Below are positions 1 to 64,000 of a DNA stretch of 64,000 nucleotides, in pieces; position 1 is the stretch's first letter, and every line of letters starts with the position of its first letter. The stretch is from an uncultured Elusimicrobia bacterium (lineage in GTDB: Bacteria; Elusimicrobiota; Elusimicrobia; UBA1565; UBA9628). A program made the translations under genes and the position numbers. A model generated the notes under the pieces. That model was not told the DNA's origin, made no database searches, and saw only the letters and a list, made by a program, of their open reading frames with translations. Location of the stretch: the NCBI GenBank assembly GCA_965283875.1, contig CBDIQC010000002.1:189839-253838 (forward strand), given 5' to 3'.

Positions 1-346
1 CGTTGGTGCCGGTGACGCCCACGACCTGCAGGCCCGCGGTCGGGCGGCCGAAATAGAGGTCCGACATGCGCGCCATGGCGTCGGCGACGTCGGCCACGCG
101 CACCCAGGTCCCGGAGACCACGGCGGGCGGCGGCGGCGCGTCGAGCTCGCTGACGACGGCCACGGCGCCGCGCTCGAGCGCCTCGCGCGCGTGGCGGTTG
201 CCGTCGGTCTTGGAGCCGGGCAGCGCGAAGAACAGGTCCCCGGGCTCCACGCGGCGCGAGTCGTGGCGCAGGCCGCGCACGGGCACGTCCACCGGCCCGC
301 GCGCCTCCCCGGAAGCTCCCGCGCGCAGGAGCTCCGCCAGCGTCAT
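1..346 (-). CDS. murE: MurE (UDP-MurNAc-L-Ala-D-Glu:2,6-diaminopimelate ligase), N-terminal ~115 codons; the gene runs off the window start
   Basis: My own minus-strand translation from the ATG at 346 gives MTLAELLRAG...GLRHDSRRVEPGDLFFALPGSKTDGNRHAREALERGA...VGVTGTN, a Mur ligase N-domain and the start of the P-loop. The start forms an ATGA overlap with the ftsI stop. The order ftsI-murE is the canonical dcw order. Confidence 0.85.
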   Translation of the reverse strand, partial: MTLAELLRAGASGEARGPVDVPVRGLRHDSRRVEPGDLFFALPGSKTDGNRHAREALERGAVAVVSELDAPPPPAVVSGTWVRVADVADAMARMSDLYFGRPTAGLQVVGVTGTN

Positions 347-2049
347 CGCGTCGCCCGTCGGACCGTCAGCAGCGCGGGCGCGGCCGCCACCGGGCGCGGC
401 GCGGGGGCGAGGCTTCCCCTCTTGAGCGCGGGGTCGTCGGGCCGGTCGGGCGCCACCGCGTCCATGGTCAGCAGGCGGCGGCCGATCTTGGCGAAGACGG
501 GAGCGGCGACGAGGCCGCCGTAGTAGGAGCCCTTGGGCTCATCGACGATGACGAGGATGGTCCAGCGCGGCGCCGAGGCGGGCAGCCAGCCGGCGAAGGA
601 CGCGACGTAGGCCTTCTGGGAATATTTGCGGGTCAGCGGGTCGAGCTTGCGGGCCGTGCCGGTTTTGCCCGCGACGCGGTAGCCCGGGATGCGGGCCGTG
701 GCGCCGGTGCCCTTCTCCACGACGGCCTCGAGCATGCGCGAGACCTCCCCCACCGCGCGTTCGGAGGCGACGCGGCGCACCTTCTCGGGCTCGCGGCCGT
801 CGTCGAGCAGGCGCGGCTCGAAGAGCGTGCCGCCGTTGGCCAGGGCCGAGTAGGCGCCGAGCATCTGCAGCGGGCTGACCGACAGGCCGTAGCCGTAGGA
901 CGACGCCGCCAAGCCGACCTTGCCGAGGTCGGAGAAAGGTTTGAGGTCGCCGGCGGTCTCGCCGGGCAGGGGCACGCCGGTGCGCAGGCCGAAGCCCAGC
1001 GCGCGCGCGGCGCGGAAGAAGCGCGCGGCGCCGACGCGTTCGACGACCTTGGCGATGCCGATGTTGGAGGACCGCTCCAGGATCTGCGCGAGGTTCATGT
1101 CGGCCTCGGGCTCGTGGTCGGTGATGGTCACGCCCGAGGCGATCTGCCACTTGCCGCCTTCGCCCGAGAAGGTCTCCGTCGGCGACACGAGGCGTTCCTC
1201 GATGGCGGCCAGCGCGGTGACGACCTTGAAGGTGGAGCCGGGCTCGTAGGCGTCTTGAACGAGCGGGTTCTTCAGCGTGTTGGGCGGCCAGGCGGCCATC
1301 GCCAGGATGTCGCCGGTGCGCGGGTCCTGCACCGCGGCGTAGCCCGACTTAAACGAATGCGCGGCGGCGCCTTCGGCCAGCGCCTCCTCGACGATGTATT
1401 GCACGTTGCGGTCAAGCGTGAGCTTCAGCGCCGCCGGCACCTCGCCGTCCTCGGCGATGTCGCGGTGGATGGCGCGGCCTTTGCCGTCGCGCACGAGCTC
1501 GACCTTGCGCGGCTTGCCGCGCAGGCGTTTCTCCTGCGACAGCTCCAGGCCCGACAGGCCTTTGCCCTCCGCTCCCACCAGGCCGAGCACGGTGCGGCCG
1601 AGCTCGGCGTTGGGATAGACGCGCTGGGACGACGGCGTCAGGCCCACGCATTCCACGCGCGCGGCCTGCACGGCCTGCGCCGTCGCGAAGTCCACGCCGG
1701 TTTTAAGCCAGCAGAAGCGGCCGGAGGCGCGCGCCTTGCGCTCGAGCTCGGCGGCGGGCATCTTGAGCACGGGGCCGAGCTTGCGGCCCAGCTCGGCGGC
1801 GTCCTTGAGCATCTTCTTGTCGAGGAACACGGACCAGGTCGGCACCGAACGCGCCAGGACGCGGCCTTTGCGGTCGGTGATGTCGGCGCGGGGAGCGGCC
1901 TCGGAGGCGGTGCGCGCGAACTCCCCCTCCGCGCGCTCCGACAGGGCCTCGTGGCGCAGCACCTGCAGGTGGGCCAGGCGCAAGGAGAGCGGCCCCAGCG
2001 GGGCCAACGACAAGACGGAGGCGACGGTCAGACGAAGGCCGAAGTCCAT
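343..2049 (-). CDS. ftsI: Peptidoglycan D,D-transpeptidase FtsI (PBP3 class)
   Basis: 568-aa ORF with an N-terminal membrane anchor and the transpeptidase motifs STFK, SSN and KTGT. It sits in dcw context. Confidence 0.9.
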   Translation of the reverse strand: MDFGLRLTVASVLSLAPLGPLSLRLAHLQVLRHEALSERAEGEFARTASEAAPRADITDRKGRVLARSVPTWSVFLDKKMLKDAAELGRKLGPVLKMPAAELERKARASGRFCWLKTGVDFATAQAVQAARVECVGLTPSSQRVYPNAELGRTVLGLVGAEGKGLSGLELSQEKRLRGKPRKVELVRDGKGRAIHRDIAEDGEVPAALKLTLDRNVQYIVEEALAEGAAAHSFKSGYAAVQDPRTGDILAMAAWPPNTLKNPLVQDAYEPGSTFKVVTALAAIEERLVSPTETFSGEGGKWQIASGVTITDHEPEADMNLAQILERSSNIGIAKVVERVGAARFFRAARALGFGLRTGVPLPGETAGDLKPFSDLGKVGLAASSYGYGLSVSPLQMLGAYSALANGGTLFEPRLLDDGREPEKVRRVASERAVGEVSRMLEAVVEKGTGATARIPGYRVAGKTGTARKLDPLTRKYSQKAYVASFAGWLPASAPRWTILVIVDEPKGSYYGGLVAAPVFAKIGRRLLTMDAVAPDRPDDPALKRGSLAPAPRPVAAAPALLTVRRATR

Positions 2050-2059
2050 GAAGAGGAGC

Positions 2060-2413
2060 TCAGCCCGAGAAGGCGGAGCGCACCGGCTCCGGCACCCGCG
2101 CCAAGAGGCGCGTCAGCCAGCCGATGGGGCCTTGCCGTCCGGGCAGGACGCGCAGCGAGTCGGGGTCCGCGGGAATCAGCCCGCGCCGTCCGGCCTCCGC
2201 GGCGAGCGCGCCGGGCGAGAGGCCTTGGTCGATTTGGAGACGCAGCGCCTCGACGCGGCCGCGCGAGCGCTGTATCTCCTTGCGGGCTTGGGCGACGCGG
2301 TAGCCCAGACGCGTGGCGGAGATATGCTGCCAGCACAGGAAGAGGACGAGCAGTCCCCCTACCCCGAACTTGGCCGCCGAGCCCGCGTCGAAGTTCATGC
2401 GCGACCGCATCAT
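2060..2413 (-). CDS. ftsL: FtsL-like cell division protein
   Basis: I chose the internal ATG at 2413 of ORF 2060..2614; the upstream part of that ORF only translates the hairpin repeats. The product starts MMRSRMNFDAGSAAKFGVGGLLVLFLCW (TM helix) and continues with a coiled-coil segment. It lies directly upstream of ftsI. Confidence 0.7.
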   Translation of the reverse strand: MMRSRMNFDAGSAAKFGVGGLLVLFLCWQHISATRLGYRVAQARKEIQRSRGRVEALRLQIDQGLSPGALAAEAGRRGLIPADPDSLRVLPGRQGPIGWLTRLLARVPEPVRSAFSG

Positions 2414-2443
2414 ACCAAATGCCCGCTCCTTACCGGAAAGTGT

Positions 2444-2769
2444 GGCGGGTCCCCCGCCGAGAGGGGCCCGCCAGTGCGTCAACCGATGGCGGGCCCTCCG
2501 CCGAGAGAGGGCCCGCCAAACCGTCTGAATCGAATGGCGGGTCCCCCGCCGAGAGGGGCCCGCCAAACCGTCTGAATCGAGGCGGCCCCCTCCGCCGAGA
2601 GAGGGGACCGCCAAACCGTCCGAACCGAGGCGACTCCCTCCGCCGAGAGAGGGAGCCGCCCAAACTTTTCGCGCCTCACGTCACGTCAAATCTAAGGCGG
2701 GTCCCCCCCGCCGAGAGGGGGGCCCGCCAGAGCGAGGCGTCCCCCCTCCGCCGAGAGAGGGAGGACGCC
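2444..2769 (-). repeat. Tandem array of 7 GC-rich hairpins with a conserved loop and covarying stems (REP-like or structured RNA array), located inside the dcw operon
   Basis: Units lie at 2444-2472, 2488-2517, 2536-2564, 2581-2612, 2629-2660, 2696-2728 and 2736-2769. The loop (T)CCGCCGAGAG(A) is invariant. Stems are 9-12 bp of the form GGCG...CGCC with paired substitutions. Units 2-5 are joined by the linker AAACCGTCTGAATCGA. Strand is assigned from the G.U wobble bias. Confidence 0.85.
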
Positions 2770-2778
2770 CAAATGGTC

Positions 2779-2967
2779 CTAGGGCCTCGGCGCCGCCTTG
2801 CCGCGCAGGAACACGCGCCGCCACACGTAGCCCGCCGCGGACGTCTTGCCCGCCGGCGCCACGTCGGTGGCGTGACGGCGGTCGCTGAGGAAGCCCACGG
2901 TGGTGTCGAGTTTCGTCACCGCCGCGAGGCCCGTGCTGGAGCCGACCAGGAATCCCAGGTTTTTCAT
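2779..2967 (-). CDS. Hypothetical 62-aa protein between rsmH and the hairpin array
   Basis: The ATG at 2967 is preceded by AAGGGGGG about 9 nt upstream, directly after the rsmH stop. Third-codon-position GC is high throughout. Product: MKNLGFLVGSSTGLAAVTKLDTTVGFLSDRRHATDV... I recognise no family. Confidence 0.45.
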   Translation of the reverse strand: MKNLGFLVGSSTGLAAVTKLDTTVGFLSDRRHATDVAPAGKTSAAGYVWRRVFLRGKAAPRP

Positions 2968-2981
2968 GGTAGATGTCCCCC

Positions 2982-3878
2982 TTAGCGTTTCTTTTCCACG
3001 ACTCGGAGCTTGGCGCTGCGCGCGCGCGGGTTGCGGCGGGCCTCGTCCTCGGAGCAGGCGACGGCGCCCTTGTCCACGGCCGTGCACGAACCCTGCGCGA
3101 CGAACGACGCGAAAACGTTCTTGACGATGCGGTCTTCCAAGGAGTGGAACGTGATGACGGCCAGGCGCCCGCCGTTCTGCAGGTAGGGCAGCACGGCCTC
3201 CAGGCCGCGCGACAGGACCTCGAGCTCGCGGTTGACCGCGATGCGCAGGGCCTGGAAGGTGCGCGTCGCGGGGTGTTTGTCCACGCGGGGCAGCACGGCG
3301 GCCACGGCCTCGGCCAGATCGACGGTGGAGGTGAAGGGGCGGCGGTCGCGGCGCGCGACGATGGCTCGGGCCACGCGCTCGGCCTCGGGCTCCTCGCCGA
3401 ACTCGGCGAGCAGCAAGGTGATCTGCTCGACGGGCCACTTGTTGACGATGGCCTCGGCGGTGAGCGTGTTATCGGGGCTCATGCGCATGTCGAGCGGCCC
3501 CTCCTTCATAAATGAGAACCCGCGGGCGGGTTTGTCTAACTGGAGCGATGACACGCCGATGTCGAAGAGGGCCCCGGACAGCGGGAAGAAACCTTCGGCT
3601 TCCAGGGCGGCGCCCAGGTCGCGGAAGTTGGCGCGGCGCAGGCGGGCGCGGTCCCCGAAGGGCGCGAGCTTCACGGAGGCCTCGGCGAGCGCCTCGGGAT
3701 CCTGGTCGAGACCCAGCACGCGCGCCTTCGGCAGCTTCCCTAATAACGCCGCCGTGTGCCCGCCGAGCCCGACCGTGGCGTCGAGATAGAGGCCGGCGGG
3801 GTCGCACGCGAGGCGCTCCAGGGTTTCCCCCAGGAGCACGGGCGCGTGCGTCCAGCGGCTCTCGTCGGTCAAGATCAT
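2982..3878 (-). CDS. rsmH: 16S rRNA (cytosine1402-N4)-methyltransferase RsmH (MraW)
   Basis: 298 aa starting HAPVLLGETLE...DATVGLGGHT, with RIAVNRELE. Its start forms an ATGA overlap with the mraZ stop. Confidence 0.95.
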   Translation of the reverse strand: MILTDESRWTHAPVLLGETLERLACDPAGLYLDATVGLGGHTAALLGKLPKARVLGLDQDPEALAEASVKLAPFGDRARLRRANFRDLGAALEAEGFFPLSGALFDIGVSSLQLDKPARGFSFMKEGPLDMRMSPDNTLTAEAIVNKWPVEQITLLLAEFGEEPEAERVARAIVARRDRRPFTSTVDLAEAVAAVLPRVDKHPATRTFQALRIAVNRELEVLSRGLEAVLPYLQNGGRLAVITFHSLEDRIVKNVFASFVAQGSCTAVDKGAVACSEDEARRNPRARSAKLRVVEKKR

Positions 3879-4324
3879 ATCTCCAGGTTCTTCCCGATCG
3901 CCTTATACGCCGGCGCGACCTTCGCCTTCTCGTAGGCCGCCCAGCGCTTCACGTCCCAGACCTCGGCGCGTTTGCCCGCGCCCTGCACCAGCACCGCGCC
4001 GCCCAGACCCGCGTGTTCCTTCAGGTACTGCGGCACCAGCACGCGGCCCTGCGCATCGACTTCCACTTCCACGGCTTCCGAGAAAAACTTGCGCTTGAAC
4101 GCCCGCTCCTGCTCCTTGTCGGCCATGCTGAAGGCGCGCAGGTCGTCGCCCAGCAGCTTCTCCCACTGCGACGGCAAGAACAGGTACAGGCAGCCTTCCA
4201 TGCCGCTCGTCAGGAAGAACGACGAGCCTTTTTCCTTCGCGAGCGCCTCGCGATACTTCGGCGGCACGGCCAAGCGGTTCTTGGGATCGAGCGAGTACTC
4301 GTAACGGCCGATGAGCAGAGACAT
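3875..4324 (-). CDS. mraZ: Transcriptional regulator MraZ
   Basis: 149 aa starting MSLLIGRYEYSLDPKNRLAVPPKYRE, with a duplicated SpoVT/AbrB-like layout. It is the first gene of the dcw cluster. Confidence 0.95.
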   Translation of the reverse strand: MSLLIGRYEYSLDPKNRLAVPPKYREALAKEKGSSFFLTSGMEGCLYLFLPSQWEKLLGDDLRAFSMADKEQERAFKRKFFSEAVEVEVDAQGRVLVPQYLKEHAGLGGAVLVQGAGKRAEVWDVKRWAAYEKAKVAPAYKAIGKNLEI

Positions 4325-4327
4325 TAT

Positions 4328-4375
4328 TCCCCACTCCCAACCACTCGCTTGTTATTCATCCCCACTTTTCCCCAC
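4328..4375 (-). promoter_or_regulatory. Putative MraZ operator: four helically phased GTGG(G/T) boxes
   Basis: On the minus strand GTGGGGA occurs at 4375-4369, 4365-4359 and 4334-4328, and GTGGTTG at 4344-4338. Box spacings are 10, 21 and 10 nt. All boxes lie between the predicted transcription start and the mraZ ATG. The proximal box may instead be the Shine-Dalgarno sequence. Confidence 0.55.
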
Positions 4376-4384
4376 CGGGTCACG

Positions 4385-4413
4385 AGTATAGGGGAACAGA
4401 CGAATCCTGTCAA
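4385..4413 (-). promoter_or_regulatory. Sigma-70-type promoter of the dcw operon (TTGACA-17-TATACT)
   Basis: On the minus strand TTGACA lies at 4413-4408 and TATACT at 4390-4385, with a 17-nt spacer. The -10 box is about 60 nt upstream of mraZ. Confidence 0.7.
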
Positions 4414-4449
4414 GGGGTGATTTTTCTCCGACGAGGAAACGACGCCGCG

Positions 4450-5634
4450 CTAGTTAGCGGGCAGGCGGGAGACGGACGAATTGCGCGACAGCTCGTAGCG
4501 CCACGCGTATTCGAGCGCCTTGAGGCGGTTGTAGGGCGCGCCGTACGCGCGGTACAGCGCCTCGTCGGCGCGTTGGCCGTCGCGCATGTTCGCGGAGAAC
4601 TTGTAGAACGACGAGCGGTACTGCGTGCGGATCATGAAGCGCACGATGCTGTAGGCCTGCGCGTACCACAGCCGCACGCGGTCGTCGTTCCAGCCCGACG
4701 TGGTGCCCACGGCCATGAAGCTGTCGATGGGGATGCCGCCCCCCCGCTCGAGGATCTCGAGGTTGTCGCGCAGCCAGTTGGGCGCGGCCAGGCCGCGCTC
4801 GACCTGCACGAGCGTCGCCATGCCTTCGGACAGCCACAGCGGGTTGGCGGTGCCGTCGAGGAAAAACGCGTCGAAGTAGATGTGCGTCAGCTCGTGCGCG
4901 AGGATGCCGGGCAGCTCCTCGCTTTCATAGACATAGACCTTGCGTTTGGGCACCGAGCTCGCGCCGCCCGACCACGACGGCCGCCCGGTGACCTGGCGGT
5001 AGGTCTGCTGGCTCTTGAAGAGGTAGATGGTGACGCGCTGGTCCTTGGCCCACGGCGAAAACGGCGCCAGGTCGAGCATGAGGTTGCCGTGCAGCGCCTC
5101 GATGAGCTCGACGAAGCGGTCCGACGCCGGGTACTGCTCGGAATAGACGTTGAAGTGGCGCGTCACGCGTTTGGCGAAGCCGGGCGGCAGCGGCGGGTCG
5201 GGGACCGCGGAGCGGTCCTCCTGCACGCGGCGGCGCGCGGCGGGCGGCGGCTGGCGCGGGACGCCGGCGGCCGGCGGCTGGGACGTGCCGGCGGGGCGCC
5301 GGTCGTTGGACGGCGCCGGCCCCACGGCCTCGGGCGCGGGCAACACGCGCGAGGCCAGGTCGTCGGGCACGGGCTGGGGCGCGCCGGCCGGCGGCAGCGG
5401 CGGCTGCGGGGCGACGACGGCGACGGGCACGGCGGCCGGGGCGTTGAGCGCGGAAAGCGCGGGCTCCTCGGGCGGCGTCGCGAGCGGGACGGCCCCCTTG
5501 ACGTAGGGGTTCACGATGGCCTGCATCTTGGCGGCCTCGCGCTCCTCCTCGCCCAGGTATTGATAGACCATGAGCCCCCAAAGGCTCACGACCAAGACCC
5601 AGATGAGGACGCGGAGTTTTAGTAGGGCGTCCAC
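4450..5634 (-). CDS. Membrane-anchored peptidase-MA-like zinc metalloprotease (HExxH)
   Basis: 394 aa with an N-terminal TM helix and a Pro-rich linker. The motif AHELTHIYFD followed by WLSEGMATL matches the HExxH...EG pattern of peptidase MA-like domains. Confidence 0.65.
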   Translation of the reverse strand: MDALLKLRVLIWVLVVSLWGLMVYQYLGEEEREAAKMQAIVNPYVKGAVPLATPPEEPALSALNAPAAVPVAVVAPQPPLPPAGAPQPVPDDLASRVLPAPEAVGPAPSNDRRPAGTSQPPAAGVPRQPPPAARRRVQEDRSAVPDPPLPPGFAKRVTRHFNVYSEQYPASDRFVELIEALHGNLMLDLAPFSPWAKDQRVTIYLFKSQQTYRQVTGRPSWSGGASSVPKRKVYVYESEELPGILAHELTHIYFDAFFLDGTANPLWLSEGMATLVQVERGLAAPNWLRDNLEILERGGGIPIDSFMAVGTTSGWNDDRVRLWYAQAYSIVRFMIRTQYRSSFYKFSANMRDGQRADEALYRAYGAPYNRLKALEYAWRYELSRNSSVSRLPAN

Positions 5635-5690
5635 GTTGGTAGTTTAACGGCCTTTCTCCCGGGCGTCCACCCCGGAATTGTGAAGCCCGT

Positions 5691-6203
5691 TCAGGCCCGG
5701 TTGGCGTCGCGCAGGCGCAGCGCGGCCTGCGCCAGGCCGTGCACGAACAGCGAGAAGATGATGATGAACGCCGCCTGGGACAGGGCCATGCCCAGGAACT
5801 CGCCCGTCAGCGGCTGGCGCAGCCAATACACGCCGATCATGGCGGCGGCGGCGGTGAGCGCGCAGAGCACGGTCTCGGTCAGGCCGAAGGTCAGGCCCGC
5901 GGCCGTGGGCGCCATGACGAAGACCAGCCACATCGGGTTCCAATACGGGAACAGCAGGTAGAAAAGCGGGATGGACCAGCCGAGGTTGAGCCAGACCTGG
6001 AGCTGGCGGAAACGCGCGGCCCAGCCCGCCCAGCGGTACTGGTTCTTGTTGAGCCACCAGTTGACGAGCATGTCGGCGGCGAGGATGGCCAGCGCGGCGT
6101 AGGCGGTAGCGCGCGACTCATCCTCCCACAGGCCGCGGAAATAGGCGGCCGACACGATGAGGATGAGGACGAAGGGCGTGAAGTAGCGGTTGAGCATCTG
6201 CAT
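5691..6203 (-). CDS. Hypothetical polytopic membrane protein
   Basis: 170 aa with about 5 hydrophobic helices and high GC3. I recognise no family. Confidence 0.55.
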   Translation of the reverse strand: MQMLNRYFTPFVLILIVSAAYFRGLWEDESRATAYAALAILAADMLVNWWLNKNQYRWAGWAARFRQLQVWLNLGWSIPLFYLLFPYWNPMWLVFVMAPTAAGLTFGLTETVLCALTAAAAMIGVYWLRQPLTGEFLGMALSQAAFIIIFSLFVHGLAQAALRLRDANRA

Positions 6204-6206
6204 GTT

Positions 6207-6866
6207 CTAGTCCTCCGCCCGATACAAGACGAGGTAGCGTTCCTGCGCCTCGCCCGGTCTGCGGTAGCCCACCGACTCTAGCAATCTCATCTTCGCCCCC
6301 GCCATAGCGGGTTCGGCCGGGACCGACTGGAAGGCCGCGAACAGGCCGTGCCGCTTGAGCAGCGGCCGCGCCAGCGCGAGCGCCTCGTCGAGCGGCGCGA
6401 GCGCGCGCTCCACCACGGCGTCGAAGCCCGATTCATACGCGTTGTGGGGGCGCCCGTCGCCCACGCGCCGCTGGATGACCCGCAGGCCCGGCAACGCGAG
6501 GCGGACGCTTTCCGCGTTGAGGAACTTGAACTTGCGCTCCACGGCCTCGATCAAGGTCACCTGCGCCTCGGGCCAGGCGATTTTCAGGCACACGCCGATG
6601 AACCCGCCGCCCGAGCCGAGGTCGCATACGCGCACGCCGTCGCGGCCTAAGGCCTTGCGCAGCGCCGCGGCGGCGAACACGCCGTCGGCCGCGTGTTTGA
6701 GCACGAGGTCTTCCCAGGCGTCGTCCGCCGTGAGATTCGTCGTCTTATTCTTGGCTGCGACCTCGCGCAGATAGGACTCGATATGCTCGAGCGCGGCCGC
6801 GTCGAGCGGCGCCCCCCACCCTTCGGCGGCGGCGGCGAGTCTCGACAGGGCGTTAGTCGCCGTCAT
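6207..6866 (-). CDS. rsmG: 16S rRNA (guanine527-N7)-methyltransferase RsmG (GidB)
   Basis: Contains KTTNLTA and VCDLGSGGGFIGV (SAM-binding motif). I chose the ATG at 6866, which forms an ATGA overlap with the mnmG stop. The alternative start is at 6887. Confidence 0.9.
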   Translation of the reverse strand: MTATNALSRLAAAAEGWGAPLDAAALEHIESYLREVAAKNKTTNLTADDAWEDLVLKHAADGVFAAAALRKALGRDGVRVCDLGSGGGFIGVCLKIAWPEAQVTLIEAVERKFKFLNAESVRLALPGLRVIQRRVGDGRPHNAYESGFDAVVERALAPLDEALALARPLLKRHGLFAAFQSVPAEPAMAGAKMRLLESVGYRRPGEAQERYLVLYRAED

Positions 6867-8578
6867 GAAACCCGCGTCAGGACCCATAAAGCTTGGACGT
6901 CGGCCGGCGTCAGCCCGGGGATACGCGCGGCCTGGCCGATGGTGCGCGGCTTGACGCGCGCGAGCTTCTGCAGCGCCTCGGCGCCCAGCGAGCCCGCGCG
7001 GCGGTAATCCACGCCGGCGGGCAGCTCGACGTGCTCCCAGCCGCGGCGCGACGCGGCGGCCTTCTCCTCGCGCGCGATGTAAAGCGCGTAGGTCGCGATG
7101 GTGTCGCGCTGGGCCAGGGCCTTCTCGAGGGTCCAGGGCCCGAGGTCCGCGGCCGCGGCGCCGGTCTCGACGGCGGCGGCGTAACGCTCGAAGGCGGGGC
7201 GCAGGTCCTGGGGCAGCAGGCCGAGCGCGAAGGCCGTGGGCATCAGGCGCAGGTCCGCGTTGTCGGCGCGCAGCGCGAGGCGGTTCTCGGCGCGCGCGGT
7301 GAACATGCGGTAGGGCTCATCGACGCCCTTGGTGACGAGGTCATCGACCATCACGCCGATGTAGGACTGCGCGCGGTCCCAGAGCACGGGCGCTTCCCCC
7401 GCGGCGGCGCGCGCGGCGTTGACGCCGGCGACCAGGCCCTGGGCCGCGGCTTCTTCATAACCCGTCGTGCCGTTGATCTGTCCGGCCAAAAACAGGCGCG
7501 GCACGGCCTTGGTCTCCAGCGCGGCCGTGAGCTGGTCGGGCGGGCAGAAATCGTATTCGATGGCGTAACCGAGTCTTAAAATAGCCGCCCGTTCGAGGCC
7601 GGGCACGGTGGAGACCATGGCCGCCTGAACGTCGTCGGGAAGACTGGTGGACAAGCCGTTGACGTAAACCTCGTGCGTGTCGCGCCCCTCCGGCTCGAGG
7701 AAGACGCGGTGGCTGTCCTTCTCCGGGAACCGCGACACCTTGTCCTCGACCGACGGGCAATAACGCGGTCCCGACGCCTTGATGGCGCCTGTGAACAGCG
7801 GCGAGCGGTCGAAGGCGGCGCGGATGACGTCGTGGGTCGCCGACGTCGTGCGCGTCAGCCAGCACGGCAGTTGCTCGACGGCCAGGCGCTCGGTGCGGAA
7901 AGACAACGCCTGCGGCGGTTGGTCGCCGTCTTGCCGCCGCGTCTTCGACCAATCGATGGTGCGCCCGTCGAGGCGAGGCGGCGTGCCGGTTTTCAGGCGG
8001 CCCACTTCCAGCCCCAGGCCGCGCAAAGACGCCGACAGGCCCAGCGAGGGCGCCTCGCCGACGCGTCCGGCCGGGTGCGACGAGAGGCCCGTGTGCGCGC
8101 GGCCGTTGAGGAAGGTTCCCGTGGTCAGCACGACGCAGCGCGCTTCCAGCCGCGTCCCGTCCTTGAGCTCGACGCCGCGCAGCCCGGTCGCGTCGGTCCA
8201 CACCGACGCGGCCTCCCCCTCCACGACGCTCAGTCCGGGCCGCGCGGTGACGGCCTCGCGCATGACGCGCCGATAGGCGTATTTATCGCACTGCACGCGC
8301 GGCGAACGCACGGCCTCGCCTTTGCCGAGGTTGAGGGTTTGGAACATCAGGCCGGACGCGTCGGCGCCTAAGGCCATCACGCCGCCGAGCGCGTCGAGCT
8401 CGCGCACGAGCTGGCCCTTGCCCGTGCCGCCGACGGCGGGGTTGCACGACATCGTGCCGATGGTGGCGGCGCTTTGGGTGAGCAAGGCGACGCGGCGGCC
8501 TAGACGGGCGGCCGCGTGGCTCGCTTCGATGCCCGCGTGCCCGCCGCCGACGACGACGACGTCGTAGGCCTCAGGCAT
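6863..8578 (-). CDS. mnmG: tRNA uridine 5-carboxymethylaminomethyl modification enzyme MnmG (GidA)
   Basis: 571 aa starting YDVVVVGGGHAGIEA (FAD fold), with the GidA-family signature GQINGTTGYEEAAAQG. Confidence 0.95.
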   Translation of the reverse strand: MPEAYDVVVVGGGHAGIEASHAAARLGRRVALLTQSAATIGTMSCNPAVGGTGKGQLVRELDALGGVMALGADASGLMFQTLNLGKGEAVRSPRVQCDKYAYRRVMREAVTARPGLSVVEGEAASVWTDATGLRGVELKDGTRLEARCVVLTTGTFLNGRAHTGLSSHPAGRVGEAPSLGLSASLRGLGLEVGRLKTGTPPRLDGRTIDWSKTRRQDGDQPPQALSFRTERLAVEQLPCWLTRTTSATHDVIRAAFDRSPLFTGAIKASGPRYCPSVEDKVSRFPEKDSHRVFLEPEGRDTHEVYVNGLSTSLPDDVQAAMVSTVPGLERAAILRLGYAIEYDFCPPDQLTAALETKAVPRLFLAGQINGTTGYEEAAAQGLVAGVNAARAAAGEAPVLWDRAQSYIGVMVDDLVTKGVDEPYRMFTARAENRLALRADNADLRLMPTAFALGLLPQDLRPAFERYAAAVETGAAAADLGPWTLEKALAQRDTIATYALYIAREEKAAASRRGWEHVELPAGVDYRRAGSLGAEALQKLARVKPRTIGQAARIPGLTPADVQALWVLTRVS

Positions 8579-9326
8579 ACATCAGGACTTTGAGGACTTC
8601 CAGAGGCAGCCACTTGAGCAGGAAGGCGGCGCCCACGAAGATGTTCTGCGCGAGCAACGCGAAGAAAACGGCGGCCAGCGCGCGCGCCGCGCCGGCGGCC
8701 TCGGTGCGTTTGAACAGGCGCGCGGCCGCGCCGAGCACCCACAGCAGCACGATGACCATCAGGGTCTTGTAGGCGGCGAGGCTGCCCGTCGGGATGATGA
8801 GCAGCTCCACGCCCAGCGACAGCAAGGACACGCCGTTGAGCCCGAGCACGACGGCCGCGATCAGCCGCCAGTGCGCGCCCTCGATGAGCCGGCCGTACCA
8901 CAACGTCGGCGCCAGCCACGCGGCCAGCAGCGCCGACGCCGCGGCCAGCGGCAGGGCCTTGCCCACGTAGGCGAAGGAGATCAGCAGCGGCGCGGCCGAC
9001 CAGGCGACCCCGGTGACGAGTTTGAAGGCGAGCCGGCCCGTGCCCAGCCAGCGCAGCGCGATGCCGACGAAGCCCACGAGCACGGCGGCCAGCACGGGCT
9101 GCCAGAACAACACGCGCAGCCAGAACAGGGGCGGGCGCGAGGGCAGCGCCGCCATCGCGGGCTCGGGGAAGCCGGCGGGCTTGAGCAAAGTGAACAGCAT
9201 CGAGGCGGCGACCCACAGCGCCCACAACGTCAAGGCGGCGCGAAACGCCTCGGGCTTCTTCACCTCGACGGCGGCGAGGTCGGGCTTGAGGGCGCACAGG
9301 TAGGCGAGTCGCAGGGCGGCTTTCAC
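8571..9326 (-). CDS. Hypothetical polytopic membrane protein (Yip1-like topology)
   Basis: A GTG at 9326 forms a GTGA overlap with the stop of the upstream MFS gene. About 6 TM helices follow. The upstream part of track ORF 8571..10316 is an out-of-frame shadow of the MFS gene. Confidence 0.55.
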   Translation of the reverse strand: MKAALRLAYLCALKPDLAAVEVKKPEAFRAALTLWALWVAASMLFTLLKPAGFPEPAMAALPSRPPLFWLRVLFWQPVLAAVLVGFVGIALRWLGTGRLAFKLVTGVAWSAAPLLISFAYVGKALPLAAASALLAAWLAPTLWYGRLIEGAHWRLIAAVVLGLNGVSLLSLGVELLIIPTGSLAAYKTLMVIVLLWVLGAAARLFKRTEAAGAARALAAVFFALLAQNIFVGAAFLLKWLPLEVLKVLMYA

Positions 9327-10888
9327 GCGGGGGCACCTCCGAGGGCGGCGACGGCGTCGGCGTCGTAGCGGCGGCGGGCGGCCAGGCAGAACCAGCCGCC
9401 CAGCCCGAGCGCGACGCAGGCGAGCAGCATGGCGTTGGCCAGGCCGAAGCGGTCCGAGCCCAGGCCGATCAAGGTCGGCGAGACCGCGTCGCCGAGCGCG
9501 TGGATGATGAAGATGTTGGCGGCGAAGGCCATGGAGCGCGTCTCCAGGCGCGTGACCGACACGATGGCCGCGTTGAGCGGCCCCATGTTGAGGAACAGCA
9601 AGGTCTCGGCGAGGAACAACGCGGCGATGGAGGCCGCGAGGCTCGGCGCCATGATGGCGGCCATCGCGCACGGCATGCCCGCGATGAGCCCGAAGCCCGA
9701 GATGAGCAGGTAGGCGTGCGGCCGCGTCTTGATGAGCCGGTCGGCCAGCCACCCGCCGAGCAGGCTGCCGGCCAGGCCCGCGGCCACGGTCACGCCGCCG
9801 AAGTACAGTCCGGCCTGACCCACGCTCAGGCCCCAGGTCCGGTGGAAAAACGTGGGCATCCACACCGCGAACCCGCCGAGCGCGAACGTCATGGCCGCGC
9901 CCGCGAAGGTGATGAGCCGGAACGTGGGCACCGACCACACCGTGCGGTAGCCTTCCCAGACGGGTTTGGTCGGGCGCGGCTCGTCCTTGGGCAAGGTCAT
10001 CGCCACCGCGGCGAGCAGCAGGCCGGGCAGGCCCACGAGGAAAAAGGCGTTGCGCCAGCCGAAATGCTGGCCGATGTAGCCGCCGCCGGCGTAACCCAGC
10101 GCCGAGCCCACGGGGATGGCCATCGAGAACACGGCCAAGGCCCAGCCGCGCCGCTCGGGCGGGAAACGCTCCGCGACGAACGAGGGAGAGATGGCGCCGT
10201 AGCAGGCTTCCCCCACCCCGACCATCGCGCGCGTGAAGAACAGGGACGAGAAGGAGCGCGTCAGGCCCGCGGCCGCGGTGGCCACGCTCCACAACGCGAT
10301 GCCGCCGGCGATCCACGGGCGGCGCCCGCGCGAATCAGCGAGCCAGGCGATGGGCGGCGCGGCGAGCATATAGACGACCATGAAGGCGGAGGCGAGGCTG
10401 CCGGCCTGCGCGTCGGTGAGCGCGAGCTCGCCCGAGATCAGCGGCAGCAGCGCGTAGGCCACCTGCCGGTCCACGTAGTTGAGGACGTTGACCGCCGTCA
10501 GCAGGAGGAGGCAGGCCGACGGGGTCCAGCGGGTCACGGCGTCCAGACGGCGTCGCCGGGTGCGCACGGCGTCGGCCACCTCGACGAAGGCGGTCTCGCC
10601 GGGCAGCGCGCTCTGCACGGAGCGTTTGCCCACGCGGATGCGCTCGGCGCGCTGGGTGAGGTCGGTGACCTTGCCCTTCACGCGCAGGGAATCTCCCGCC
10701 GAGAGCGATTCCTCGAGGCGCAAGGTCATCTCGCGCGTCTTGGCGTCGTAGGCCCGCACCTTGCCGACGAGCGGAGCGCCGACGAGCTGCTCCTCGGGCG
10801 AGATGTCCCACACCGGCGTGCGGGTCGGCGTCGCGGGGGCCTTGGCCTTCGCCGCGGGTCGGGCCTTCTTCTTCGTCTTTTTCTTCAT
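9323..10888 (-). CDS. MFS transporter with a ~115-aa N-terminal soluble extension
   Basis: 521 aa. The MFS core starts near LLLLTAVNVLNYVDRQ and has 12 TM helices. The N-terminus is Lys-rich and then carries a beta-rich segment, GKVRAYDAKTREMTLRLEESLSAGDSLRVKGK... Confidence 0.8.
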   Translation of the reverse strand: MKKKTKKKARPAAKAKAPATPTRTPVWDISPEEQLVGAPLVGKVRAYDAKTREMTLRLEESLSAGDSLRVKGKVTDLTQRAERIRVGKRSVQSALPGETAFVEVADAVRTRRRRLDAVTRWTPSACLLLLTAVNVLNYVDRQVAYALLPLISGELALTDAQAGSLASAFMVVYMLAAPPIAWLADSRGRRPWIAGGIALWSVATAAAGLTRSFSSLFFTRAMVGVGEACYGAISPSFVAERFPPERRGWALAVFSMAIPVGSALGYAGGGYIGQHFGWRNAFFLVGLPGLLLAAVAMTLPKDEPRPTKPVWEGYRTVWSVPTFRLITFAGAAMTFALGGFAVWMPTFFHRTWGLSVGQAGLYFGGVTVAAGLAGSLLGGWLADRLIKTRPHAYLLISGFGLIAGMPCAMAAIMAPSLAASIAALFLAETLLFLNMGPLNAAIVSVTRLETRSMAFAANIFIIHALGDAVSPTLIGLGSDRFGLANAMLLACVALGLGGWFCLAARRRYDADAVAALGGAPA

Positions 10889-10903
10889 GGCATCACCAGT
10901 CTG

Positions 10904-12202
10904 TCATTTCCCGAGGCAAAAACGCGAGAAAACGGCGTCCATACGTCGTCGCCGATGTCGCTCGCCCAGGGTCGCCCAGGCGGGCCAGCGCGCCGAGCAG
11001 CTTAGATCGTCGCGGTTGCCGTAGGCGCTGGCGTGGTCAGGATGTTGACCGCGACGGCGTCATCAGGTCGCAAGCGCTCGGCCCAGCCGCACACGGTGGC
11101 CGGCGCGCACGCGTGACGGGGCATCTCGAAGTCCAGCGGGCCGGCGGCGGCGGCGACCGCCGCGGCCAATTCGTTCAAGCCGTTCCCGGTGAGGGCTGAT
11201 ACTGATACGCCGCCGGCAGGCGGCGCGTCGCATAAATCGCTCTTATTCCAAACCGAAACGACCGCGCCACCAGGCCGTAATTTCCGCGCGCGGTCGAAAA
11301 GCTCAGCCGCTTGCTCAATAGGCCCTGTGCAGTCGGACACCAGCACCGCCACATCACAAGCCGCCAGCGCCTCCTCGGCGCGCCGCACGCCTTCGGCTTC
11401 CTCGGGCGTCGCCGCCTCTCTAAGGCCCGCCGTATCCACGAGCACCGCCGGCAGCCCGGCCAGCTCGACGTTTTCCTCGAGCGTATCGCGCGTGGTCCCG
11501 GGCCGCGGCGAAACGATGGCGCGGTCTTTACCTAGCAGAGCGTTGAGCAGGCTGGATTTCCCGGCGTTCGGCGGCCCGAACAACCCGACGCGCGCGCCGT
11601 CGCGCAGCAGCCGTCCCCGCTCCTGCCCCGCGAGCAGGAGTTTCACCGAGGCGCGGGCGTCCTCGAGCGTCGCCGCGGCCGTCCCCACGGGAATCGGCGC
11701 GAGCTCCTCCTCCGGATGGTCCAGCCGCGCCTCGACCTCGGCCAGCAGGTCGAACAGCGGCGCGCGCACGGCTTCGACGCGGCGCGACAGCCCGCGCTGC
11801 AGCCGCGCGAGCGCCGCGCGCGCGTATGTGAGTGCTGGCTGTAGTCAAGTCCGCGACGGCCTCGGCCTGGGCCAGGTCGAGCTTGTCGTTGAGGAAGGCG
11901 CGGCTCGGTGAACTCGCCGGGCTCGGCCAGGCAGCAGCCAGCGCCGCGCAGGCGTCGAGCAGGGCGCGAAGGACGAGCGGCGAGCCGTGGCAGGTCAGCT
12001 CGAGGGTGTCCTCGCCGGTGGCGCTGGCGGGCGCCAGCGGAGAAGACGGCGACCACTTCATCGAGGACGCGGCCTTCGTGGACGGCGGCGCGTCGAAACT
12101 AAACGCTTCTGTGTCACGCAGCATGCGCTTGCGAGCGACGCGGCGACGGCGCGGCTGCTCGCTGAAGCGCAAGAGATGAGCAGAATGGAATGCCTCAGCC
12201 AC
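10904..12202 (-). pseudogene. mnmE: tRNA modification GTPase MnmE (TrmE), reading frame broken at least 6 times as sequenced
   Basis: MnmE motifs are spread over three frames: LLRFSE, VLDEVVAVFS, TGEDTLELTCHG, AEPGEFTE, RAFLNDKLDLAQAEAVADL, GPPNAGKSSLLNAL and DTAGLRE. The canonical C-terminus MDAVFSRFCLGK* ends at 10904 in yet another frame. Confidence 0.8.
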
Positions 12203-13169
12203 GCTGGTATACCAGGGTCAGCCTCTGCACTAGGCCGGATGACGAGCTTGCGCCACGGGCCTTCCCCTCCGAGGACGTCGTCACGTCGGGATGCGAGGAC
12301 AGGCTGCGGTGGATGAGGCGGCGCATGGACGCGTCCATCGGCTCCATGCGGAAGGGGCGGCCGGTGGCCTTCACCGACTCGACGGCGTTGCGCGCCGCGT
12401 CGAGCACGGAGCCTTCGCGTTTCTCCCAGTAGGACAAGGCGTCCACCTGGACCGCGATGGGGGTGGCCCCGCCGCGCGCCATGAGCAAGGTCGTGATGAA
12501 CTGCAGGGACTCGAGCACGCGGCCGTCGCGGCCCACGAGCAGCGACGCGTCCTGCGACTCGACGGACGCCTTCACGCGTCGAGAGCTTGGCGTCCCGCGT
12601 CGGCGAGTTGACGGTCGGGCGCCGACGATTGAACGTGATCATGCCGCGCAGCAGGTCGGTGTCGATGACCTGCGCCTTGGCGCAGGCCTCGGCGACCTTC
12701 GGCGGCGGTCAGGGGCTTGGACGCCTCCTCGCGGACGTCGGCGCGGGGCCTGTCGCGACGCAGGTGTCCAGCGCCGGGCGCGCGGGCGCCGGGGCGGGCA
12801 TGCGCGCGGCTCGCCAGCAGGGCTACTCAGGCGGCGGCTCCTCGCGTCGCGGCGCGGAAGCGTCGCGGCGGGGCTCCGGCGCGCGGGGCGGCTGGTTGCG
12901 GCGCTATGACGTGTTCGGCCCGCGCCCGGGTCGCGGCGCTCGGGGCGCGGCGCGGGCACGGGTTTGACCGGGAGCGGCGGCGCGGAGCCGGGGCCCCAGC
13001 GCTTCTCGGTGATGCGCACGCGCGCGGGCTTGGCGCCGAAGCCGAGCACGCCGGCGACGGCTTCCTGGATGACGTCCACTTCGACCTGGTCGCGGCGCAG
13101 GCCCGAGCTCTTGAGGGCGGCATCGACGGCTTCGGCGACGGTTTTACCTTCGATTTCGATGGGGTCCAT
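12195..13169 (-). pseudogene. jag: Jag/KhpB RNA-binding protein (Jag_N, KH, R3H), frame broken as sequenced
   Basis: The N-terminus is MDPIEIEGKTVAEAVDAALKSSGL (Jag_N). LLVGRDGRVLESLQFI is the KH part and MRRLIHRSLSSHPDVTTSSEG the R3H part. EGPWRKLVIRP continues in another frame after a G4 run at 12264-12267. Confidence 0.75.
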
Positions 13170-13191
13170 GGTTTGTCTCCTTGGGGGCGGG

Positions 13192-14739
13192 CTAGGCCTC
13201 GAGGCGGTCCTTCAAGCCGAGCTGAAGGACGGTGCTGACGAGAGAGTTCGTCAGCCAGTAGAGGACGAGTCCCGACGGGAAGTTGAGGAACATGAAGGTG
13301 AAGATGACCGGCATGAACATCATGATCTGCTGCTGCGTGGGGTCGGCCGACGGCGGGTTGAGCTTGCTCTGCAGCCACATCAAGCCGCCCATGACGATGG
13401 GCAGCACGTAATACGGGTCCTTCGCGGAGAGGTCCACGACCCAGAACATCCAAGGGGCGCCGTGCAGCTCCCAGGAGTTGCGCAGGACGTTGAACAACGC
13501 GACGAAGATGGGCATCTGCAGGAGCATCGGCAGGCAGCCGCCGAGCGGGTTGGCGCCGGTCTTCTTATACAGCGCCATCATCTCCTGGTTGAGGCGCTGC
13601 GGGTCCTCTTTGTATTTCGCCTGCAGCTTCGCCATCTCGGGCGACAGCTTCTTCATGGCGGCCGCGGCGCGCAGGCTCTTCCAGGTCAGCGGGAACAACA
13701 CGACCTGCAGCGCCAAGGTCAACACGACGATGGCCCAGCCCCAGTTGCCGATGCGCGACTGCAGCCACCACAAGGCGTTGAGCATCGGGCGGCCGATCTG
13801 CCAGAAGTAGCCGAAGTCCACGGCGCGCTCCAGGCCGATGCCGTAAGACGACAGGCCGGTCTGGCCCTTGGGGCCGAGGTAATAGGGAAGCTCCCAGGTG
13901 AAGGTCCCGCCCGGAGGCAAGGTCACGGGTTTGGCGGTGAGCGTCACCGTGTTGTGCCCGGTCGCGGCCACGGGCGAGAAATGCTCCCACGACGGGACGA
14001 CGGCGGCGAGGAAGTAGCGGTTATCGACGGCGACCCAGCGGTACGGCGTCGGGTAGGTGCCGTCTTTGAGCGTCTCGATGCTGCCGCGCAGGCCTTCGGC
14101 GCCGGGCTTCAGGCCGATGGCGCGCATAACGTCCTTGTTTTCCTTGAGCTCGGTGGCGATGGTGCCCAGGCCCGGGCCGATGACGAGCTGCCAGGCGCCG
14201 ACGTCGAGCGGCTTGCGCGTGGAGTTGGTCGCGCTCACGCGCAGGCGCGAGAGCACCTGGCCCTGGCCGGGCAGGTACTGCTTGACGACCTTCAGGCCGT
14301 CGGCGCGTTCGGCCGACAACGCGTTGGCGTCCTTGAGCTTCGGGTCGCGCGCGAAGGACAGGTCGGGCATGGTGGAGAACATGCCGTTCTCCTGGTTGGC
14401 GACGAGCTCGACGACGCCGAGCGGCTCGGGCTGCTTGTAGCTCACGAGCGCGCCGCCGCGCGGGCTGACGAGCGCGTCCACCTCGCCCAGGCGAAGAGGA
14501 AGGGGTTCCCCGGCGGCGGCCGCGGGAGCGGCCTTGGCGGCCGGCGTCGCGGGTGACGTCGCGTCCTTCATGGAGGGAGCGGCGGCCGGTCCGAGCGCGG
14601 ATTTGCCGGCGCTGTTGGCCGCGGCCGCGGCGACGGCGGGTTTGGCCGGCTTGGGATTAAGCTTCGGGTCGATGAAGCCGAACCAGCCCGCGTACACGGT
14701 GATGGACAACACGACGGCCAGCAGGAGGTTCTTATCCAT
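13192..14739 (-). CDS. yidC: Membrane protein insertase YidC
   Basis: 515 aa with an N-terminal TM helix, a large periplasmic domain and a C-terminal 5-TM core containing PLGGCLPMLLQMPIF. Confidence 0.95.
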   Translation of the reverse strand: MDKNLLLAVVLSITVYAGWFGFIDPKLNPKPAKPAVAAAAANSAGKSALGPAAAPSMKDATSPATPAAKAAPAAAAGEPLPLRLGEVDALVSPRGGALVSYKQPEPLGVVELVANQENGMFSTMPDLSFARDPKLKDANALSAERADGLKVVKQYLPGQGQVLSRLRVSATNSTRKPLDVGAWQLVIGPGLGTIATELKENKDVMRAIGLKPGAEGLRGSIETLKDGTYPTPYRWVAVDNRYFLAAVVPSWEHFSPVAATGHNTVTLTAKPVTLPPGGTFTWELPYYLGPKGQTGLSSYGIGLERAVDFGYFWQIGRPMLNALWWLQSRIGNWGWAIVVLTLALQVVLFPLTWKSLRAAAAMKKLSPEMAKLQAKYKEDPQRLNQEMMALYKKTGANPLGGCLPMLLQMPIFVALFNVLRNSWELHGAPWMFWVVDLSAKDPYYVLPIVMGGLMWLQSKLNPPSADPTQQQIMMFMPVIFTFMFLNFPSGLVLYWLTNSLVSTVLQLGLKDRLEA

Positions 14740-14953
14740 GGGTTTTGGGGACGGGGTCGTAACCGCCGTCGGTGAAAGGATGGCAGCGGGAGACGCGCCG
14801 CAGCGTGAGCCCGAGTCCGGCGAAGGCGCCGCGCGTCGCGACGGCTTCGCGCGCGTAGTCCCCGCAGCTCGGGTGGAAGCGGCAGGCGGGCGGAAGGAAC
14901 GGCCGCACGGCGGCCCGGTAGAGGTCCAGCACGGCCAAGAGGACGTTGGTCAT
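14732..14953 (-). CDS. yidD: Membrane protein insertion efficiency factor YidD
   Basis: The ATG at 14953 forms an ATGA overlap with the rnpA stop. Motifs: YRAAVRPFLPPACRFHPSCGDYA...RCHPF..GGYDPVP. Confidence 0.85.
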   Translation of the reverse strand: MTNVLLAVLDLYRAAVRPFLPPACRFHPSCGDYAREAVATRGAFAGLGLTLRRVSRCHPFTDGGYDPVPKTHG

Positions 14954-15300
14954 TTGCGCAGAAGCCCGGCCTTGCGGCACAGCTCGAGGAGGTCGCTCTC
15001 GGCGTCGGCATGCCGTTTCCACGGACAGCCGGCGCGCGGATAGGCGACGAGCTCGAGCCCGGCCGCGAGCTCGTGGCGGTGGAGGCGGAAAGCCTCGCGC
15101 AGCAACCGCTTGAGGCGGTTGCGACGCACCGCGTTCCCGACCTTGGAGCTTACCGACAGGCCGAGGCGCGGCTCCGCGACGGGGTCGCCCCCGCGGTGCC
15201 AGAGGATGAGCGCGCTTCCGACGGTTTTGCGTCCATTCTCATAGACGCGCCGGAAGTCGCGCCCATCCTTCAGGCGCGCGCGGGGCCCGAAGCCGGGCAC
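14950..15300 (-). CDS. rnpA: Ribonuclease P protein component
   Basis: 116 aa containing RLKDGRDFRRVY and VGNAVRRNRLKRLLREA. It lies downstream of rpmH. Confidence 0.9.
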   Translation of the reverse strand: MPGFGPRARLKDGRDFRRVYENGRKTVGSALILWHRGGDPVAEPRLGLSVSSKVGNAVRRNRLKRLLREAFRLHRHELAAGLELVAYPRAGCPWKRHADAESDLLELCRKAGLLRK

Positions 15301-15303
15301 CGT

Positions 15304-15447
15304 TTACGCCTGCTTCTTGATCAGGCGGTGACGGCCTTTCTGGCGACGGGCCCGGAGGACGTTGCGGCCGCCGGGAGTGGACATACGGGCGCGGAAACCG
15401 ATCTTCTTGGCGCGCTTGCGGTTGCGAGGTCGATAAGTGGGAAGCAT
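15304..15447 (-). CDS. rpmH: 50S ribosomal protein L34
   Basis: This gene is not in the ORF track because it is under 60 aa. My own translation gives [47 protein letters not shown]. Confidence 0.95.
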
Positions 15448-15473
15448 AGAGGGCTGATTATAAGAAAAATGCT

Positions 15474-17439
<1,966 letters not shown>

Positions 17440-17483
17440 AACTGGTAGCTCAGCATGCTCCGCGCCCTCAGGTCGTCAGTCTG

Positions 17484-18979
17484 GTGCTGCTGGCCGTCGT
17501 GCTGCGCGTGCGCCTCGGCCTGCCCGAAGGCTCCGGCCGCCTCCGCGGCGCCGCGCTGTGGCTGACGTTGCTGGCCTTGTCGGCGACGGCGCTCGACTGG
17601 GGCCGCGCGCCCATGTTGTTCGGCGACGACTTCCCGCTGGAAATCCCGCCCGCGCGCGGCCTCTTCCTCCATCTGCTCGGCGTCGGGCTGGGGGCGGCGG
17701 CCTTCGGGCTCGCCGGGCGCGGCGCCGCCGTCGGCGCGGCGTTCGGCCTGGCGGCGGGCTCGGCGGGCTGGTGCGCGGCGCGTTGGCCGCAGCTGTCCAA
17801 GGCCCTCGAGCTGTCCGGCGCGACGTTCGGCGGCCCCTTGCTCGGCGCGCTGCTCGCGCCGGCGCTCGCCGTGACCGCGCTGTTTTTGTCCGAGGCGCTG
17901 ACCAACCGCGAGTGGCGCCCGCGCGCCCGCGCGCTGCTGTGCGGCGCGGTGCTCGTCTGGGCGGCCGTGACGATCGGCGTCGAGGGCGTCCTGCGCGCCG
18001 GCTGGGGCTACGGGCCGCGGTCGTTGTCGGAGGCCGCGGGCGTGCCGCCGAAGTCCGACGCCGTGGTCGCGGACGTGGCGTGGCTTTACCCCTCGCGCGG
18101 CGAAGCGGTCCGTTACGAGGAGCGCCGTCTCTCCGACGACCGCGTGGACCTGTCGGCCGAAAGCCTCGAGCGCCTGGAGGCCTTCCTTAAAGAACGCCGC
18201 CTGCGCGACGTGTTCGCCGACGACGCGTTGGCCGCGGTGCGCCGCGGCTGGCTGCTGCGCTGGGACGCGGAGCGCGCGCTCGACGCGGCGATGTTGTCCT
18301 TGCCCGGGCGCGCCGCGCCCGACTACCGCCGCGCGCTCGAGCTGCTGCGCGCGGGCCCGCTTACCGACGCCCGCCTCCAGAAGCTGCGCCAGCTCGAGAC
18401 CTACAGCGAGGACCGACGCGCGGGCTTCGAAGGCGTGACCACCGCCCAATACATCTTCGAGGGCTTCTCCGCCGCCTACGCGCGCTTCGGCATCGAGGAC
18501 GCCGCGCGCGCCTGGCTGACCGCATCGACAACCTCTGGCCCGTCAACGACAAACGCATCGAGGTCACGCCCATCGAGGACATGCGCGACGGCCACATCGA
18601 AGGCCGCCTCCTGCGCGGCGACGAAGGCGCCCAGGACGTGCTCGTCGGCTTGTTCTTCGTCTGGCGCAGCTCGGCGACCAACACCACGCATTATTTCCTC
18701 TCGGGCTCGACCTTCCCCGACGAGGCGGGCCGCTTCGAGTTCGACGCGTTGGGGCCCGGGCGCTACCACCTGGCCTTGCTCGCGGCCCGCGACGGCCTGG
18801 GCGGGCGCGTGGCCGGCAGCCCGGGCTTCATCGAGCTCAACTACGACCGCCCCGCGGCCTTCCTCGCGCCCATCCGCCTGCTCGGCGGCGACGTGGACGC
18901 CGAACCCGGCCCCGACCCGGGCGCCGACGCGTCGTTGCCGCGAGGCGCCTTCCTTCCCGTGCCCGGGAGGGTGCCGTGA
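17484..18979 (+). CDS. Hypothetical membrane protein with a C-terminal carboxypeptidase-regulatory-like beta domain; one frame break near 18510; start uncertain (17436-17484)
   Basis: The N-terminal ~150 aa are hydrophobic. The C-terminal part is [20 protein letters not shown]...[24 protein letters not shown]. The sequence [18 protein letters not shown] joins the two listed ORFs after a 1-nt shift. Confidence 0.5.
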
Positions 18980-19773
18980 CCGCCCTTTTGCTCGCCGTGT
19001 GGCTCTCCGTGCCCGCCTCCGCGCGCGAAGCGGGTCTGGAGGCGCCGCCGGCCGCCGCGCCGGAAATCGCGGTCCGCACGTTGGAGCCCGGCGCCTACGT
19101 CGTGACCCAGCTCCAGCCGTGGTCGGCCAACGCGCTGCTGGTGGAGGCGGGCGACAACGACCTCGTGCTCGTGGACGCGTTGTGGACCCCGGCCGGGATG
19201 CGCGAGCTGCTGGCCTGGGTGGGCAAACGATACCCGAAGCGCCGCCTGCTGGCGGTCAACACGCATTTCCACGTCGATCGCACCGGCGGCAACAGCGTGC
19301 TCAAGGAGAAAAACGTCCCGATTTACGCCTCCGACGCCACGGTGAAGCTGATGAAGTCGCGCGGTCGCGCGGTCATGGGCGGCATCTCCGCCTCCATCGA
19401 CGACGAGGCGCGCCGCCGCGACTTCCTCGCCACGCCGGTCACGCCCGCTGACGGGACGTTCAGCCTCGAGCGCGGCCTCAAGCTCTCCGTGGGAGGCGAC
19501 GACGTGGTGGTGGCCTACCACGGCGCCGGGCATTCGCCCGACAACGTGGTGGTGTGGTTCCCCCGCCGCAAAATCCTCTTCGGCGGCTGCCTCGTGCTCT
19601 CCGCCAACCGCGTGGGCAACACCTCCGACGCGGACCGCGAGTCGTGGCCCAAGGCCGTCGAGGCGCTGCGCGCCTACCCGGCGCGCTGGGTGGTGCCGGG
19701 CCACGGCTTCTCCTACGCGCCGGCCCTGCTCGACAGCACGCTCGCGACGCTCGAGAAGCGCGGCGCCCCGTAA
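18976..19773 (+). CDS. Subclass B1-like metallo-beta-lactamase, secreted
   Basis: 265 aa with signal peptide [16 protein letters not shown]. Motifs: [11 protein letters not shown] (HxHxD), [14 protein letters not shown] (H196), LFGGCLV (C221) and VVPGHG (H263). The start forms a GTGA overlap with the upstream gene. Confidence 0.8.
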
Positions 19774-19789
19774 ATCCTATAATCAGCGG

Positions 19790-20044
19790 ATGTCGTCACC
19801 CGAAGCCGCCGCGCTCCTGAAAGGCTGGGGCCGCCTCACGCCCCTGGCCCGCGTCGCCGCCTGGCGGCGCCTGCCGCGCGCCGCCGCGGCCCGGGTGTTC
19901 GCGGCGCTCCCCACGGACGGCCGCTGGCTGCTCTACCTCGGGTGCGACGACGGCGCTTTAGCGCCGCTCACCGAGGCCGGCCGCGCGGGCTTCCGGCGCG
20001 TCGGCGCCGCCGAACGCGCGGCCTACCGGAAAACGCTCGCATGA
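19790..20044 (+). CDS. Hypothetical 84-aa protein
   Basis: TATAAT at 19778-19783 lies 6 nt before the ATG. The stop forms an ATGA overlap with the recO start. GC3 is high. Confidence 0.5.
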
Positions 20045-20685
20045 TCGTCAACGCGCTCGGCGTCGTGCTCTCGCGCCGCAACCTGGGCGAATACGACCGC
20101 CTCGCCGTGGTGTTCACCGAGACCTTCGGCAAGCTGCCCGTGCGCTTCGTGGGCGTCAACCGCCCGGCGGGCAAGCTCAAGGCGCTGTCGGAGCCCGGCG
20201 TGTGGGGCGAATACCGCCTGCATATCTCCCCGCGCTCCGAGTTCGCCAAGGCCGTGGGCGGGCGCATCGCCGCGAGTTTCCCGGCCCTGCGCGGCGACTT
20301 CGACCGCACGGTGTCGGCGTTGACCTGCTGCGAGCTGCTCGAGCGGCTCACCGTCGAACACGACCCCAGCCCCGCCAAATACCGGCTGTTGCTCGCGTTT
20401 CTGGCCGCGCTCGAGGAAAGCCCCAGCCCCTGGCTGCCGCTGGCCTTCGGCCTGCGCCTCGTCGAGGCCGCGGGCTTCGGCCTGCGCGAGCGCGCGCCGT
20501 CGTCGTGCGCCTCGTTCTGGTCGCGCCTGCACGAGGTGGAGCCCGCCGCGCTCGCCTTATTGCCCGACGCGCCCGCGGCCCGCGAGGCGGGCCTGCGCCT
20601 CTTGCGCGAACACGTCCAGTCGCAGATCGGCCGCGCGCTGCGCGCCTTCGATTTTCAAGACAGCCTAACGGGAGTCCCCGCATGA
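20041..20685 (+). CDS. recO: DNA repair protein RecO
   Basis: I chose the internal ATG at 20041 of ORF 19942..20685. The product starts [32 protein letters not shown] (OB fold) and its layout is typical of RecO. Confidence 0.8.
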
Positions 20686-21557
20686 GCCAGGCCCTGAGTT
20701 TCCAAGAAATCGTCCTCGAGCTGCAGTCCTTCTGGTCGCGCGAAGGCTGCGCCGTCGTGCACCCCTACGATCTGGAGAAAGGCGCGGGCACCTTCAACCC
20801 CGCCACCTTCTTCGGCGCGTTGACCGCCGCGCCCGCGCGTTACGCCTACATCGAGCCCTCGCGCCGCCCCGCCGACGGCCGCTACGGCGACAACCCCAAC
20901 CGCCTGGGCAAGTATTACCAGTTCCAGGTCATCATGAAGCCGGTGCCCGCGGGCATCACCGACACCTACCAGCGCTCGCTCAAGGCCATCGGGCTCGACC
21001 CCAAGCAGCACGACCTGCGCTGGATCGAGGATGATTGGGAATCGCCGACGCTCGGCGCCTCGGGCGTGGGCTGGGAGGTCTGGCTTGACGGGATGGAGAT
21101 CACGCAGTTCACCTATTTCCAGCAGATGGGGTCCATGCCGCTGTCGCCGGTCTCCGTGGAGCTGACCTACGGCCTGGAGCGCATCGCGATGTACCTCCAG
21201 AAGAAAGACTCGGTTTATGACCTCGACTACGGCGGGGGCCTGACCTACGGCGACATCCACAAGCCGCAGGAGCGCGAGTTCTCCCGCTACAACTTCGAGA
21301 CCGCCGACGTCGCCCTTCTCTCGCGGCACTTCAACGAGTGGGAGGCCGAAGGCGCGCGCCTGTGCGGCCTGGGCGACCCGCTGCCCGCGTACGACTGCGT
21401 GGTGCGCGCCTCGCACCTCTTCAACACGCTCGAGGCCCGCGGCGCCATCTCGGTCACCGAACGCGCGCAGTACATCGGCCGCATCCGCGCCCTGGCCCGC
21501 AAGGTCATGGAGCTCTACATCGAGACGCGCACGCCCAAGGCCCCCGCCCATGTCTAA
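20682..21557 (+). CDS. glyQ: Glycine--tRNA ligase alpha subunit
   Basis: The ATG at 20682 forms an ATGA overlap with the recO stop. The product reads [23 protein letters not shown]...[10 protein letters not shown]...[15 protein letters not shown]. Confidence 0.95.
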
Positions 21558-23616
21558 AAAAGCCGCCGCCAAGCCCGCCAAAAAGGCCGACTTCCTCCTC
21601 GACTTCCTGACGGAGCCTTTCCCCGCGCGGTTCGTCCCCCCCGCGCTCGAGCAACTGCGCTCCTTCTCCGAGACGTGGCTCAAGGCCCGCGTGGGCTACG
21701 ACGCCGTCGCCGTCGCCGGCACGATGCGCCACCTCGTCTTGACGGTCAAAGGGCTCGAGCCCAAGGGCCGCGACGCCTCGGAACGTTTCAAAGGCCCCAA
21801 GGTGGGCGCGCCCGCGCCCGCGCTCGAAGGGTTCGCCCGCAAATACGGCCTGGCCCCCGAGGCGCTCGTCGCCACCGACGGCGTGTATTACGCCGAGGTC
21901 GCCACCAAGGGCCTGCCCGCCCTCGAATTGCTCGCCGTGTTCATCCCCGAGCTGCTCAAGGCCCTCCAGTTCCCCAAAACCATGGTGTGGGAGGAGACGG
22001 GCTTCAAGTTCGGCCGCCCGCTGCGCGCCATCACCGCTTTGCTCGGCGACAAGGTCGTGCCGGTCCAGCTCGCGGGCGTCAAGTCCGGCCGCGCCGCCTA
22101 CGGGCACCCCGTGCTCGCCAAGAAGCCCGTGGTCCTCAAGGACCCGTCGAAACACGCCGCGGCGCTGCGCCAGGGGCTGGTCATCGCCGACCCGGCCGAA
22201 CGCAAAGCCTACCTCTCCAAGGCGCTCGACGCCGCCGTCAAAAAAACCGGCGGCCGCCCCGACCCCGACGAGGAGCTGCTCGACGAGACGAACTTCATGG
22301 TCGAACATCCGGTCCCCGTCCTCGGCACGCTTCGCGACGAACACATGAAGCTGCCCGCCGCGCTGCTCAAGATGGTCATGAAAAAGCAGCTGAAGTTTTT
22401 CCCCGTGGTCGCGCAAAACGGCGCGCTGCTTCCCCACTTCATCGGCGTGCGCGACGGGTTGTCCTCCGGCAACGAGCTGGTGCGCGAAGGCTACCAGCGC
22501 GTGCTCGAGGCGCGTTTCAACGACGCGGCGTTTTTCACCGGCCGCGACACGGCCAGCACGCTCGAGTCCAAGTTCCCGCTCCTGGAACGCGTCACCTTCC
22601 AAAAGGCGTTAGGCTCGATGTCGCAGAAGGCGTTGCGCGTGGAATCGCTCGCGGGCTGGCTCGCCGCGCGCCTGCGCACCACCGCGCCCGTGGAGGAAAG
22701 CGTCGTTTCCGAGGCCGCGCACCTGGCCTACGCGGACCTGGTCACCGACGTCGTTAAAGAGTTCCCCGAGCTCCAGGGCGCCATGGGCGGGGTCTATGCC
22801 CGCCACGACGGCAAAGACGAACGCGTCGCGCTGGCCATCGAGCAGTTCTACTTCCCCGTCGCCGCGAAAACCCCGGTGCCCGTCACCGTCGAGGCGAGCG
22901 TGGTGTCTCTGGCCGGCAAACTCGACAGCCTCGCGGGCTGCTTCGCCGCGGGCCTGATCCCCACGGGCTCGGCCGACCCGTACGCGCTGCGCCGGCAGGC
23001 CTTGGGCGCGATCCGCATCGTGCTGGAAAAGCAGCTCCCCCTCGACTTGGAAGAAGCGTTGGCGCACGCGGTGTCTTTGCAGCCCGTCGCCGTGCCCGAC
23101 GCGGCCAAACTCACCGCCCAGCTCGCCGACTTCCTGTGGGGCCGCGCGGCCGCCATGTTCGAAGAACTCGGCTACGCCGTCGATGAGATCCGGTCCGTGA
23201 AGGCCGGCGCTCTTAAACACCTCCCCGACGCCTTCCGCCGCATGTCGGCCGTCAAACTCGTCCGCCGCGACCCCGCCTTCGAGCCCTTGGCCGCCGCCTT
23301 CAAACGCGCCTCCAACATCCTCAAGCAGAACAAAGCCGGCGAACACGAGACGCCCGAGAAGGCGCTCCTGCGCGACCCCTCCGAGCTGGCCCTCTACGAC
23401 GCGCTGGTGTCGGCCGAAGGCAACGCCAACGACCGCATCGTGCGCGGCGACTTCGAAGGCGGCCTGAAGTCCTTGGTGGGCGTCAAACCCCACCTCGACC
23501 TTTTCTTCGAGAAGGTCCACGTCATGGCCGACGACGAAGCCCTCAAACGCCAGCGCCTGGCCTTGTTGGGCAAGCTCGTCCGCGCCTTCAAACGCGTCCC
23601 GACGCCCTGCCCATGA
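21550..23616 (+). CDS. glyS: Glycine--tRNA ligase beta subunit
   Basis: 688 aa. It overlaps the glyQ stop and has the typical GlyS length and layout. Confidence 0.9.
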
Positions 23617-23622
23617 TTTGAG

Positions 23623-23651
23623 TTAACGAAAGGGACAGGCACTTTCGTTAA
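23623..23651 (+). terminator. Perfect 10-bp hairpin right after glyS; possible terminator with a weak U tract
   Basis: TTAACGAAAG (23623-23632) pairs with CTTTCGTTAA (23642-23651) around a 9-nt loop. It is followed by TTAA only, so terminator function is uncertain. Confidence 0.4.
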
Positions 23652-23736
23652 TTAACGAGAGGGACAGGTGTCCCGCGCTGTCAGGTGTTGTTAACAACAC
23701 CGGGCTTGTGAATGACGTGGATAACCCGCCGCGCCG

Positions 23737-24222
23737 TTAACCGCGAACCGCCGCTTCGATAGCGGCGACATCGATTTTTCTCATCGTCATCATGGCGGCG
23801 AAAGCCCGCTTGGCGACGGCGCGGTCGGGGCTGGTATAAGCCCGGGTCAACGCGACCGGTGTGATCTGCCAGGAGATGCCCCACTTGTCCTTGCACCAGC
23901 CGCACTCGCTTTCCTGGCCGCCGTTGCCGACGATGGCGTTCCAGTAGCGGTCGGTCTCGGCCTGGTCCTCGGTGGCGACCTGGAAGGAGAACGCCTCGTT
24001 GTGTTTGAACGCGGGCCCGCCGTTGAGCCCCAGGCACGGCACACCCAGCACGGTGAACTCGACGGTCAACACGTCGCCCTGGGTCCCCGACGGGAAGTCG
24101 CCCGGCGCGCGATGAACCGCGCCGACCTTCGAATTCGGGAACGTGGCGGCGTAGAACTTGGCCGCCTGCTCCGCCTCGCGTTCATACCAAAGGCAAATCG
24201 TGTTTTTCGCGATAGGGGTCAT
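23737..24222 (-). CDS. VOC/glyoxalase-superfamily protein (PhnB / 3-demethylubiquinone-9 3-methyltransferase-like fold)
   Basis: 161 aa reading ICLWYEREAEQAAKFYAATFPNS...FTVLGVPCLGLNGGP.FKHNEAFSFQV...YWNAIVGNGGQESECGWCKDKWGISWQI, which is typical of this family. Confidence 0.75.
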   Translation of the reverse strand: MTPIAKNTICLWYEREAEQAAKFYAATFPNSKVGAVHRAPGDFPSGTQGDVLTVEFTVLGVPCLGLNGGPAFKHNEAFSFQVATEDQAETDRYWNAIVGNGGQESECGWCKDKWGISWQITPVALTRAYTSPDRAVAKRAFAAMMTMRKIDVAAIEAAVRG

Positions 24223-24240
24223 GTCGCTTCTCCGTCGTGA

Positions 24241-24666
24241 TTAGCTGGTTTGCTCCACTCCGTCTCGTATCGCGGCGCCGAGCACGCCGGTGTTTATATC
24301 CGCCAGCTTTCTGAGCTTGATGCAATAACCCGTGATGCTGGCCTTGCCCAATTTCTTCCCGTATGTCCGGGCTAAGTGTTTCTTGTCCTCGATGCCGAGG
24401 ATATAGATTGAAATCCCTGTCGTGTTCGCGCTCAAGCCGATCTGGAAGAAGTCTTTCGTGCTTCCGTCGGCGTATTTGATGGTTCTCAGGCCGTATCCGA
24501 CGCTCGGATTGGAAACGACCTTGCCATTTTGGTCTTTGCCATCCAGGAACCACAACGTGCACCTCGGCATTTGCGCCAAGATGAATCGGTGCAGCTCCCG
24601 CATCTCCCCACGTTTTGGTTCGGGCTGCGAGGAGATATAGTCTTGAATCCGTTTACGCGTGTTCAT
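24241..24666 (-). CDS. DUF1801 (YdhG-like) domain protein
   Basis: 141 aa. The layout QPEPKRGEMRELHRFILAQMP...VGYG......FQIGLSANTTGISIYI resembles DUF1801. The gene has lower GC than the flanks. Confidence 0.65.
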   Translation of the reverse strand: MNTRKRIQDYISSQPEPKRGEMRELHRFILAQMPRCTLWFLDGKDQNGKVVSNPSVGYGLRTIKYADGSTKDFFQIGLSANTTGISIYILGIEDKKHLARTYGKKLGKASITGYCIKLRKLADINTGVLGAAIRDGVEQTS

Positions 24667-24696
24667 GTTTATGGTGCTCTGCGCGCTCTAATTGGA

Positions 24697-25425
24697 TCAG
24701 GGATTCTTGCAAGGGACGGGGGCGCTACTCATCGACTTCAAATCCAGTTCCTCGCACGTCTTCTTGAATGAGAGCTCATCGCTTTCCATCCGGCAGTTGT
24801 CTAAAAGTGACTCGATGGTTATTCTCGTTCCAGACGAGTTGCTAATTGCGAAGCCGTGGGACTGGATTGTGCTCTTCCGGACATCCTCGACTTGGCCGCT
24901 TCTCCCATCAAAAAGAACAACGCGGTAGTCGCAGTCCGAGTGCAAATTGCCTGCCACCTTAAAATCATCAGCCCAGGCCACAATATCCATATGCACATAA
25001 GCGGTCGACCAGTGAACTTCGGGATTTAGATTCACTGCGGTCCGAATCGGTGAGGACGGCGCACCCGCCCAGTGTTCTTCGGGTAAGATTACGAAATCCT
25101 CCTTTGGGCTCCAGGTGAGTTGCCCAAAGATGTTAGCCGTTGGGGCGGGCGTTGCTGTTTCGTCTCCCCAGCCATAGACATCAGTGTATGTGGCCTCGGC
25201 CCGTTTCTTTCGAACCCCCCAAAACTTAATCGAATACTGCACATTGTTCACTTCGTCAATATTGGCCATGGGCAATGTGAAAGTTGAATGTGCGAGCACT
25301 TCGACTTTAACCGATATATTCCCCGAAGGAGAACTGCTAGTGCTTCGTGTAACGACGGGTTGCGCCCCGTATAATGGAGAGACGCAAGCTAGCACTAGAC
25401 AATATAGCGCGCTGTTAAACTTCAT
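24697..25425 (-). CDS. Hypothetical secreted protein (orphan, low GC)
   Basis: The signal-peptide-like N-terminus is MKFNSALYCLVLACVSPLYGAQP. I recognise no motif. The start lies 17 nt downstream of the stop of the preceding gene (25442); the alternative start at 25437 would leave a 4-nt gap. Confidence 0.55.
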   Translation of the reverse strand: MKFNSALYCLVLACVSPLYGAQPVVTRSTSSSPSGNISVKVEVLAHSTFTLPMANIDEVNNVQYSIKFWGVRKKRAEATYTDVYGWGDETATPAPTANIFGQLTWSPKEDFVILPEEHWAGAPSSPIRTAVNLNPEVHWSTAYVHMDIVAWADDFKVAGNLHSDCDYRVVLFDGRSGQVEDVRKSTIQSHGFAISNSSGTRITIESLLDNCRMESDELSFKKTCEELDLKSMSSAPVPCKNP

Positions 25426-25441
25426 GCCTCGCTGCATAATG

Positions 25442-26095
25442 TTAGTAGGAAAAGTAGCGTCGCTCGCCGCGTCCTGCCGAATATTTCTTTTGGTAGAACT
25501 TTAGGCGATCTCCCCAGCCTTGGCTAACATCCCAGGCATCGGAGGTGGTTCCCAAAGAATGGCCAGCTTCACTCTTATCCTGAGCCTCGATGTTCTTTAC
25601 GAGCTCCAGCGGAAGTAATGCCCACCTCATTATGGTCGCATGTGAAACTATCCCAAGCGGAGCGGAATTCCCCGTGTGAATGACCCGATCTTCAACGCTA
25701 AATTCCGGCTGCATATGCACAAGCGCATGGCGGCACTCCAGGAGTTGCTCTAGTTCCCTGGAAATCTCGGGGTCAACTGTGTAGGTTGGTACGCGTTTCG
25801 TAGGTATTTTCACCCACTTGTTGAATACCGAACGCCGGTCTAGGCCTTTGATTTCCTCTGGATTGAATGCGAAGGCGAAGTAGAGATTGATGGCCGCTTC
25901 GAGGTAGCTGCTCATCAAAATAATCAGGACGGCTCGCCGTTCGTCGAGCGCATCATGATCGGGCTCGGCGCGCTTTTGAAGAACCGCAAGTTCAGCAAAA
26001 TGAGATAGGTAATCATCCATCTCGCGCTCGATGGCCGAAACGAGGGAGCGGTGAGGTAATGCAACTGACCACCGTCTGTAATCGGGCGGCGGCAT
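25442..26095 (-). CDS. Hypothetical protein with an Rx4H (HEPN-type) motif
   Basis: The ATG at 26095 is preceded by GAGGGG 9 nt upstream; an alternative GTG start lies at 26155. The protein is predicted all-helical, and LLECRHALVHMQPEF fits R-[NH]-x-x-x-H at a helix start. Confidence 0.5.
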   Translation of the reverse strand: MPPPDYRRWSVALPHRSLVSAIEREMDDYLSHFAELAVLQKRAEPDHDALDERRAVLIILMSSYLEAAINLYFAFAFNPEEIKGLDRRSVFNKWVKIPTKRVPTYTVDPEISRELEQLLECRHALVHMQPEFSVEDRVIHTGNSAPLGIVSHATIMRWALLPLELVKNIEAQDKSEAGHSLGTTSDAWDVSQGWGDRLKFYQKKYSAGRGERRYFSY

Positions 26096-26185
26096 TTCAA
26101 TATTCCCCTCTAACGCCTGGGGGAGTGGCGACTCCTCCGCCGCGCCCCCCCACACAAGCGGCCGGCCGTTCTACCCCAAATAAGC

Positions 26186-26902
26186 CTACAGCCCAACTGA
26201 CAATTCCTGAATTCGGGCAGATAGACCATGTTTTAGAAAATGATCTGGCGAGACTCGCTCAAATATCCGAATTGCCGCAATGCCAACTGATGCGATGATC
26301 TTTAAACTAACCTCCAGCACTGGGCCATCGGTGTGTAAAGACTTAATCCTGTACACAACCTCATCGCCGTCCTCGAAGGTTTCCAGATTGGCGGTTACAG
26401 ATCGCTCGTTTGCATGCGCGCCCATATCAATCGTCGATTGATAAAGCAGGTCAGTTGCCTGTGCAAGATTCGCATCAACAGCTTCGAGACACTTTAAAAG
26501 GCGCCCGTAGCCGAATTCCTGCCTACACTTCTTAAGCTCATTGGGCCCGTTATGCCGGGCAAACCATACCGCGGACAGTTTTGGGTTGGCTGCGAGATGG
26601 TGGCAAGTCAATGCACTTTCGAGACAAGACCGGGATAGTGGGTAAGTATCTGTGCATTGGGCTGCAAATCCCAGACGACAAGCTGCTTGGTATGCATGGT
26701 GAGAGCGGGACTTCAACAGAGCGAGAATCACTGCCCCCTCATCGGCAGATTTAACTTGAGCATCCTGGAAAACAGCATTAATGCCGATAAGCTTATTTGC
26801 CCACGATTTCTTCTGGACAAAGGTCGCCCGCATGTTCGCGTCGGCCGCATTGAAAAAATCCGTTAGCAGATCCTTTCCCCATCCTGGCGGCTCATGCTTC
26901 AT
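26186..26902 (-). CDS. Hypothetical helical protein (orphan, low GC), first gene of the island operon
   Basis: The ATG at 26902 gives MKHEPPGWGKDLL...; the alternative TTG start is at 26986. Segments such as LALLKSRSHHAYQAACRLG and LSRSCLESALTCHHLAANP suggest a helical bundle. I cannot name a family with confidence. Confidence 0.5.
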   Translation of the reverse strand: MKHEPPGWGKDLLTDFFNAADANMRATFVQKKSWANKLIGINAVFQDAQVKSADEGAVILALLKSRSHHAYQAACRLGFAAQCTDTYPLSRSCLESALTCHHLAANPKLSAVWFARHNGPNELKKCRQEFGYGRLLKCLEAVDANLAQATDLLYQSTIDMGAHANERSVTANLETFEDGDEVVYRIKSLHTDGPVLEVSLKIIASVGIAAIRIFERVSPDHFLKHGLSARIQELSVGL

Positions 26903-26993
26903 ATATGCCCTTGGTGGCCCTAACGCCGAGGGTGTGCGGCGGCGGCTATTGAGATTTCCCTGGGAGCCGCCGTCCGCACTACCCAATAGTTAG

Positions 26994-27143
26994 ATGGCGG
27001 AGGCAGGTGCCCTCGATCCGTTTTGCCGTTCATGCCGTTCCCGTTGTCGTTTCCCGTGCTGCCGTGTTGTGCCCGCGAATGTCCGTATTGCCGTTACACT
27101 CTTGGTCCTTCAAGTCTGCGCCTTGGCCGCTTTCGCCATCTAA
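26994..27143 (+). CDS. Speculative 49-aa Cys/Arg-rich peptide with a C-terminal TM helix
   Basis: My own translation gives MAEAGALDPFCRSCRSRCRFPCCRVVPANVRIAVTLLVLQVCALAAFAI*. The start and stop codons lie inside a 12-bp inverted repeat. I found no convincing promoter or RBS, and the Cys-Arg repeats may simply be the translation of a CCGTT repeat. Confidence 0.2.
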   Translation: MAEAGALDPFCRSCRSRCRFPCCRVVPANVRIAVTLLVLQVCALAAFAI

Positions 27144-27270
27144 CTTGTAATTAGGCCGGGCGGTATAATCCGGCGTTAATTTGGGGTGTGATAGCGGAGT
27201 ATAGTGGGAAAATAAAGACTATTCCATGGGGGCGGGCCAAATATTGGCGGCGACAAACACTGCGGCTATG

Positions 27271-29718
27271 TCAGCCTAATTCGGCGGGCGGGGCGGCGAG
27301 CCAGGCGGCGGCGCGCAGTTCGGAGCGCAGGCCGCGCGACAAGCGTAGGAGCTCGTCAAACGAAGATGCCCTCTCGCGCACCGCGGGCGGCAAAGACGAC
27401 CAGTCAGCGGCCGCGCCGGAGGCGTCGCCGCGGCGTTCCAGGATGATGCCGCGCAGCGCCCGGCGTAGAAGTTCGGGACGTCGGCCTCGGTCGCGTGATG
27501 CTGGACGGCGCGTTCGGCGGCGGCGAGGGCGGCATCCAGCCGTTCCAGGCGGAGCAGGGTCTCGGCGCGCCAGAGCAAAGCGTCCCCGCGTTTGGGCGTG
27601 CGGGCCAGCGCGACATCGAGCCGGTCGAGCCCGTCTTCTGGGCGGCCCAATAAGGTCAATGCGGCGCCCTCCCAGACCAAGGCGTCGGACGGCCCGCGCG
27701 CGGTGGAGGCGCGGATAAGGCCGAGAGCTTCTTCGTAGAAGCCCGCCCACAACAGGACCTCCCCCTTCCACGTCAGCATGCCCAGGCGATCGCCTTCGGG
27801 CGTGACCGCTTCGGCGGCGTCGAAGGCGGCGCGCCATTCGGCCTCGGGGCGGCCCAGGCACCAGGCGGCTTCGGCCCCGAAACACAACGCGCGCCAGTTC
27901 GCCGGGTCGGAGGAGGGCGCGGCGAGCTTGAAATCTTCTGCGGCCCCGGCGAAGTCGCCGCGCAGGAAACGAGCGCGGCCGGTTTGATAACGCATCCAGG
28001 CGTAACGCCCCGTCGCGGCGGCCGAGGCCGGGTCGTTGGGGAGCTCGGCTTCTTCGAGGAAGTAGAACTCCCAATAACGGGCCCACGGGCAATCCGGCTT
28101 CTTCTTGCGGTAGGCCGAGAGGTTTTTGAGGACGGCGGCGACGAGCGGGCGGGGCTGGTCCTCGCTGCGGTAGTCGTGGACGAGGGTCAGCCAGGTCAGA
28201 CGGCGCAGGTCTTCGTAGCGGTGGCTTTTTTCGAGCACGGCTTCCCCCGCCTTCACGGCGGCGGGGAAATCGCCGGCGTACAGCCCGGCCATGTAAACGT
28301 CGAGGGAGGAGGATTTCTTCGAATCTTTGAGCGCGCGTTTCAGGCCGGAGAGCGCGGCGGAAGTTTTGCCGGCTTGCGCCAGCGCTTCTGCTAGATGGAG
28401 GGCGGCGGGCAGCCCTTTGACGCGGGCGAATACCTTCGCGGCGGCGGCGGCTTTGCCCGCGCGGCGCAAACGGCGGCCTTCGAGGAGGAGCACGGCGGGG
28501 TCTTGCGGGCGAGAGTCGAGCAAACTCGCGATAAGGGCCGCGGCTTCGCCGGTTTTTTCGGCGCTGAGCAAGGCGTCGGCGCGCGAGAGGCGTTCGGCCG
28601 GGGCGTCGAAACGTTCGCCGACTTTTTCATCGTCGGGCGCCATCGTGCCGAGCCATAACGCGCGTTCGTAGCCGTTGCGACGGATGCCGCCGGAAAGGCG
28701 GAGGATTTCCTCGCACAACGCGGCGGGCGTGGCCGCGACTTTCAGCTTTTTCGCGGCGAAAGCCACGGGCGCCAGCGGCAGGCGGCGGAAGACGGCGGAC
28801 GCCTCGCCGCCGCGTCCCAACGCGTCGAGCGCGAGGACTTTCATCACGCCCAGAAACAACTCGAAGCTCGGGCCGCCGTCGGCGCCGGCGGCTTCGACTT
28901 CCTCGAGCGCGAGCTGCGGGCGCCCCAGCCGCAATTGCGCCTCGGCGCGCCAGACGCGCGCCTCGCTGTCTTTGGGACGGCGTTTGAGGCCCAGCGCGGT
29001 GACCGAGAGCGCTTCTTCGTAACGTTTGTCACCGACGAGCAGCCCCCCCATCCAGCAGAAGGCCTGCTCGGCGCCGAGCGCGCCGGCTTTTTCAAGCGAC
29101 GCCTCGCCTCGGGGCGGCGGCCGGCCCACAGGTCTATTTCCCCGGCCCAGGCCAAGGCGTCTTTTCCCGCCTCGCCCGCGTCTTCGATTCCGCGCGCGGA
29201 GGCGGCGAAGGCGTCCTTTTGCGGCCGAGGCAGAGCAAGGTTTCCGCGAGGAACAGGCGCGAGGGCCAGTCGCCCGGGTCGTAGGCCAGCGCCGCGCGGT
29301 AGTCGCGCTCGGCGTCGCGGAAAAGGCCGAGGATGAGGTGGTCCTTGGCCAGCTCGGCGCGCATCCAGCCCCAGGTTTTCACCGGCGCGGCGCGCAGGCG
29401 TTTCGCGTTGGCCGCCATCTCGGCGCGGCGCGTGGGCCGTTCGCCGTGGTTGATGGACCAGCGGCGGAAAAACGCGGCCCACGGCGAACGCGGCGAGGCG
29501 GCGAGGAAAGCGGACGTCGCGGCGTCGAGCGCGTTCCAGTAATCGGCGGAGAGCGCGTGGTAGTTGAACTGCGTGTCGAAGCGCGGCCAGCGCAGCACGT
29601 TGAGCACGGAGACCGGCGGGGCGCCCGCGGCGAACACGTCGTCGCCCGCGGCGGCGGCGGCGGCGAAGTCGTTGGCGCGGACGGCTTGTTTGTAGAGCTC
29701 GAGCGCGGCGGGCTTCAC
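27271..29718 (-). CDS. Large TPR-repeat protein (~815 aa), with three frame breaks as sequenced (~27460, ~29125, ~29215)
   Basis: ORFs 29134..29718, 27276..29129 and 27271..28092 join into one TPR-like protein. The join sequences are LFLAETLLCLGRK/DAFAASARGIEDAG, ...EIDLWAGR/PPPRGEASLEKAG and ...VPNFYA/RALRGIILERRG. Confidence 0.65.
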
Positions 29719-31370
29719 AGCCCGGCGCGCACGCGCCAGCCGGCTTTCGCGATGGGCATGCGCCGGCCTACGCCGAACGCCTTGGAGGAGATCTTCAGGC
29801 CCGGGGGCGCCTGGCGGCGCTTGAACTCGGACCAGTCCATGCGGTCGAGCAAGGTCTCGGCGGTTTTGCGGTCGCCGACGAGTTTGGCGACGCGGCCGGG
29901 CTCCAGGCGGTCCTGCACCCAGGCCTCGAGCGCGTCATCGACCTGGTCGTAGGGCGGCAGGTCGTCCTGGTCTTTTTGACCGGGCTTGAGCTCGGCCGAC
30001 GGGGCCTTGTCGATGGAGGAGGCGGGCACGACCTGGCGGCCCTCGTTGAGCCAGCGCGCGAGGTCATAGACGAGGCGTTTGGGGCAGTCGGCCAGCGGGG
30101 CCAACGCGCCGCACATGTCGCCGTACAGCGTGCAGTAGCCCACGGCCAGCTCGCTTTTATTGCCGGTCGTCAGGACGAAGCCGCGGTGCGCCTTATTGGC
30201 CAGGCCCATCAAGATGACGCCGCGCGCGCGCGCCTGCAGGTTCTGCTCGGCCAGGTCGGGCGAGCCCTGGCCCCAGTCCGAGCCGAGCGCGCCCACCAGC
30301 GCCTGATAAACCGGCGCGATGGGCGCCGAGCGCAGCTCGATGCCGAGGTTCTGGGCCAGAGCGCGGGCGTCATCGACGCTGCCCTTGGACGAATACGCCG
30401 ACGGCATGGACACGCCGACCACGCGGTGCGGGCCCAGCGCGCGCACGGCCAGCGCCGCGACCACGGCGGAATCGATGCCGCCCGACAGCCCGATGAAGGC
30501 CGTCTGCAGCCCGCATTTGGCGGCGAAGTCCTTGATGCCGAGCGTGAGGATCTCGCCCACCTGGCCGATGGAGGACGGCTCGGGCGCCAGCGAGGCGCCT
30601 TCCCAGGTATCCGCGTCGATGACGAGCAGGTCGGTCGCGGCGAAGGCGGCGCGCGCGCGCAGCTTGCCTTTGGCGTCGTAGGCCAGGCTGCCGCCGTCGA
30701 AGACGATCTCGTCGTTGCCGCCGACCGCGTTGCAGTAGAACAGCGGGCGCTTCAGGCGTTTGGCGTGGTCGGCGACGAGGCGTTTGCGCGTCTCGGTTTT
30801 GCCGCGCAGGTACGGCGAGGCCGACAGGTTCAAGAGCAGGTCGGCGCCGGCCTTGGCCTGCGCGGCGACGGGGTCCACGTCGTAGAGGCGGCGCGAGGTG
30901 GAGGGGTCGCGCGCCCAGGCGTCCTCGCAGATGGTGACGCCGAGTTTGCGCCCGCCCCAGGCGATGGGGCGGTTGTGCTCGGCCGGCTCGAAGTAACGCG
31001 CCTCGTCGAAGACGTCGTAGGTGGGCAGCAAGGTCTTGTGGCGCACGGCCACCACCTTGCCCTCGTGCAGCAGCGCCGCGGAGTTGCGCGCGGGTTTGCC
31101 GACCTTGCCCGCGCTGCGCGACACGAAGCCCACCAGCGCGGCGGTGCCGCGCACCTTCTTGGCGAGCGCGGCCAGCGCCTTCTCGTTGGCCTCGGCGAAG
31201 CCGCGCTCCTCCCACAGATCGAGCGCGGGGTAGCCGCCGAGCGTCTGCTCCGGGAACACGGCCAGGCGCGCGCCGCGGCGCGACGCCTCGTCGAGGGCGG
31301 ACAACACGCGTTCGGAGTTGCCGCGCAGGTCGCCGACCGTGGCGTCCACCTGCGCGAGCGCGACGCGCAT
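29715..31370 (-). CDS. nadE: Glutamine-dependent NAD+ synthetase
   Basis: I chose the ATG at 31370 inside ORF 29715..31634. The product starts [15 protein letters not shown] (CN-hydrolase domain) and contains GLSGGIDSAV (the PP-loop of NAD synthase). Confidence 0.95.
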   Translation of the reverse strand: MRVALAQVDATVGDLRGNSERVLSALDEASRRGARLAVFPEQTLGGYPALDLWEERGFAEANEKALAALAKKVRGTAALVGFVSRSAGKVGKPARNSAALLHEGKVVAVRHKTLLPTYDVFDEARYFEPAEHNRPIAWGGRKLGVTICEDAWARDPSTSRRLYDVDPVAAQAKAGADLLLNLSASPYLRGKTETRKRLVADHAKRLKRPLFYCNAVGGNDEIVFDGGSLAYDAKGKLRARAAFAATDLLVIDADTWEGASLAPEPSSIGQVGEILTLGIKDFAAKCGLQTAFIGLSGGIDSAVVAALAVRALGPHRVVGVSMPSAYSSKGSVDDARALAQNLGIELRSAPIAPVYQALVGALGSDWGQGSPDLAEQNLQARARGVILMGLANKAHRGFVLTTGNKSELAVGYCTLYGDMCGALAPLADCPKRLVYDLARWLNEGRQVVPASSIDKAPSAELKPGQKDQDDLPPYDQVDDALEAWVQDRLEPGRVAKLVGDRKTAETLLDRMDWSEFKRRQAPPGLKISSKAFGVGRRMPIAKAGWRVRAGL

Positions 31371-31801
31371 CAGGACCCGGCCGCGCGGCAGGCGGCGGCG
31401 AAGGCTTCGCCGGCGCCCATGTATTTGGCCTCGATGGCCTCCTGCACGGCCGACTCGACGGGCGCGCCGGCCATGTGGCAGACGCGCGCGATGCCTTCCA
31501 TCGCCCAGGTCATCATCTCGGAGGGGTCGAGGTTCACGTCGGCGGACACGGCGGCGATCTCGCCGAGCAGAGCGATGGCGATGGGCGGCAGGTCCTTGCC
31601 GAGCAGCAAGGCGCCGCCCATCACGCCTTTGCACACGTCGGTGACCGTTTTATGGGGGTCCTGCTTGTTGTGCGTGCTGGTGACCCCGGTGACGATCATC
31701 TTGCGCGCGATCTCGGCGGCGGCGGCGGGCACGTCGGAGACCTCGGCGAAGCGGGTCGAGACGATGTCCTTGGAGAGCTGCTCGAAATCGAAGGCGTCCA
31801 T
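31370..31801 (-). CDS. Hypothetical 143-aa protein, translationally coupled to nadE
   Basis: The ATG at 31801 has TATAAT 6 nt upstream (31813-31808 on the minus strand). Its stop overlaps the nadE start in a TGATG arrangement. GC3 is high and I recognise no motif. Confidence 0.6.
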
Positions 31802-31831
31802 GCCGCGATTATACAACAGGCGCAAGGAGCC

Positions 31832-31860
31832 TTGCGCCACCCCCTCCGCAGGGTTATACT
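31832..31860 (+). promoter_or_regulatory. Promoter of the pilin-like operon (TTGCGC-17-TATACT)
   Basis: TTGCGC lies at 31832-31837 and TATACT at 31855-31860. AGGAGG sits 7 nt before the ATG at 31897. Confidence 0.55.
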
Positions 31861-31896
31861 CCCTGCACCGCCGTCTCTCGCGGTCAGGAGGCTCAA

Positions 31897-32328
31897 ATGC
31901 CCATCCGCCGCGCTCGGGACGCTCGTTCCGGCTTCACCCTCATCGAGCTGTTGGTCGTCGTGCTCATCATCGGCATCCTCGCCGCCATCGCGGTGCCGCA
32001 GTACTTCAAGGTCGTCGAGAAAGGAAAGTTCGCCGAGACCATGCAGTGGATCAACGGCATCAAGGGCGCGCAGGAGCGGTACCTCGCCAAAAACGGCGTG
32101 TATTTCTCCGGCACCATCGCCGCGGGCACGTTCGACGCGAACATGGGCACCTTGGGCAAGTTCACGGCCGGCGCGGTGACGACCACCGCCACGCCGTCGT
32201 GGTCCATCACCATGGTCCGCAACACGCCGTGCCCCGCCGTTTACGGCTGCTACACCGTGACCTATGTGTCGCCTCCCGGCACCATCTCCTGCAGCAGCAC
32301 CGACTGCTCCCAAGACCTGCTTCCCTAA
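31897..32328 (+). CDS. Type IV pilin-like / pseudopilin protein (prepilin N-terminal cleavage-methylation domain)
   Basis: 143 aa starting [27 protein letters not shown], a class III signal. A strong SD sequence precedes the start. Confidence 0.85.
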
Positions 32329-32338
32329 CGGCGCCCGC

Positions 32339-33511
32339 ATGCGGCGCCTGACGGCGCGGCTCGCGCTCGCGGTCGCGCTCGCGGGCGCGGGCTGCGCGAC
32401 GACGCCGCCTAAGCCGACGTCGGTGGACCACGGGATGCTGGTGGCGCGCGTCAACGTGCGCGGCGCGGTGTTCGGCTTCACCCGCGACGTGGCGACCTTC
32501 GGCGTCGTCGCGAAGCTGGGCGCCGACGGGCGGCCGCAGGACGGGCCGGGCGCGGCGTCGGGCTTCGCCAAGGACGGCTACTTCTATTTCTTCGACCTCC
32601 CCCCCGGGCGCTACGCGCTGCTATCGGCGGGCTTCTACGCGCGCGGCACGCGTTACCGCGTCGTGCTGCCCGAGGCGGACCTGGGCAAACGCGCCGTGGA
32701 CCTGAAGGCCGGCGGCACGGCGTTCCTCGGCGCCTACGAGCTCGACGGACGTTTCCCGGACTTCGTGGAGGCGGTGGACCGCGCGGCCGCCGTCGTCGGC
32801 CGCCTGCTGACCTTCTTCCTCGCGCACCCGCCGCTGCCGCGCGACGCGGACCTTCGCAGCCTGGACCAGGCGCCCGCGGCCGAAGGCAAGGCGATGCTCT
32901 CCGCGCGCACGGCGCTGGCCGGCACGTTGTGGTACCCGCTCGCCTCCGAACGCGTCCGCGCCCTGGGCACGCCGGAGCCCGCGGCGCTGGGCGGCGGCCT
33001 GCGCCCCAAGCCGCTCGAGCTGCGCCAGGAGCCCTTCTTCGCCTGGCGCGACGTGTTGGAATGGGGCGAGCCCATCCGCCTGGAGAACGGCCTCGAATGG
33101 CGCCATAAGGACGGCGTCGCGCGCGCGGCCGTGTGGTTCACCACCGCCTCGGCCAAGGGTTTCCGCGGCTGGGACGCGGCGGTGCGCGAGCTGCGCGCGG
33201 CGACCGTCTTGGACGGGCCGGCGCGCCTGGAGGAGGTGCGCGTCTCCACGCGCACGGGGCTGGCCGGCCGCGCCAAACGTTACCTCTACCCGGAGGGCAC
33301 CTTGGTGGGCAGCGAGCGGCGCGTCTCCGTCACCGAGACCGTGCTCGTGCCCGACGGCAGCGGCCTCTACACCGCGCGCCTGCGCGCCGACGAGAAGCAG
33401 TTCGAGGAGGCGCTGCCGCGTTTCCGCCGCCTGCTCGAGCAGCTCGTGCTCGGCCCGCCGCCGCCGAAGGCGCCGCCCAAGCAGGACACCTTGCTCTTCT
33501 ACCCCGAATGA
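32339..33511 (+). CDS. Hypothetical lipoprotein
   Basis: The ATG at 32339 gives MRRLTARLALAVALAGAGC, a signal peptide with a lipobox. GYFYFFDLPPGRYAL suggests a beta-sandwich segment. Confidence 0.65.
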   Translation: MRRLTARLALAVALAGAGCATTPPKPTSVDHGMLVARVNVRGAVFGFTRDVATFGVVAKLGADGRPQDGPGAASGFAKDGYFYFFDLPPGRYALLSAGFYARGTRYRVVLPEADLGKRAVDLKAGGTAFLGAYELDGRFPDFVEAVDRAAAVVGRLLTFFLAHPPLPRDADLRSLDQAPAAEGKAMLSARTALAGTLWYPLASERVRALGTPEPAALGGGLRPKPLELRQEPFFAWRDVLEWGEPIRLENGLEWRHKDGVARAAVWFTTASAKGFRGWDAAVRELRAATVLDGPARLEEVRVSTRTGLAGRAKRYLYPEGTLVGSERRVSVTETVLVPDGSGLYTARLRADEKQFEEALPRFRRLLEQLVLGPPPPKAPPKQDTLLFYPE

Positions 33512-34026
33512 GCGACCCGACGGAGCGCCGCTCCGCGACGCGCTTCATCACCATGCTGCCGCTCGTCATCCTCGACGAGGCGGGCAAGGTGCTCGACCCC
33601 ACCGCCACCGCGCACGACCTCACGACCGCGGGCTTCAAAGGCGAGCTCATCTACGACATGAAGGAGGGCGAGAGCTTCCTGTTCTCCCTCGAGCTCTCCG
33701 ACGGCAAGCCGCCCGTGCGCGGCGGCGCGCGCGCGATGTGGGCCAAACGCGAAGGTTACGCCTGCTGGGTCGGCGCGCAGATCACGAGCCTGTCCTGGGG
33801 CGACAAGCGCCGCCTGCGCGCCGCGCTCGCGCCGCCCGGCGTGTCCTGGGGTCCCATCGCGGGGCAGTTCTTCAACGCGCTGGTCTGGATCGTCGTCGTG
33901 CTGGCCCTGCAGCGGCTGCTGTTCCACGGCTCGCTGCGGCGGCAGGCGTTTTTCGACCTCATCCCGAGCCTGTTCGCGCTCGGCGTGATGGGGTGGGCGC
34001 TGCTCAGCTTCTTAAAGAAGCGTTAG
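33508..34026 (+). CDS. PilZ-like domain protein with C-terminal TM helices
   Basis: The ATG at 33508 forms an ATGA overlap with the upstream stop. RRSATRF fits RxxxR and DLTTAGF fits D-x-[ST]-x-x-G. Two hydrophobic helices lie at the C-terminus. Confidence 0.6.
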   Translation: MSDPTERRSATRFITMLPLVILDEAGKVLDPTATAHDLTTAGFKGELIYDMKEGESFLFSLELSDGKPPVRGGARAMWAKREGYACWVGAQITSLSWGDKRRLRAALAPPGVSWGPIAGQFFNALVWIVVVLALQRLLFHGSLRRQAFFDLIPSLFALGVMGWALLSFLKKR

Positions 34027-34898
34027 AAGCCTTCCCGGCAACGCGGGTTCATCGCGTCGCGCAGGAACAGGCGCGGGCCGGTCGGCTTGAGCGCGAAGCC
34101 CCAGCGCTCGTGGCCCCACAGCGGCTCCTGCGGCGTGTAGGCGAGCAGGAAGGGCTGGCCTTTGCCGCTGGGGTCGTAGATGACGAAGCGCAGCAAGGCC
34201 GTCTCGGTCATCAGGTCGTGGGGCATCTCCACGCAGCCGCCGAGCAGGCGGTCGGCGTGCGCCAGGCGCAGGCAGCGGCGGTAGGCCGAGGAAACCTGCG
34301 CCCCGGTCACGAGCGCGACCGTGTCCTTGAGCCCGGCGAGCGCGACGGGCGCCGACCAGTCGATCTTGAGCGCGATGAGCTCGGGTTTGGGGTCGGCGAG
34401 GAAGGCGGCGGCGCCTTCGTCGTCGGGCTTGAAGCGGTAGGCGCCTTCCTTGGCCTCGGCGGCGGCCGCGGCGCGCAGCGCGGGCATCAGGCGCTGGTAG
34501 AGCGGCTCGTCGGTCGCGTTGGGCAGGGCCTTATACACCGCGCGCGAGCCCTTCAGCGAGAAATCGTCGGCCACCTTCACCGCGATGACCGGCGCGCCCA
34601 CCGCGGAGCGCGGCCCTTTGAGCAGGCCGGCGCGCAGGCGCACGGGTTTGTTGGAGCGGCACGCGCCGCCGTAGGTCGGCGAGGAGCGGGCCAGCGAGAA
34701 AAGCCCGGCGCCTTCGTCGCCCACGACCAGGAAGGTGCCGCCGGGGGCCAGCGCCGCGGCGCCCCCCTTCTTGACCGTTTTGTCGAAGACGGCCCACTGC
34801 GCGCCGACGTCGTAAACCGGGAAGATGCCGCGCGCGCCGTATTCGTCCTGGGCGGCGGCGGGAGCGGCCAACACGGCGGCGAGCAGAAGGGCGCGCAT
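34023..34898 (-). CDS. Hypothetical secreted protein
   Basis: 291 aa with signal peptide MRALLLAAVLAAPAAAQ and high GC3. Confidence 0.55.
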   Translation of the reverse strand: MRALLLAAVLAAPAAAQDEYGARGIFPVYDVGAQWAVFDKTVKKGGAAALAPGGTFLVVGDEGAGLFSLARSSPTYGGACRSNKPVRLRAGLLKGPRSAVGAPVIAVKVADDFSLKGSRAVYKALPNATDEPLYQRLMPALRAAAAAEAKEGAYRFKPDDEGAAAFLADPKPELIALKIDWSAPVALAGLKDTVALVTGAQVSSAYRRCLRLAHADRLLGGCVEMPHDLMTETALLRFVIYDPSGKGQPFLLAYTPQEPLWGHERWGFALKPTGPRLFLRDAMNPRCREGF

Positions 34899-34911
34899 GC
34901 GCGTGAGGATA

Positions 34912-35829
34912 TCAAATCCCGGCGGGCAGGTTCAGGTCGCGCGGCGCGGGGCGCCAGCGCGGCGGCAGCTCGGCCTCGGTCCAGCGCGCGAGCTCGGCGC
35001 CGCTGAGCGCGTCGAAAAGCACGGCGCCTTCGCCAGGCGTGATGACGGCGGCCCGCGCGTAGTCGGCGCTATAAACGATGGCCGTGCCCGTGCCGGGGTG
35101 GATGAGCCCTTCGGCCTCCCAGCGCGCGAAGTGGCGCCAGGCCCAGGATTCCCCCTCGTGCAGGACGAACCACACGCCGTCGTCGCGCACCCACCAGCGG
35201 CCGCGGTGGCGCAGCCACGGCGCGCGTTCGGCGTCGGGCAGGGCCCACCAGCGCCGCTCCAGGCGCGCCAGCCACAGCCACGCGTCGTCGAGCGCCAGGC
35301 CGCGGCCGATGCCGGCGTGGTAGAAGCGCCCCTCCTGCTCGCCGTGCCAGTGCCCGTCGCGTTTGCGGCAGGGCGGCGCGGGCGCGGCCGGGTCCACGGT
35401 CTCGAGCCAGCGCAGCGGCGCCTCGGTCCAGCGCGCGGGTTTGCCGTCGGGTTTGGCCAGCGGCTGGCGCGGGGACAGCTGGGCGAGCGTGGGCCCCGCG
35501 ACGTCGCCGGGCGGGCGGATGGCGTAGGGCCCCAGCGCGCGGTCCAGGCGGATGGGTTTGAAACGCGGCGGGCGGCGCGCGCGTTGCGCCGCGAACGGGC
35601 GCGCGCCGCGGTCGTGGCGACGCACGTCGACCTCGACTGGCAGGCGCGGGCGCGTGGCGTTCTGTGCGTGGAGGTGAATCGCGGGGCGCGCGTGTGTGGC
35701 GCGCGGAGTGCGGTCGAGGACGGTCACGGCCGTGAACGCACGCATGCTGTCGTGCGGAGCGTCTGCGGCGGCGGACGTCGCGAGCGCGAGGCTGAGCGCG
35801 AGGAGCGTCGCGAGCATTTCGGGACACAT
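34912..35829 (-). CDS. Hypothetical secreted protein
   Basis: 305 aa with signal-like MLATLLALSLALATSAAADA and a Trp-rich C-terminal half. The frame stays open upstream, so the true start is unresolved. Confidence 0.5.
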   Translation of the reverse strand: MCPEMLATLLALSLALATSAAADAPHDSMRAFTAVTVLDRTPRATHARPAIHLHAQNATRPRLPVEVDVRRHDRGARPFAAQRARRPPRFKPIRLDRALGPYAIRPPGDVAGPTLAQLSPRQPLAKPDGKPARWTEAPLRWLETVDPAAPAPPCRKRDGHWHGEQEGRFYHAGIGRGLALDDAWLWLARLERRWWALPDAERAPWLRHRGRWWVRDDGVWFVLHEGESWAWRHFARWEAEGLIHPGTGTAIVYSADYARAAVITPGEGAVLFDALSGAELARWTEAELPPRWRPAPRDLNLPAGI

Positions 35830-36300
35830 AATAGTACCTCTTGAGGACGGTCGCGCGTTGGGACGAAGGTCGTCCGGAACTCGCGCGCCGCGGCGCCGAA
35901 CCGGCTTCGGGCGCGGCCCCGCCCTCCGGCCAATGGGCGGCCAGCGGCGGCAGGGCCAGCATCGGGGTGAAAGGGCTCGGCTCGGCGGGCGCGTCGCGCA
36001 GCTGCTCGTCGGCGGCGGGCGCGGCCGCTTCCGGCGCGGCGTCCTCTTGGTGCCCGCCGTCGGCGGGCGAGGCGCCGGCGTAGAGGCGGGGGCCGGCGCG
36101 GCCGGGTCCGGGCCGCAGGGGGTCCGGTCCGTGCGTCTCGCGCCAGGCCAGCGCCAGCGCGGCGAGCATCGCCGCGGCCAACGCCGCCTCGCGCCGCGAG
36201 AGGGAACGCGGCCTCATACGCCGACGATACCCCCGCGGGCTCTCCGTCGTCAGGGCCGGCGGGCCCACCCGCGAGGTAGGACGAAGGGCCTAACCATGAC

Positions 36301-36329
36301 TTGCGGCTGTAACAGGCCTCCCCTATACT
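36301..36329 (+). promoter_or_regulatory. Promoter TTGCGG-17-TATACT, 8 nt before the ATG at 36338
   Basis: TTGCGG lies at 36301-36306 and TATACT at 36324-36329, with a 17-nt spacer. Confidence 0.55.
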
Positions 36330-36337
36330 CGAAGGGC

Positions 36338-39167
36338 ATGGACCCGTACCACGCCTGGAAAGACGACTTCCGCCGGGAGGTCGAAGACGTCATCGCCCAG
36401 CGCCGCCAGGCTCCCGCCTCGACGGAGCCGGCCCCTTCGGAGGGCTTCGGCGGGCGTTGGGCCGACCTCATCGTCCCCCCCGCGGGCGCCTACGCCGAGC
36501 TGCGCGAGGCGCGCGAGGCGCTCGAGCGCTCCGCCCCCCGCCTGGCCGAGTTGGAGCGCCTGCTGGCCGAGGAGCGTGCGCGCCTGGAAGCCGAGCGCGA
36601 GCGCCGCGAGCGGCTCAAGGAGTTCGACCTGTATGGCCGCGACTGCGCCAGCGCCGACGGCCTGATCGCCGCCGCCGAGGCCGCGGCGGGCCTGCCGATC
36701 GACGTGCTCGGCGCCGATGCTGGCAGCACTCGCGACGGTCCGCGGCGCTGCGGCTGCTGGACGACGGCTGGCGCACGAGCGCCGACGCCACGCCGCCACC
36801 GCCGAGGCGCGCCGCCGCCGCCGCGCCTGCAGGCGCTGCGCGCGCTCGGCGAGCGCGACCGCGCGCTGCTCGACCTCGACGGGGCCGCGGCGACGCTCGA
36901 AGCCGCGCTGCGCGTCGCACTGCGACACCGCGGGCCGCGTCGGCGCCGTCGCGCCTCGAGCGAGGCGCGCGGCGCTGCGCGCCAGTGTCGTGGCCAGCTG
37001 CCAGCGGGCGCTGGCCGCGCTGCGGGCCGCCGAACGCGGCGTGGCGGTCCTGCTGAGCTGCGGCGAGCGCGGGCAACGGGCTGCTACAGCAGCTGACTGT
37101 GCGGCCGCCGAGTACGCCGCCGACCCCGCGCAGGCAGATGGACCTGCGTCACCTAGCGCGCGTGGGCGCGCAGAGTCCTGCGCCGAGAGCGCGCGCGCCG
37201 CCGCGCTGGCACCCCGATTGCTAACGCCTCTCCGCGGAGGCGGCCGAGGCGCGCGAGTTCGCCGACGCCGCGCTGGAGAAGGCGCGCGCGGCGACCGCGG
37301 GCGTCGCCGCCGAACGCGAGCGCCTGCGCGCCGACGCCGAGACCGCCGTGGCGAAGGCCGACGCCGCCCGCGCCGAAGCCCACCGCGTGCTCGAGGCCGC
37401 CCAGCGCCGCGAGAACGAGCTGCTCGCCGAGGTCGCCGAGAAGGAGGAGCGCGCCAAGGCCATCCTCGCCGAGGCGCGCCGCGCCGAGCGCGACGCCGCC
37501 GACCGGGTGCTGGCGCTGGAGCGCAAGGCCGACGACGAGCGCGAGCTGATGGTGCGCGAGGCCCAGCTGCAGGCCAAGGAGGCCCTCGCCTCCCAGCTCG
37601 CCGACGCCGAGGAGCGCGCGCGCCGCGTGGAGCACATCGCCGAGAACGCCCGCCGCGTCGAGGCCGAGGCCATCGTCAAGGCGCGCGACCTGCTGCGCGA
37701 GCTGGCCGAGGGCAAGGAGAAGCTCGAGGCGGAGCGCGCCCGCTCGCGCGAGGCCGAGGCCGCGCGCCGGGCGGAGGCCGACGCGGCCTACGCCGCGGCC
37801 CGCAAGCTCGAGGCCGAGCTGCGCGCCCGCGCCCTCTCCGGCGCGTCGAGCCTCGAGTCCCAGCTCGAGGAGGAGCGCGCGCGCCTGCGCGCCGAGTTCG
37901 AGGAGCGCCGCGCGGAGCTGGAGGCCGCGCTCGACGCCGAGCGCGCGGAGATCCAGCGGCGCTGGCGCGAGCAGGCCGACCTGCTCAAGAAGCCGGACGA
38001 GGACGATGGAAAACAGCCCGGAGCCTAAGGCCGAGGCGCCGCGCGCCGACGTCCCCCCCGCCGCCGCCGGCGACGAGGTGACGGCCGCCTACGAGACCGT
38101 GCGCCTCGAGCTGAAGGTCGAGGAGCTCGAGCGCCGCCTGAAGGCCCGCGCCATCGAGCTCGAGACCGAGATGCGCGGCAAGGAGCGCCTGCGCGAGCGC
38201 GTGGTCGAGCTCACCAAACGCCTCGACGAGCTCCAGGACACCGCCGCGGCCCTGCACCGCGAGGCGACGTCCTCCACGAGCCGCGCGCACGGGTCGATGC
38301 CGACGCGCTGCAGCATGGCCTTGCCGGCATCGATGCCGCGCGCGATCGACCGCGACGGCCGCTGCGAGGCCGCCGAGAAGGCCGCCTGCACTGCGTCCAC
38401 CATGCCCCGTGACGAGGACTGCGAGCGGTTCGTGAAGGGCATGGAGGCGCAGCTCAAGGCCGAGGAGGAAGGACGCAGGTGCGCCGAGGCGGCGCAGGCG
38501 CGCCTGTTCGAACGCTTCGAGCAGAGGTGACGGCCAGCACGAGCTCGCCGGTTCGACGGGTCCGACCTGGGGCTGCGCCATCAGCCGCCGCCCGCGCGGT
38601 GCGCGACGCGTCAGCGCCAGCCGCGGCCGAGGCCGCCGCCGCCGCGTTCGAGGCCGACCTGCGCGCGCGCGCGAGGACACCGCGCACGGCGATGGACAAC
38701 GCCGAGCAGATCCGCCGCGAGGCGTATCCTCGGCGTGCCTGCGACGCCGCAGGCGCGCTTCGAGATCGACGTCGCCGGGCACAAGCGCGACGCCGAGCGC
38801 CTCAAGGCCGAGCTGCGCGAGCGCCCGACCGCGAGCTCGACGAGCTGCGGCGTCGCTCGACGCCGAGCGCGCTCGCCTCTACGCCGACCTCGAGCTCGAG
38901 CGGCGCGCCGCCGAAAGCGCGCGCCGCCGCGCCCCGACCGAGGCGCCCGCGCCGGCCGAGGAGCGCGACGACGCGCGCCGCGAGGAAATCCGCCGCGAGG
39001 CCGACGCCTACCTCAAGCCGGAGCCGGCCGCTCCCCCCGCCATCGTCGAGCCCGACCCGGCGGCGCACCCGCAATGGGACGACGAGATCCGGCTCATGTT
39101 GTGGATCGCCATCGGCGTCGGCCTCATCGCGCTGGCCGTCACCGGCACTTTGCTCGCGAAGGGTTAA
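36338..39167 (+). CDS. Ala/Glu/Arg-rich coiled-coil protein locus (one or several genes) ending in a TM tail anchor; the frame is broken repeatedly as sequenced
   Basis: The N-terminus is MDPYHAWKDDFRREVEDV (36338). A clean coiled-coil frame runs 37225-38028 (..AEKEERAKAILAEARRAERDAADRVLALERKADDEREL..). A further frame covers 38006-38530. The C-terminal frame (38883-39167) ends ..PQWDDEIRLMLWIAIGVGLIALAVTGTLLAKG*. Confidence 0.5.
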
Positions 39168-40267
39168 GCCCGGAAATCGGCGGGGCGCGGGCCGAGGCCC
39201 GCCCAATGTTTCAGGGCGGCGACCACGCGGGGCGCGGCTTTGCCGTCGCCGAACGGATTGCGGCCGGGTTTGGGACGCGGGAGGCCGGCGGCCTTCACGA
39301 TGGCCCGCTCCACGCGCGCCGGGTCGAGCCCGGCGAGCGTCCCCCAGCGGCCCAGGCCCTCGGGGCGCTCGGTCACGGCGCGCAGCACGACGTAGCGTAA
39401 TCCGAGGCTGGGCGCTTCCTCCTGTATGCCGCCGGAGTCGGTGACCAGGAAGGCGGCGCCGGCGAGCGCGCGCACGAACGCGGCGTACGGCAGCGGCTCG
39501 ACGAGCCGGAACGGGCCTTTCGCGGGCAAAGCCGCGTAGGCGGCGCGCACCGCGGGGTTGGGGTGCACCGGGCACAGCCACTGCACGTCGGGCAGACGTT
39601 TCGCCGCGGCGACGACGGCGCCCAGCAGCCCGGCCAAGACCGGGCCGTGGCTTTCGCGGCGGTGCAAGGTGAGCACGGCCGTGCGACGAGCCGGCTTCTT
39701 CGCGCCGCGTTTGAGCGTCATGAGCAGCGCGTCCACGCCGGTGTTGCCGGTGACGTAGATGCCCGCGGCGGAGCGGCCTTCCTTGAGCAGCGCGGCCTTG
39801 GCCGCCGCGGTCGGCGCCAGGTGCACGCTCGCCACGCGGTCGATGGCGATGCGGTGCAGCTCCTCGGGGTAGGGCGCGGCCAGGTCGCCGGAGCGCAGGC
39901 CGGCCTCCACGTGCGCGACCGGCACCTTGCGGCGGAACGCCGCCAGCGCGGCGGCGGCCGCGGTCGCGGTGTCGCCCTGCACGAGGACGAGGTCCGCGGG
40001 GCGGCGCGCCAGCGCGCGATCGACGCCGCGCCGCGCGAGCGCGAGGAACGCGGCCGGCGACTGGCCCGGCTTCATCAAGCGCAGGTCCTCGTCGGGGCGC
40101 AGGCCGAAGGCGGACAGCGCCCCGTCGAAGAGCCGGCGGTGCTGCCCGGTCGCCAGCAGGCGCACGGAGAAGGCGCGGTCGCGGCGCAGCAGGCGCACGA
40201 CGGGGGCGAGCTTCACCGCCTCGGGCCGCGTCCCGGCGACGGCCAGGACGCGCAGGCGGCGCGTCAC
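39164..40267 (-). CDS. wecB: UDP-N-acetylglucosamine 2-epimerase (non-hydrolysing)
   Basis: 367 aa with LRVLAVAGTRPEAVKLAPVV, VQGDTATA, HVEAGLRS and DSGGIQEEA. Confidence 0.9.
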   Translation of the reverse strand: MTRRLRVLAVAGTRPEAVKLAPVVRLLRRDRAFSVRLLATGQHRRLFDGALSAFGLRPDEDLRLMKPGQSPAAFLALARRGVDRALARRPADLVLVQGDTATAAAAALAAFRRKVPVAHVEAGLRSGDLAAPYPEELHRIAIDRVASVHLAPTAAAKAALLKEGRSAAGIYVTGNTGVDALLMTLKRGAKKPARRTAVLTLHRRESHGPVLAGLLGAVVAAAKRLPDVQWLCPVHPNPAVRAAYAALPAKGPFRLVEPLPYAAFVRALAGAAFLVTDSGGIQEEAPSLGLRYVVLRAVTERPEGLGRWGTLAGLDPARVERAIVKAAGLPRPKPGRNPFGDGKAAPRVVAALKHWAGLGPRPADFRA

Positions 40268-40271
40268 GGCG

Positions 40272-41321
40272 TCAGAGGCCCGCGCGGCGGGCGAGCAGCT
40301 CGCGCTCGGCCAGGCGCAGGTCCTCGGCCGCCATCTCGGCGACGAGCGCCGGGAAACTCGTGCGCGGCGACCAGCCCAGCTCGCGGCGGGCCTTCGCCGC
40401 GCGGCCGAGCAAGGTGTCCACCTCGGAGGGCCGGAACAAGGCGCGGTCCACGACCACGAGCGGTTTGCCGGTCGCGGCGTCCACGCCGCGCTCCGAGACG
40501 CCTTTGCCGCGCCAGACCAGGTCCAGCTTCAGGCGCGCCGCCGCCAGCTCGACGAAGGTCCGCACGCTGTGCTGGCGCCCGGTCGCGATGATGTAGTCCG
40601 TGGGCTTCTTGCGGCGCAGCATCAACCACATCATCTCGACGTAGTCGCGGGCGTGGCCCCAGTCGCGTTTGGCGTCGAGGTTGCCCAGGCGCACGGGGCC
40701 TTGGAGGCCGAGCTTCAGGCGCGCCAGGCCGCGGGTGATCTTGCGGGTGACGAACTCCTCGCCGCGGCGCGGCGACTCGTGGTTGAAGAGCACGCCGTTG
40801 CAGGCGTAGAGGCCGTAGGCCTCGCGGTAGTTCACCGTGATCCAATACGCGTAGAGCTTGGCGACGCCGTAGGGCGAGCGCGGGTGGAACGGCGTGGACT
40901 CGCTTTGCGGCGTCTCGCGCACCTTGCCGTACAGCTCGGACGTCGAGGCCTGGTAGAACCGCGTCTTTTTGAGCCCGAGCGCGCGCAGGCCCTCGAGCAG
41001 GCGCAGCGTGCCCAAGGCGTCGGCGTTGGCCGTGTATTCCGGCTCGGCGAAGCTCGACGCGACGTGGCTTTGCGCGGCGAGGTTATAAACCTCGTCGGGG
41101 CGCGTCGCCGCGAGGATGCGCGTGAGGCTGCCGCCGTCGGTCATGTCGCCGTCGTGCAGCACGACGCGGCGAGGGCCGCGCAGCAGCCCGGCGAGGCGGT
41201 CGGTGTTGGGCAACGACGTCCGGCGCTGGACGCCGTGGACCTGGTAGCCCTTCGACAGGAGGAATTCGGCGAGATACGAGCCGTCCTGGCCGGTGATGCC
41301 GGTGATGAGCGCCTTTCGCAC
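40272..41321 (-). CDS. gmd: GDP-mannose 4,6-dehydratase
   Basis: The GTG at 41321 gives [30 protein letters not shown]; the product also contains [10 protein letters not shown]. The upstream part of ORF 40272..41618 is not coding in this frame. Confidence 0.9.
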
Positions 41322-41326
41322 GGCGG

Positions 41327-41698
41327 CTATTGAAGCAAAATAACGCCGGGGGCGACGGCGGCGGGCGCGGCCGAAGACGTCGTGACCGACACCGGGCCCG
41401 ACGTCACGTCGAGCGCGGGGACGCCGCTGGAGAGGAAGAAGCGGAAGGAGGCGCCGGCCTCCGCGACGACGCGCGACTTGCGGATCTTGAACTCGGCGCG
41501 GCCCGCGCTCACATCGACGCCGCCGTCGGGCGGCACGGCCGGCAACGGCGTGCCCGCGGGCGCGGACACCGTGGTCTCGCCGCGCACCGCGTAAACGCCG
41601 TCGGAGGAGACGGGGCACAACGCCATGGTGCAGGGCCGGGGGCCGGCGCAGGCGGCGAGCAGAGCCGCGGCGAGAATCGCGAGGACGGGCCGGCGCAT
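41327..41698 (-). CDS. Hypothetical lipoprotein
   Basis: 123 aa starting [17 protein letters not shown] (lipobox). Its start overlaps the stop of the upstream transglycosylase gene in a TGATG arrangement. Confidence 0.55.
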
Positions 41699-42516
41699 CA
41701 GTGCAGGGAGCCCGTCGGCACGACGAATTCGCGGTAGGACGGCGACGCCGCGGCGGCGCGCACGGGGCGGCGCAGGTCGGTCACCTTCGAGCGGTAGAAG
41801 AGCACGACCTTGCGCACGTAGGCGCGCGTCGCGCCGAACCAGCGGGTGCTGCTCAGGAAGCGGGGGCCGGCGTGGTAGGCGGCGACCACGCGCTGGATGA
41901 CCCAGTCGGGCGCGTCGGTGTAACGCACGCCTTTGAGCTTGAACTTCTTCCAGGCGGTGCGCAGCAGCTCGGCGAGGTAGCCGGTGCCGGCCTTGATGCC
42001 GTGCTCCGGGTCGTAAAGCTTGTCGGCCGGGACGTTGAGGCCTTCGGCGGTCGCGGGCATGACCTGCATGAGGCCGCGGGCGCCGGCGGGCGAGAGGGCT
42101 TCGGGGCGGAACTCGGATTCCGCGGCCATGACGGCCTTGACCAGGCGGGCGTCGATGCGGTGGCGGCGGGCGTATTTGAGGATGAGGTCGTCGTAACGGT
42201 CGGTTTTATCGGGCTGGCCGAGCATCCGCTTGAAGGTGCGGCGGTAGGCCGGGGTCTCGCGGGGGATGGGCACCACGAGCTGCTGATGGAGGGTGGCGGC
42301 GCGGTACTGCGCGGCCGGGGCGGCGGCGGCGCGGGCCGGGGCCGGCGCGGGAGAGTCGGCCGGCGCGCTGGGCAGCTCCACGGCCAGGTCCGGGCGCATG
42401 CGGGCGGAGTCGAAAAACCGGCTCACGCTGGCCGGGTTGGCGAAAGCCAGCTGGGGCATCTGGGGCTCTTGAGCCCCCAGGGGCGCCGCCATCAGGACCA
42501 GCCACAGGCTCATCAT
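41698..42516 (-). CDS. Lytic transglycosylase (SLT domain)
   Basis: Contains [29 protein letters not shown] and AYHAGP. I chose the ATG at 42516 ([15 protein letters not shown] signal) because TGGTATACT ends 6 nt upstream of it. Confidence 0.85.
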
Positions 42517-42623
42517 GTCTTGAGTATACCACACCCCGGCGGGAACGCCTGGGCCTTCCGGTCCTATAACGGGGGTCCTGGTGGCCCCCTCCCCCCGTCA
42601 AAAGCTTGATATAATGCGCCAAT

Positions 42624-43553
42624 ATGAAGGATAGGCCTTCCAAGGTCCTGGTCATCGGCGGAACCGGCCTGGTCGGCAACGCCTTGGTCCGTTCCTGGGC
42701 CGCCCGGGGCCACCCCACCGCGGCCGCGACCTACCACTGCCACCCCGGCCCCGGCTTCCTGCGCCTGGATATGCAGGACGAGGCGGCCGTTAGGGCCTGC
42801 CTGGCCGAACACCGGCCGGCGGTCGTGGCCGTCCCGGCCGCCAACCCCCACGTGGACTACTGCGAGACCCACCCTGAGGAGACCCGCAAGGTCAACGTCC
42901 TGGGCACCCTCAACGTGGCCCGGGCCGCCCGCGACGCCGGGGCCCGGATGGTGTTTTATTCCTCCGACTACGTCTTCGACGGGGTCAAAGGCGCTTATAG
43001 CGAGGAAGACCGGCCCAACCCCCTCAACGAATACGGCCGCCAGAAGGCGGAAACCGAGGCCGGGGTCTTGGCCTGCGACCCCCGCAACCTGGTCATCCGC
43101 ACCTCGGGCGCCTACGGCTGGCAATGGGAGCCCAAGAACTTCGTGCTCCAGGTGCGGGCCAAGCTGACGGCCGGCCAGAAGCTGTCCTTGGCCGGCGACC
43201 TCCTTTATAATCCCACCTACGCGGAGAACCTCGCCGACGTGACCGTCGATCTCGTCGAGGCCGGGGCGGCCGGCATCTTCCACGTGGTCGGCGCCGAGCC
43301 CATCACGCGTTACGACTTCGCGGTGCTCGCCGCCAAGACCTGGGGCCTGGACCCGGCGGGGCTCGAGTCCGTGCCCGCCGCGCGGTTCACCTCGCCCACG
43401 CCCCGCCCCAAACAGTCCTCCTTGCTGACCGCCAAGGTGCGCGCGGTGGCCGCCACCCCCCTCCTGGGGCCGGCCGCGGGCCTCGCCCACATGAAGGCGC
43501 TGGAGCCCGCCTGGCAGGCGTACGCGAAGACCTTGCCGTCTCCTTCCCTTTAA
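42624..43553 (+). CDS. RmlD-type NAD(P)-dependent sugar-nucleotide reductase (dTDP-4-dehydrorhamnose reductase family)
   Basis: 309 aa with [14 protein letters not shown] and [31 protein letters not shown]. The substrate cannot be assigned from sequence alone. Confidence 0.75.
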
Positions 43554-43612
43554 TAGGACGGATTTGCTATCATTCCTCGTCGCCCCAACTCACGGAGAAT
43601 AATAAACCGCTC

Positions 43613-44428
43613 ATGATCAACGTCTCGATGAAAGCCATGCTGGAAGCCGGCGTGCACTTCGGTCACCAGACCCGCCGCTGGAACCCCAAGATGTCCCGCT
43701 TCATTTTCGGCGAGCGCAACGCCATCCACATCATCGACCTCCAGAAGACGGTCAAGGAGCTCAAGAAGGTCGGCCAGTGGGTCCGCGACCAGGCCGCCCT
43801 CGGCAAGAAGTTCCTCTTCGTGGGCACCAAGAAGCAGGCCCAGGACATCCTCAAGGCCGAGGCCGAGCGCTGCAGCGCCGCCTACGTCTCCGAGAAGTGG
43901 CTCGGCGGCACGCTCACGAACTACTCGACGCTCAAGAAGTCCCTCAAGCGCCTCGAGGAGCTCGAGAAGTGGCAGGCCGACGGCATCTTCTCCGTGCTGC
44001 CGAAGAAGGAAGTCTCCCGCCTCAACAAGGAGATGGCCAAGCTCAAGAAGAACCTCTCCGGCCTGCGCGCGCTCGACGGCCTGCCCGACATCATGTTCGT
44101 CGTGGACCCCGTCGAAGAGGACCTCGCCGTCACCGAGGCCCGCAAGCTCAACATCCCCATCGTCGCCATCTGCGACACCGACTGCGACCCCGACCTCATC
44201 GACCACCCGATTCCGGGCAACGACGACGCGGCGCGCTCGATCAAGCTGTTCTGCGGCCTGATCGCCGACGCCGTGCTCGAAGGCAAGCTCGCCTACGAGG
44301 CCGCTAAGAACGCGACGTCCGTCGCGGGCGCCGAAGCCGCGATGCTCGCCGAGGGCGGGGTCGACGAGACCCAGCCCGCCGTCGATGTCGTTTACGCCGC
44401 CGAGGAAGCTCCCTCGGAAGCCGCTTAA
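43613..44428 (+). CDS. rpsB: 30S ribosomal protein S2
   Basis: 271 aa starting [19 protein letters not shown]. Confidence 0.95.
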
Positions 44429-44453
44429 TCCCTCTCCGCACCCAGGACACGCC

Positions 44454-45302
44454 ATGACCACGATGGACGCCACCCAGATGATCCGCGAGCTGCGCGAGAA
44501 GACCGGCGCCGGCATGATGGACTGCAAACGCGCGCTCGACGAGGCGAAGGGCAACCTCAACGACGCCATCACCATCCTTCGCAAGAAGGGCATGGCCGAC
44601 GCGGCCAAGAAGGCGACGCGCGCCACGAAGGAAGGCGCCGTGGCGTTCAAGACCGACGGCAAGGTCGGCGCCATCGTCGAGATCAACTGCGAGACCGACT
44701 TCGTCGCCAAGGGCGCCGATTTCACCGGCATGGTGACCGCCATCCTCGACGGCGCCTACGCCGCCAAGCTCGGCTCCGTCGATGCGGCCAACGAGTCCAT
44801 CGTCAAGCCGATGGTCGGCAAGCTCGGCGAGAACATGGCGCTGCGCCGCTTCGACCGCTTCGAGCTCAAGGGCACGGGCCTGATCGCCGGCTACGCGCAC
44901 CGCCCCGACCCCGCGCTCCCCGCCAAGACCGGCGCGCTCATCGAGCTCTCCGCGCCCGCCGCGGGCCCCGAGCTCGAGGCCCTCGCCAAGACCTTGCTCC
45001 TCCAGATCGTCGGCGCCTCCGCGAAGTACCTCGTGCGCGCCGAGGTCCCGGCCGAGGACATCGAGAAGGAGAAGGAGATCCACACCGAGGTGCTCCGCAA
45101 GGAAGGCAAGCCCGAGGCGTCGATCCCCAAGATCATCGAGGGCAAGATCAACAAGCTTTTCTACCAGGCGTGGGTGCTCAACGAGCAGCCCTGGCAGCAG
45201 GACCCGAAGAAGACGGTCACCGACCTCCTGAAGGACGCGTCCGCCAAGCTCGGCGGCGAGGTCAAGATCGTCCGCTTCGCGCGCTACCAGCTGGGCCAGT
45301 AG
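44454..45302 (+). CDS. tsf: Elongation factor Ts
   Basis: The ATG at 44454 gives IRELREKTGAGMMDCKRALDEAKGN. Confidence 0.95.
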   Translation: MTTMDATQMIRELREKTGAGMMDCKRALDEAKGNLNDAITILRKKGMADAAKKATRATKEGAVAFKTDGKVGAIVEINCETDFVAKGADFTGMVTAILDGAYAAKLGSVDAANESIVKPMVGKLGENMALRRFDRFELKGTGLIAGYAHRPDPALPAKTGALIELSAPAAGPELEALAKTLLLQIVGASAKYLVRAEVPAEDIEKEKEIHTEVLRKEGKPEASIPKIIEGKINKLFYQAWVLNEQPWQQDPKKTVTDLLKDASAKLGGEVKIVRFARYQLGQ

Positions 45303-46034
<732 letters not shown>

Positions 46035-46037
46035 CCT

Positions 46038-46610
46038 ATGCCCGTCAGCGACGCCGTCAACGCCGCCGTCACCGCGATGGAGGCGGCCATGAAGGACCGC
46101 CTCGGCAAGATGGCCAAGGACATGTCCGTCCTGCGCACCGGCCGCGCCAACCCCCAGATCCTCGAGTCGGTGAAGGTCGAGGCCTACGGCTCCTTGGTCC
46201 CCCTCAAGCAGGTCGCCGCCGTCTCCGTCCCCGAGGCGCGCACCATCGAGGTCCGCCCCTGGGACCCCTCCACCCTCCAGGACATCGAGAAGGCCCTGCA
46301 GAAGGCCGAGCTGGGCGCGATGCCGCAGAACGACGGCAAGATGATCCGCATCAGCCTGCCGATGATGACGGAAGACCGCCGCAAGGACATGGTCAAGCTC
46401 CTCAAGAAGATCGGCGAGGAGTTCCGCGTCGGCGTGCGCACCGAGCGCCAGGACGCCCTCAACAAGATCAAGAAGTCCTTCCAGGCCAAAGAGATCACCG
46501 AAGACGACGTGCGCGTGGTGGAGCAGCGCATCCAGAAGATCACCGACGCCTTCACCAAGCAGATCGACGACACCGTCGCGGCCAAAGAGAAGGAAGTCCT
46601 GACGGTCTAA
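46038..46610 (+). CDS. frr: Ribosome recycling factor
   Basis: 190 aa with LRTGRANPQILESVKVEAYG and LPMMTEDRRKDMVK. Confidence 0.95.
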   Translation: MPVSDAVNAAVTAMEAAMKDRLGKMAKDMSVLRTGRANPQILESVKVEAYGSLVPLKQVAAVSVPEARTIEVRPWDPSTLQDIEKALQKAELGAMPQNDGKMIRISLPMMTEDRRKDMVKLLKKIGEEFRVGVRTERQDALNKIKKSFQAKEITEDDVRVVEQRIQKITDAFTKQIDDTVAAKEKEVLTV

Positions 46611-46611
46611 G

Positions 46612-47301
46612 ATGTCCCTTCCCAGGCACGTCGCCGTCATCATGGACGGCAACGGTCGCTGGGCGGCGGCCAAGGGTCTGCCCCGCGTCGCGGGCCACAA
46701 GGCGGGCGTGGATTCCGTGCGCGAGATCGTCCGCTCCTGCGGCGAGCTGGGCATCGAGGCCCTCACCCTCTACAGCTTCTCGACGGAGAACTGGCTGCGC
46801 CCCAAGGAAGAGGTCGGCGAGCTGATGCGCCTGCTGAGCTGGGCGCTCGACAAGGAGACCCTCGAGCTCGGCAAAAGCAACGTGCGCCTCGGCGCCATCG
46901 GCCGGCTCGACGCGCTGCCCCAGGCCGTGCAGGAGCAGCTCGCCAAGTCCATCAAGGAGCTGTCCGGCAACACGGGCCTTCGGTTGACGCTCGCGCTCAA
47001 CTACGGCGGGCGCCAGGAAATTCTCGACGCCGTCAACAAAGTCATCGCGACCGGAGGGAAGGTCGATGAGGATTCGGTGGGAAGAAATCTTTACACCGCC
47101 GACCTGCCCGAGCTCGACCTCGTCATCCGCACCTCGGGCGAGATGCGCATCTCCAATTTCCTGCTGTGGCAGGCCGCCTACGCCGAGCTCTACGTCACGC
47201 CGACGTTGTGGCCGGACTTCCGCAAGCCCCACCTCGTCGAAGCGCTGGAGGATTACCAGCGCCGCGACCGCCGCTTCGGCGGCCTCTCCGCGAAAGCTTA
47301 G
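46612..47301 (+). CDS. uppS: Di-trans,poly-cis-undecaprenyl-diphosphate synthase
   Basis: 229 aa with HVAVIMDGNGRWA, FSTENWLRP and IRTSGEMRISNFLLWQAAYAE. Confidence 0.95.
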   Translation: MSLPRHVAVIMDGNGRWAAAKGLPRVAGHKAGVDSVREIVRSCGELGIEALTLYSFSTENWLRPKEEVGELMRLLSWALDKETLELGKSNVRLGAIGRLDALPQAVQEQLAKSIKELSGNTGLRLTLALNYGGRQEILDAVNKVIATGGKVDEDSVGRNLYTADLPELDLVIRTSGEMRISNFLLWQAAYAELYVTPTLWPDFRKPHLVEALEDYQRRDRRFGGLSAKA

Positions 47302-47311
47302 CCGCGCCGAC

Positions 47312-47417
47312 GGGGGGATCACTTCGGGATAACGCTGAAATAATCAGCGCTTTCGGTCTCTTTTGAAAGAGGTCGATAACGTATATAAATAAAGCGTAAT
47401 CCGAAAGTGGTCCCCCC
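47312..47417. repeat. 106-bp AT-rich element bounded by a 16-bp inverted repeat (MITE-like or structured RNA)
   Basis: GGGGGGATCACTTCGG (47312-47327) pairs with CCGAAAGTGGTCCCCCC (47401-47417), with one wobble and one bulge. Internal hairpins pair 47333-47338 with 47344-47349, and 47354-47362 with 47367-47375. Confidence 0.55.
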
Positions 47418-47443
47418 CTCCCCTATTTGGTAGAATCACCGAA

Positions 47444-48226
47444 GTGCTTCTGCCCCGCGTCTTGACCGCGCTCGTCGGCATCCCGCTGCTGCTCTGGCTC
47501 GTGCACGCCGGCGGCACGGCGTTCTCGATTTTCGTCGTCGCCGTGTGCGCGATGTGCTGCTACGAGTTCGCGCTCATCTTGCGCCTGGGCGGCCGCCCCG
47601 TGCAGGCCGTGCCCGTGGTGCTCGTGGGCTCCGCGCTCGCCGCGTGCGCGGCGCTGGGCGGACCGTTCCCCCTCGCGCTCGCCGCCGGCGTGGTGCTCAT
47701 CGCGCTGTTCGAGCTGTTCTCGAAGGTCCACTCGCTCGACCGCGCCGCGCTCACCTTGTTCGGGGCGTTGTTCGCGGGCTGGATGCCGTCGCACCTCGCG
47801 CTCATCCGCGACCTGCGCCCGCACGGCGAGGCCTTCGTCGTGCTCGTGTTCCTCGCGGTGTGGGCGAGCGACACGGCCGGCTACTTCGCGGGCCGCGCCT
47901 ACGGCAAAAACGCGCTCGCCGCCGAGGTCTCCCCCAAGAAGACCTGGGAAGGCGCCGCCGCCGGCTTCGCCGCGGCCGTCGTGACCTCCTTGCTCGTCCA
48001 GCGCTTCAGCCTGCAGGACGCGATGACGCCGGTGCACGCGGCCGGCCTGGGCGCGGCCATCGGCGCCATCGGCCAGGTCTCCGACCTCGCCGAGTCCATG
48101 ATCAAGCGCGACGCGGGCGTCAAGGACAGCGGCGCGCTGCTGCCGGGCCATGGCGGCGTCTTCGACCGCTTCGACTCCTACATCCTCGCCGCCCCCGCGG
48201 TGTATTACGCGCTGAGCTTTAGGTGA
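47444..48226 (+). CDS. cdsA: Phosphatidate cytidylyltransferase
   Basis: 260 aa with a GTG start. TGGTAGAAT ends 7 nt upstream of the start. The C-terminal motif is SDLAESMIKRDAGVKDSGALLPGHGGVFDRFDS. Confidence 0.9.
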   Translation: MLLPRVLTALVGIPLLLWLVHAGGTAFSIFVVAVCAMCCYEFALILRLGGRPVQAVPVVLVGSALAACAALGGPFPLALAAGVVLIALFELFSKVHSLDRAALTLFGALFAGWMPSHLALIRDLRPHGEAFVVLVFLAVWASDTAGYFAGRAYGKNALAAEVSPKKTWEGAAAGFAAAVVTSLLVQRFSLQDAMTPVHAAGLGAAIGAIGQVSDLAESMIKRDAGVKDSGALLPGHGGVFDRFDSYILAAPAVYYALSFR

Positions 48227-48244
48227 TCTGACATAAGCGCATTT

Positions 48245-49417
48245 ATGAAAAGAATCGCCATCCTCGGGTCCACCGGCTCCATCGGCGTCAACGCGCTCAA
48301 CGTCATCCGCGAGATGCCGGACGTGCTCTCCGTGTTCGGCCTGGCCGCGCACAGCAACTCCGCGCTCGTCGCCGAGCAGGCGAAGGAGTTCAAACCTAAG
48401 GCCGTCTCGATGTTCTCCGCCGACGCGGCCAAGGATCTCAAGACGCGCCTCAACGGCGCGGCCAAACACCTCGAGCCCGGCGTGCAGGGCCTGTGCGACA
48501 TGGCCGCGCACCCCGACGTGGACGTGGTGCTCACCTCGGTGGTGGGCGGCGTGGGCTTCGCCCCCCTTCTGGCCGCCATCCGCGCGGGCAAAATCGTCGC
48601 GCTCGCCAACAAGGAGCCGATGGTCATGGCCGGCGCGCAGTTCATGGCCGAGGCCGAGCGCTGGGGCGCCAAGATCGTGCCGGTGGACTCCGAGCCCTCC
48701 GCCATCTTCCAGTGCGTCCAGGGCCTCAACCCCGATCCCCGCGCGGCCGCGCCGCTGAAGACCATCAAACGCGTCATCCTCACCGCCTCCGGCGGCGCCT
48801 TCGGCAAATACGCGGGCGACCTGGCCGACGTGACGCCCGCCATGGCGCTGAAGCACCCCACGTGGAAGATGGGCAAGAAGATCACGATTGACTGCGCGAC
48901 CTTGATGAACAAGGGTTTCGAGCTCATCGAGATCATGAACCTGTTCGGCCTCAAACGCGAGCAGGTCGAGATCGTCATCCACCCGCAGAGCATCTTCCAC
49001 TCGGGCGTCGAGTTCTCCGACGGCTCGGTGCTCGCGCAGATGGGCCTGCCCGACATGAAGCTGCCCATCCAATACGGCATGACCTACCCCGCGCGCGGCC
49101 CGCGCGTCGTCGAGCCGCTCGATTTGATCAAGGCCGGCACGCTCGAGTTCCGCGCGCCGGATTTCCGCCGCTTCCCGTGCCTGGCGCTGGCGCAGGAGGC
49201 CGCGAAGGCCGGCGGCGGCCTGCCGGCCGTGCTCTCGGCCGCCGACGAGATCGCCGTCGAGGCCTTTATCGCCGGCCGCATCAAGTTCACCGACATTCCC
49301 CGCGTCGTCGAGCGGACGATGGCCGCCTACACCGTCACCGGAGGCCTGCCCGGCTTCCAAGAGATCGTCGAGATCGACGCGTGGGCGCGGACCAAAGCCG
49401 AGGAGGCCTGTAAATGA
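48245..49417 (+). CDS. dxr: 1-deoxy-D-xylulose 5-phosphate reductoisomerase
   Basis: 390 aa with ILGSTGSIGVNAL, LANKEPMVMAG, PVDSEPSAIFQC and NKGFELIE. Confidence 0.95.
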   Translation: MKRIAILGSTGSIGVNALNVIREMPDVLSVFGLAAHSNSALVAEQAKEFKPKAVSMFSADAAKDLKTRLNGAAKHLEPGVQGLCDMAAHPDVDVVLTSVVGGVGFAPLLAAIRAGKIVALANKEPMVMAGAQFMAEAERWGAKIVPVDSEPSAIFQCVQGLNPDPRAAAPLKTIKRVILTASGGAFGKYAGDLADVTPAMALKHPTWKMGKKITIDCATLMNKGFELIEIMNLFGLKREQVEIVIHPQSIFHSGVEFSDGSVLAQMGLPDMKLPIQYGMTYPARGPRVVEPLDLIKAGTLEFRAPDFRRFPCLALAQEAAKAGGGLPAVLSAADEIAVEAFIAGRIKFTDIPRVVERTMAAYTVTGGLPGFQEIVEIDAWARTKAEEACK

Positions 49418-50516
49418 CCGCCCTACTTGCCACGTTGTGGAGCATCGTCGCCGTCGGCCTGACCTTCGGCCTGGTCATCTTCCTCCATGAGTTCGGCCAC
49501 TTCATCGTGGCGCGCAAGCTCGGCGTGCGCGTCGAGAAGTTCGCCTTCGGCTTCGGCCCCGAGCTGCTCGGCGTCACCGACTCCACCGGCACGCGTTTCT
49601 CCATCTGCGCCATCCCGCTGGGCGGCTTCGTCAAGCCGGCCGGCGAGGACCCCTCGACGGCGGGCGTGGACCCCAAGCCCGACGAATACTTCGGGCAGTC
49701 CTGGAACCGGCGCCTCGCCATCGTGGCCGCCGGCCCGGCCATGAACTACGTGCTCGCCTTCACCTTGTTCACCGGCGTCGTCTGGCTCAAGGGCATGCCG
49801 GTCGCGTCCAAGGAGCCCGTCATCGGCAACCTGATGGTGGGTTTCCCCGCCGACAAGGCCGGCATCGAGCTCGACGACCGCGTGCTGCTCTTCGACGGCC
49901 GCGCGCTGGCGGGCTGGGAGGACCTGGCGCAGTCCATCCACCGCTCCGCGGGCAAGGAGATCGCGCTGACCATCGACCGCAAAGGCGAGAAGATCGTCGT
50001 GCGCATCACGCCCAAGGCCGACGAGACCGGCACGCGCGGCGTCATCGGCATCATGCCCAAGGCGGACTACGAGCCCGTGAGCTTCGTCGCCGCGGCGGGC
50101 GAGGGCCTGCGGCAGTGCTGGGCGCAGTCCAAGGCCACGGTGACCACCATCGCCGGCAAGATCTACAAACGCGAGCGCCCCGATCTGGCGGGCCCCGTGG
50201 GCATCGTGCAGATGGTGCACCGCGCCGCGCACTCCGACTGGGCCGACTTCGTCTTCCTCATCGGCTTCATCTCGGTGGCCATCGGCTTCTTCAACATCCT
50301 GCCCGTCCCCTCTTGGACGGCGGGCACGCCGTGTTCTACATCTGGGAAGGCATCGTCGGCCGCCGCCCCAAGCCCGAGCTCATCGAGAAGGTCAACGGGG
50401 TGGGCATCGCCTTCCTGCTGTCGCTGCTGGTGTTCGCCACGTACAACGACGTGCTGCGCATCCGCAACGAGCGCGCCATCCAGAAGAACAAACCCGCCGT
50501 CGAAAAGGCCAAATGA
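49414..50516 (+). CDS. rseP: RIP zinc metalloprotease RseP; one frame break at the C-run 50307-50310
   Basis: Contains HEFGHFIVARKLGV (HExxH) and a PDZ segment. NILPVP followed by LDGGHAVFYIWE resumes in ORF 50115..50516 if the C4 run is read as C5. The 795-aa track ORF is a run-on. Confidence 0.85.
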
Positions 50517-52246
50517 AGCTCTCGAAATACCTGCTCCCGACGCTGCGCGAGGCCCCGTCCGACGCGGACAACGTGTCCGCCCAGCTCATGCAGCGCGCGG
50601 GCATGATCCGCAAGGTCGCCTCCGGCATCTACGACTGGCTCCCGCTGGGGCTGCGCGTGCTGCGCAAGGTGGAAAAAGTCGTGCGCGCGGAGATGGACGG
50701 CATCGGCGGCCTCGAGGTCGATCTGCCCGTCATCCAGCCCAAGGGCCTGTGGGAGGAGACCGGCCGCTGGCCCGTGTATGGGAAGGAGCTGCTACGCATC
50801 AAGGACCGCAAGGACGCCGAGTTCTGCTTCGCGCCGACCGCCGAGGAGGTCGTCACCGACCTCGTGCGGCGGGAAGTGCGCTCCTGGCGCCAATTGCCGG
50901 TGATGCTCTACCAGATCGGCCGCAAGTTCCGCGACGAGATCCGGCCCCGCTTCGGCGTGATGCGCGCGCGCGAGTTCCTGATGAAGGACGCCTACTCCTT
51001 CCACGCCGACGAAGCCGACGCGTCGGCGTATTACAAGACCATCTACGAGGCCTACAAACGCGTGTTCGTGCGCTGCGGCCTGAAGTTCAAGCCCGTGCTC
51101 GCCCAGGCCGGCGCCATCGGCGGGTCCTTCTCCCACGAGTTCATGGTCCTCGCCGAGACCGGCGAGGAGACCATCGTCTCCTGCACCAAGTGCGAATACG
51201 GCGCCAACATCGAGCGCTCGGAGATCAAGGACGCCTTCACCGCGCCCGACGCCTCCAAGTTCAAGCCGCTGACCGAGTTCGACACCCAGGGCAAAACCAC
51301 CGTCGCGGACGTGGCCGCGCTCGTCGGGCGGCCGGTCACCGAATTCCTCAAGACCCAGCTGTACATGATCGACGGCAAGACGCCGGTCATCGCGCTGATG
51401 CGCGGCGACCACGAGCTTCACGAGGCCAAACTCGCCGCGGCCGTCGGCGCGCCCAATCTGTTCCGCGCCTCGCCCGCCCAATACGAGACCGTCATGGGCT
51501 GCAAGGTCGGCTTCGGCGGCCCCCAGGGCCACGACGGCGTGGCCATCTACTGCGACTTCGCGACCAAGGCCGTCCTCAACGGCGTCTCGGGCGCCAACAA
51601 GGACGGCCTGCACACCGACAACTTCAACATCGCCCGCGAGCTGCCGGCCATCAAGGGCTTCTTCGACCTGCGCTCGGCGACGCTCGAGGACGCCTGCCCG
51701 TCCTGCGGCGGCAAAACCGAGTTCTTCAAAGGCATCGAGGTCGGCCACACCTTCAAGCTCGGCACGAAGTATTCGACGTCCATGAAGGCCGAGTACCTTG
51801 ATAAGGCCCAGAAGCCCCAGGTCATGGTCATGGGCTGCTACGGCATCGGCGTGTCGCGCGTCGTGGCGGCCGCCATCGAGCAGGGGCATGATAAGGACGG
51901 CATCGTCTGGCCCTCCGAGATCGCCCCGTTTCACGTCGCCGTCGTCACGCTCGATGAGAACGACGACGCGAAGGTCCGTCCGGCGGTGGACGCGCTCGTC
52001 GCCGCGCTCGAGGCCAAAGGCGTCGAGGTCCTGGAAGACGACCGCGACGGCAAACCCGGCGTGAAGTTCAAGGACATGGACCTCATCGGCATCCCGCACC
52101 GCCTCGTCGTCTCCAAACGCACCCTGGAGGCCGGCGAGGTCGAATACAAGAAACGCGGCTCCGCCGACGCCGAGCGCTGGAAGCTCGACGAAGCCCCCGC
52201 CCGGATGGCCGAGCGCCTCAAAGGCGCCGCCCCCGTCGCCGCCTAA
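50513..52246 (+). CDS. proS: Proline--tRNA ligase (bacterial type with editing domain)
   Basis: 577 aa with MKLSKYLLPTLREAP, FRDEIRPRFGVMRAREFLMKDAYSF and GCYGIGVSR. Confidence 0.95.
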   Translation: MKLSKYLLPTLREAPSDADNVSAQLMQRAGMIRKVASGIYDWLPLGLRVLRKVEKVVRAEMDGIGGLEVDLPVIQPKGLWEETGRWPVYGKELLRIKDRKDAEFCFAPTAEEVVTDLVRREVRSWRQLPVMLYQIGRKFRDEIRPRFGVMRAREFLMKDAYSFHADEADASAYYKTIYEAYKRVFVRCGLKFKPVLAQAGAIGGSFSHEFMVLAETGEETIVSCTKCEYGANIERSEIKDAFTAPDASKFKPLTEFDTQGKTTVADVAALVGRPVTEFLKTQLYMIDGKTPVIALMRGDHELHEAKLAAAVGAPNLFRASPAQYETVMGCKVGFGGPQGHDGVAIYCDFATKAVLNGVSGANKDGLHTDNFNIARELPAIKGFFDLRSATLEDACPSCGGKTEFFKGIEVGHTFKLGTKYSTSMKAEYLDKAQKPQVMVMGCYGIGVSRVVAAAIEQGHDKDGIVWPSEIAPFHVAVVTLDENDDAKVRPAVDALVAALEAKGVEVLEDDRDGKPGVKFKDMDLIGIPHRLVVSKRTLEAGEVEYKKRGSADAERWKLDEAPARMAERLKGAAPVAA

Positions 52247-52255
52247 AACCCTCCC

Positions 52256-52283
52256 TTGACAGGCGCCGGGCCGGGGCTACACT
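52256..52283 (+). promoter_or_regulatory. Promoter TTGACA-16-TACACT, ending 6 nt before the ATG at 52290 (leaderless layout)
   Basis: TTGACA lies at 52256-52261 and TACACT at 52278-52283. Confidence 0.6.
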
Positions 52284-52289
52284 GTGGCC

Positions 52290-53093
52290 ATGCGGCTGCA
52301 GGCGCTCTTGGCGGCGGTGTTGCTCCTGCCGATGGAAGCCGGCGCGGAAGACGAGCGCGGGCTCATCGAGCAGGTGACCGGGGCCGGCCGCGTGGCGTTG
52401 GCTCGCGGGATGCGCCCCCAGAGGCTGCCGCCGACGGAGTGGAGCGCGGGGATGAGTTACACCGACGGCCTCAACCGCATCGGGCAGGCGGTGCCCGTCA
52501 TCCGGCGCAGCGTGCTCGACTCGCGTTATGGCGCGGACGCCCGGGCCCGCCTCGCCGCCGCGATGCGCGAATTCCTCACCCCGGACATGGTCCGCGAGCA
52601 TCTATGCGGCGTCAGCCACGTGGGGGAGCGCCTGTTCACCCATCACGACCGCTACATCCTCCAGCTGGAGATGTACCTGGCGCACGAGGGCCTCGATGAA
52701 TTCCTGCCGTTGCCGTATTGGGAGGCGGGCGGCCCGATTCCCCCCGAGTTCGTGACGCCCGTGGGCCGGGCCGAGCCCGTGCGGCTCCCCGAGGGTTTTT
52801 ACCGCCTCATCGTGCCCAAGCCCGAACGCTTCAAGTTCCCCGAGGTGTGCCAGTACAACACGGACCAGGAGCTCGCCGCGGCGATGGACGGCTGGCACGG
52901 CGGCGTGCACGGCACGCTCGGCGGCTGCATGAGCGATTTCTCGACGACGTCGGCCTCGCCGCTTTTCTGGCTCTGGCACGCCTACGTCTCGCAGTCGCGC
53001 GAGGAGTGGAAACGCTGTCCGGGCGTCAACCCGACCACCTATAACCCCGCGCCTCCCGGCACGCTGAACTATCCGCAGTGCCGCGCGCGTTGA
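52290..53093 (+). CDS. Tyrosinase-like type-3 copper protein, secreted
   Basis: The signal peptide is MRLQALLAAVLLLPMEAGA. The CuA-like region is SHVGERLFTHHDRYILQLEMYLAH and the CuB-like region is WHGGVHGTLGGCM....SPLFWLWHAYV. An alternative GTG start lies at 52284. Confidence 0.7.
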   Translation: MRLQALLAAVLLLPMEAGAEDERGLIEQVTGAGRVALARGMRPQRLPPTEWSAGMSYTDGLNRIGQAVPVIRRSVLDSRYGADARARLAAAMREFLTPDMVREHLCGVSHVGERLFTHHDRYILQLEMYLAHEGLDEFLPLPYWEAGGPIPPEFVTPVGRAEPVRLPEGFYRLIVPKPERFKFPEVCQYNTDQELAAAMDGWHGGVHGTLGGCMSDFSTTSASPLFWLWHAYVSQSREEWKRCPGVNPTTYNPAPPGTLNYPQCRAR

Positions 53094-53320
53094 CCGCGGC
53101 TCAAGGACGCCGCGCGCTCCCGCGTGCGCGAGCAGCCGGCCGGGCGCCCTTAGCGACCAATGTCCATGCCGCCTCTGCGCTTGATATATTTATTTATATC
53201 AGACGTAGAGGGGCGCAAGGGGTGTCCCGGCTCGACGGGGCGGGACTATCGCTCCATATCGGCCTGGGCCGCCTGTCCTCCCCTCTCTAGGTCTTCCGAC
53301 CGTCTCGCGCCGTCGTCGGG

Positions 53321-55455
53321 ATGCGCTTTAATCTGCGCGTGAGAGCTCTGCGGCGGGCGGTCGCGGCGTCTGTCTCGTTCGTCATTTTCGCCCAGCCCGC
53401 TTTCGCCAACGTCCGCGCCCTGCCGACCGTCCTGCCTCGCGCGACCGCGCCCGTCTCGCGCCCCCTGCTCGCTTTGCCGTCGGGCGGCCTGCTCGCCGCG
53501 CCGCACAGCGCGACGCTGACGCCCACGTTGCGGCCGTCCTCGGCCTTCGCGCCGGCGCCGACGGGCGTCTTCGCCGCTCCCGCCGACGCGCCCCGCGCCT
53601 CGGCCTTCACCGTACGCCGTCGCCGCTGGCCGCCGCGCCCGCCGCGTCCACCGCCATCCAGGCGGGCATGGACATGGCGCATCGTCAACGCGGGCATGGT
53701 GGGCGTGTACGACGACCTCGAAGCCCGTGCTGCGCGAGCGTGTCGAAGACGTGGTGCTCAACCGCCGCCCCGACGCCGGCGAGGTCGCGCTGGCGGCCCT
53801 GCGCGCCGAGCAATGGATGGTGCTGGGCGGCGACGGGCCGGGCATCGCCTTTGATCTCCGACCGGGTCAAGGTGTTCAAGGACCCGGAGCGCAACCGCGC
53901 GTTCTGGCGCTACTTCATGGGCGAGCAGGTCTATATGCTCGGCATCCAGATGTACGTCGTGGCGCTGCCGTACCTGATGTCGGCGTTCACCCGCAACACC
54001 GTGCGCGAGAGCGGCCGCCCCGCGCTCTCGCCCGACGAGCTCAACGCGCTGATCCGCGAGAACCGCTCGAACTCGCGCCTGGCGCATTGGTTCTCGCAGG
54101 CCTTCAGCTACATCGCCACGCCGCTGTTCACCAAGGGCGGCACGGCCGCGCCGGGCCCGTGGCTGGTGCGCAGCTCGTATATCCGCGCCGCGGTCATCTT
54201 CGGCATCCCCACCCTCTTCTTCTCGACGGGCCTGCTCGGCGCGGGACCGTCGCTGGCGATCCTGCTCGGCCTTATCGGCGTCCAGTCCTTCTTCCAAGGC
54301 CTGCACGCGACGTCCTCGGCCGGCTCGGCGGCGCGCATCATCGGCGACAAGTCGGTCACCACCGAGGAGCGCGTCCGCGCCAACTCCATCCGCTCCTTCG
54401 CCTCGGCCGTCGTCGCCATCTTCGCGCCGGCCATCGCCGGCAAGATCGCGAGCATGCCGGATTGGTTCGGCAAGTCCGGCACCGGCTCGGCCGTCATCTA
54501 CGGCGTGTACGCCCTGATGACCGGCCTCTCCGGCCTCATCTTCGCGGGCATCAAGCTCATCGCCCAGGAGAAAAACGAGGCCGCCGTCGCCGGCACGCCC
54601 GAGGCCGGCCCCAAGGGTATCGGCGGCGCGCTCAAGAGCGTGTGGACCTCGATGAAAGAGGGTCTGAAAATCGTCTGGGGCAACCGCTTCCTGCGCACCT
54701 TGCTGGGCATGAACCTCGTGGCGTCGCTGTTCACCGACCCGCTGACGTTCAACGTCCTGCCCGAATACGTGGAGACCGTGCTCAAGGGCTCGGGCGGCGC
54801 GCTCGACGGCCTGCTGGGCGTCCCGGTGCTGGGCTGGTTCCTCGACGGCCTGGTCAGCACGCCGATGGGCTTCTTCGGCCTGCTCGTGGCCTTCTCGAGC
54901 CTCGGCTCGGCGCTCGTCTCGGTGTTCATCAACCCGCTGCGCCGCCTCTTCACGCGCCTCGGCTTCAAGACCGAGGAGCAGCTCACCATCCCGTTCTACG
55001 CCATCGCCTTCCTCGAGGTCGTCGCGTTCTGGGCGATGATCTACTACCCGTCGTTCTGGCTCGTGCTCTCGCTGTACGGCCTGCAGACCTTGGCGTCCGG
55101 CTTCGCCGGGCTGATCGTGACGGGGCTTTACCAAAAGAAGCTGGGCGAGCAGGGCAACAAGCAGATGACCCAGGTGCTCGCGGCGTCCTCCTTCGTGAGC
55201 ATCATCGCCGCCATCGCGTCCACGTTCTTGTACGGCTACATCCTCAACGACATCCCGGTGGCGACCAGCCTGCTCATCGCCGCCGTGGCCACGACCATCC
55301 TGGGCCTGCTGCGCCTGGCGGCCCCGTGGATGCTCTTCAGCAAGGCCGAACGCAAAGGCGGCGCGCCGGTGGAGAAACACATCCTGCCGCCCGACCACCG
55401 CGACGGCCACGAGCACCTCCCGGGCTCCAACGGCCCCCTCAACGTCGGCCTGTAG
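53321..55455 (+). CDS. MFS-like polytopic membrane protein with a Pro/Ala-rich N-terminal extension; the 5' 550 nt contains about three frame breaks
   Basis: The robust core runs 53868-55455 (KVFKDPERNRAFWRYFMGEQVYMLGIQMYVVALPYLM..., about 12 TM helices). The N-terminal pieces (MRFNLRVRALRR.. signal; VGVYDDLEA/PVLRERVEDVVLNRRPDAGEVALAALRAEQWMVLGGDGPGIAF) lie in three frames. Confidence 0.5.
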
Positions 55456-55469
55456 TTCTCCCGTGCCCC

Positions 55470-55499
55470 TTGACGCCGTTTGCCCAAGCGTGGTATAAT
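55470..55499 (+). promoter_or_regulatory. Promoter TTGACG-18-TGgTATAAT of the rimP-nusA-infB operon
   Basis: TTGACG lies at 55470-55475 and an extended -10 box, TGGTATAAT, at 55491-55499. Confidence 0.7.
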
Positions 55500-55531
55500 T
55501 ACACATAAGCCGTTAGCACTAATCGCGAACA

Positions 55532-55562
55532 GTGGCCTGCCGTTTCGGGCCACTTTTTTATT
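55532..55562 (+). terminator. Intrinsic terminator or attenuator in the rimP leader
   Basis: GTGGCC (55532-55537) pairs with GGCCAC (55548-55553). TTTTTTATT follows directly. The hairpin starts about 27 nt downstream of the predicted transcription start, and the T tract ends 10 nt before the rimP ATG. Confidence 0.7.
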
Positions 55563-55571
55563 GAGAAAATA

Positions 55572-56033
55572 ATGGACGCCAAAGAGCTCGAAGCCCTGCT
55601 GACCCCCCTCATCGAACAGGAGGGCGGCGAAATCGTGGACATGCAGTGGCGCCGCGAGGGCCACCGCTGGATGCTGCGCCTGTTCCTGGACAAGCCCGCG
55701 GGCCTGACGCTCGACGACTGCGAATATTTCTCCAACCGGGTCGGCGCTCTGCTCGACGAGAAGGACTGCATCACCGAGTCCTACGTGCTCGAGGTGTCCT
55801 CCCCCGGGCTCGACCGCGTCGTCAAGAAGGACAAGGATTTCGAACGCTTCTCCGGCAAGCCGGTGAAGCTCAAGCTGAAGATCCCGGAGAACGGCCAGCG
55901 CCGCTTCGCCGGGACGCTCAAGGGCCTGCGGGACGGCTTCATCGTCGTCGCCGTGGGCCCGGACGAGAAACGTTTCGCGCGCGCGGGCGTCGAGGAAGTC
56001 CGTCTCGACGACTCCGCCGCCGCGGAGCTGTGA
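55572..56033 (+). CDS. rimP: Ribosome maturation factor RimP
   Basis: 153 aa with LEVSSPGLDRVVKK. It lies upstream of nusA. Confidence 0.9.
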   Translation: MDAKELEALLTPLIEQEGGEIVDMQWRREGHRWMLRLFLDKPAGLTLDDCEYFSNRVGALLDEKDCITESYVLEVSSPGLDRVVKKDKDFERFSGKPVKLKLKIPENGQRRFAGTLKGLRDGFIVVAVGPDEKRFARAGVEEVRLDDSAAAEL

Positions 56034-56055
56034 TTTAAGGTTTCAGGGAGAATAT

Positions 56056-57317
56056 ATGGCCAAGTCCGAACTGATGGGCGCTTTGGAGCAGATCGCGCGG
56101 GAGAAGAACATCCCCGTCGAGGAGATCCTCACGATGATCGAGGGCGCCGTCGTGTCCTCGCTGCGCAAACACGTGGGTAAAAACGCGGTGATCGTCGCCA
56201 AGATCGACCGCGAGACGGCCGTGTTCTCCGCCCAGGTGGTCAAGAAGGTCGTCGAGACCGTCGTGGACCCCGAGCTCGAGATGACCCTCGCCGAGGCCGT
56301 GAAGATCAAGAAAGGCGTCACCGTCGGCGACGAGGTGTCCTACCCCGCGCCCGCGGCCGACTTCGCCCGCATCGCCGCCCAGACCGCCAAGCAGGTGCTC
56401 ACCCAGCGCGTGCGCGAGGTCGAGCGCGACAAGCTCTACGACGAGTTCAAGCCCAAGGAAGGCGAGATCGTCAACGGCTCCGTGCACCGCTTCATGGAGC
56501 GCAACATCGTGGTGGACCTCGGCAAAACCGAGGCCCTTCTCCCCTGCGCGAGCAGATCCGCCGCGAGCGCTACAACATCGGCGGCAACGTTCGCGCCGTC
56601 ATCCTGCGCGTCGATAAGGCGCAGCGCGGCCCCGCCGTGCTGCTGTCGCGCGCCTCGGACAGCTTCCTGCAGCGCCTCATGGAGATGGAGGTCCCCGAGA
56701 TCGCCGACAAGACCATCGAGGTCGTGCGCATCGTGCGCGACCCGGGCTTCCGCGCCAAGGTCGTGGTCCGCTCCAACGACCCCAAGGTGGACGCCATCGG
56801 CGCCTGCGTGGGCCTGCGCGGCTCGCGCATCCGCTCCATCATGAACGAGGTGGCCGGCGAGCGCATCGACCTCATCCCCTACGCCGACGGCGTCGAGGAA
56901 GCCCTGGCCAACGCGCTTGCGCCGGCCAAGGTCGCCAACGTGCGCATCACCGACGCGGAGAACCGCGTCGCCGAGATCCAGGTCAACGAGGAGCAGCTCG
57001 CGCTGGCCATCGGCAAGGACGGCCAGAACGTGCGCCTGGCGCAGAAGCTCACCGGCTGGACCCTCGAGGTCAAGTCCGAGGGCCAGATGCGCGCCGAATA
57101 CAAGGCCTACGAGGACGCGGCCGCCAAGCAGCTCGAAGGCCTCGAAGGCGTCGGCCCCAAGACCATCGAGACCTTGGTCGCCGGCGGCATCACCGACATC
57201 GCCCGCCTGGCGGGCGCCACGGTCGAGGAATTGACCGCGCTGGAAGGCATCGGCGCCAAATCCGCGGCCAAGATCATCGCCGCCGCCAAAGCCGCCCAGG
57301 AGAAAGCCGGGGCTTAA
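56056..57317 (+). CDS. nusA: Transcription termination/antitermination factor NusA; one frame break at the C-run 56541-56544
   Basis: The N-terminal and S1 parts are in ORF 56056..56844. [53 protein letters not shown] (KH domains) continues in ORF 56637..57317 once the C4 run is read as C5. Confidence 0.9.
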
Positions 57318-57338
57318 ATGCTATAATCGCCGTTGCTA

Positions 57339-59924
57339 ATGGAAAAGAAGACCACCACGAAGAAGCCCGCGGCCAAGAAGCCGGCCGCCAAGAAGACCGA
57401 CGCCAAGTCCAAGTCCGCTAAGGATAAGAAGCCCGAAGTCGAGGGCGTGGCGCGCACGACCGCCGAGGTCCGCACCAAGCAGGAGGAGAACTCCATCGCG
57501 CCGGAGAGCTCCCGCCTGGTCTCCGCCTTCGACCTCTTCAAGAAGCGCAAGGTCTCTTCCTCCGGGCCCACCGTGACGCGTCTGGCCGCCGGCGCCGCCC
57601 TTCCCAAGCCCCCGGCGCCCAAGCTGCCCGAGCCCCCTCCCGCCCCCGCTCCCGTCGCGCCGCCGGCGCCCGTCGCGCCGCCCGCCCCGCTCCCGTCGCC
57701 GCCAGCCGCCCGTCCCGGGCATGCCCACCGTCCCGGGCGCGGCCATGCCCGCGGTCCCCGGCGTGCCCGTCCCGCCCGAGCCGCCCGTGCCCGGCGCCGT
57801 GCCGCCCCGTCCCGCCGTGCCCGGCGCCGGCGCTCCGGGCGCTCCCGTCGCGCCCCGCCCCGCCGTGCCCGGCGCGCCCGCCGCTCCCGGCGCCAAGCCG
57901 CCGGTCTCCGGCGCGCCCGCGACCCCGGCCAAGCCGCCCGTCCCCCCGATTCCCTCGAAGCCCGTGATTTTGCGCCCCGGCGCCATCACAACGCGGCCGC
58001 CCATGCCGCAGCGCCCCGGCGGCGCCCCGCAGCAGTTCCGCCCCGGCCAGGGCCGGCTCGGCGGCGCGGCGGCGGCCATCGCCCGCCGCACCACCAGAAG
58101 CCGCAGCCCGCGCCTCAGCCCGCGGCGCCCAAGTCCGCTCTTAAGAAGCTGCAGGTCTCCTCGATGCTCACCGTGCGCGAGCTCTCCGAGAAGATGGAGG
58201 TCAAGACCAACGACGTCATCAAGAAGCTGATGACGCTCGGCATCTTCGCCACCATCAACCAGCGCCTCGAGACCGAGGCCGCGCAGGTCGTCGCCTCCGA
58301 CTTCGGCTTCGAGCTCGAGCTCGTCGCGATGTACAAAGAAGAGGAGCTCGCGGTCGTCGCCAAAGAGAAGGAAGACCCCGCCAAGCTCAAGCCCCGCTCG
58401 CCCGTCATCACCATCATGGGCCACGTGGACCACGGCAAAACCTCGCTGCTCGACGCCATCCGCTCGGCGCGCGTCGCCGAAGGCGAATCCGGCGGCATCA
58501 CCCAGCACATCGGCGCCTACAAGGTTAAGACCGAGAAGGGCGAGGTCGTCTTCCTCGACACGCCCGGTCACGAGGCCTTCACCGCCATGCGCGCGCGCGG
58601 CGCCAAGGTCACCGACATCGTCGTGCTCGTCGTGTCGGCCACCGACGGCATCATGCCCCAGACCATCGAGGCGATGGACCACGCCAAGGCCGCCGGCGTG
58701 CCCATCATCGTCGCGGTCAACAAGATCGACCTGCCGGGCGCCAACCCGCAGAAGATCCGCCAGGACCTCGCCAACCACGGCCTGCAGGCCGAGGAGTGGG
58801 GCGGCAAGACCATCTTCCAGGACGTCTCCGCCAAGAAGCGCATCAACCTCGACAAGCTCCTCGAGAACCTCGCGCTCCAGGCCGAGATCCTCGAGCTCAA
58901 GGCCAACCCGGACCGCCCCGCCTACGGCACCATCCTCGAGGGCCGCATGGACGCCAAACGCGGCTCGGTGTCCACCGTTCTCGTGCAGGCCGGCACGCTC
59001 AAGGTCGGCGACGCGTTCGTCGCGGGCCTGGCTTACGGCAAGATCAAGGCCCTCATCGACGACGCGGGCCATCGCATCGAGGCCGCCGGGCCTTCGACCC
59101 CGGTCGAGATTCTCGGCCTGACCGGCAACCCGCAGGCCGGCGACGCCTTCACCGTCGTCGAGAACGAGAAGGCCGCCCGCGACATCGCGGAGAAGCGCCG
59201 CCTCATCCACCGCGAGCAGTCCCTGGCCCACCAGAAGCACATGACGCTCGTCGGCCTGCGCGGCGCGCTCACCTCCGCCGGCGGCTCGGTCAAGGCGAAG
59301 GACCTCAACATCCTGCTCAAGACCGACGTGCAGGGCTCGCTGCAGGCCCTGCGCGACTCGCTCGAGGGCCTGGCCACCACCGAGTGCAAGGTGCGCGTCA
59401 TCCACGGCGCCATCGGCGACCTCAACGAATCCGACGTGCTGCTGGCGGCCGCCTCCGACGCGGTCACCTTGCTCTTCCACACGGACATCGACCCGCGCGC
59501 CCAGGAGATCGCGACGCGCGAAGGCGTCGAGATCCGCAAATACGAGATCATCTACGACCTCATCGAGGACGTCAAAGCCGCCCTCGAAGGCCTGCTCGCG
59601 CCCGAAGTGGTGGACGTCGTCGTCGGCAAAGGCGAAGTCAAGGCGCTGTTCAAGGTCAAGGCCGGCGTCATCGCCGGCTCCGCCATCCGCGACGGCAAGC
59701 TCTCCCGCGGCGGCCACATCAAGGTGGTGCGCAACGGCGAGATCGTCCACACCGGCAAGGTCACGACCTTGCGCCACTTCAAGGACGACGTCAAAGAGAT
59801 CGAGAAGGGCCAGGAGTGCGGCATCGGCGTCGAAGGCTACTCCGGCTTCCAGGTCGGCGACCTCCTCGAGTTCTTCATCAAGGAGACGCGCACGCGTCGC
59901 CTGTCGCAGTCCACGAAGGCCTAA
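57339..59924 (+). CDS. infB: Translation initiation factor IF-2; the central ~370 nt of the long ORF is probably read in the wrong frame
   Basis: The G domain reads [17 protein letters not shown]...DTPGHEAF...NKID. Frame +1 between about 57705 and 58080 gives a Pro/Ala/Gly-rich linker with higher GC3 than the Arg-rich ORF frame. Confidence 0.9.
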
Positions 59925-59933
59925 GCGAACCCC

Positions 59934-60284
59934 GTGTTCGACCGAGGCGAGCGTCTTAAGGAGCTGTTCAAGGAGCTCGTCGTCGAGCTGCTCCGCGAGG
60001 TCAAGGACCCGGGCCTCTCCGGCTTCCTGACCGTCACGGGCGTGGACCTTTCCGCCGACCGCAAGAACCTCAAGGTTTATTACTCCATCCTCGGCACCGA
60101 GGCCGAGAAGGAGCGCGCGGCCAAGGCCTTGGAGCGCGCCGCCCCCTACCTGCGCAGCCTCCTCAAGAAACGCGTGACCGTCAAGGTCGTGCCCAACCTC
60201 CTCTTCAAATACGACGACACGCCCCGCACCGCGTCGCGCATCGACGCCCTGCTCAACAAGCTCGAGAAGGAAAAGGGCCAGTGA
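59934..60284 (+). CDS. rbfA: Ribosome-binding factor A
   Basis: 116 aa with RGERLKELFKELVVELL, DPGLSGFLTVTGVDLSADRKNLKVYYS and LRSLLKKR. Confidence 0.9.
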   Translation: MFDRGERLKELFKELVVELLREVKDPGLSGFLTVTGVDLSADRKNLKVYYSILGTEAEKERAAKALERAAPYLRSLLKKRVTVKVVPNLLFKYDDTPRTASRIDALLNKLEKEKGQ

Positions 60285-61003
60285 CCGTCCCGCCGCACGC
60301 GGGGATGCTGCTCACCGACAAACCCACCGGCTGGACGTCCCATGACGTCGTGGCCGTCCTGCGCAAACGTTTCCCGAAGGGCACCAAGGTCGGCCACACC
60401 GGCACCTTGGACCCGCTGGCCACCGGCCTGCTCGTCGTGCTCGTCGGCCCCTGCACCAAGCTCCAGGCGCGCCTCCAGGGCATGGATAAGACTTATTCGG
60501 GCACCATCCGGCTCGGGGTCAAAACCGATACGGGCGACATCACGGGCAAGGTCGTCGAAGAGAAACCTTTGCCGGCCCTGGACCTCAAGGCGCTGCAGAA
60601 GGCCGCGGACGCCCTGCATGGCGAGATTTCGGCTCCCGCCCCGGCTTATTCCGCCGTCAAACACGAAGGCCGCCCGCTGTACGCCTATGCCCGCGCCGGT
60701 GAAGAGGTGCCCGTGAAGGCCCGGACCGCCCTGGTGAAGACTTGGAAGGTTCTAGCCTGGGACGCGCCCGAAATGTCCTACCGCATGGAGGTCGGCAGCG
60801 GCACCTACGTGCGCACCTTGGCCGAGGTGCTGGGCGAGAAGCTCGGCTGCGGCGGCACCGTCTCGGCCCTGCGCCGCGAAACCGTCGGGCCGTTCCGCCT
60901 GGAGGACGGCCGCCCGCTCGCCGAGTGGCGCGAGATGCCGCCCCAGGACCTGGCCGCCTGCCTGGCCGCGTCTTTGCCGCTCCTCGAGGCCGCGCTCAAG
61001 TGA
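60281..61003 (+). CDS. truB: tRNA pseudouridine(55) synthase
   Basis: 240 aa with LLTDKPTGWTSHDVV and KVGHTGTLDPLATGLLVVLVG. Confidence 0.9.
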   Translation: MTVPPHAGMLLTDKPTGWTSHDVVAVLRKRFPKGTKVGHTGTLDPLATGLLVVLVGPCTKLQARLQGMDKTYSGTIRLGVKTDTGDITGKVVEEKPLPALDLKALQKAADALHGEISAPAPAYSAVKHEGRPLYAYARAGEEVPVKARTALVKTWKVLAWDAPEMSYRMEVGSGTYVRTLAEVLGEKLGCGGTVSALRRETVGPFRLEDGRPLAEWREMPPQDLAACLAASLPLLEAALK

Positions 61004-61353
61004 GGACGTACCGCGGGCGCGTCGTGAAGGGCGCTCGCGTCGGCCGCAAACTCGGCTTCCCGACGGCCAATATCAGCCTGAAGACCCATCCGCCGCGCGG
61101 CGTCTGGAAGGTCGAAGTCACGGGGAGCACCATCGGCACGCGTGTGGGCGCTTGCAACGTGGGCGTGCGCCCGACCATCGGCGGCCTGAAATTGGTCACC
61201 GAGGTTCATATCCCCGGTTACCGAGGCGATTTATACGGCCGGACCCTCACCCTTCGCTTCGTGAAAAAAATACGCGCCGAGAAGAAGTTCGCGTCCTTGT
61301 CCGCGTTGCGCGCTCAGATTCGCCGCGACGTCGCGGCTGTCGCGGGCCGCTGA
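61000..61353 (+). CDS. Stand-alone riboflavin kinase domain protein (RibF C-terminal domain only)
   Basis: The GTG at 61000 forms a GTGA overlap with the truB stop. Motifs: GRVVKGARVGRKLGFPTANI...VEVHIPGYRGDLYGRTLTLRFVKKIRAEKKFASLSALRAQIRRD. I see no FMN adenylyltransferase domain in any frame. Confidence 0.8.
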   Translation: MRTYRGRVVKGARVGRKLGFPTANISLKTHPPRGVWKVEVTGSTIGTRVGACNVGVRPTIGGLKLVTEVHIPGYRGDLYGRTLTLRFVKKIRAEKKFASLSALRAQIRRDVAAVAGR

Positions 61354-61411
61354 CCTCAAACGGCCGCCCCCTCCCCTGTCCTCCGCCGTCCCGACGTGCT
61401 AAAATAGCGGC

Positions 61412-61636
61412 ATGACCCTCAACCAGGACGGGAACGTGATCGGGCGCGTGGGCGCGTTGGCCGTCATCGTGTTGACCTTGTGGGGCGTGCAGCGCATCAA
61501 CGCGGGCAAGTTCACGATGTGCCCCACCGGCAAGGACAAGGCCGGCTCGTCTTGCTGCATGACCGAGGGCAAAACCGAAGCCCCCGCCGAAGCCGCCGCT
61601 ACGCCCGCTCCTGCCGCGACGCCAGCCAAGCATTAA
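61412..61636 (+). CDS. Hypothetical 74-aa membrane protein with a CPTG...CC motif
   Basis: TGCTAAAAT ends 6 nt before the ATG. GC3 is very high. The TM helix is VGALAVIVLTLWGV and the Cys motif is MCPTGKDKAGSSCCM. The 3' end overlaps potC convergently by 38 nt. Confidence 0.5.
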   Translation: MTLNQDGNVIGRVGALAVIVLTLWGVQRINAGKFTMCPTGKDKAGSSCCMTEGKTEAPAEAAATPAPAATPAKH

Positions 61637-62381
61637 GCGCGACCAGGCCTAAGGTCGCGGCCAGCAGGCACACCGAGAGGGCGTTGATCTCGGGCGTCAC
61701 GCCGAACTTCATCATCGAATACACCTTGATGGGCATCGTCACGATGCCGATGCCGGTGACGAAGAAGCTGATGACGAAGTCCTCGAAGCTCACGGTGAAG
61801 GCGAGCAACGCGCCCGAGAGCACCGCCGGCATGGCCAGCGGCAAGGTCACCTTCCAGAACGCCTGCCACTCGGTCGCGCCCAGGTCCATGGCCGCGTCCT
61901 CCAGGTTGGCGTCGCCGATGGATTTCAGCCGGGCGCGGATGCTGCCGACGGTGTAGGGCAGGCAGATCAGCGCGTGGGAGCAGGCCAGGGCCCCGAAGTT
62001 CAGCTCGAAGCCGGCGCGCACGAGGAAGCTCAGGATGCCGACGCCGAGCGCGACCTCGGGCATCATCAGCGGCACGTTGAGCAAAGCGCCGTACAGGCTT
62101 TTGCCGGGGAAGGGCTTGTGGCGCACCATGGCGTAGGCCGCGAGCAGCCCCAGCACCGAGGCGATGGCCGCGGCCGACGCGGCGAGCTCGAGGGAGGTCA
62201 ACATCGCCTTCATCAGCTCCGCGTCCGAGAAAAGCACCCCGTACCACTTGAGGGTGAAGCCCTTCCAGACCACGTTGCGCCGCGCGTCGTTGAAGGAGAA
62301 GACGAACATGACGACGAGCGGCAGGTAGAGAAAGCCGTACAGGGCCGCGCAATAGGCCGACAGCCAGTTTCCCCGCCTCAC
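61599..62381 (-). CDS. potC: Polyamine-type ABC transporter permease (PotC-like)
   Basis: The GTG at 62381 forms a GTGA overlap with the potB stop. The gene has 260 codons, 6 TM helices and an EAA-like loop, DLGATEWQAFWKVTLP. Confidence 0.8.
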   Translation of the reverse strand: MRRGNWLSAYCAALYGFLYLPLVVMFVFSFNDARRNVVWKGFTLKWYGVLFSDAELMKAMLTSLELAASAAAIASVLGLLAAYAMVRHKPFPGKSLYGALLNVPLMMPEVALGVGILSFLVRAGFELNFGALACSHALICLPYTVGSIRARLKSIGDANLEDAAMDLGATEWQAFWKVTLPLAMPAVLSGALLAFTVSFEDFVISFFVTGIGIVTMPIKVYSMMKFGVTPEINALSVCLLAATLGLVALNAWLASRQERA

Positions 62382-63241
62382 GCGTCGGCCTCCCACTTCT
62401 GATAGACGCGCAGGCCCGCGACCAGGCCCGCGAGCAGGATGACGGTCAGCGCCGCGCCGAAGGGCCAGTCCTGGGCCATCAGGAACTGGTTGGAGATGAG
62501 GTTGCCGAGAAGGTAATAACGCGGCCCCCCCAGCAGCTCGGCGGTGATGAAGTCGCCCAGGCACGGGATAAACGTCAGCAGGCAGCCCGTGACCACGCCG
62601 GGCAAGGACAGCGGCAAGGTGACCTTGAGGAACGCCGTCCAGCGGCCCGCGCCGAGGTCGTAGGCGGCCTCCACCAGGGAGCGGGGCACCTTGTCGAGCG
62701 AGCCGTAAAGGGGCAGGACCATGAAGGGCAGGTAGAAATACACCAGGCCCAACACGACGGACGCGGGCGTGTAGAGGAAGCCGATGGGGCTGTTGAGGAA
62801 GCCGAGCTTGAGCAGGGCCGTGTTGAGCAGGCCTTCCTTGCCGAGCACGATCATCCAGGAGTAGAAGGCGACGAGGGTCGAGGACCAGAACGGGACCATG
62901 AGGCCGATGAGCAGGGCGTTTTTCCATTTGCCGGCGCGGAAAACGAGGAAGTAGGCCAGCGGGTAGCCCAAGAGCAGGCAGGTCGTCGTCGCGCAGCCCG
63001 CGAAGGCCAAGGTGCGCAGGAGGACCGGCAGATACTTCGCGTCGAAGGCGCGGCGATAGTTGTGCAGCCCCAGCTCCCAGACGATCTGGCCGTAGGTGCC
63101 GTTTTTGGCGAAGGACAGGAAAAACAGCGCCAGGGCCGGGATGACCAGGAACACGACGAGCCAGGCCGTCGTCGGCGCGAGCAGGAGGTGGCTGGCCAGC
63201 GGCCGGCGCCCGCCGAGCAGCCAGGACAGGGCCTTGGTCAC
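62378..63241 (-). CDS. potB: Polyamine-type ABC transporter permease (PotB-like)
   Basis: 287 aa with EAAYDLGAGRWTAFLKVTLP. Confidence 0.8.
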   Translation of the reverse strand: MTKALSWLLGGRRPLASHLLLAPTTAWLVVFLVIPALALFFLSFAKNGTYGQIVWELGLHNYRRAFDAKYLPVLLRTLAFAGCATTTCLLLGYPLAYFLVFRAGKWKNALLIGLMVPFWSSTLVAFYSWMIVLGKEGLLNTALLKLGFLNSPIGFLYTPASVVLGLVYFYLPFMVLPLYGSLDKVPRSLVEAAYDLGAGRWTAFLKVTLPLSLPGVVTGCLLTFIPCLGDFITAELLGGPRYYLLGNLISNQFLMAQDWPFGAALTVILLAGLVAGLRVYQKWEADA

Positions 63242-63242
63242 C

Positions 63243-64000
63243 TCAGGCGACCTTCACGTCGGCCCAGATCTGGTTCCACGTCTCGCTTTGCTCGCTGTCG
63301 AGCACGTGGTGCAGCGAAAGCTGCTTCATGAGTTTGGGCGGCGGATAAACCCGCGGGTCGGTGAGCAGCGCCTTCTCGACGAACCGGTGCGCCTTCTCGT
63401 TGGGCGTGGCGTAACGCACGTGGTTGGCGATGCCCGCGCCCACCTCGGGCTCGAGCATGTAGTCGATGAGACGCAAGGTGTCCTCGCGGTGGCTGGAGCC
63501 GCGCATGATGGCCAGGCAATCGACCCACATGTACGTGCCTTCCTTCGGAAGGACGTAATCCAGATCGGGGTTGTCGCGCGCGGCCTGGAACAGGTCGCCC
63601 GACCAGGTCATCGCGAGGTCGATCTCGCCGGCGACGAGGCTGTTGAGGTAGGACGCGGAGCTGTACTGCTTCACCAGGGGCTTCTGCTTGATGAGCAGCT
63701 CGCGGACCTTGTCGAAGTCGCGCGGGTCCTTGGTGGTCTGGTCGATCTTGAGCAGCTGCATGGCGACCGAGATGCAGTCGCGCACGTTGTCGAGCATCGA
63801 GATGCGGTCCTTATATTTCTCGTCCCACAGGTCCCACCAGGAGTCGGGCGCCTTCTTGAAGCGTTTGCGGTTGAAGGCGATGCCGGTGGTCCCCCACAGG
63901 TAGGGCACCGTGGTCTCGTCGGGGTCGTAGATGGGGCGGCGGAAACGCGTCGCCAGGTTGTCGAGGTTCTTGAGCGCCCCCGAGGGCACGGGGTCGATGA
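63243..64000 (-). CDS. potD: Spermidine/putrescine-type periplasmic substrate-binding protein, C-terminal part (the start is beyond the window end)
   Basis: PYLWGTTGIAFNRKRF, ISMLDNVRD and WSGD are typical of the PotD/PotF family. The ORF is open to the window edge. Confidence 0.8.
   Translation of the reverse strand, partial: IDPVPSGALKNLDNLATRFRRPIYDPDETTVPYLWGTTGIAFNRKRFKKAPDSWWDLWDEKYKDRISMLDNVRDCISVAMQLLKIDQTTKDPRDFDKVRELLIKQKPLVKQYSSASYLNSLVAGEIDLAMTWSGDLFQAARDNPDLDYVLPKEGTYMWVDCLAIMRGSSHREDTLRLIDYMLEPEVGAGIANHVRYATPNEKAHRFVEKALLTDPRVYPPPKLMKQLSLHHVLDSEQSETWNQIWADVKVA

Follow-up and report, generated by a model that had tools for sequence, protein, structure and literature searches.

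Tandem hairpins with an invariant loop between rsmH and ftsL in the dcw operon of uncultured Elusimicrobiota

Organization of the locus

The present analysis concerns a 64-kb window, by which we mean the whole stretch of DNA that was analysed, in which a Pfam scan of 40 ORFs found housekeeping genes. Within it the genes of a dcw operon lie on the minus strand in the order mraZ, rsmH, an ORF of 62 aa, an array of hairpins, ftsL and ftsI. The main features, in the direction of transcription, are:

4385..4413, minus strand: sigma-70-like promoter TTGACA-17-TATACT, 11/12 matches, upstream of mraZ
3875..4324, minus strand: mraZ (PF02381 in orthologues)
2982..3878, minus strand: rsmH (mraW), 16S rRNA m4C1402 methyltransferase (PF01795; 97% identical to P0001)
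2779..2967, minus strand: conserved small ORF, 62 aa, adjoining the array upstream in every related locus
2060..2413, minus strand: ftsL-like gene, 117 aa, one transmembrane helix and a coiled coil; precedes ftsI and is the first gene 3' of the array
343..2049, minus strand: ftsI, PBP dimerisation domain and transpeptidase (Pfam families in orthologues)

The gap between the small ORF stop codon (2779-2781) and the ftsL ATG (2411-2413) is 365 nt long, in agreement with the length given in the initial annotation of this DNA, and is filled by the array. A match of the ftsL-like protein to NF053549 (FtsL_Actino) was weak (E 6.4e-7) and under the model cut-off.

In a consensus scan the site upstream of mraZ was the sole promoter-like site within 2000-4800, so the transcript that bears the array probably starts at the mraZ promoter. 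GTGGGG MraZ-type boxes were also present upstream of mraZ, at the expected place. No sigma-70-like site and no conserved terminator with a U tract was detected within the array or beside it by consensus scans, which may miss other promoter types. Read-through across the array is inferred from gene spacing and from this lack of promoter and terminator consensus, and the array most likely lies in the one long untranslated spacer of a dcw transcript comprising mraZ, rsmH, the small ORF, ftsL, ftsI and mur. Directly upstream of the operon lie rnpA, yidC, jag, mnmE, gidA and gidB, a neighbourhood of origin-proximal type.

The protein encoded by the small ORF carries the motifs DTTVGFLxDR and GYVWRRVF and is conserved across loci whose DNA has diverged, which indicates a real gene. 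It matched no Pfam or NCBIfam family, its predicted structure was uninformative (pLDDT 49), and a profile search of 1.84 billion representative proteins returned about 40 similar small proteins together with a few repetitive false matches. Small ORF and array occurred together in every locus examined, and by this co-occurrence the small protein is the sole lineage-matched candidate for a partner of the array.

The hairpin units

Read in the RNA sense, the array consists of seven GC-rich hairpins, each with a stem of 10-16 bp capped by the invariant loop UCUCGGCG, a reading that corrects the plus-strand version of the loop given initially. All seven hairpins claimed there were present at the coordinates listed here and were recovered by folding as well as by model searches, in which a covariance model (R1) built from 33 distinct units was used. 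From first to last in the RNA, the units and their short linkers are:

2736..2769, minus strand: unit 7, first in the RNA; GGCGUCCUCCCUC-UCUCGGCG-GAGGGGGGACGCC, one U.G pair; R1 41.4 bits
2696..2728, minus strand: unit 6; GGCGGGCCCCCC-UCUCGGCG-GGGGGG(A)CCCGCC, bulged A (plus-strand T2702); R1 37.3 bits
2629..2660, minus strand: unit 5; GGCGGCUCCCUC-UCUCGGCG-GAGGGAGUCGCC, G.U pair 2656:2633; R1 41.7 bits
2581..2612, minus strand: unit 4; GGCGGUCCCCUC-UCUCGGCG-GAGGGGGCCGCC, U.G pair 2607:2586; R1 45.8 bits
2536..2564, minus strand: unit 3; GGCGGGCCCC-UCUCGGCG-GGGG(A)CCCGCC, bulged A (plus-strand T2542), same sequence as unit 1; R1 40.8 bits
2488..2517, minus strand: unit 2; GGCGGGCCCUC-UCUCGGCG-GAGGGCCCGCC, perfect stem with arms 100% complementary; R1 51.1 bits
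2444..2472, minus strand: unit 1, last in the RNA; bulged A (plus-strand T2450); R1 36.3 bits
within 2473..2628, minus strand: short linkers of 13-16 nt that separate units 1 to 5; RNA ...CCGCC-(A/U)UCGAUUCAGACGGUUU-GGCGG...

The units take two forms. Form A, CCCUC-UCUCGGCG-GAGGG, is that of units 2, 4, 5 and 7, and form B, CCCC-UCUCGGCG-GGGG followed by one bulged A in the 3' arm, is that of units 1, 3 and 6. Five of the units were also reported by an inverted-repeat finder, with arms of 11-13 nt that were 91-100% complementary and 8-9 nt between arms. Unit 7 starts 8-9 nt past the small ORF stop codon, unit 1 stops some 30 nt short of the ftsL start codon, and the periods between units are 44, 48, 46, 48, 68 and 40 nt, with spacing of 3-16 nt and a longer spacer of 34 nt after unit 6. 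The repeated linker noted earlier, AAACCGTCTGAATCGA, was found in two exact copies (2519-2534 and 2566-2581) and a third with two changes, and a U-rich run before the stem foot and YCGAU after it are common to the linkers of related loci. The initial annotation had also listed the stem positions that are not Watson-Crick, 2586:2607, 2633:2656 and 2743:2762; these three are right, as is its statement that each reads C.A or A.C on the plus strand but pairs as G.U on the minus strand. The bulged bases T2450, T2542 and T2702 were missing from the list. Its other descriptive points agree with the sequence.

The array is beyond chance. The 10-mer CCGCCGAGAG occurred in 8 copies in the window, against 0.86 expected, a number reached in 0 of 100 shuffles; the array accounts for seven of them, and the remaining one, at 10696, falls in coding sequence and has no stem. 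With filters off, R1 scored the seven units at 36-51 bits (E 1e-5 to 4e-9), whereas its best score elsewhere in the window was 18.4 bits, the antisense of the units reached at most 26.6 bits, and 564 kb of control contigs (unrelated, GC-rich and each with at least three octamer copies) gave at most 23.3 bits. The gap folded far better than shuffled sequence on both strands, as is expected of any array of palindromes.

Conservation in related genomes

RsmH assigns the window to uncultured Elusimicrobiota: all of its matches with a named source came from Elusimicrobia or Elusimicrobiota MAGs. Next, 11 related Elusimicrobiota loci, in which RsmH was 64-97% identical, formed the comparison set. 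Every readable locus had rsmH, an ORF of 58-64 aa, a gap, ftsL and ftsI in that order, and every such gap was occupied by sense-strand hairpins of the same type, in 2-7 units:

L001: 5 units; RsmH 97% identical
L002 (= L007): 6 units
L003: 6 units
L005: 5 units
L011: 5 units; stems wholly different, e.g. GUCGGAUGGUC/GACCAUCCGAC
L173: 2 units; loops ACUCGGCG
L174: at least 3 units, where the contig ends; loops UUCUCGGCG and UUCGGCG
L175: 5 units
L177: units collapsed by an NN gap in the assembly
L179: 5 units
L180: 7 units; 35-nt period

L180 was outside the training set of R1, and all 7 of its units were found at 29-36 bits with no other match in 13 kb. The orthologues of unit 7, which are the first units of L001, L002, L003, L005 and L175, carried compensatory changes. 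Copy number shifted even between close strains, the window having 7 units and L001 having 5 at 97% RsmH identity, and the contigs of several relatives stop at the array; change in unit number and contig ends at the array are both behaviour typical of tandem repeats. Most likely the array is inherited vertically and fixed at one position in a clade of uncultured Elusimicrobiota, and as far as sampled the element is limited to that one clade.

Covariation and strand

The initial annotation had described a constant loop on stems with paired changes, and the wider comparison bears this out, with an invariant core UCGGCG on covarying stems down to 64% RsmH identity. In an alignment of 33 distinct units anchored on the loop, the invariant columns were only T, C, G, G, C and G of the loop, while all stem positions varied. 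Standard pairs made up 91.4% of cells against 62.1% in shuffles, with 0 of 500 shuffles as high, although these shuffle statistics overstate independence because the loci are related and each array is made up of paralogous units. Two-sided changes were seen in all 12 pairs (108 cells), and sliding the partner by 1-3 columns lowered pairing to 50-61%. Among relatives the stems were fully replaced, as GGCGGGCCC, GGCGAGCGUUU, GUCGGAUGGUC, GGCCUGGGGC and AGCGGGCACC, each with its complement. On the evidence of sequence comparison, selection is shown to maintain both the pairing and the sequence of the loop.

How such hairpins might act depends on whether the loop is read. At -21 to -36 kcal/mol per unit the stems might suffice without any factor, and the main rival to a loop-dependent role, which we regard as rather unlikely, is a passive intercistronic barrier in which the hairpins act by stability alone, as a block to 3'-5' exonuclease, a shield for the 5' end of a processed ftsL message, a means of excluding Rho or a stall for the ribosome on the small ORF. 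The first hairpin lies 6-11 nt after the small ORF stop codon in 10 of 11 loci, near enough for a ribosome that terminates there to come up against the base of the stem, and this placement fits a barrier. So do the absence of U-tract terminators and the linkers, which are the sole A/U-containing single-stranded stretches of the array and would suit endonuclease entry. A barrier needs no particular loop, yet six loop positions alone are invariant across the range of RsmH divergence, and one or two hairpins would be enough, yet 5-7 are usually kept. Since a passive barrier would not keep the six loop positions invariant while the stems turn over, these observations point instead to a factor that reads the loop.

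The claim that the fold is preserved in the sense of the operon transcript holds in the larger sample as well. Across 39 distinct units of 11 loci there were 423 Watson-Crick pairs, 26 internal G.U pairs, 38 loop-closing U.G pairs and no A.C pair, so that the bias toward G.U on one strand, which was to be re-examined with more copies, persists. Single bulges numbered six in these 39 units, every one on the 3' arm, and in 30 of 36 cases it was the sense strand, not the antisense, that gave the more stable fold. The occurrence of G.U without A.C, together with the greater stability of the sense strand, indicates that the selected fold is that of the operon sense strand, and RNA would be the simplest reading of it.

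Strand bias alone cannot separate RNA from single-stranded DNA of the sense strand, because G.T wobble also forms, and is tolerated, in DNA hairpins. An alternative explanation could therefore be that the hairpins form in single-stranded DNA, on the lagging-strand template or the non-template strand of a transcription bubble, and take part in some process at the DNA level, for example as a REP/RAYT-like substrate, a site of recombination or a point at which replication pauses. The origin-proximal type of the neighbourhood and the quick change in unit number would also be consistent with this. We think it very improbable, as the array was found at one locus per genome as sampled and always in the orientation of the operon, there was no conserved GTAG or CGTC tag, none of the 40 ORFs scanned in the window was a Y1 transposase, and plasmids and phages gave no match. 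A fold in the operon mRNA remains the reading that we prefer.

Genomic distribution

Repetitive extragenic palindromes (REPs) carry a conserved GTAG or CGTC at one end of the palindrome (PMC3733652) and occur in both orientations, typically as inverted pairs (PMC3337134). A REP/BIME-like element was among the options raised initially; dispersed or opposite-orientation copies were looked for and none was found. With R1, both the 64-kb window and about 156 kb (143 kb + 13 kb) of related loci proved free of copies beyond the gap, and all strong matches in the window and 12 related loci were on the operon sense strand. An 18-mer scan, confined to the commoner form of the unit and covering one genome for each of 185,579 species (GTDB), returned 11 matching stretches. 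Three of these were from Elusimicrobiota MAGs, all at this locus and on one dcw contig per MAG, with four matches within one array in L007; the remaining eight were single matches in unrelated phyla. The MAGs are incomplete, which bounds the claim of no further copy per genome and leaves room for extra sites at low copy.

No GTAG or CGTC end tag was conserved, the feet of the stems being GGCGG/CCGCC after UUU; CGTC did occur in the linker of the closest relatives only and was missing from the linkers of L011, L179 and L180. A Pfam search for Y1_Tnp (RAYT-type) among the 40 ORFs scanned in the 64-kb window was negative, as was blastn against plasmids and phages. In viral contigs the 16-mer core gave 37 single matches, 4 of them with 7-8 bp of flanking complementarity, and none with a full-length stem or an array; we read these as chance. 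A metagenome scan with three TCTCGGCG octamers and variable gaps turned up no real hairpin array among the 120 matches listed, the pattern being too permissive for GC-rich DNA, and the loci that it matched served as a negative control.

The possibility that an ordinary dispersed REP/BIME or MITE family simply landed in the dcw operon is the least probable of those considered here. The imperfect palindromes of 29-36 nt, in tandem and in an intergenic gap, would fit it, as would the frequent breaks of assemblies at the array. A dispersed family does not agree with the absence of copies elsewhere in the window and related loci, with Elusimicrobiota matches at this locus only in the GTDB-wide scan, or with a single orientation and a position conserved at 64-97% RsmH identity, and a dispersed REP, BIME or REPIN was rejected on these grounds and on the lack of an end tag.

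Comparison with known elements

That the array belongs to no named family, as had been supposed, was borne out by Rfam 15, which at gathering thresholds gave no match anywhere in the window. At relaxed thresholds the best match was mraW RNA (RF01746), with a score of 24 bits where the cut-off is 50. This match was rejected, because the alignment paired the neighbouring units 2 and 1 with many non-standard pairs whereas covariation backs separate hairpins, and we treat it as an artefact of composition and palindromes. The mraW RNA is a candidate cis-regulatory element of Actinomycetales, formed by one long hairpin that precedes mraW/rsmH (PMC2864571). The two are alike in being tied to the dcw operon, and differ in that the present array is downstream of rsmH and a further ORF, and in a different phylum.

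Several other classes were set aside. A CRISPR array does not fit because the stems differ between units and the linkers are short (3-16 nt) and conserved, as opposed to unique spacers of ~25-40 nt. For an intrinsic terminator or attenuator there was one weak site only (2712-2696, tail UUAGAUUUGA), not kept in orthologues. A protein-coding tandem repeat is at odds with the non-triplet periods and with orthologue stem lengths that differ by non-multiples of three. An operator in double-stranded DNA, for example for MraZ, is contradicted by the variable spacing of GGCGG, by covariation and the G.U asymmetry, and by the presence of the MraZ-type boxes upstream of mraZ. By eye, none of a CsrA-type GGA loop, an anticodon-like loop, a T-loop, a UNCG tetraloop or pairing with the ftsL ribosome-binding site suited all units.

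Among known systems, REP/BIME elements share several features with the array. They too are imperfect palindromes rich in GC, 20-40 nt long and grouped in a gap between genes of one operon, and a likely further similarity is the block to exonucleases at the RNA level with an effect on the relative expression of flanking genes. The classic REP case of intercistronic mRNA stabilisation is malE-malF of E. coli. The differences are that REPs are high-copy, dispersed, in both orientations, marked by an end tag and dependent on RAYT, whereas the array is at one locus, in one orientation, with conservation of the loop instead of the end, and is inherited vertically.

Similar in layout are CsrB/RsmZ and the MS2/PP7 phage operators, which share a short invariant loop on a freely varying stem and, where there are multiple copies, multivalent binding. 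CsrB and RsmZ are separate sRNA genes with GGA loops that act as CsrA sponges, and the operator of the MS2 coat protein is a single hairpin at the start codon, whereas here the loop is UCUCGGCG and the hairpins are inside an operon mRNA. Where GGA was present, in some units but in 0 of 7 from L180, it opened the 3' arm and was not in the loop. This likeness raises an explanation that we judge improbable, that of an embedded sponge or sRNA similar to CsrB/RsmZ, in which the array is excised, is stable and titrates a regulator that binds the loop, so that the target is a regulon and not ftsL in cis. Protein-sponge RNAs are built in just this way, with one loop repeated many times on stable stems, 2-7 units among close relatives is what a dosage element would show, and the conserved linker motifs could be cleavage sites. 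The array has, against this, no sigma-70-like promoter or U-tract terminator consensus of its own and a loop without the GGA of CsrA targets, and its position, strictly fixed before ftsL in every locus, argues for a role in cis.

In its general design the array also resembles the pan motif, whose simple tandem hairpins, usually a pair, bear bulged A residues that are conserved (Weinberg et al. 2010, PMC2864571). Both have few invariant nucleotides, are in tandem and stand upstream of a specific class of gene, and such layouts are read as probable protein-binding RNA; the array differs in having up to seven units and a conserved loop, and in its sequence, taxon and gene context. No description of such a motif was found in the literature on Elusimicrobia or dcw operons. 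The element is an undescribed structured-RNA motif, the general kind of which, tandem hairpins that are cis-regulatory or protein-binding, is known.

Proposed role

The explanation that we favour, with moderate confidence and from sequence evidence, is that of a cis-acting structured RNA array that presents its loop to a specific trans-acting factor and thereby controls the expression of ftsL and ftsI. On this view the mraZ promoter would drive an operon mRNA that includes the array, and the repeated loop would be a multivalent docking site for a loop-specific factor in trans, most likely a protein. Occupancy, together with the very stable stems, would then set the amount of intact and translatable ftsL-ftsI-mur message relative to mraZ-rsmH, by way of processing, decay or read-through.

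A more specific form of this proposal, which we offer only tentatively, is that the small ORF and the array form a hitherto unrecognised post-transcriptional module for the divisome genes, with the small lineage-specific protein, or another factor such as KhpB/Jag, binding the UCGGCG loops cooperatively. Binding would then control the amount of ftsL-ftsI message that is produced, retained or translated, and the fast-changing number of units would tune the set-point. KhpB/Jag is a KH/R3H protein encoded nearby.

The levels of FtsL and FtsI limit the start of septation, and the known control of dcw operons is mostly transcriptional, through MraZ, or is exerted on ftsZ. If the favoured explanation is true, the array, as a conserved multi-copy RNA element that stands directly before ftsL and bears a sequence-specific loop, would represent a checkpoint of a new kind, acting on the stoichiometry of the divisome. 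The phylum concerned, Elusimicrobiota, is almost without experimental genetics. The combination of covariation, an invariant loop, strand-specific wobbles and locus specificity makes this a clean comparative case, in which a binding partner is directly testable. There is also a practical effect, in that short-read MAG assemblies break at the dcw operon because of the array.

The array in related and unrelated genomes

Among relatives within the Elusimicrobiota, the hairpin array is a frequent point of breakage or collapse in short-read assemblies, with contigs ending at it in four loci (L004, L174, L176 and L178) and a collapse marked by NN within it in a fifth (L177 10179-10180). Two loci encoding one identical RsmH protein have gaps of different length, 121 nt in the collapsed L177 versus 219 nt in L179. 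In the relative L003, two 31-nt palindromes unlike the array units, GGTTACGAGGGGGTCAGACCCCCTGGTAACC and a variant of it, are inserted into the long spacer of the array (3304-3365), and this pair was confined to that single relative among the loci compared. In another, L011, the last hairpin is immediately followed by a homopolymer stretch of about 12 G and then one of about 10 C (3580-3605, minus strand), which may be an assembly artefact or an additional hairpin.

Lone copies of CCCTCTCTCGGCGGAGGG were found in unrelated bacteria at L015 4360-4377, where the copy is immediately 3' of a stop codon, and at L008 4261-4284. Each consists of a short hairpin alone, scoring 23-26 bits with R1, the covariance model built from 33 distinct hairpin units, and these copies are probably due to chance.

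Genes and sites around the array

The small ORF preceding the array (window 2779-2967, minus strand) and its homologues (P0121-P0178) form a lineage-restricted family of proteins of 48-100 aa, in which no known domain was found. The motifs DTTV.F and YVW..F are invariant, and a Trp is conserved 10-13 residues before the C terminus. The dcw operon comes straight after a gene block of origin-proximal type, and block and operon have the same gene order in the relatives L002, L173, L177 and L180.

4450-15300, minus strand: origin-proximal-type block (rnpA, yidC, jag/khpB with KH and R3H, mnmE, MFS transporter, gidA, gidB, 170-aa membrane protein, Peptidase_MA_2 protein)

Downstream of the mraZ promoter, whose -10 element is at 4390-4385, and ahead of the mraZ start codon are four GTGG(G/U)(G/U) boxes, spanning 4329-4375 as two pairs with a spacing of 10 nt. 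They look like a MraZ operator of the kind described in other bacteria.

4375-4370, minus strand: first box
4365-4360, minus strand: second box
4344-4339, minus strand: third box
4334-4329, minus strand: fourth box

Other features of the window

A low-GC island at 23700-27000 (0.57-0.60 versus 0.69 overall) was probably acquired horizontally. It holds four ORFs, none with a Pfam match.

24241-24666, minus strand: ORF
24697-25437, minus strand: ORF
25442-26155, minus strand: ORF
26186-26986, minus strand: ORF

The mechanical ORF of 1325 aa at 15474-19451 (plus strand) has acetyl-CoA synthetase domains confined to its first ~620 residues, and the remainder overlaps other high-GC3 ORFs (18581-18979 and 18976-19773); therefore it is probably not a single gene, or a stop codon has been missed.
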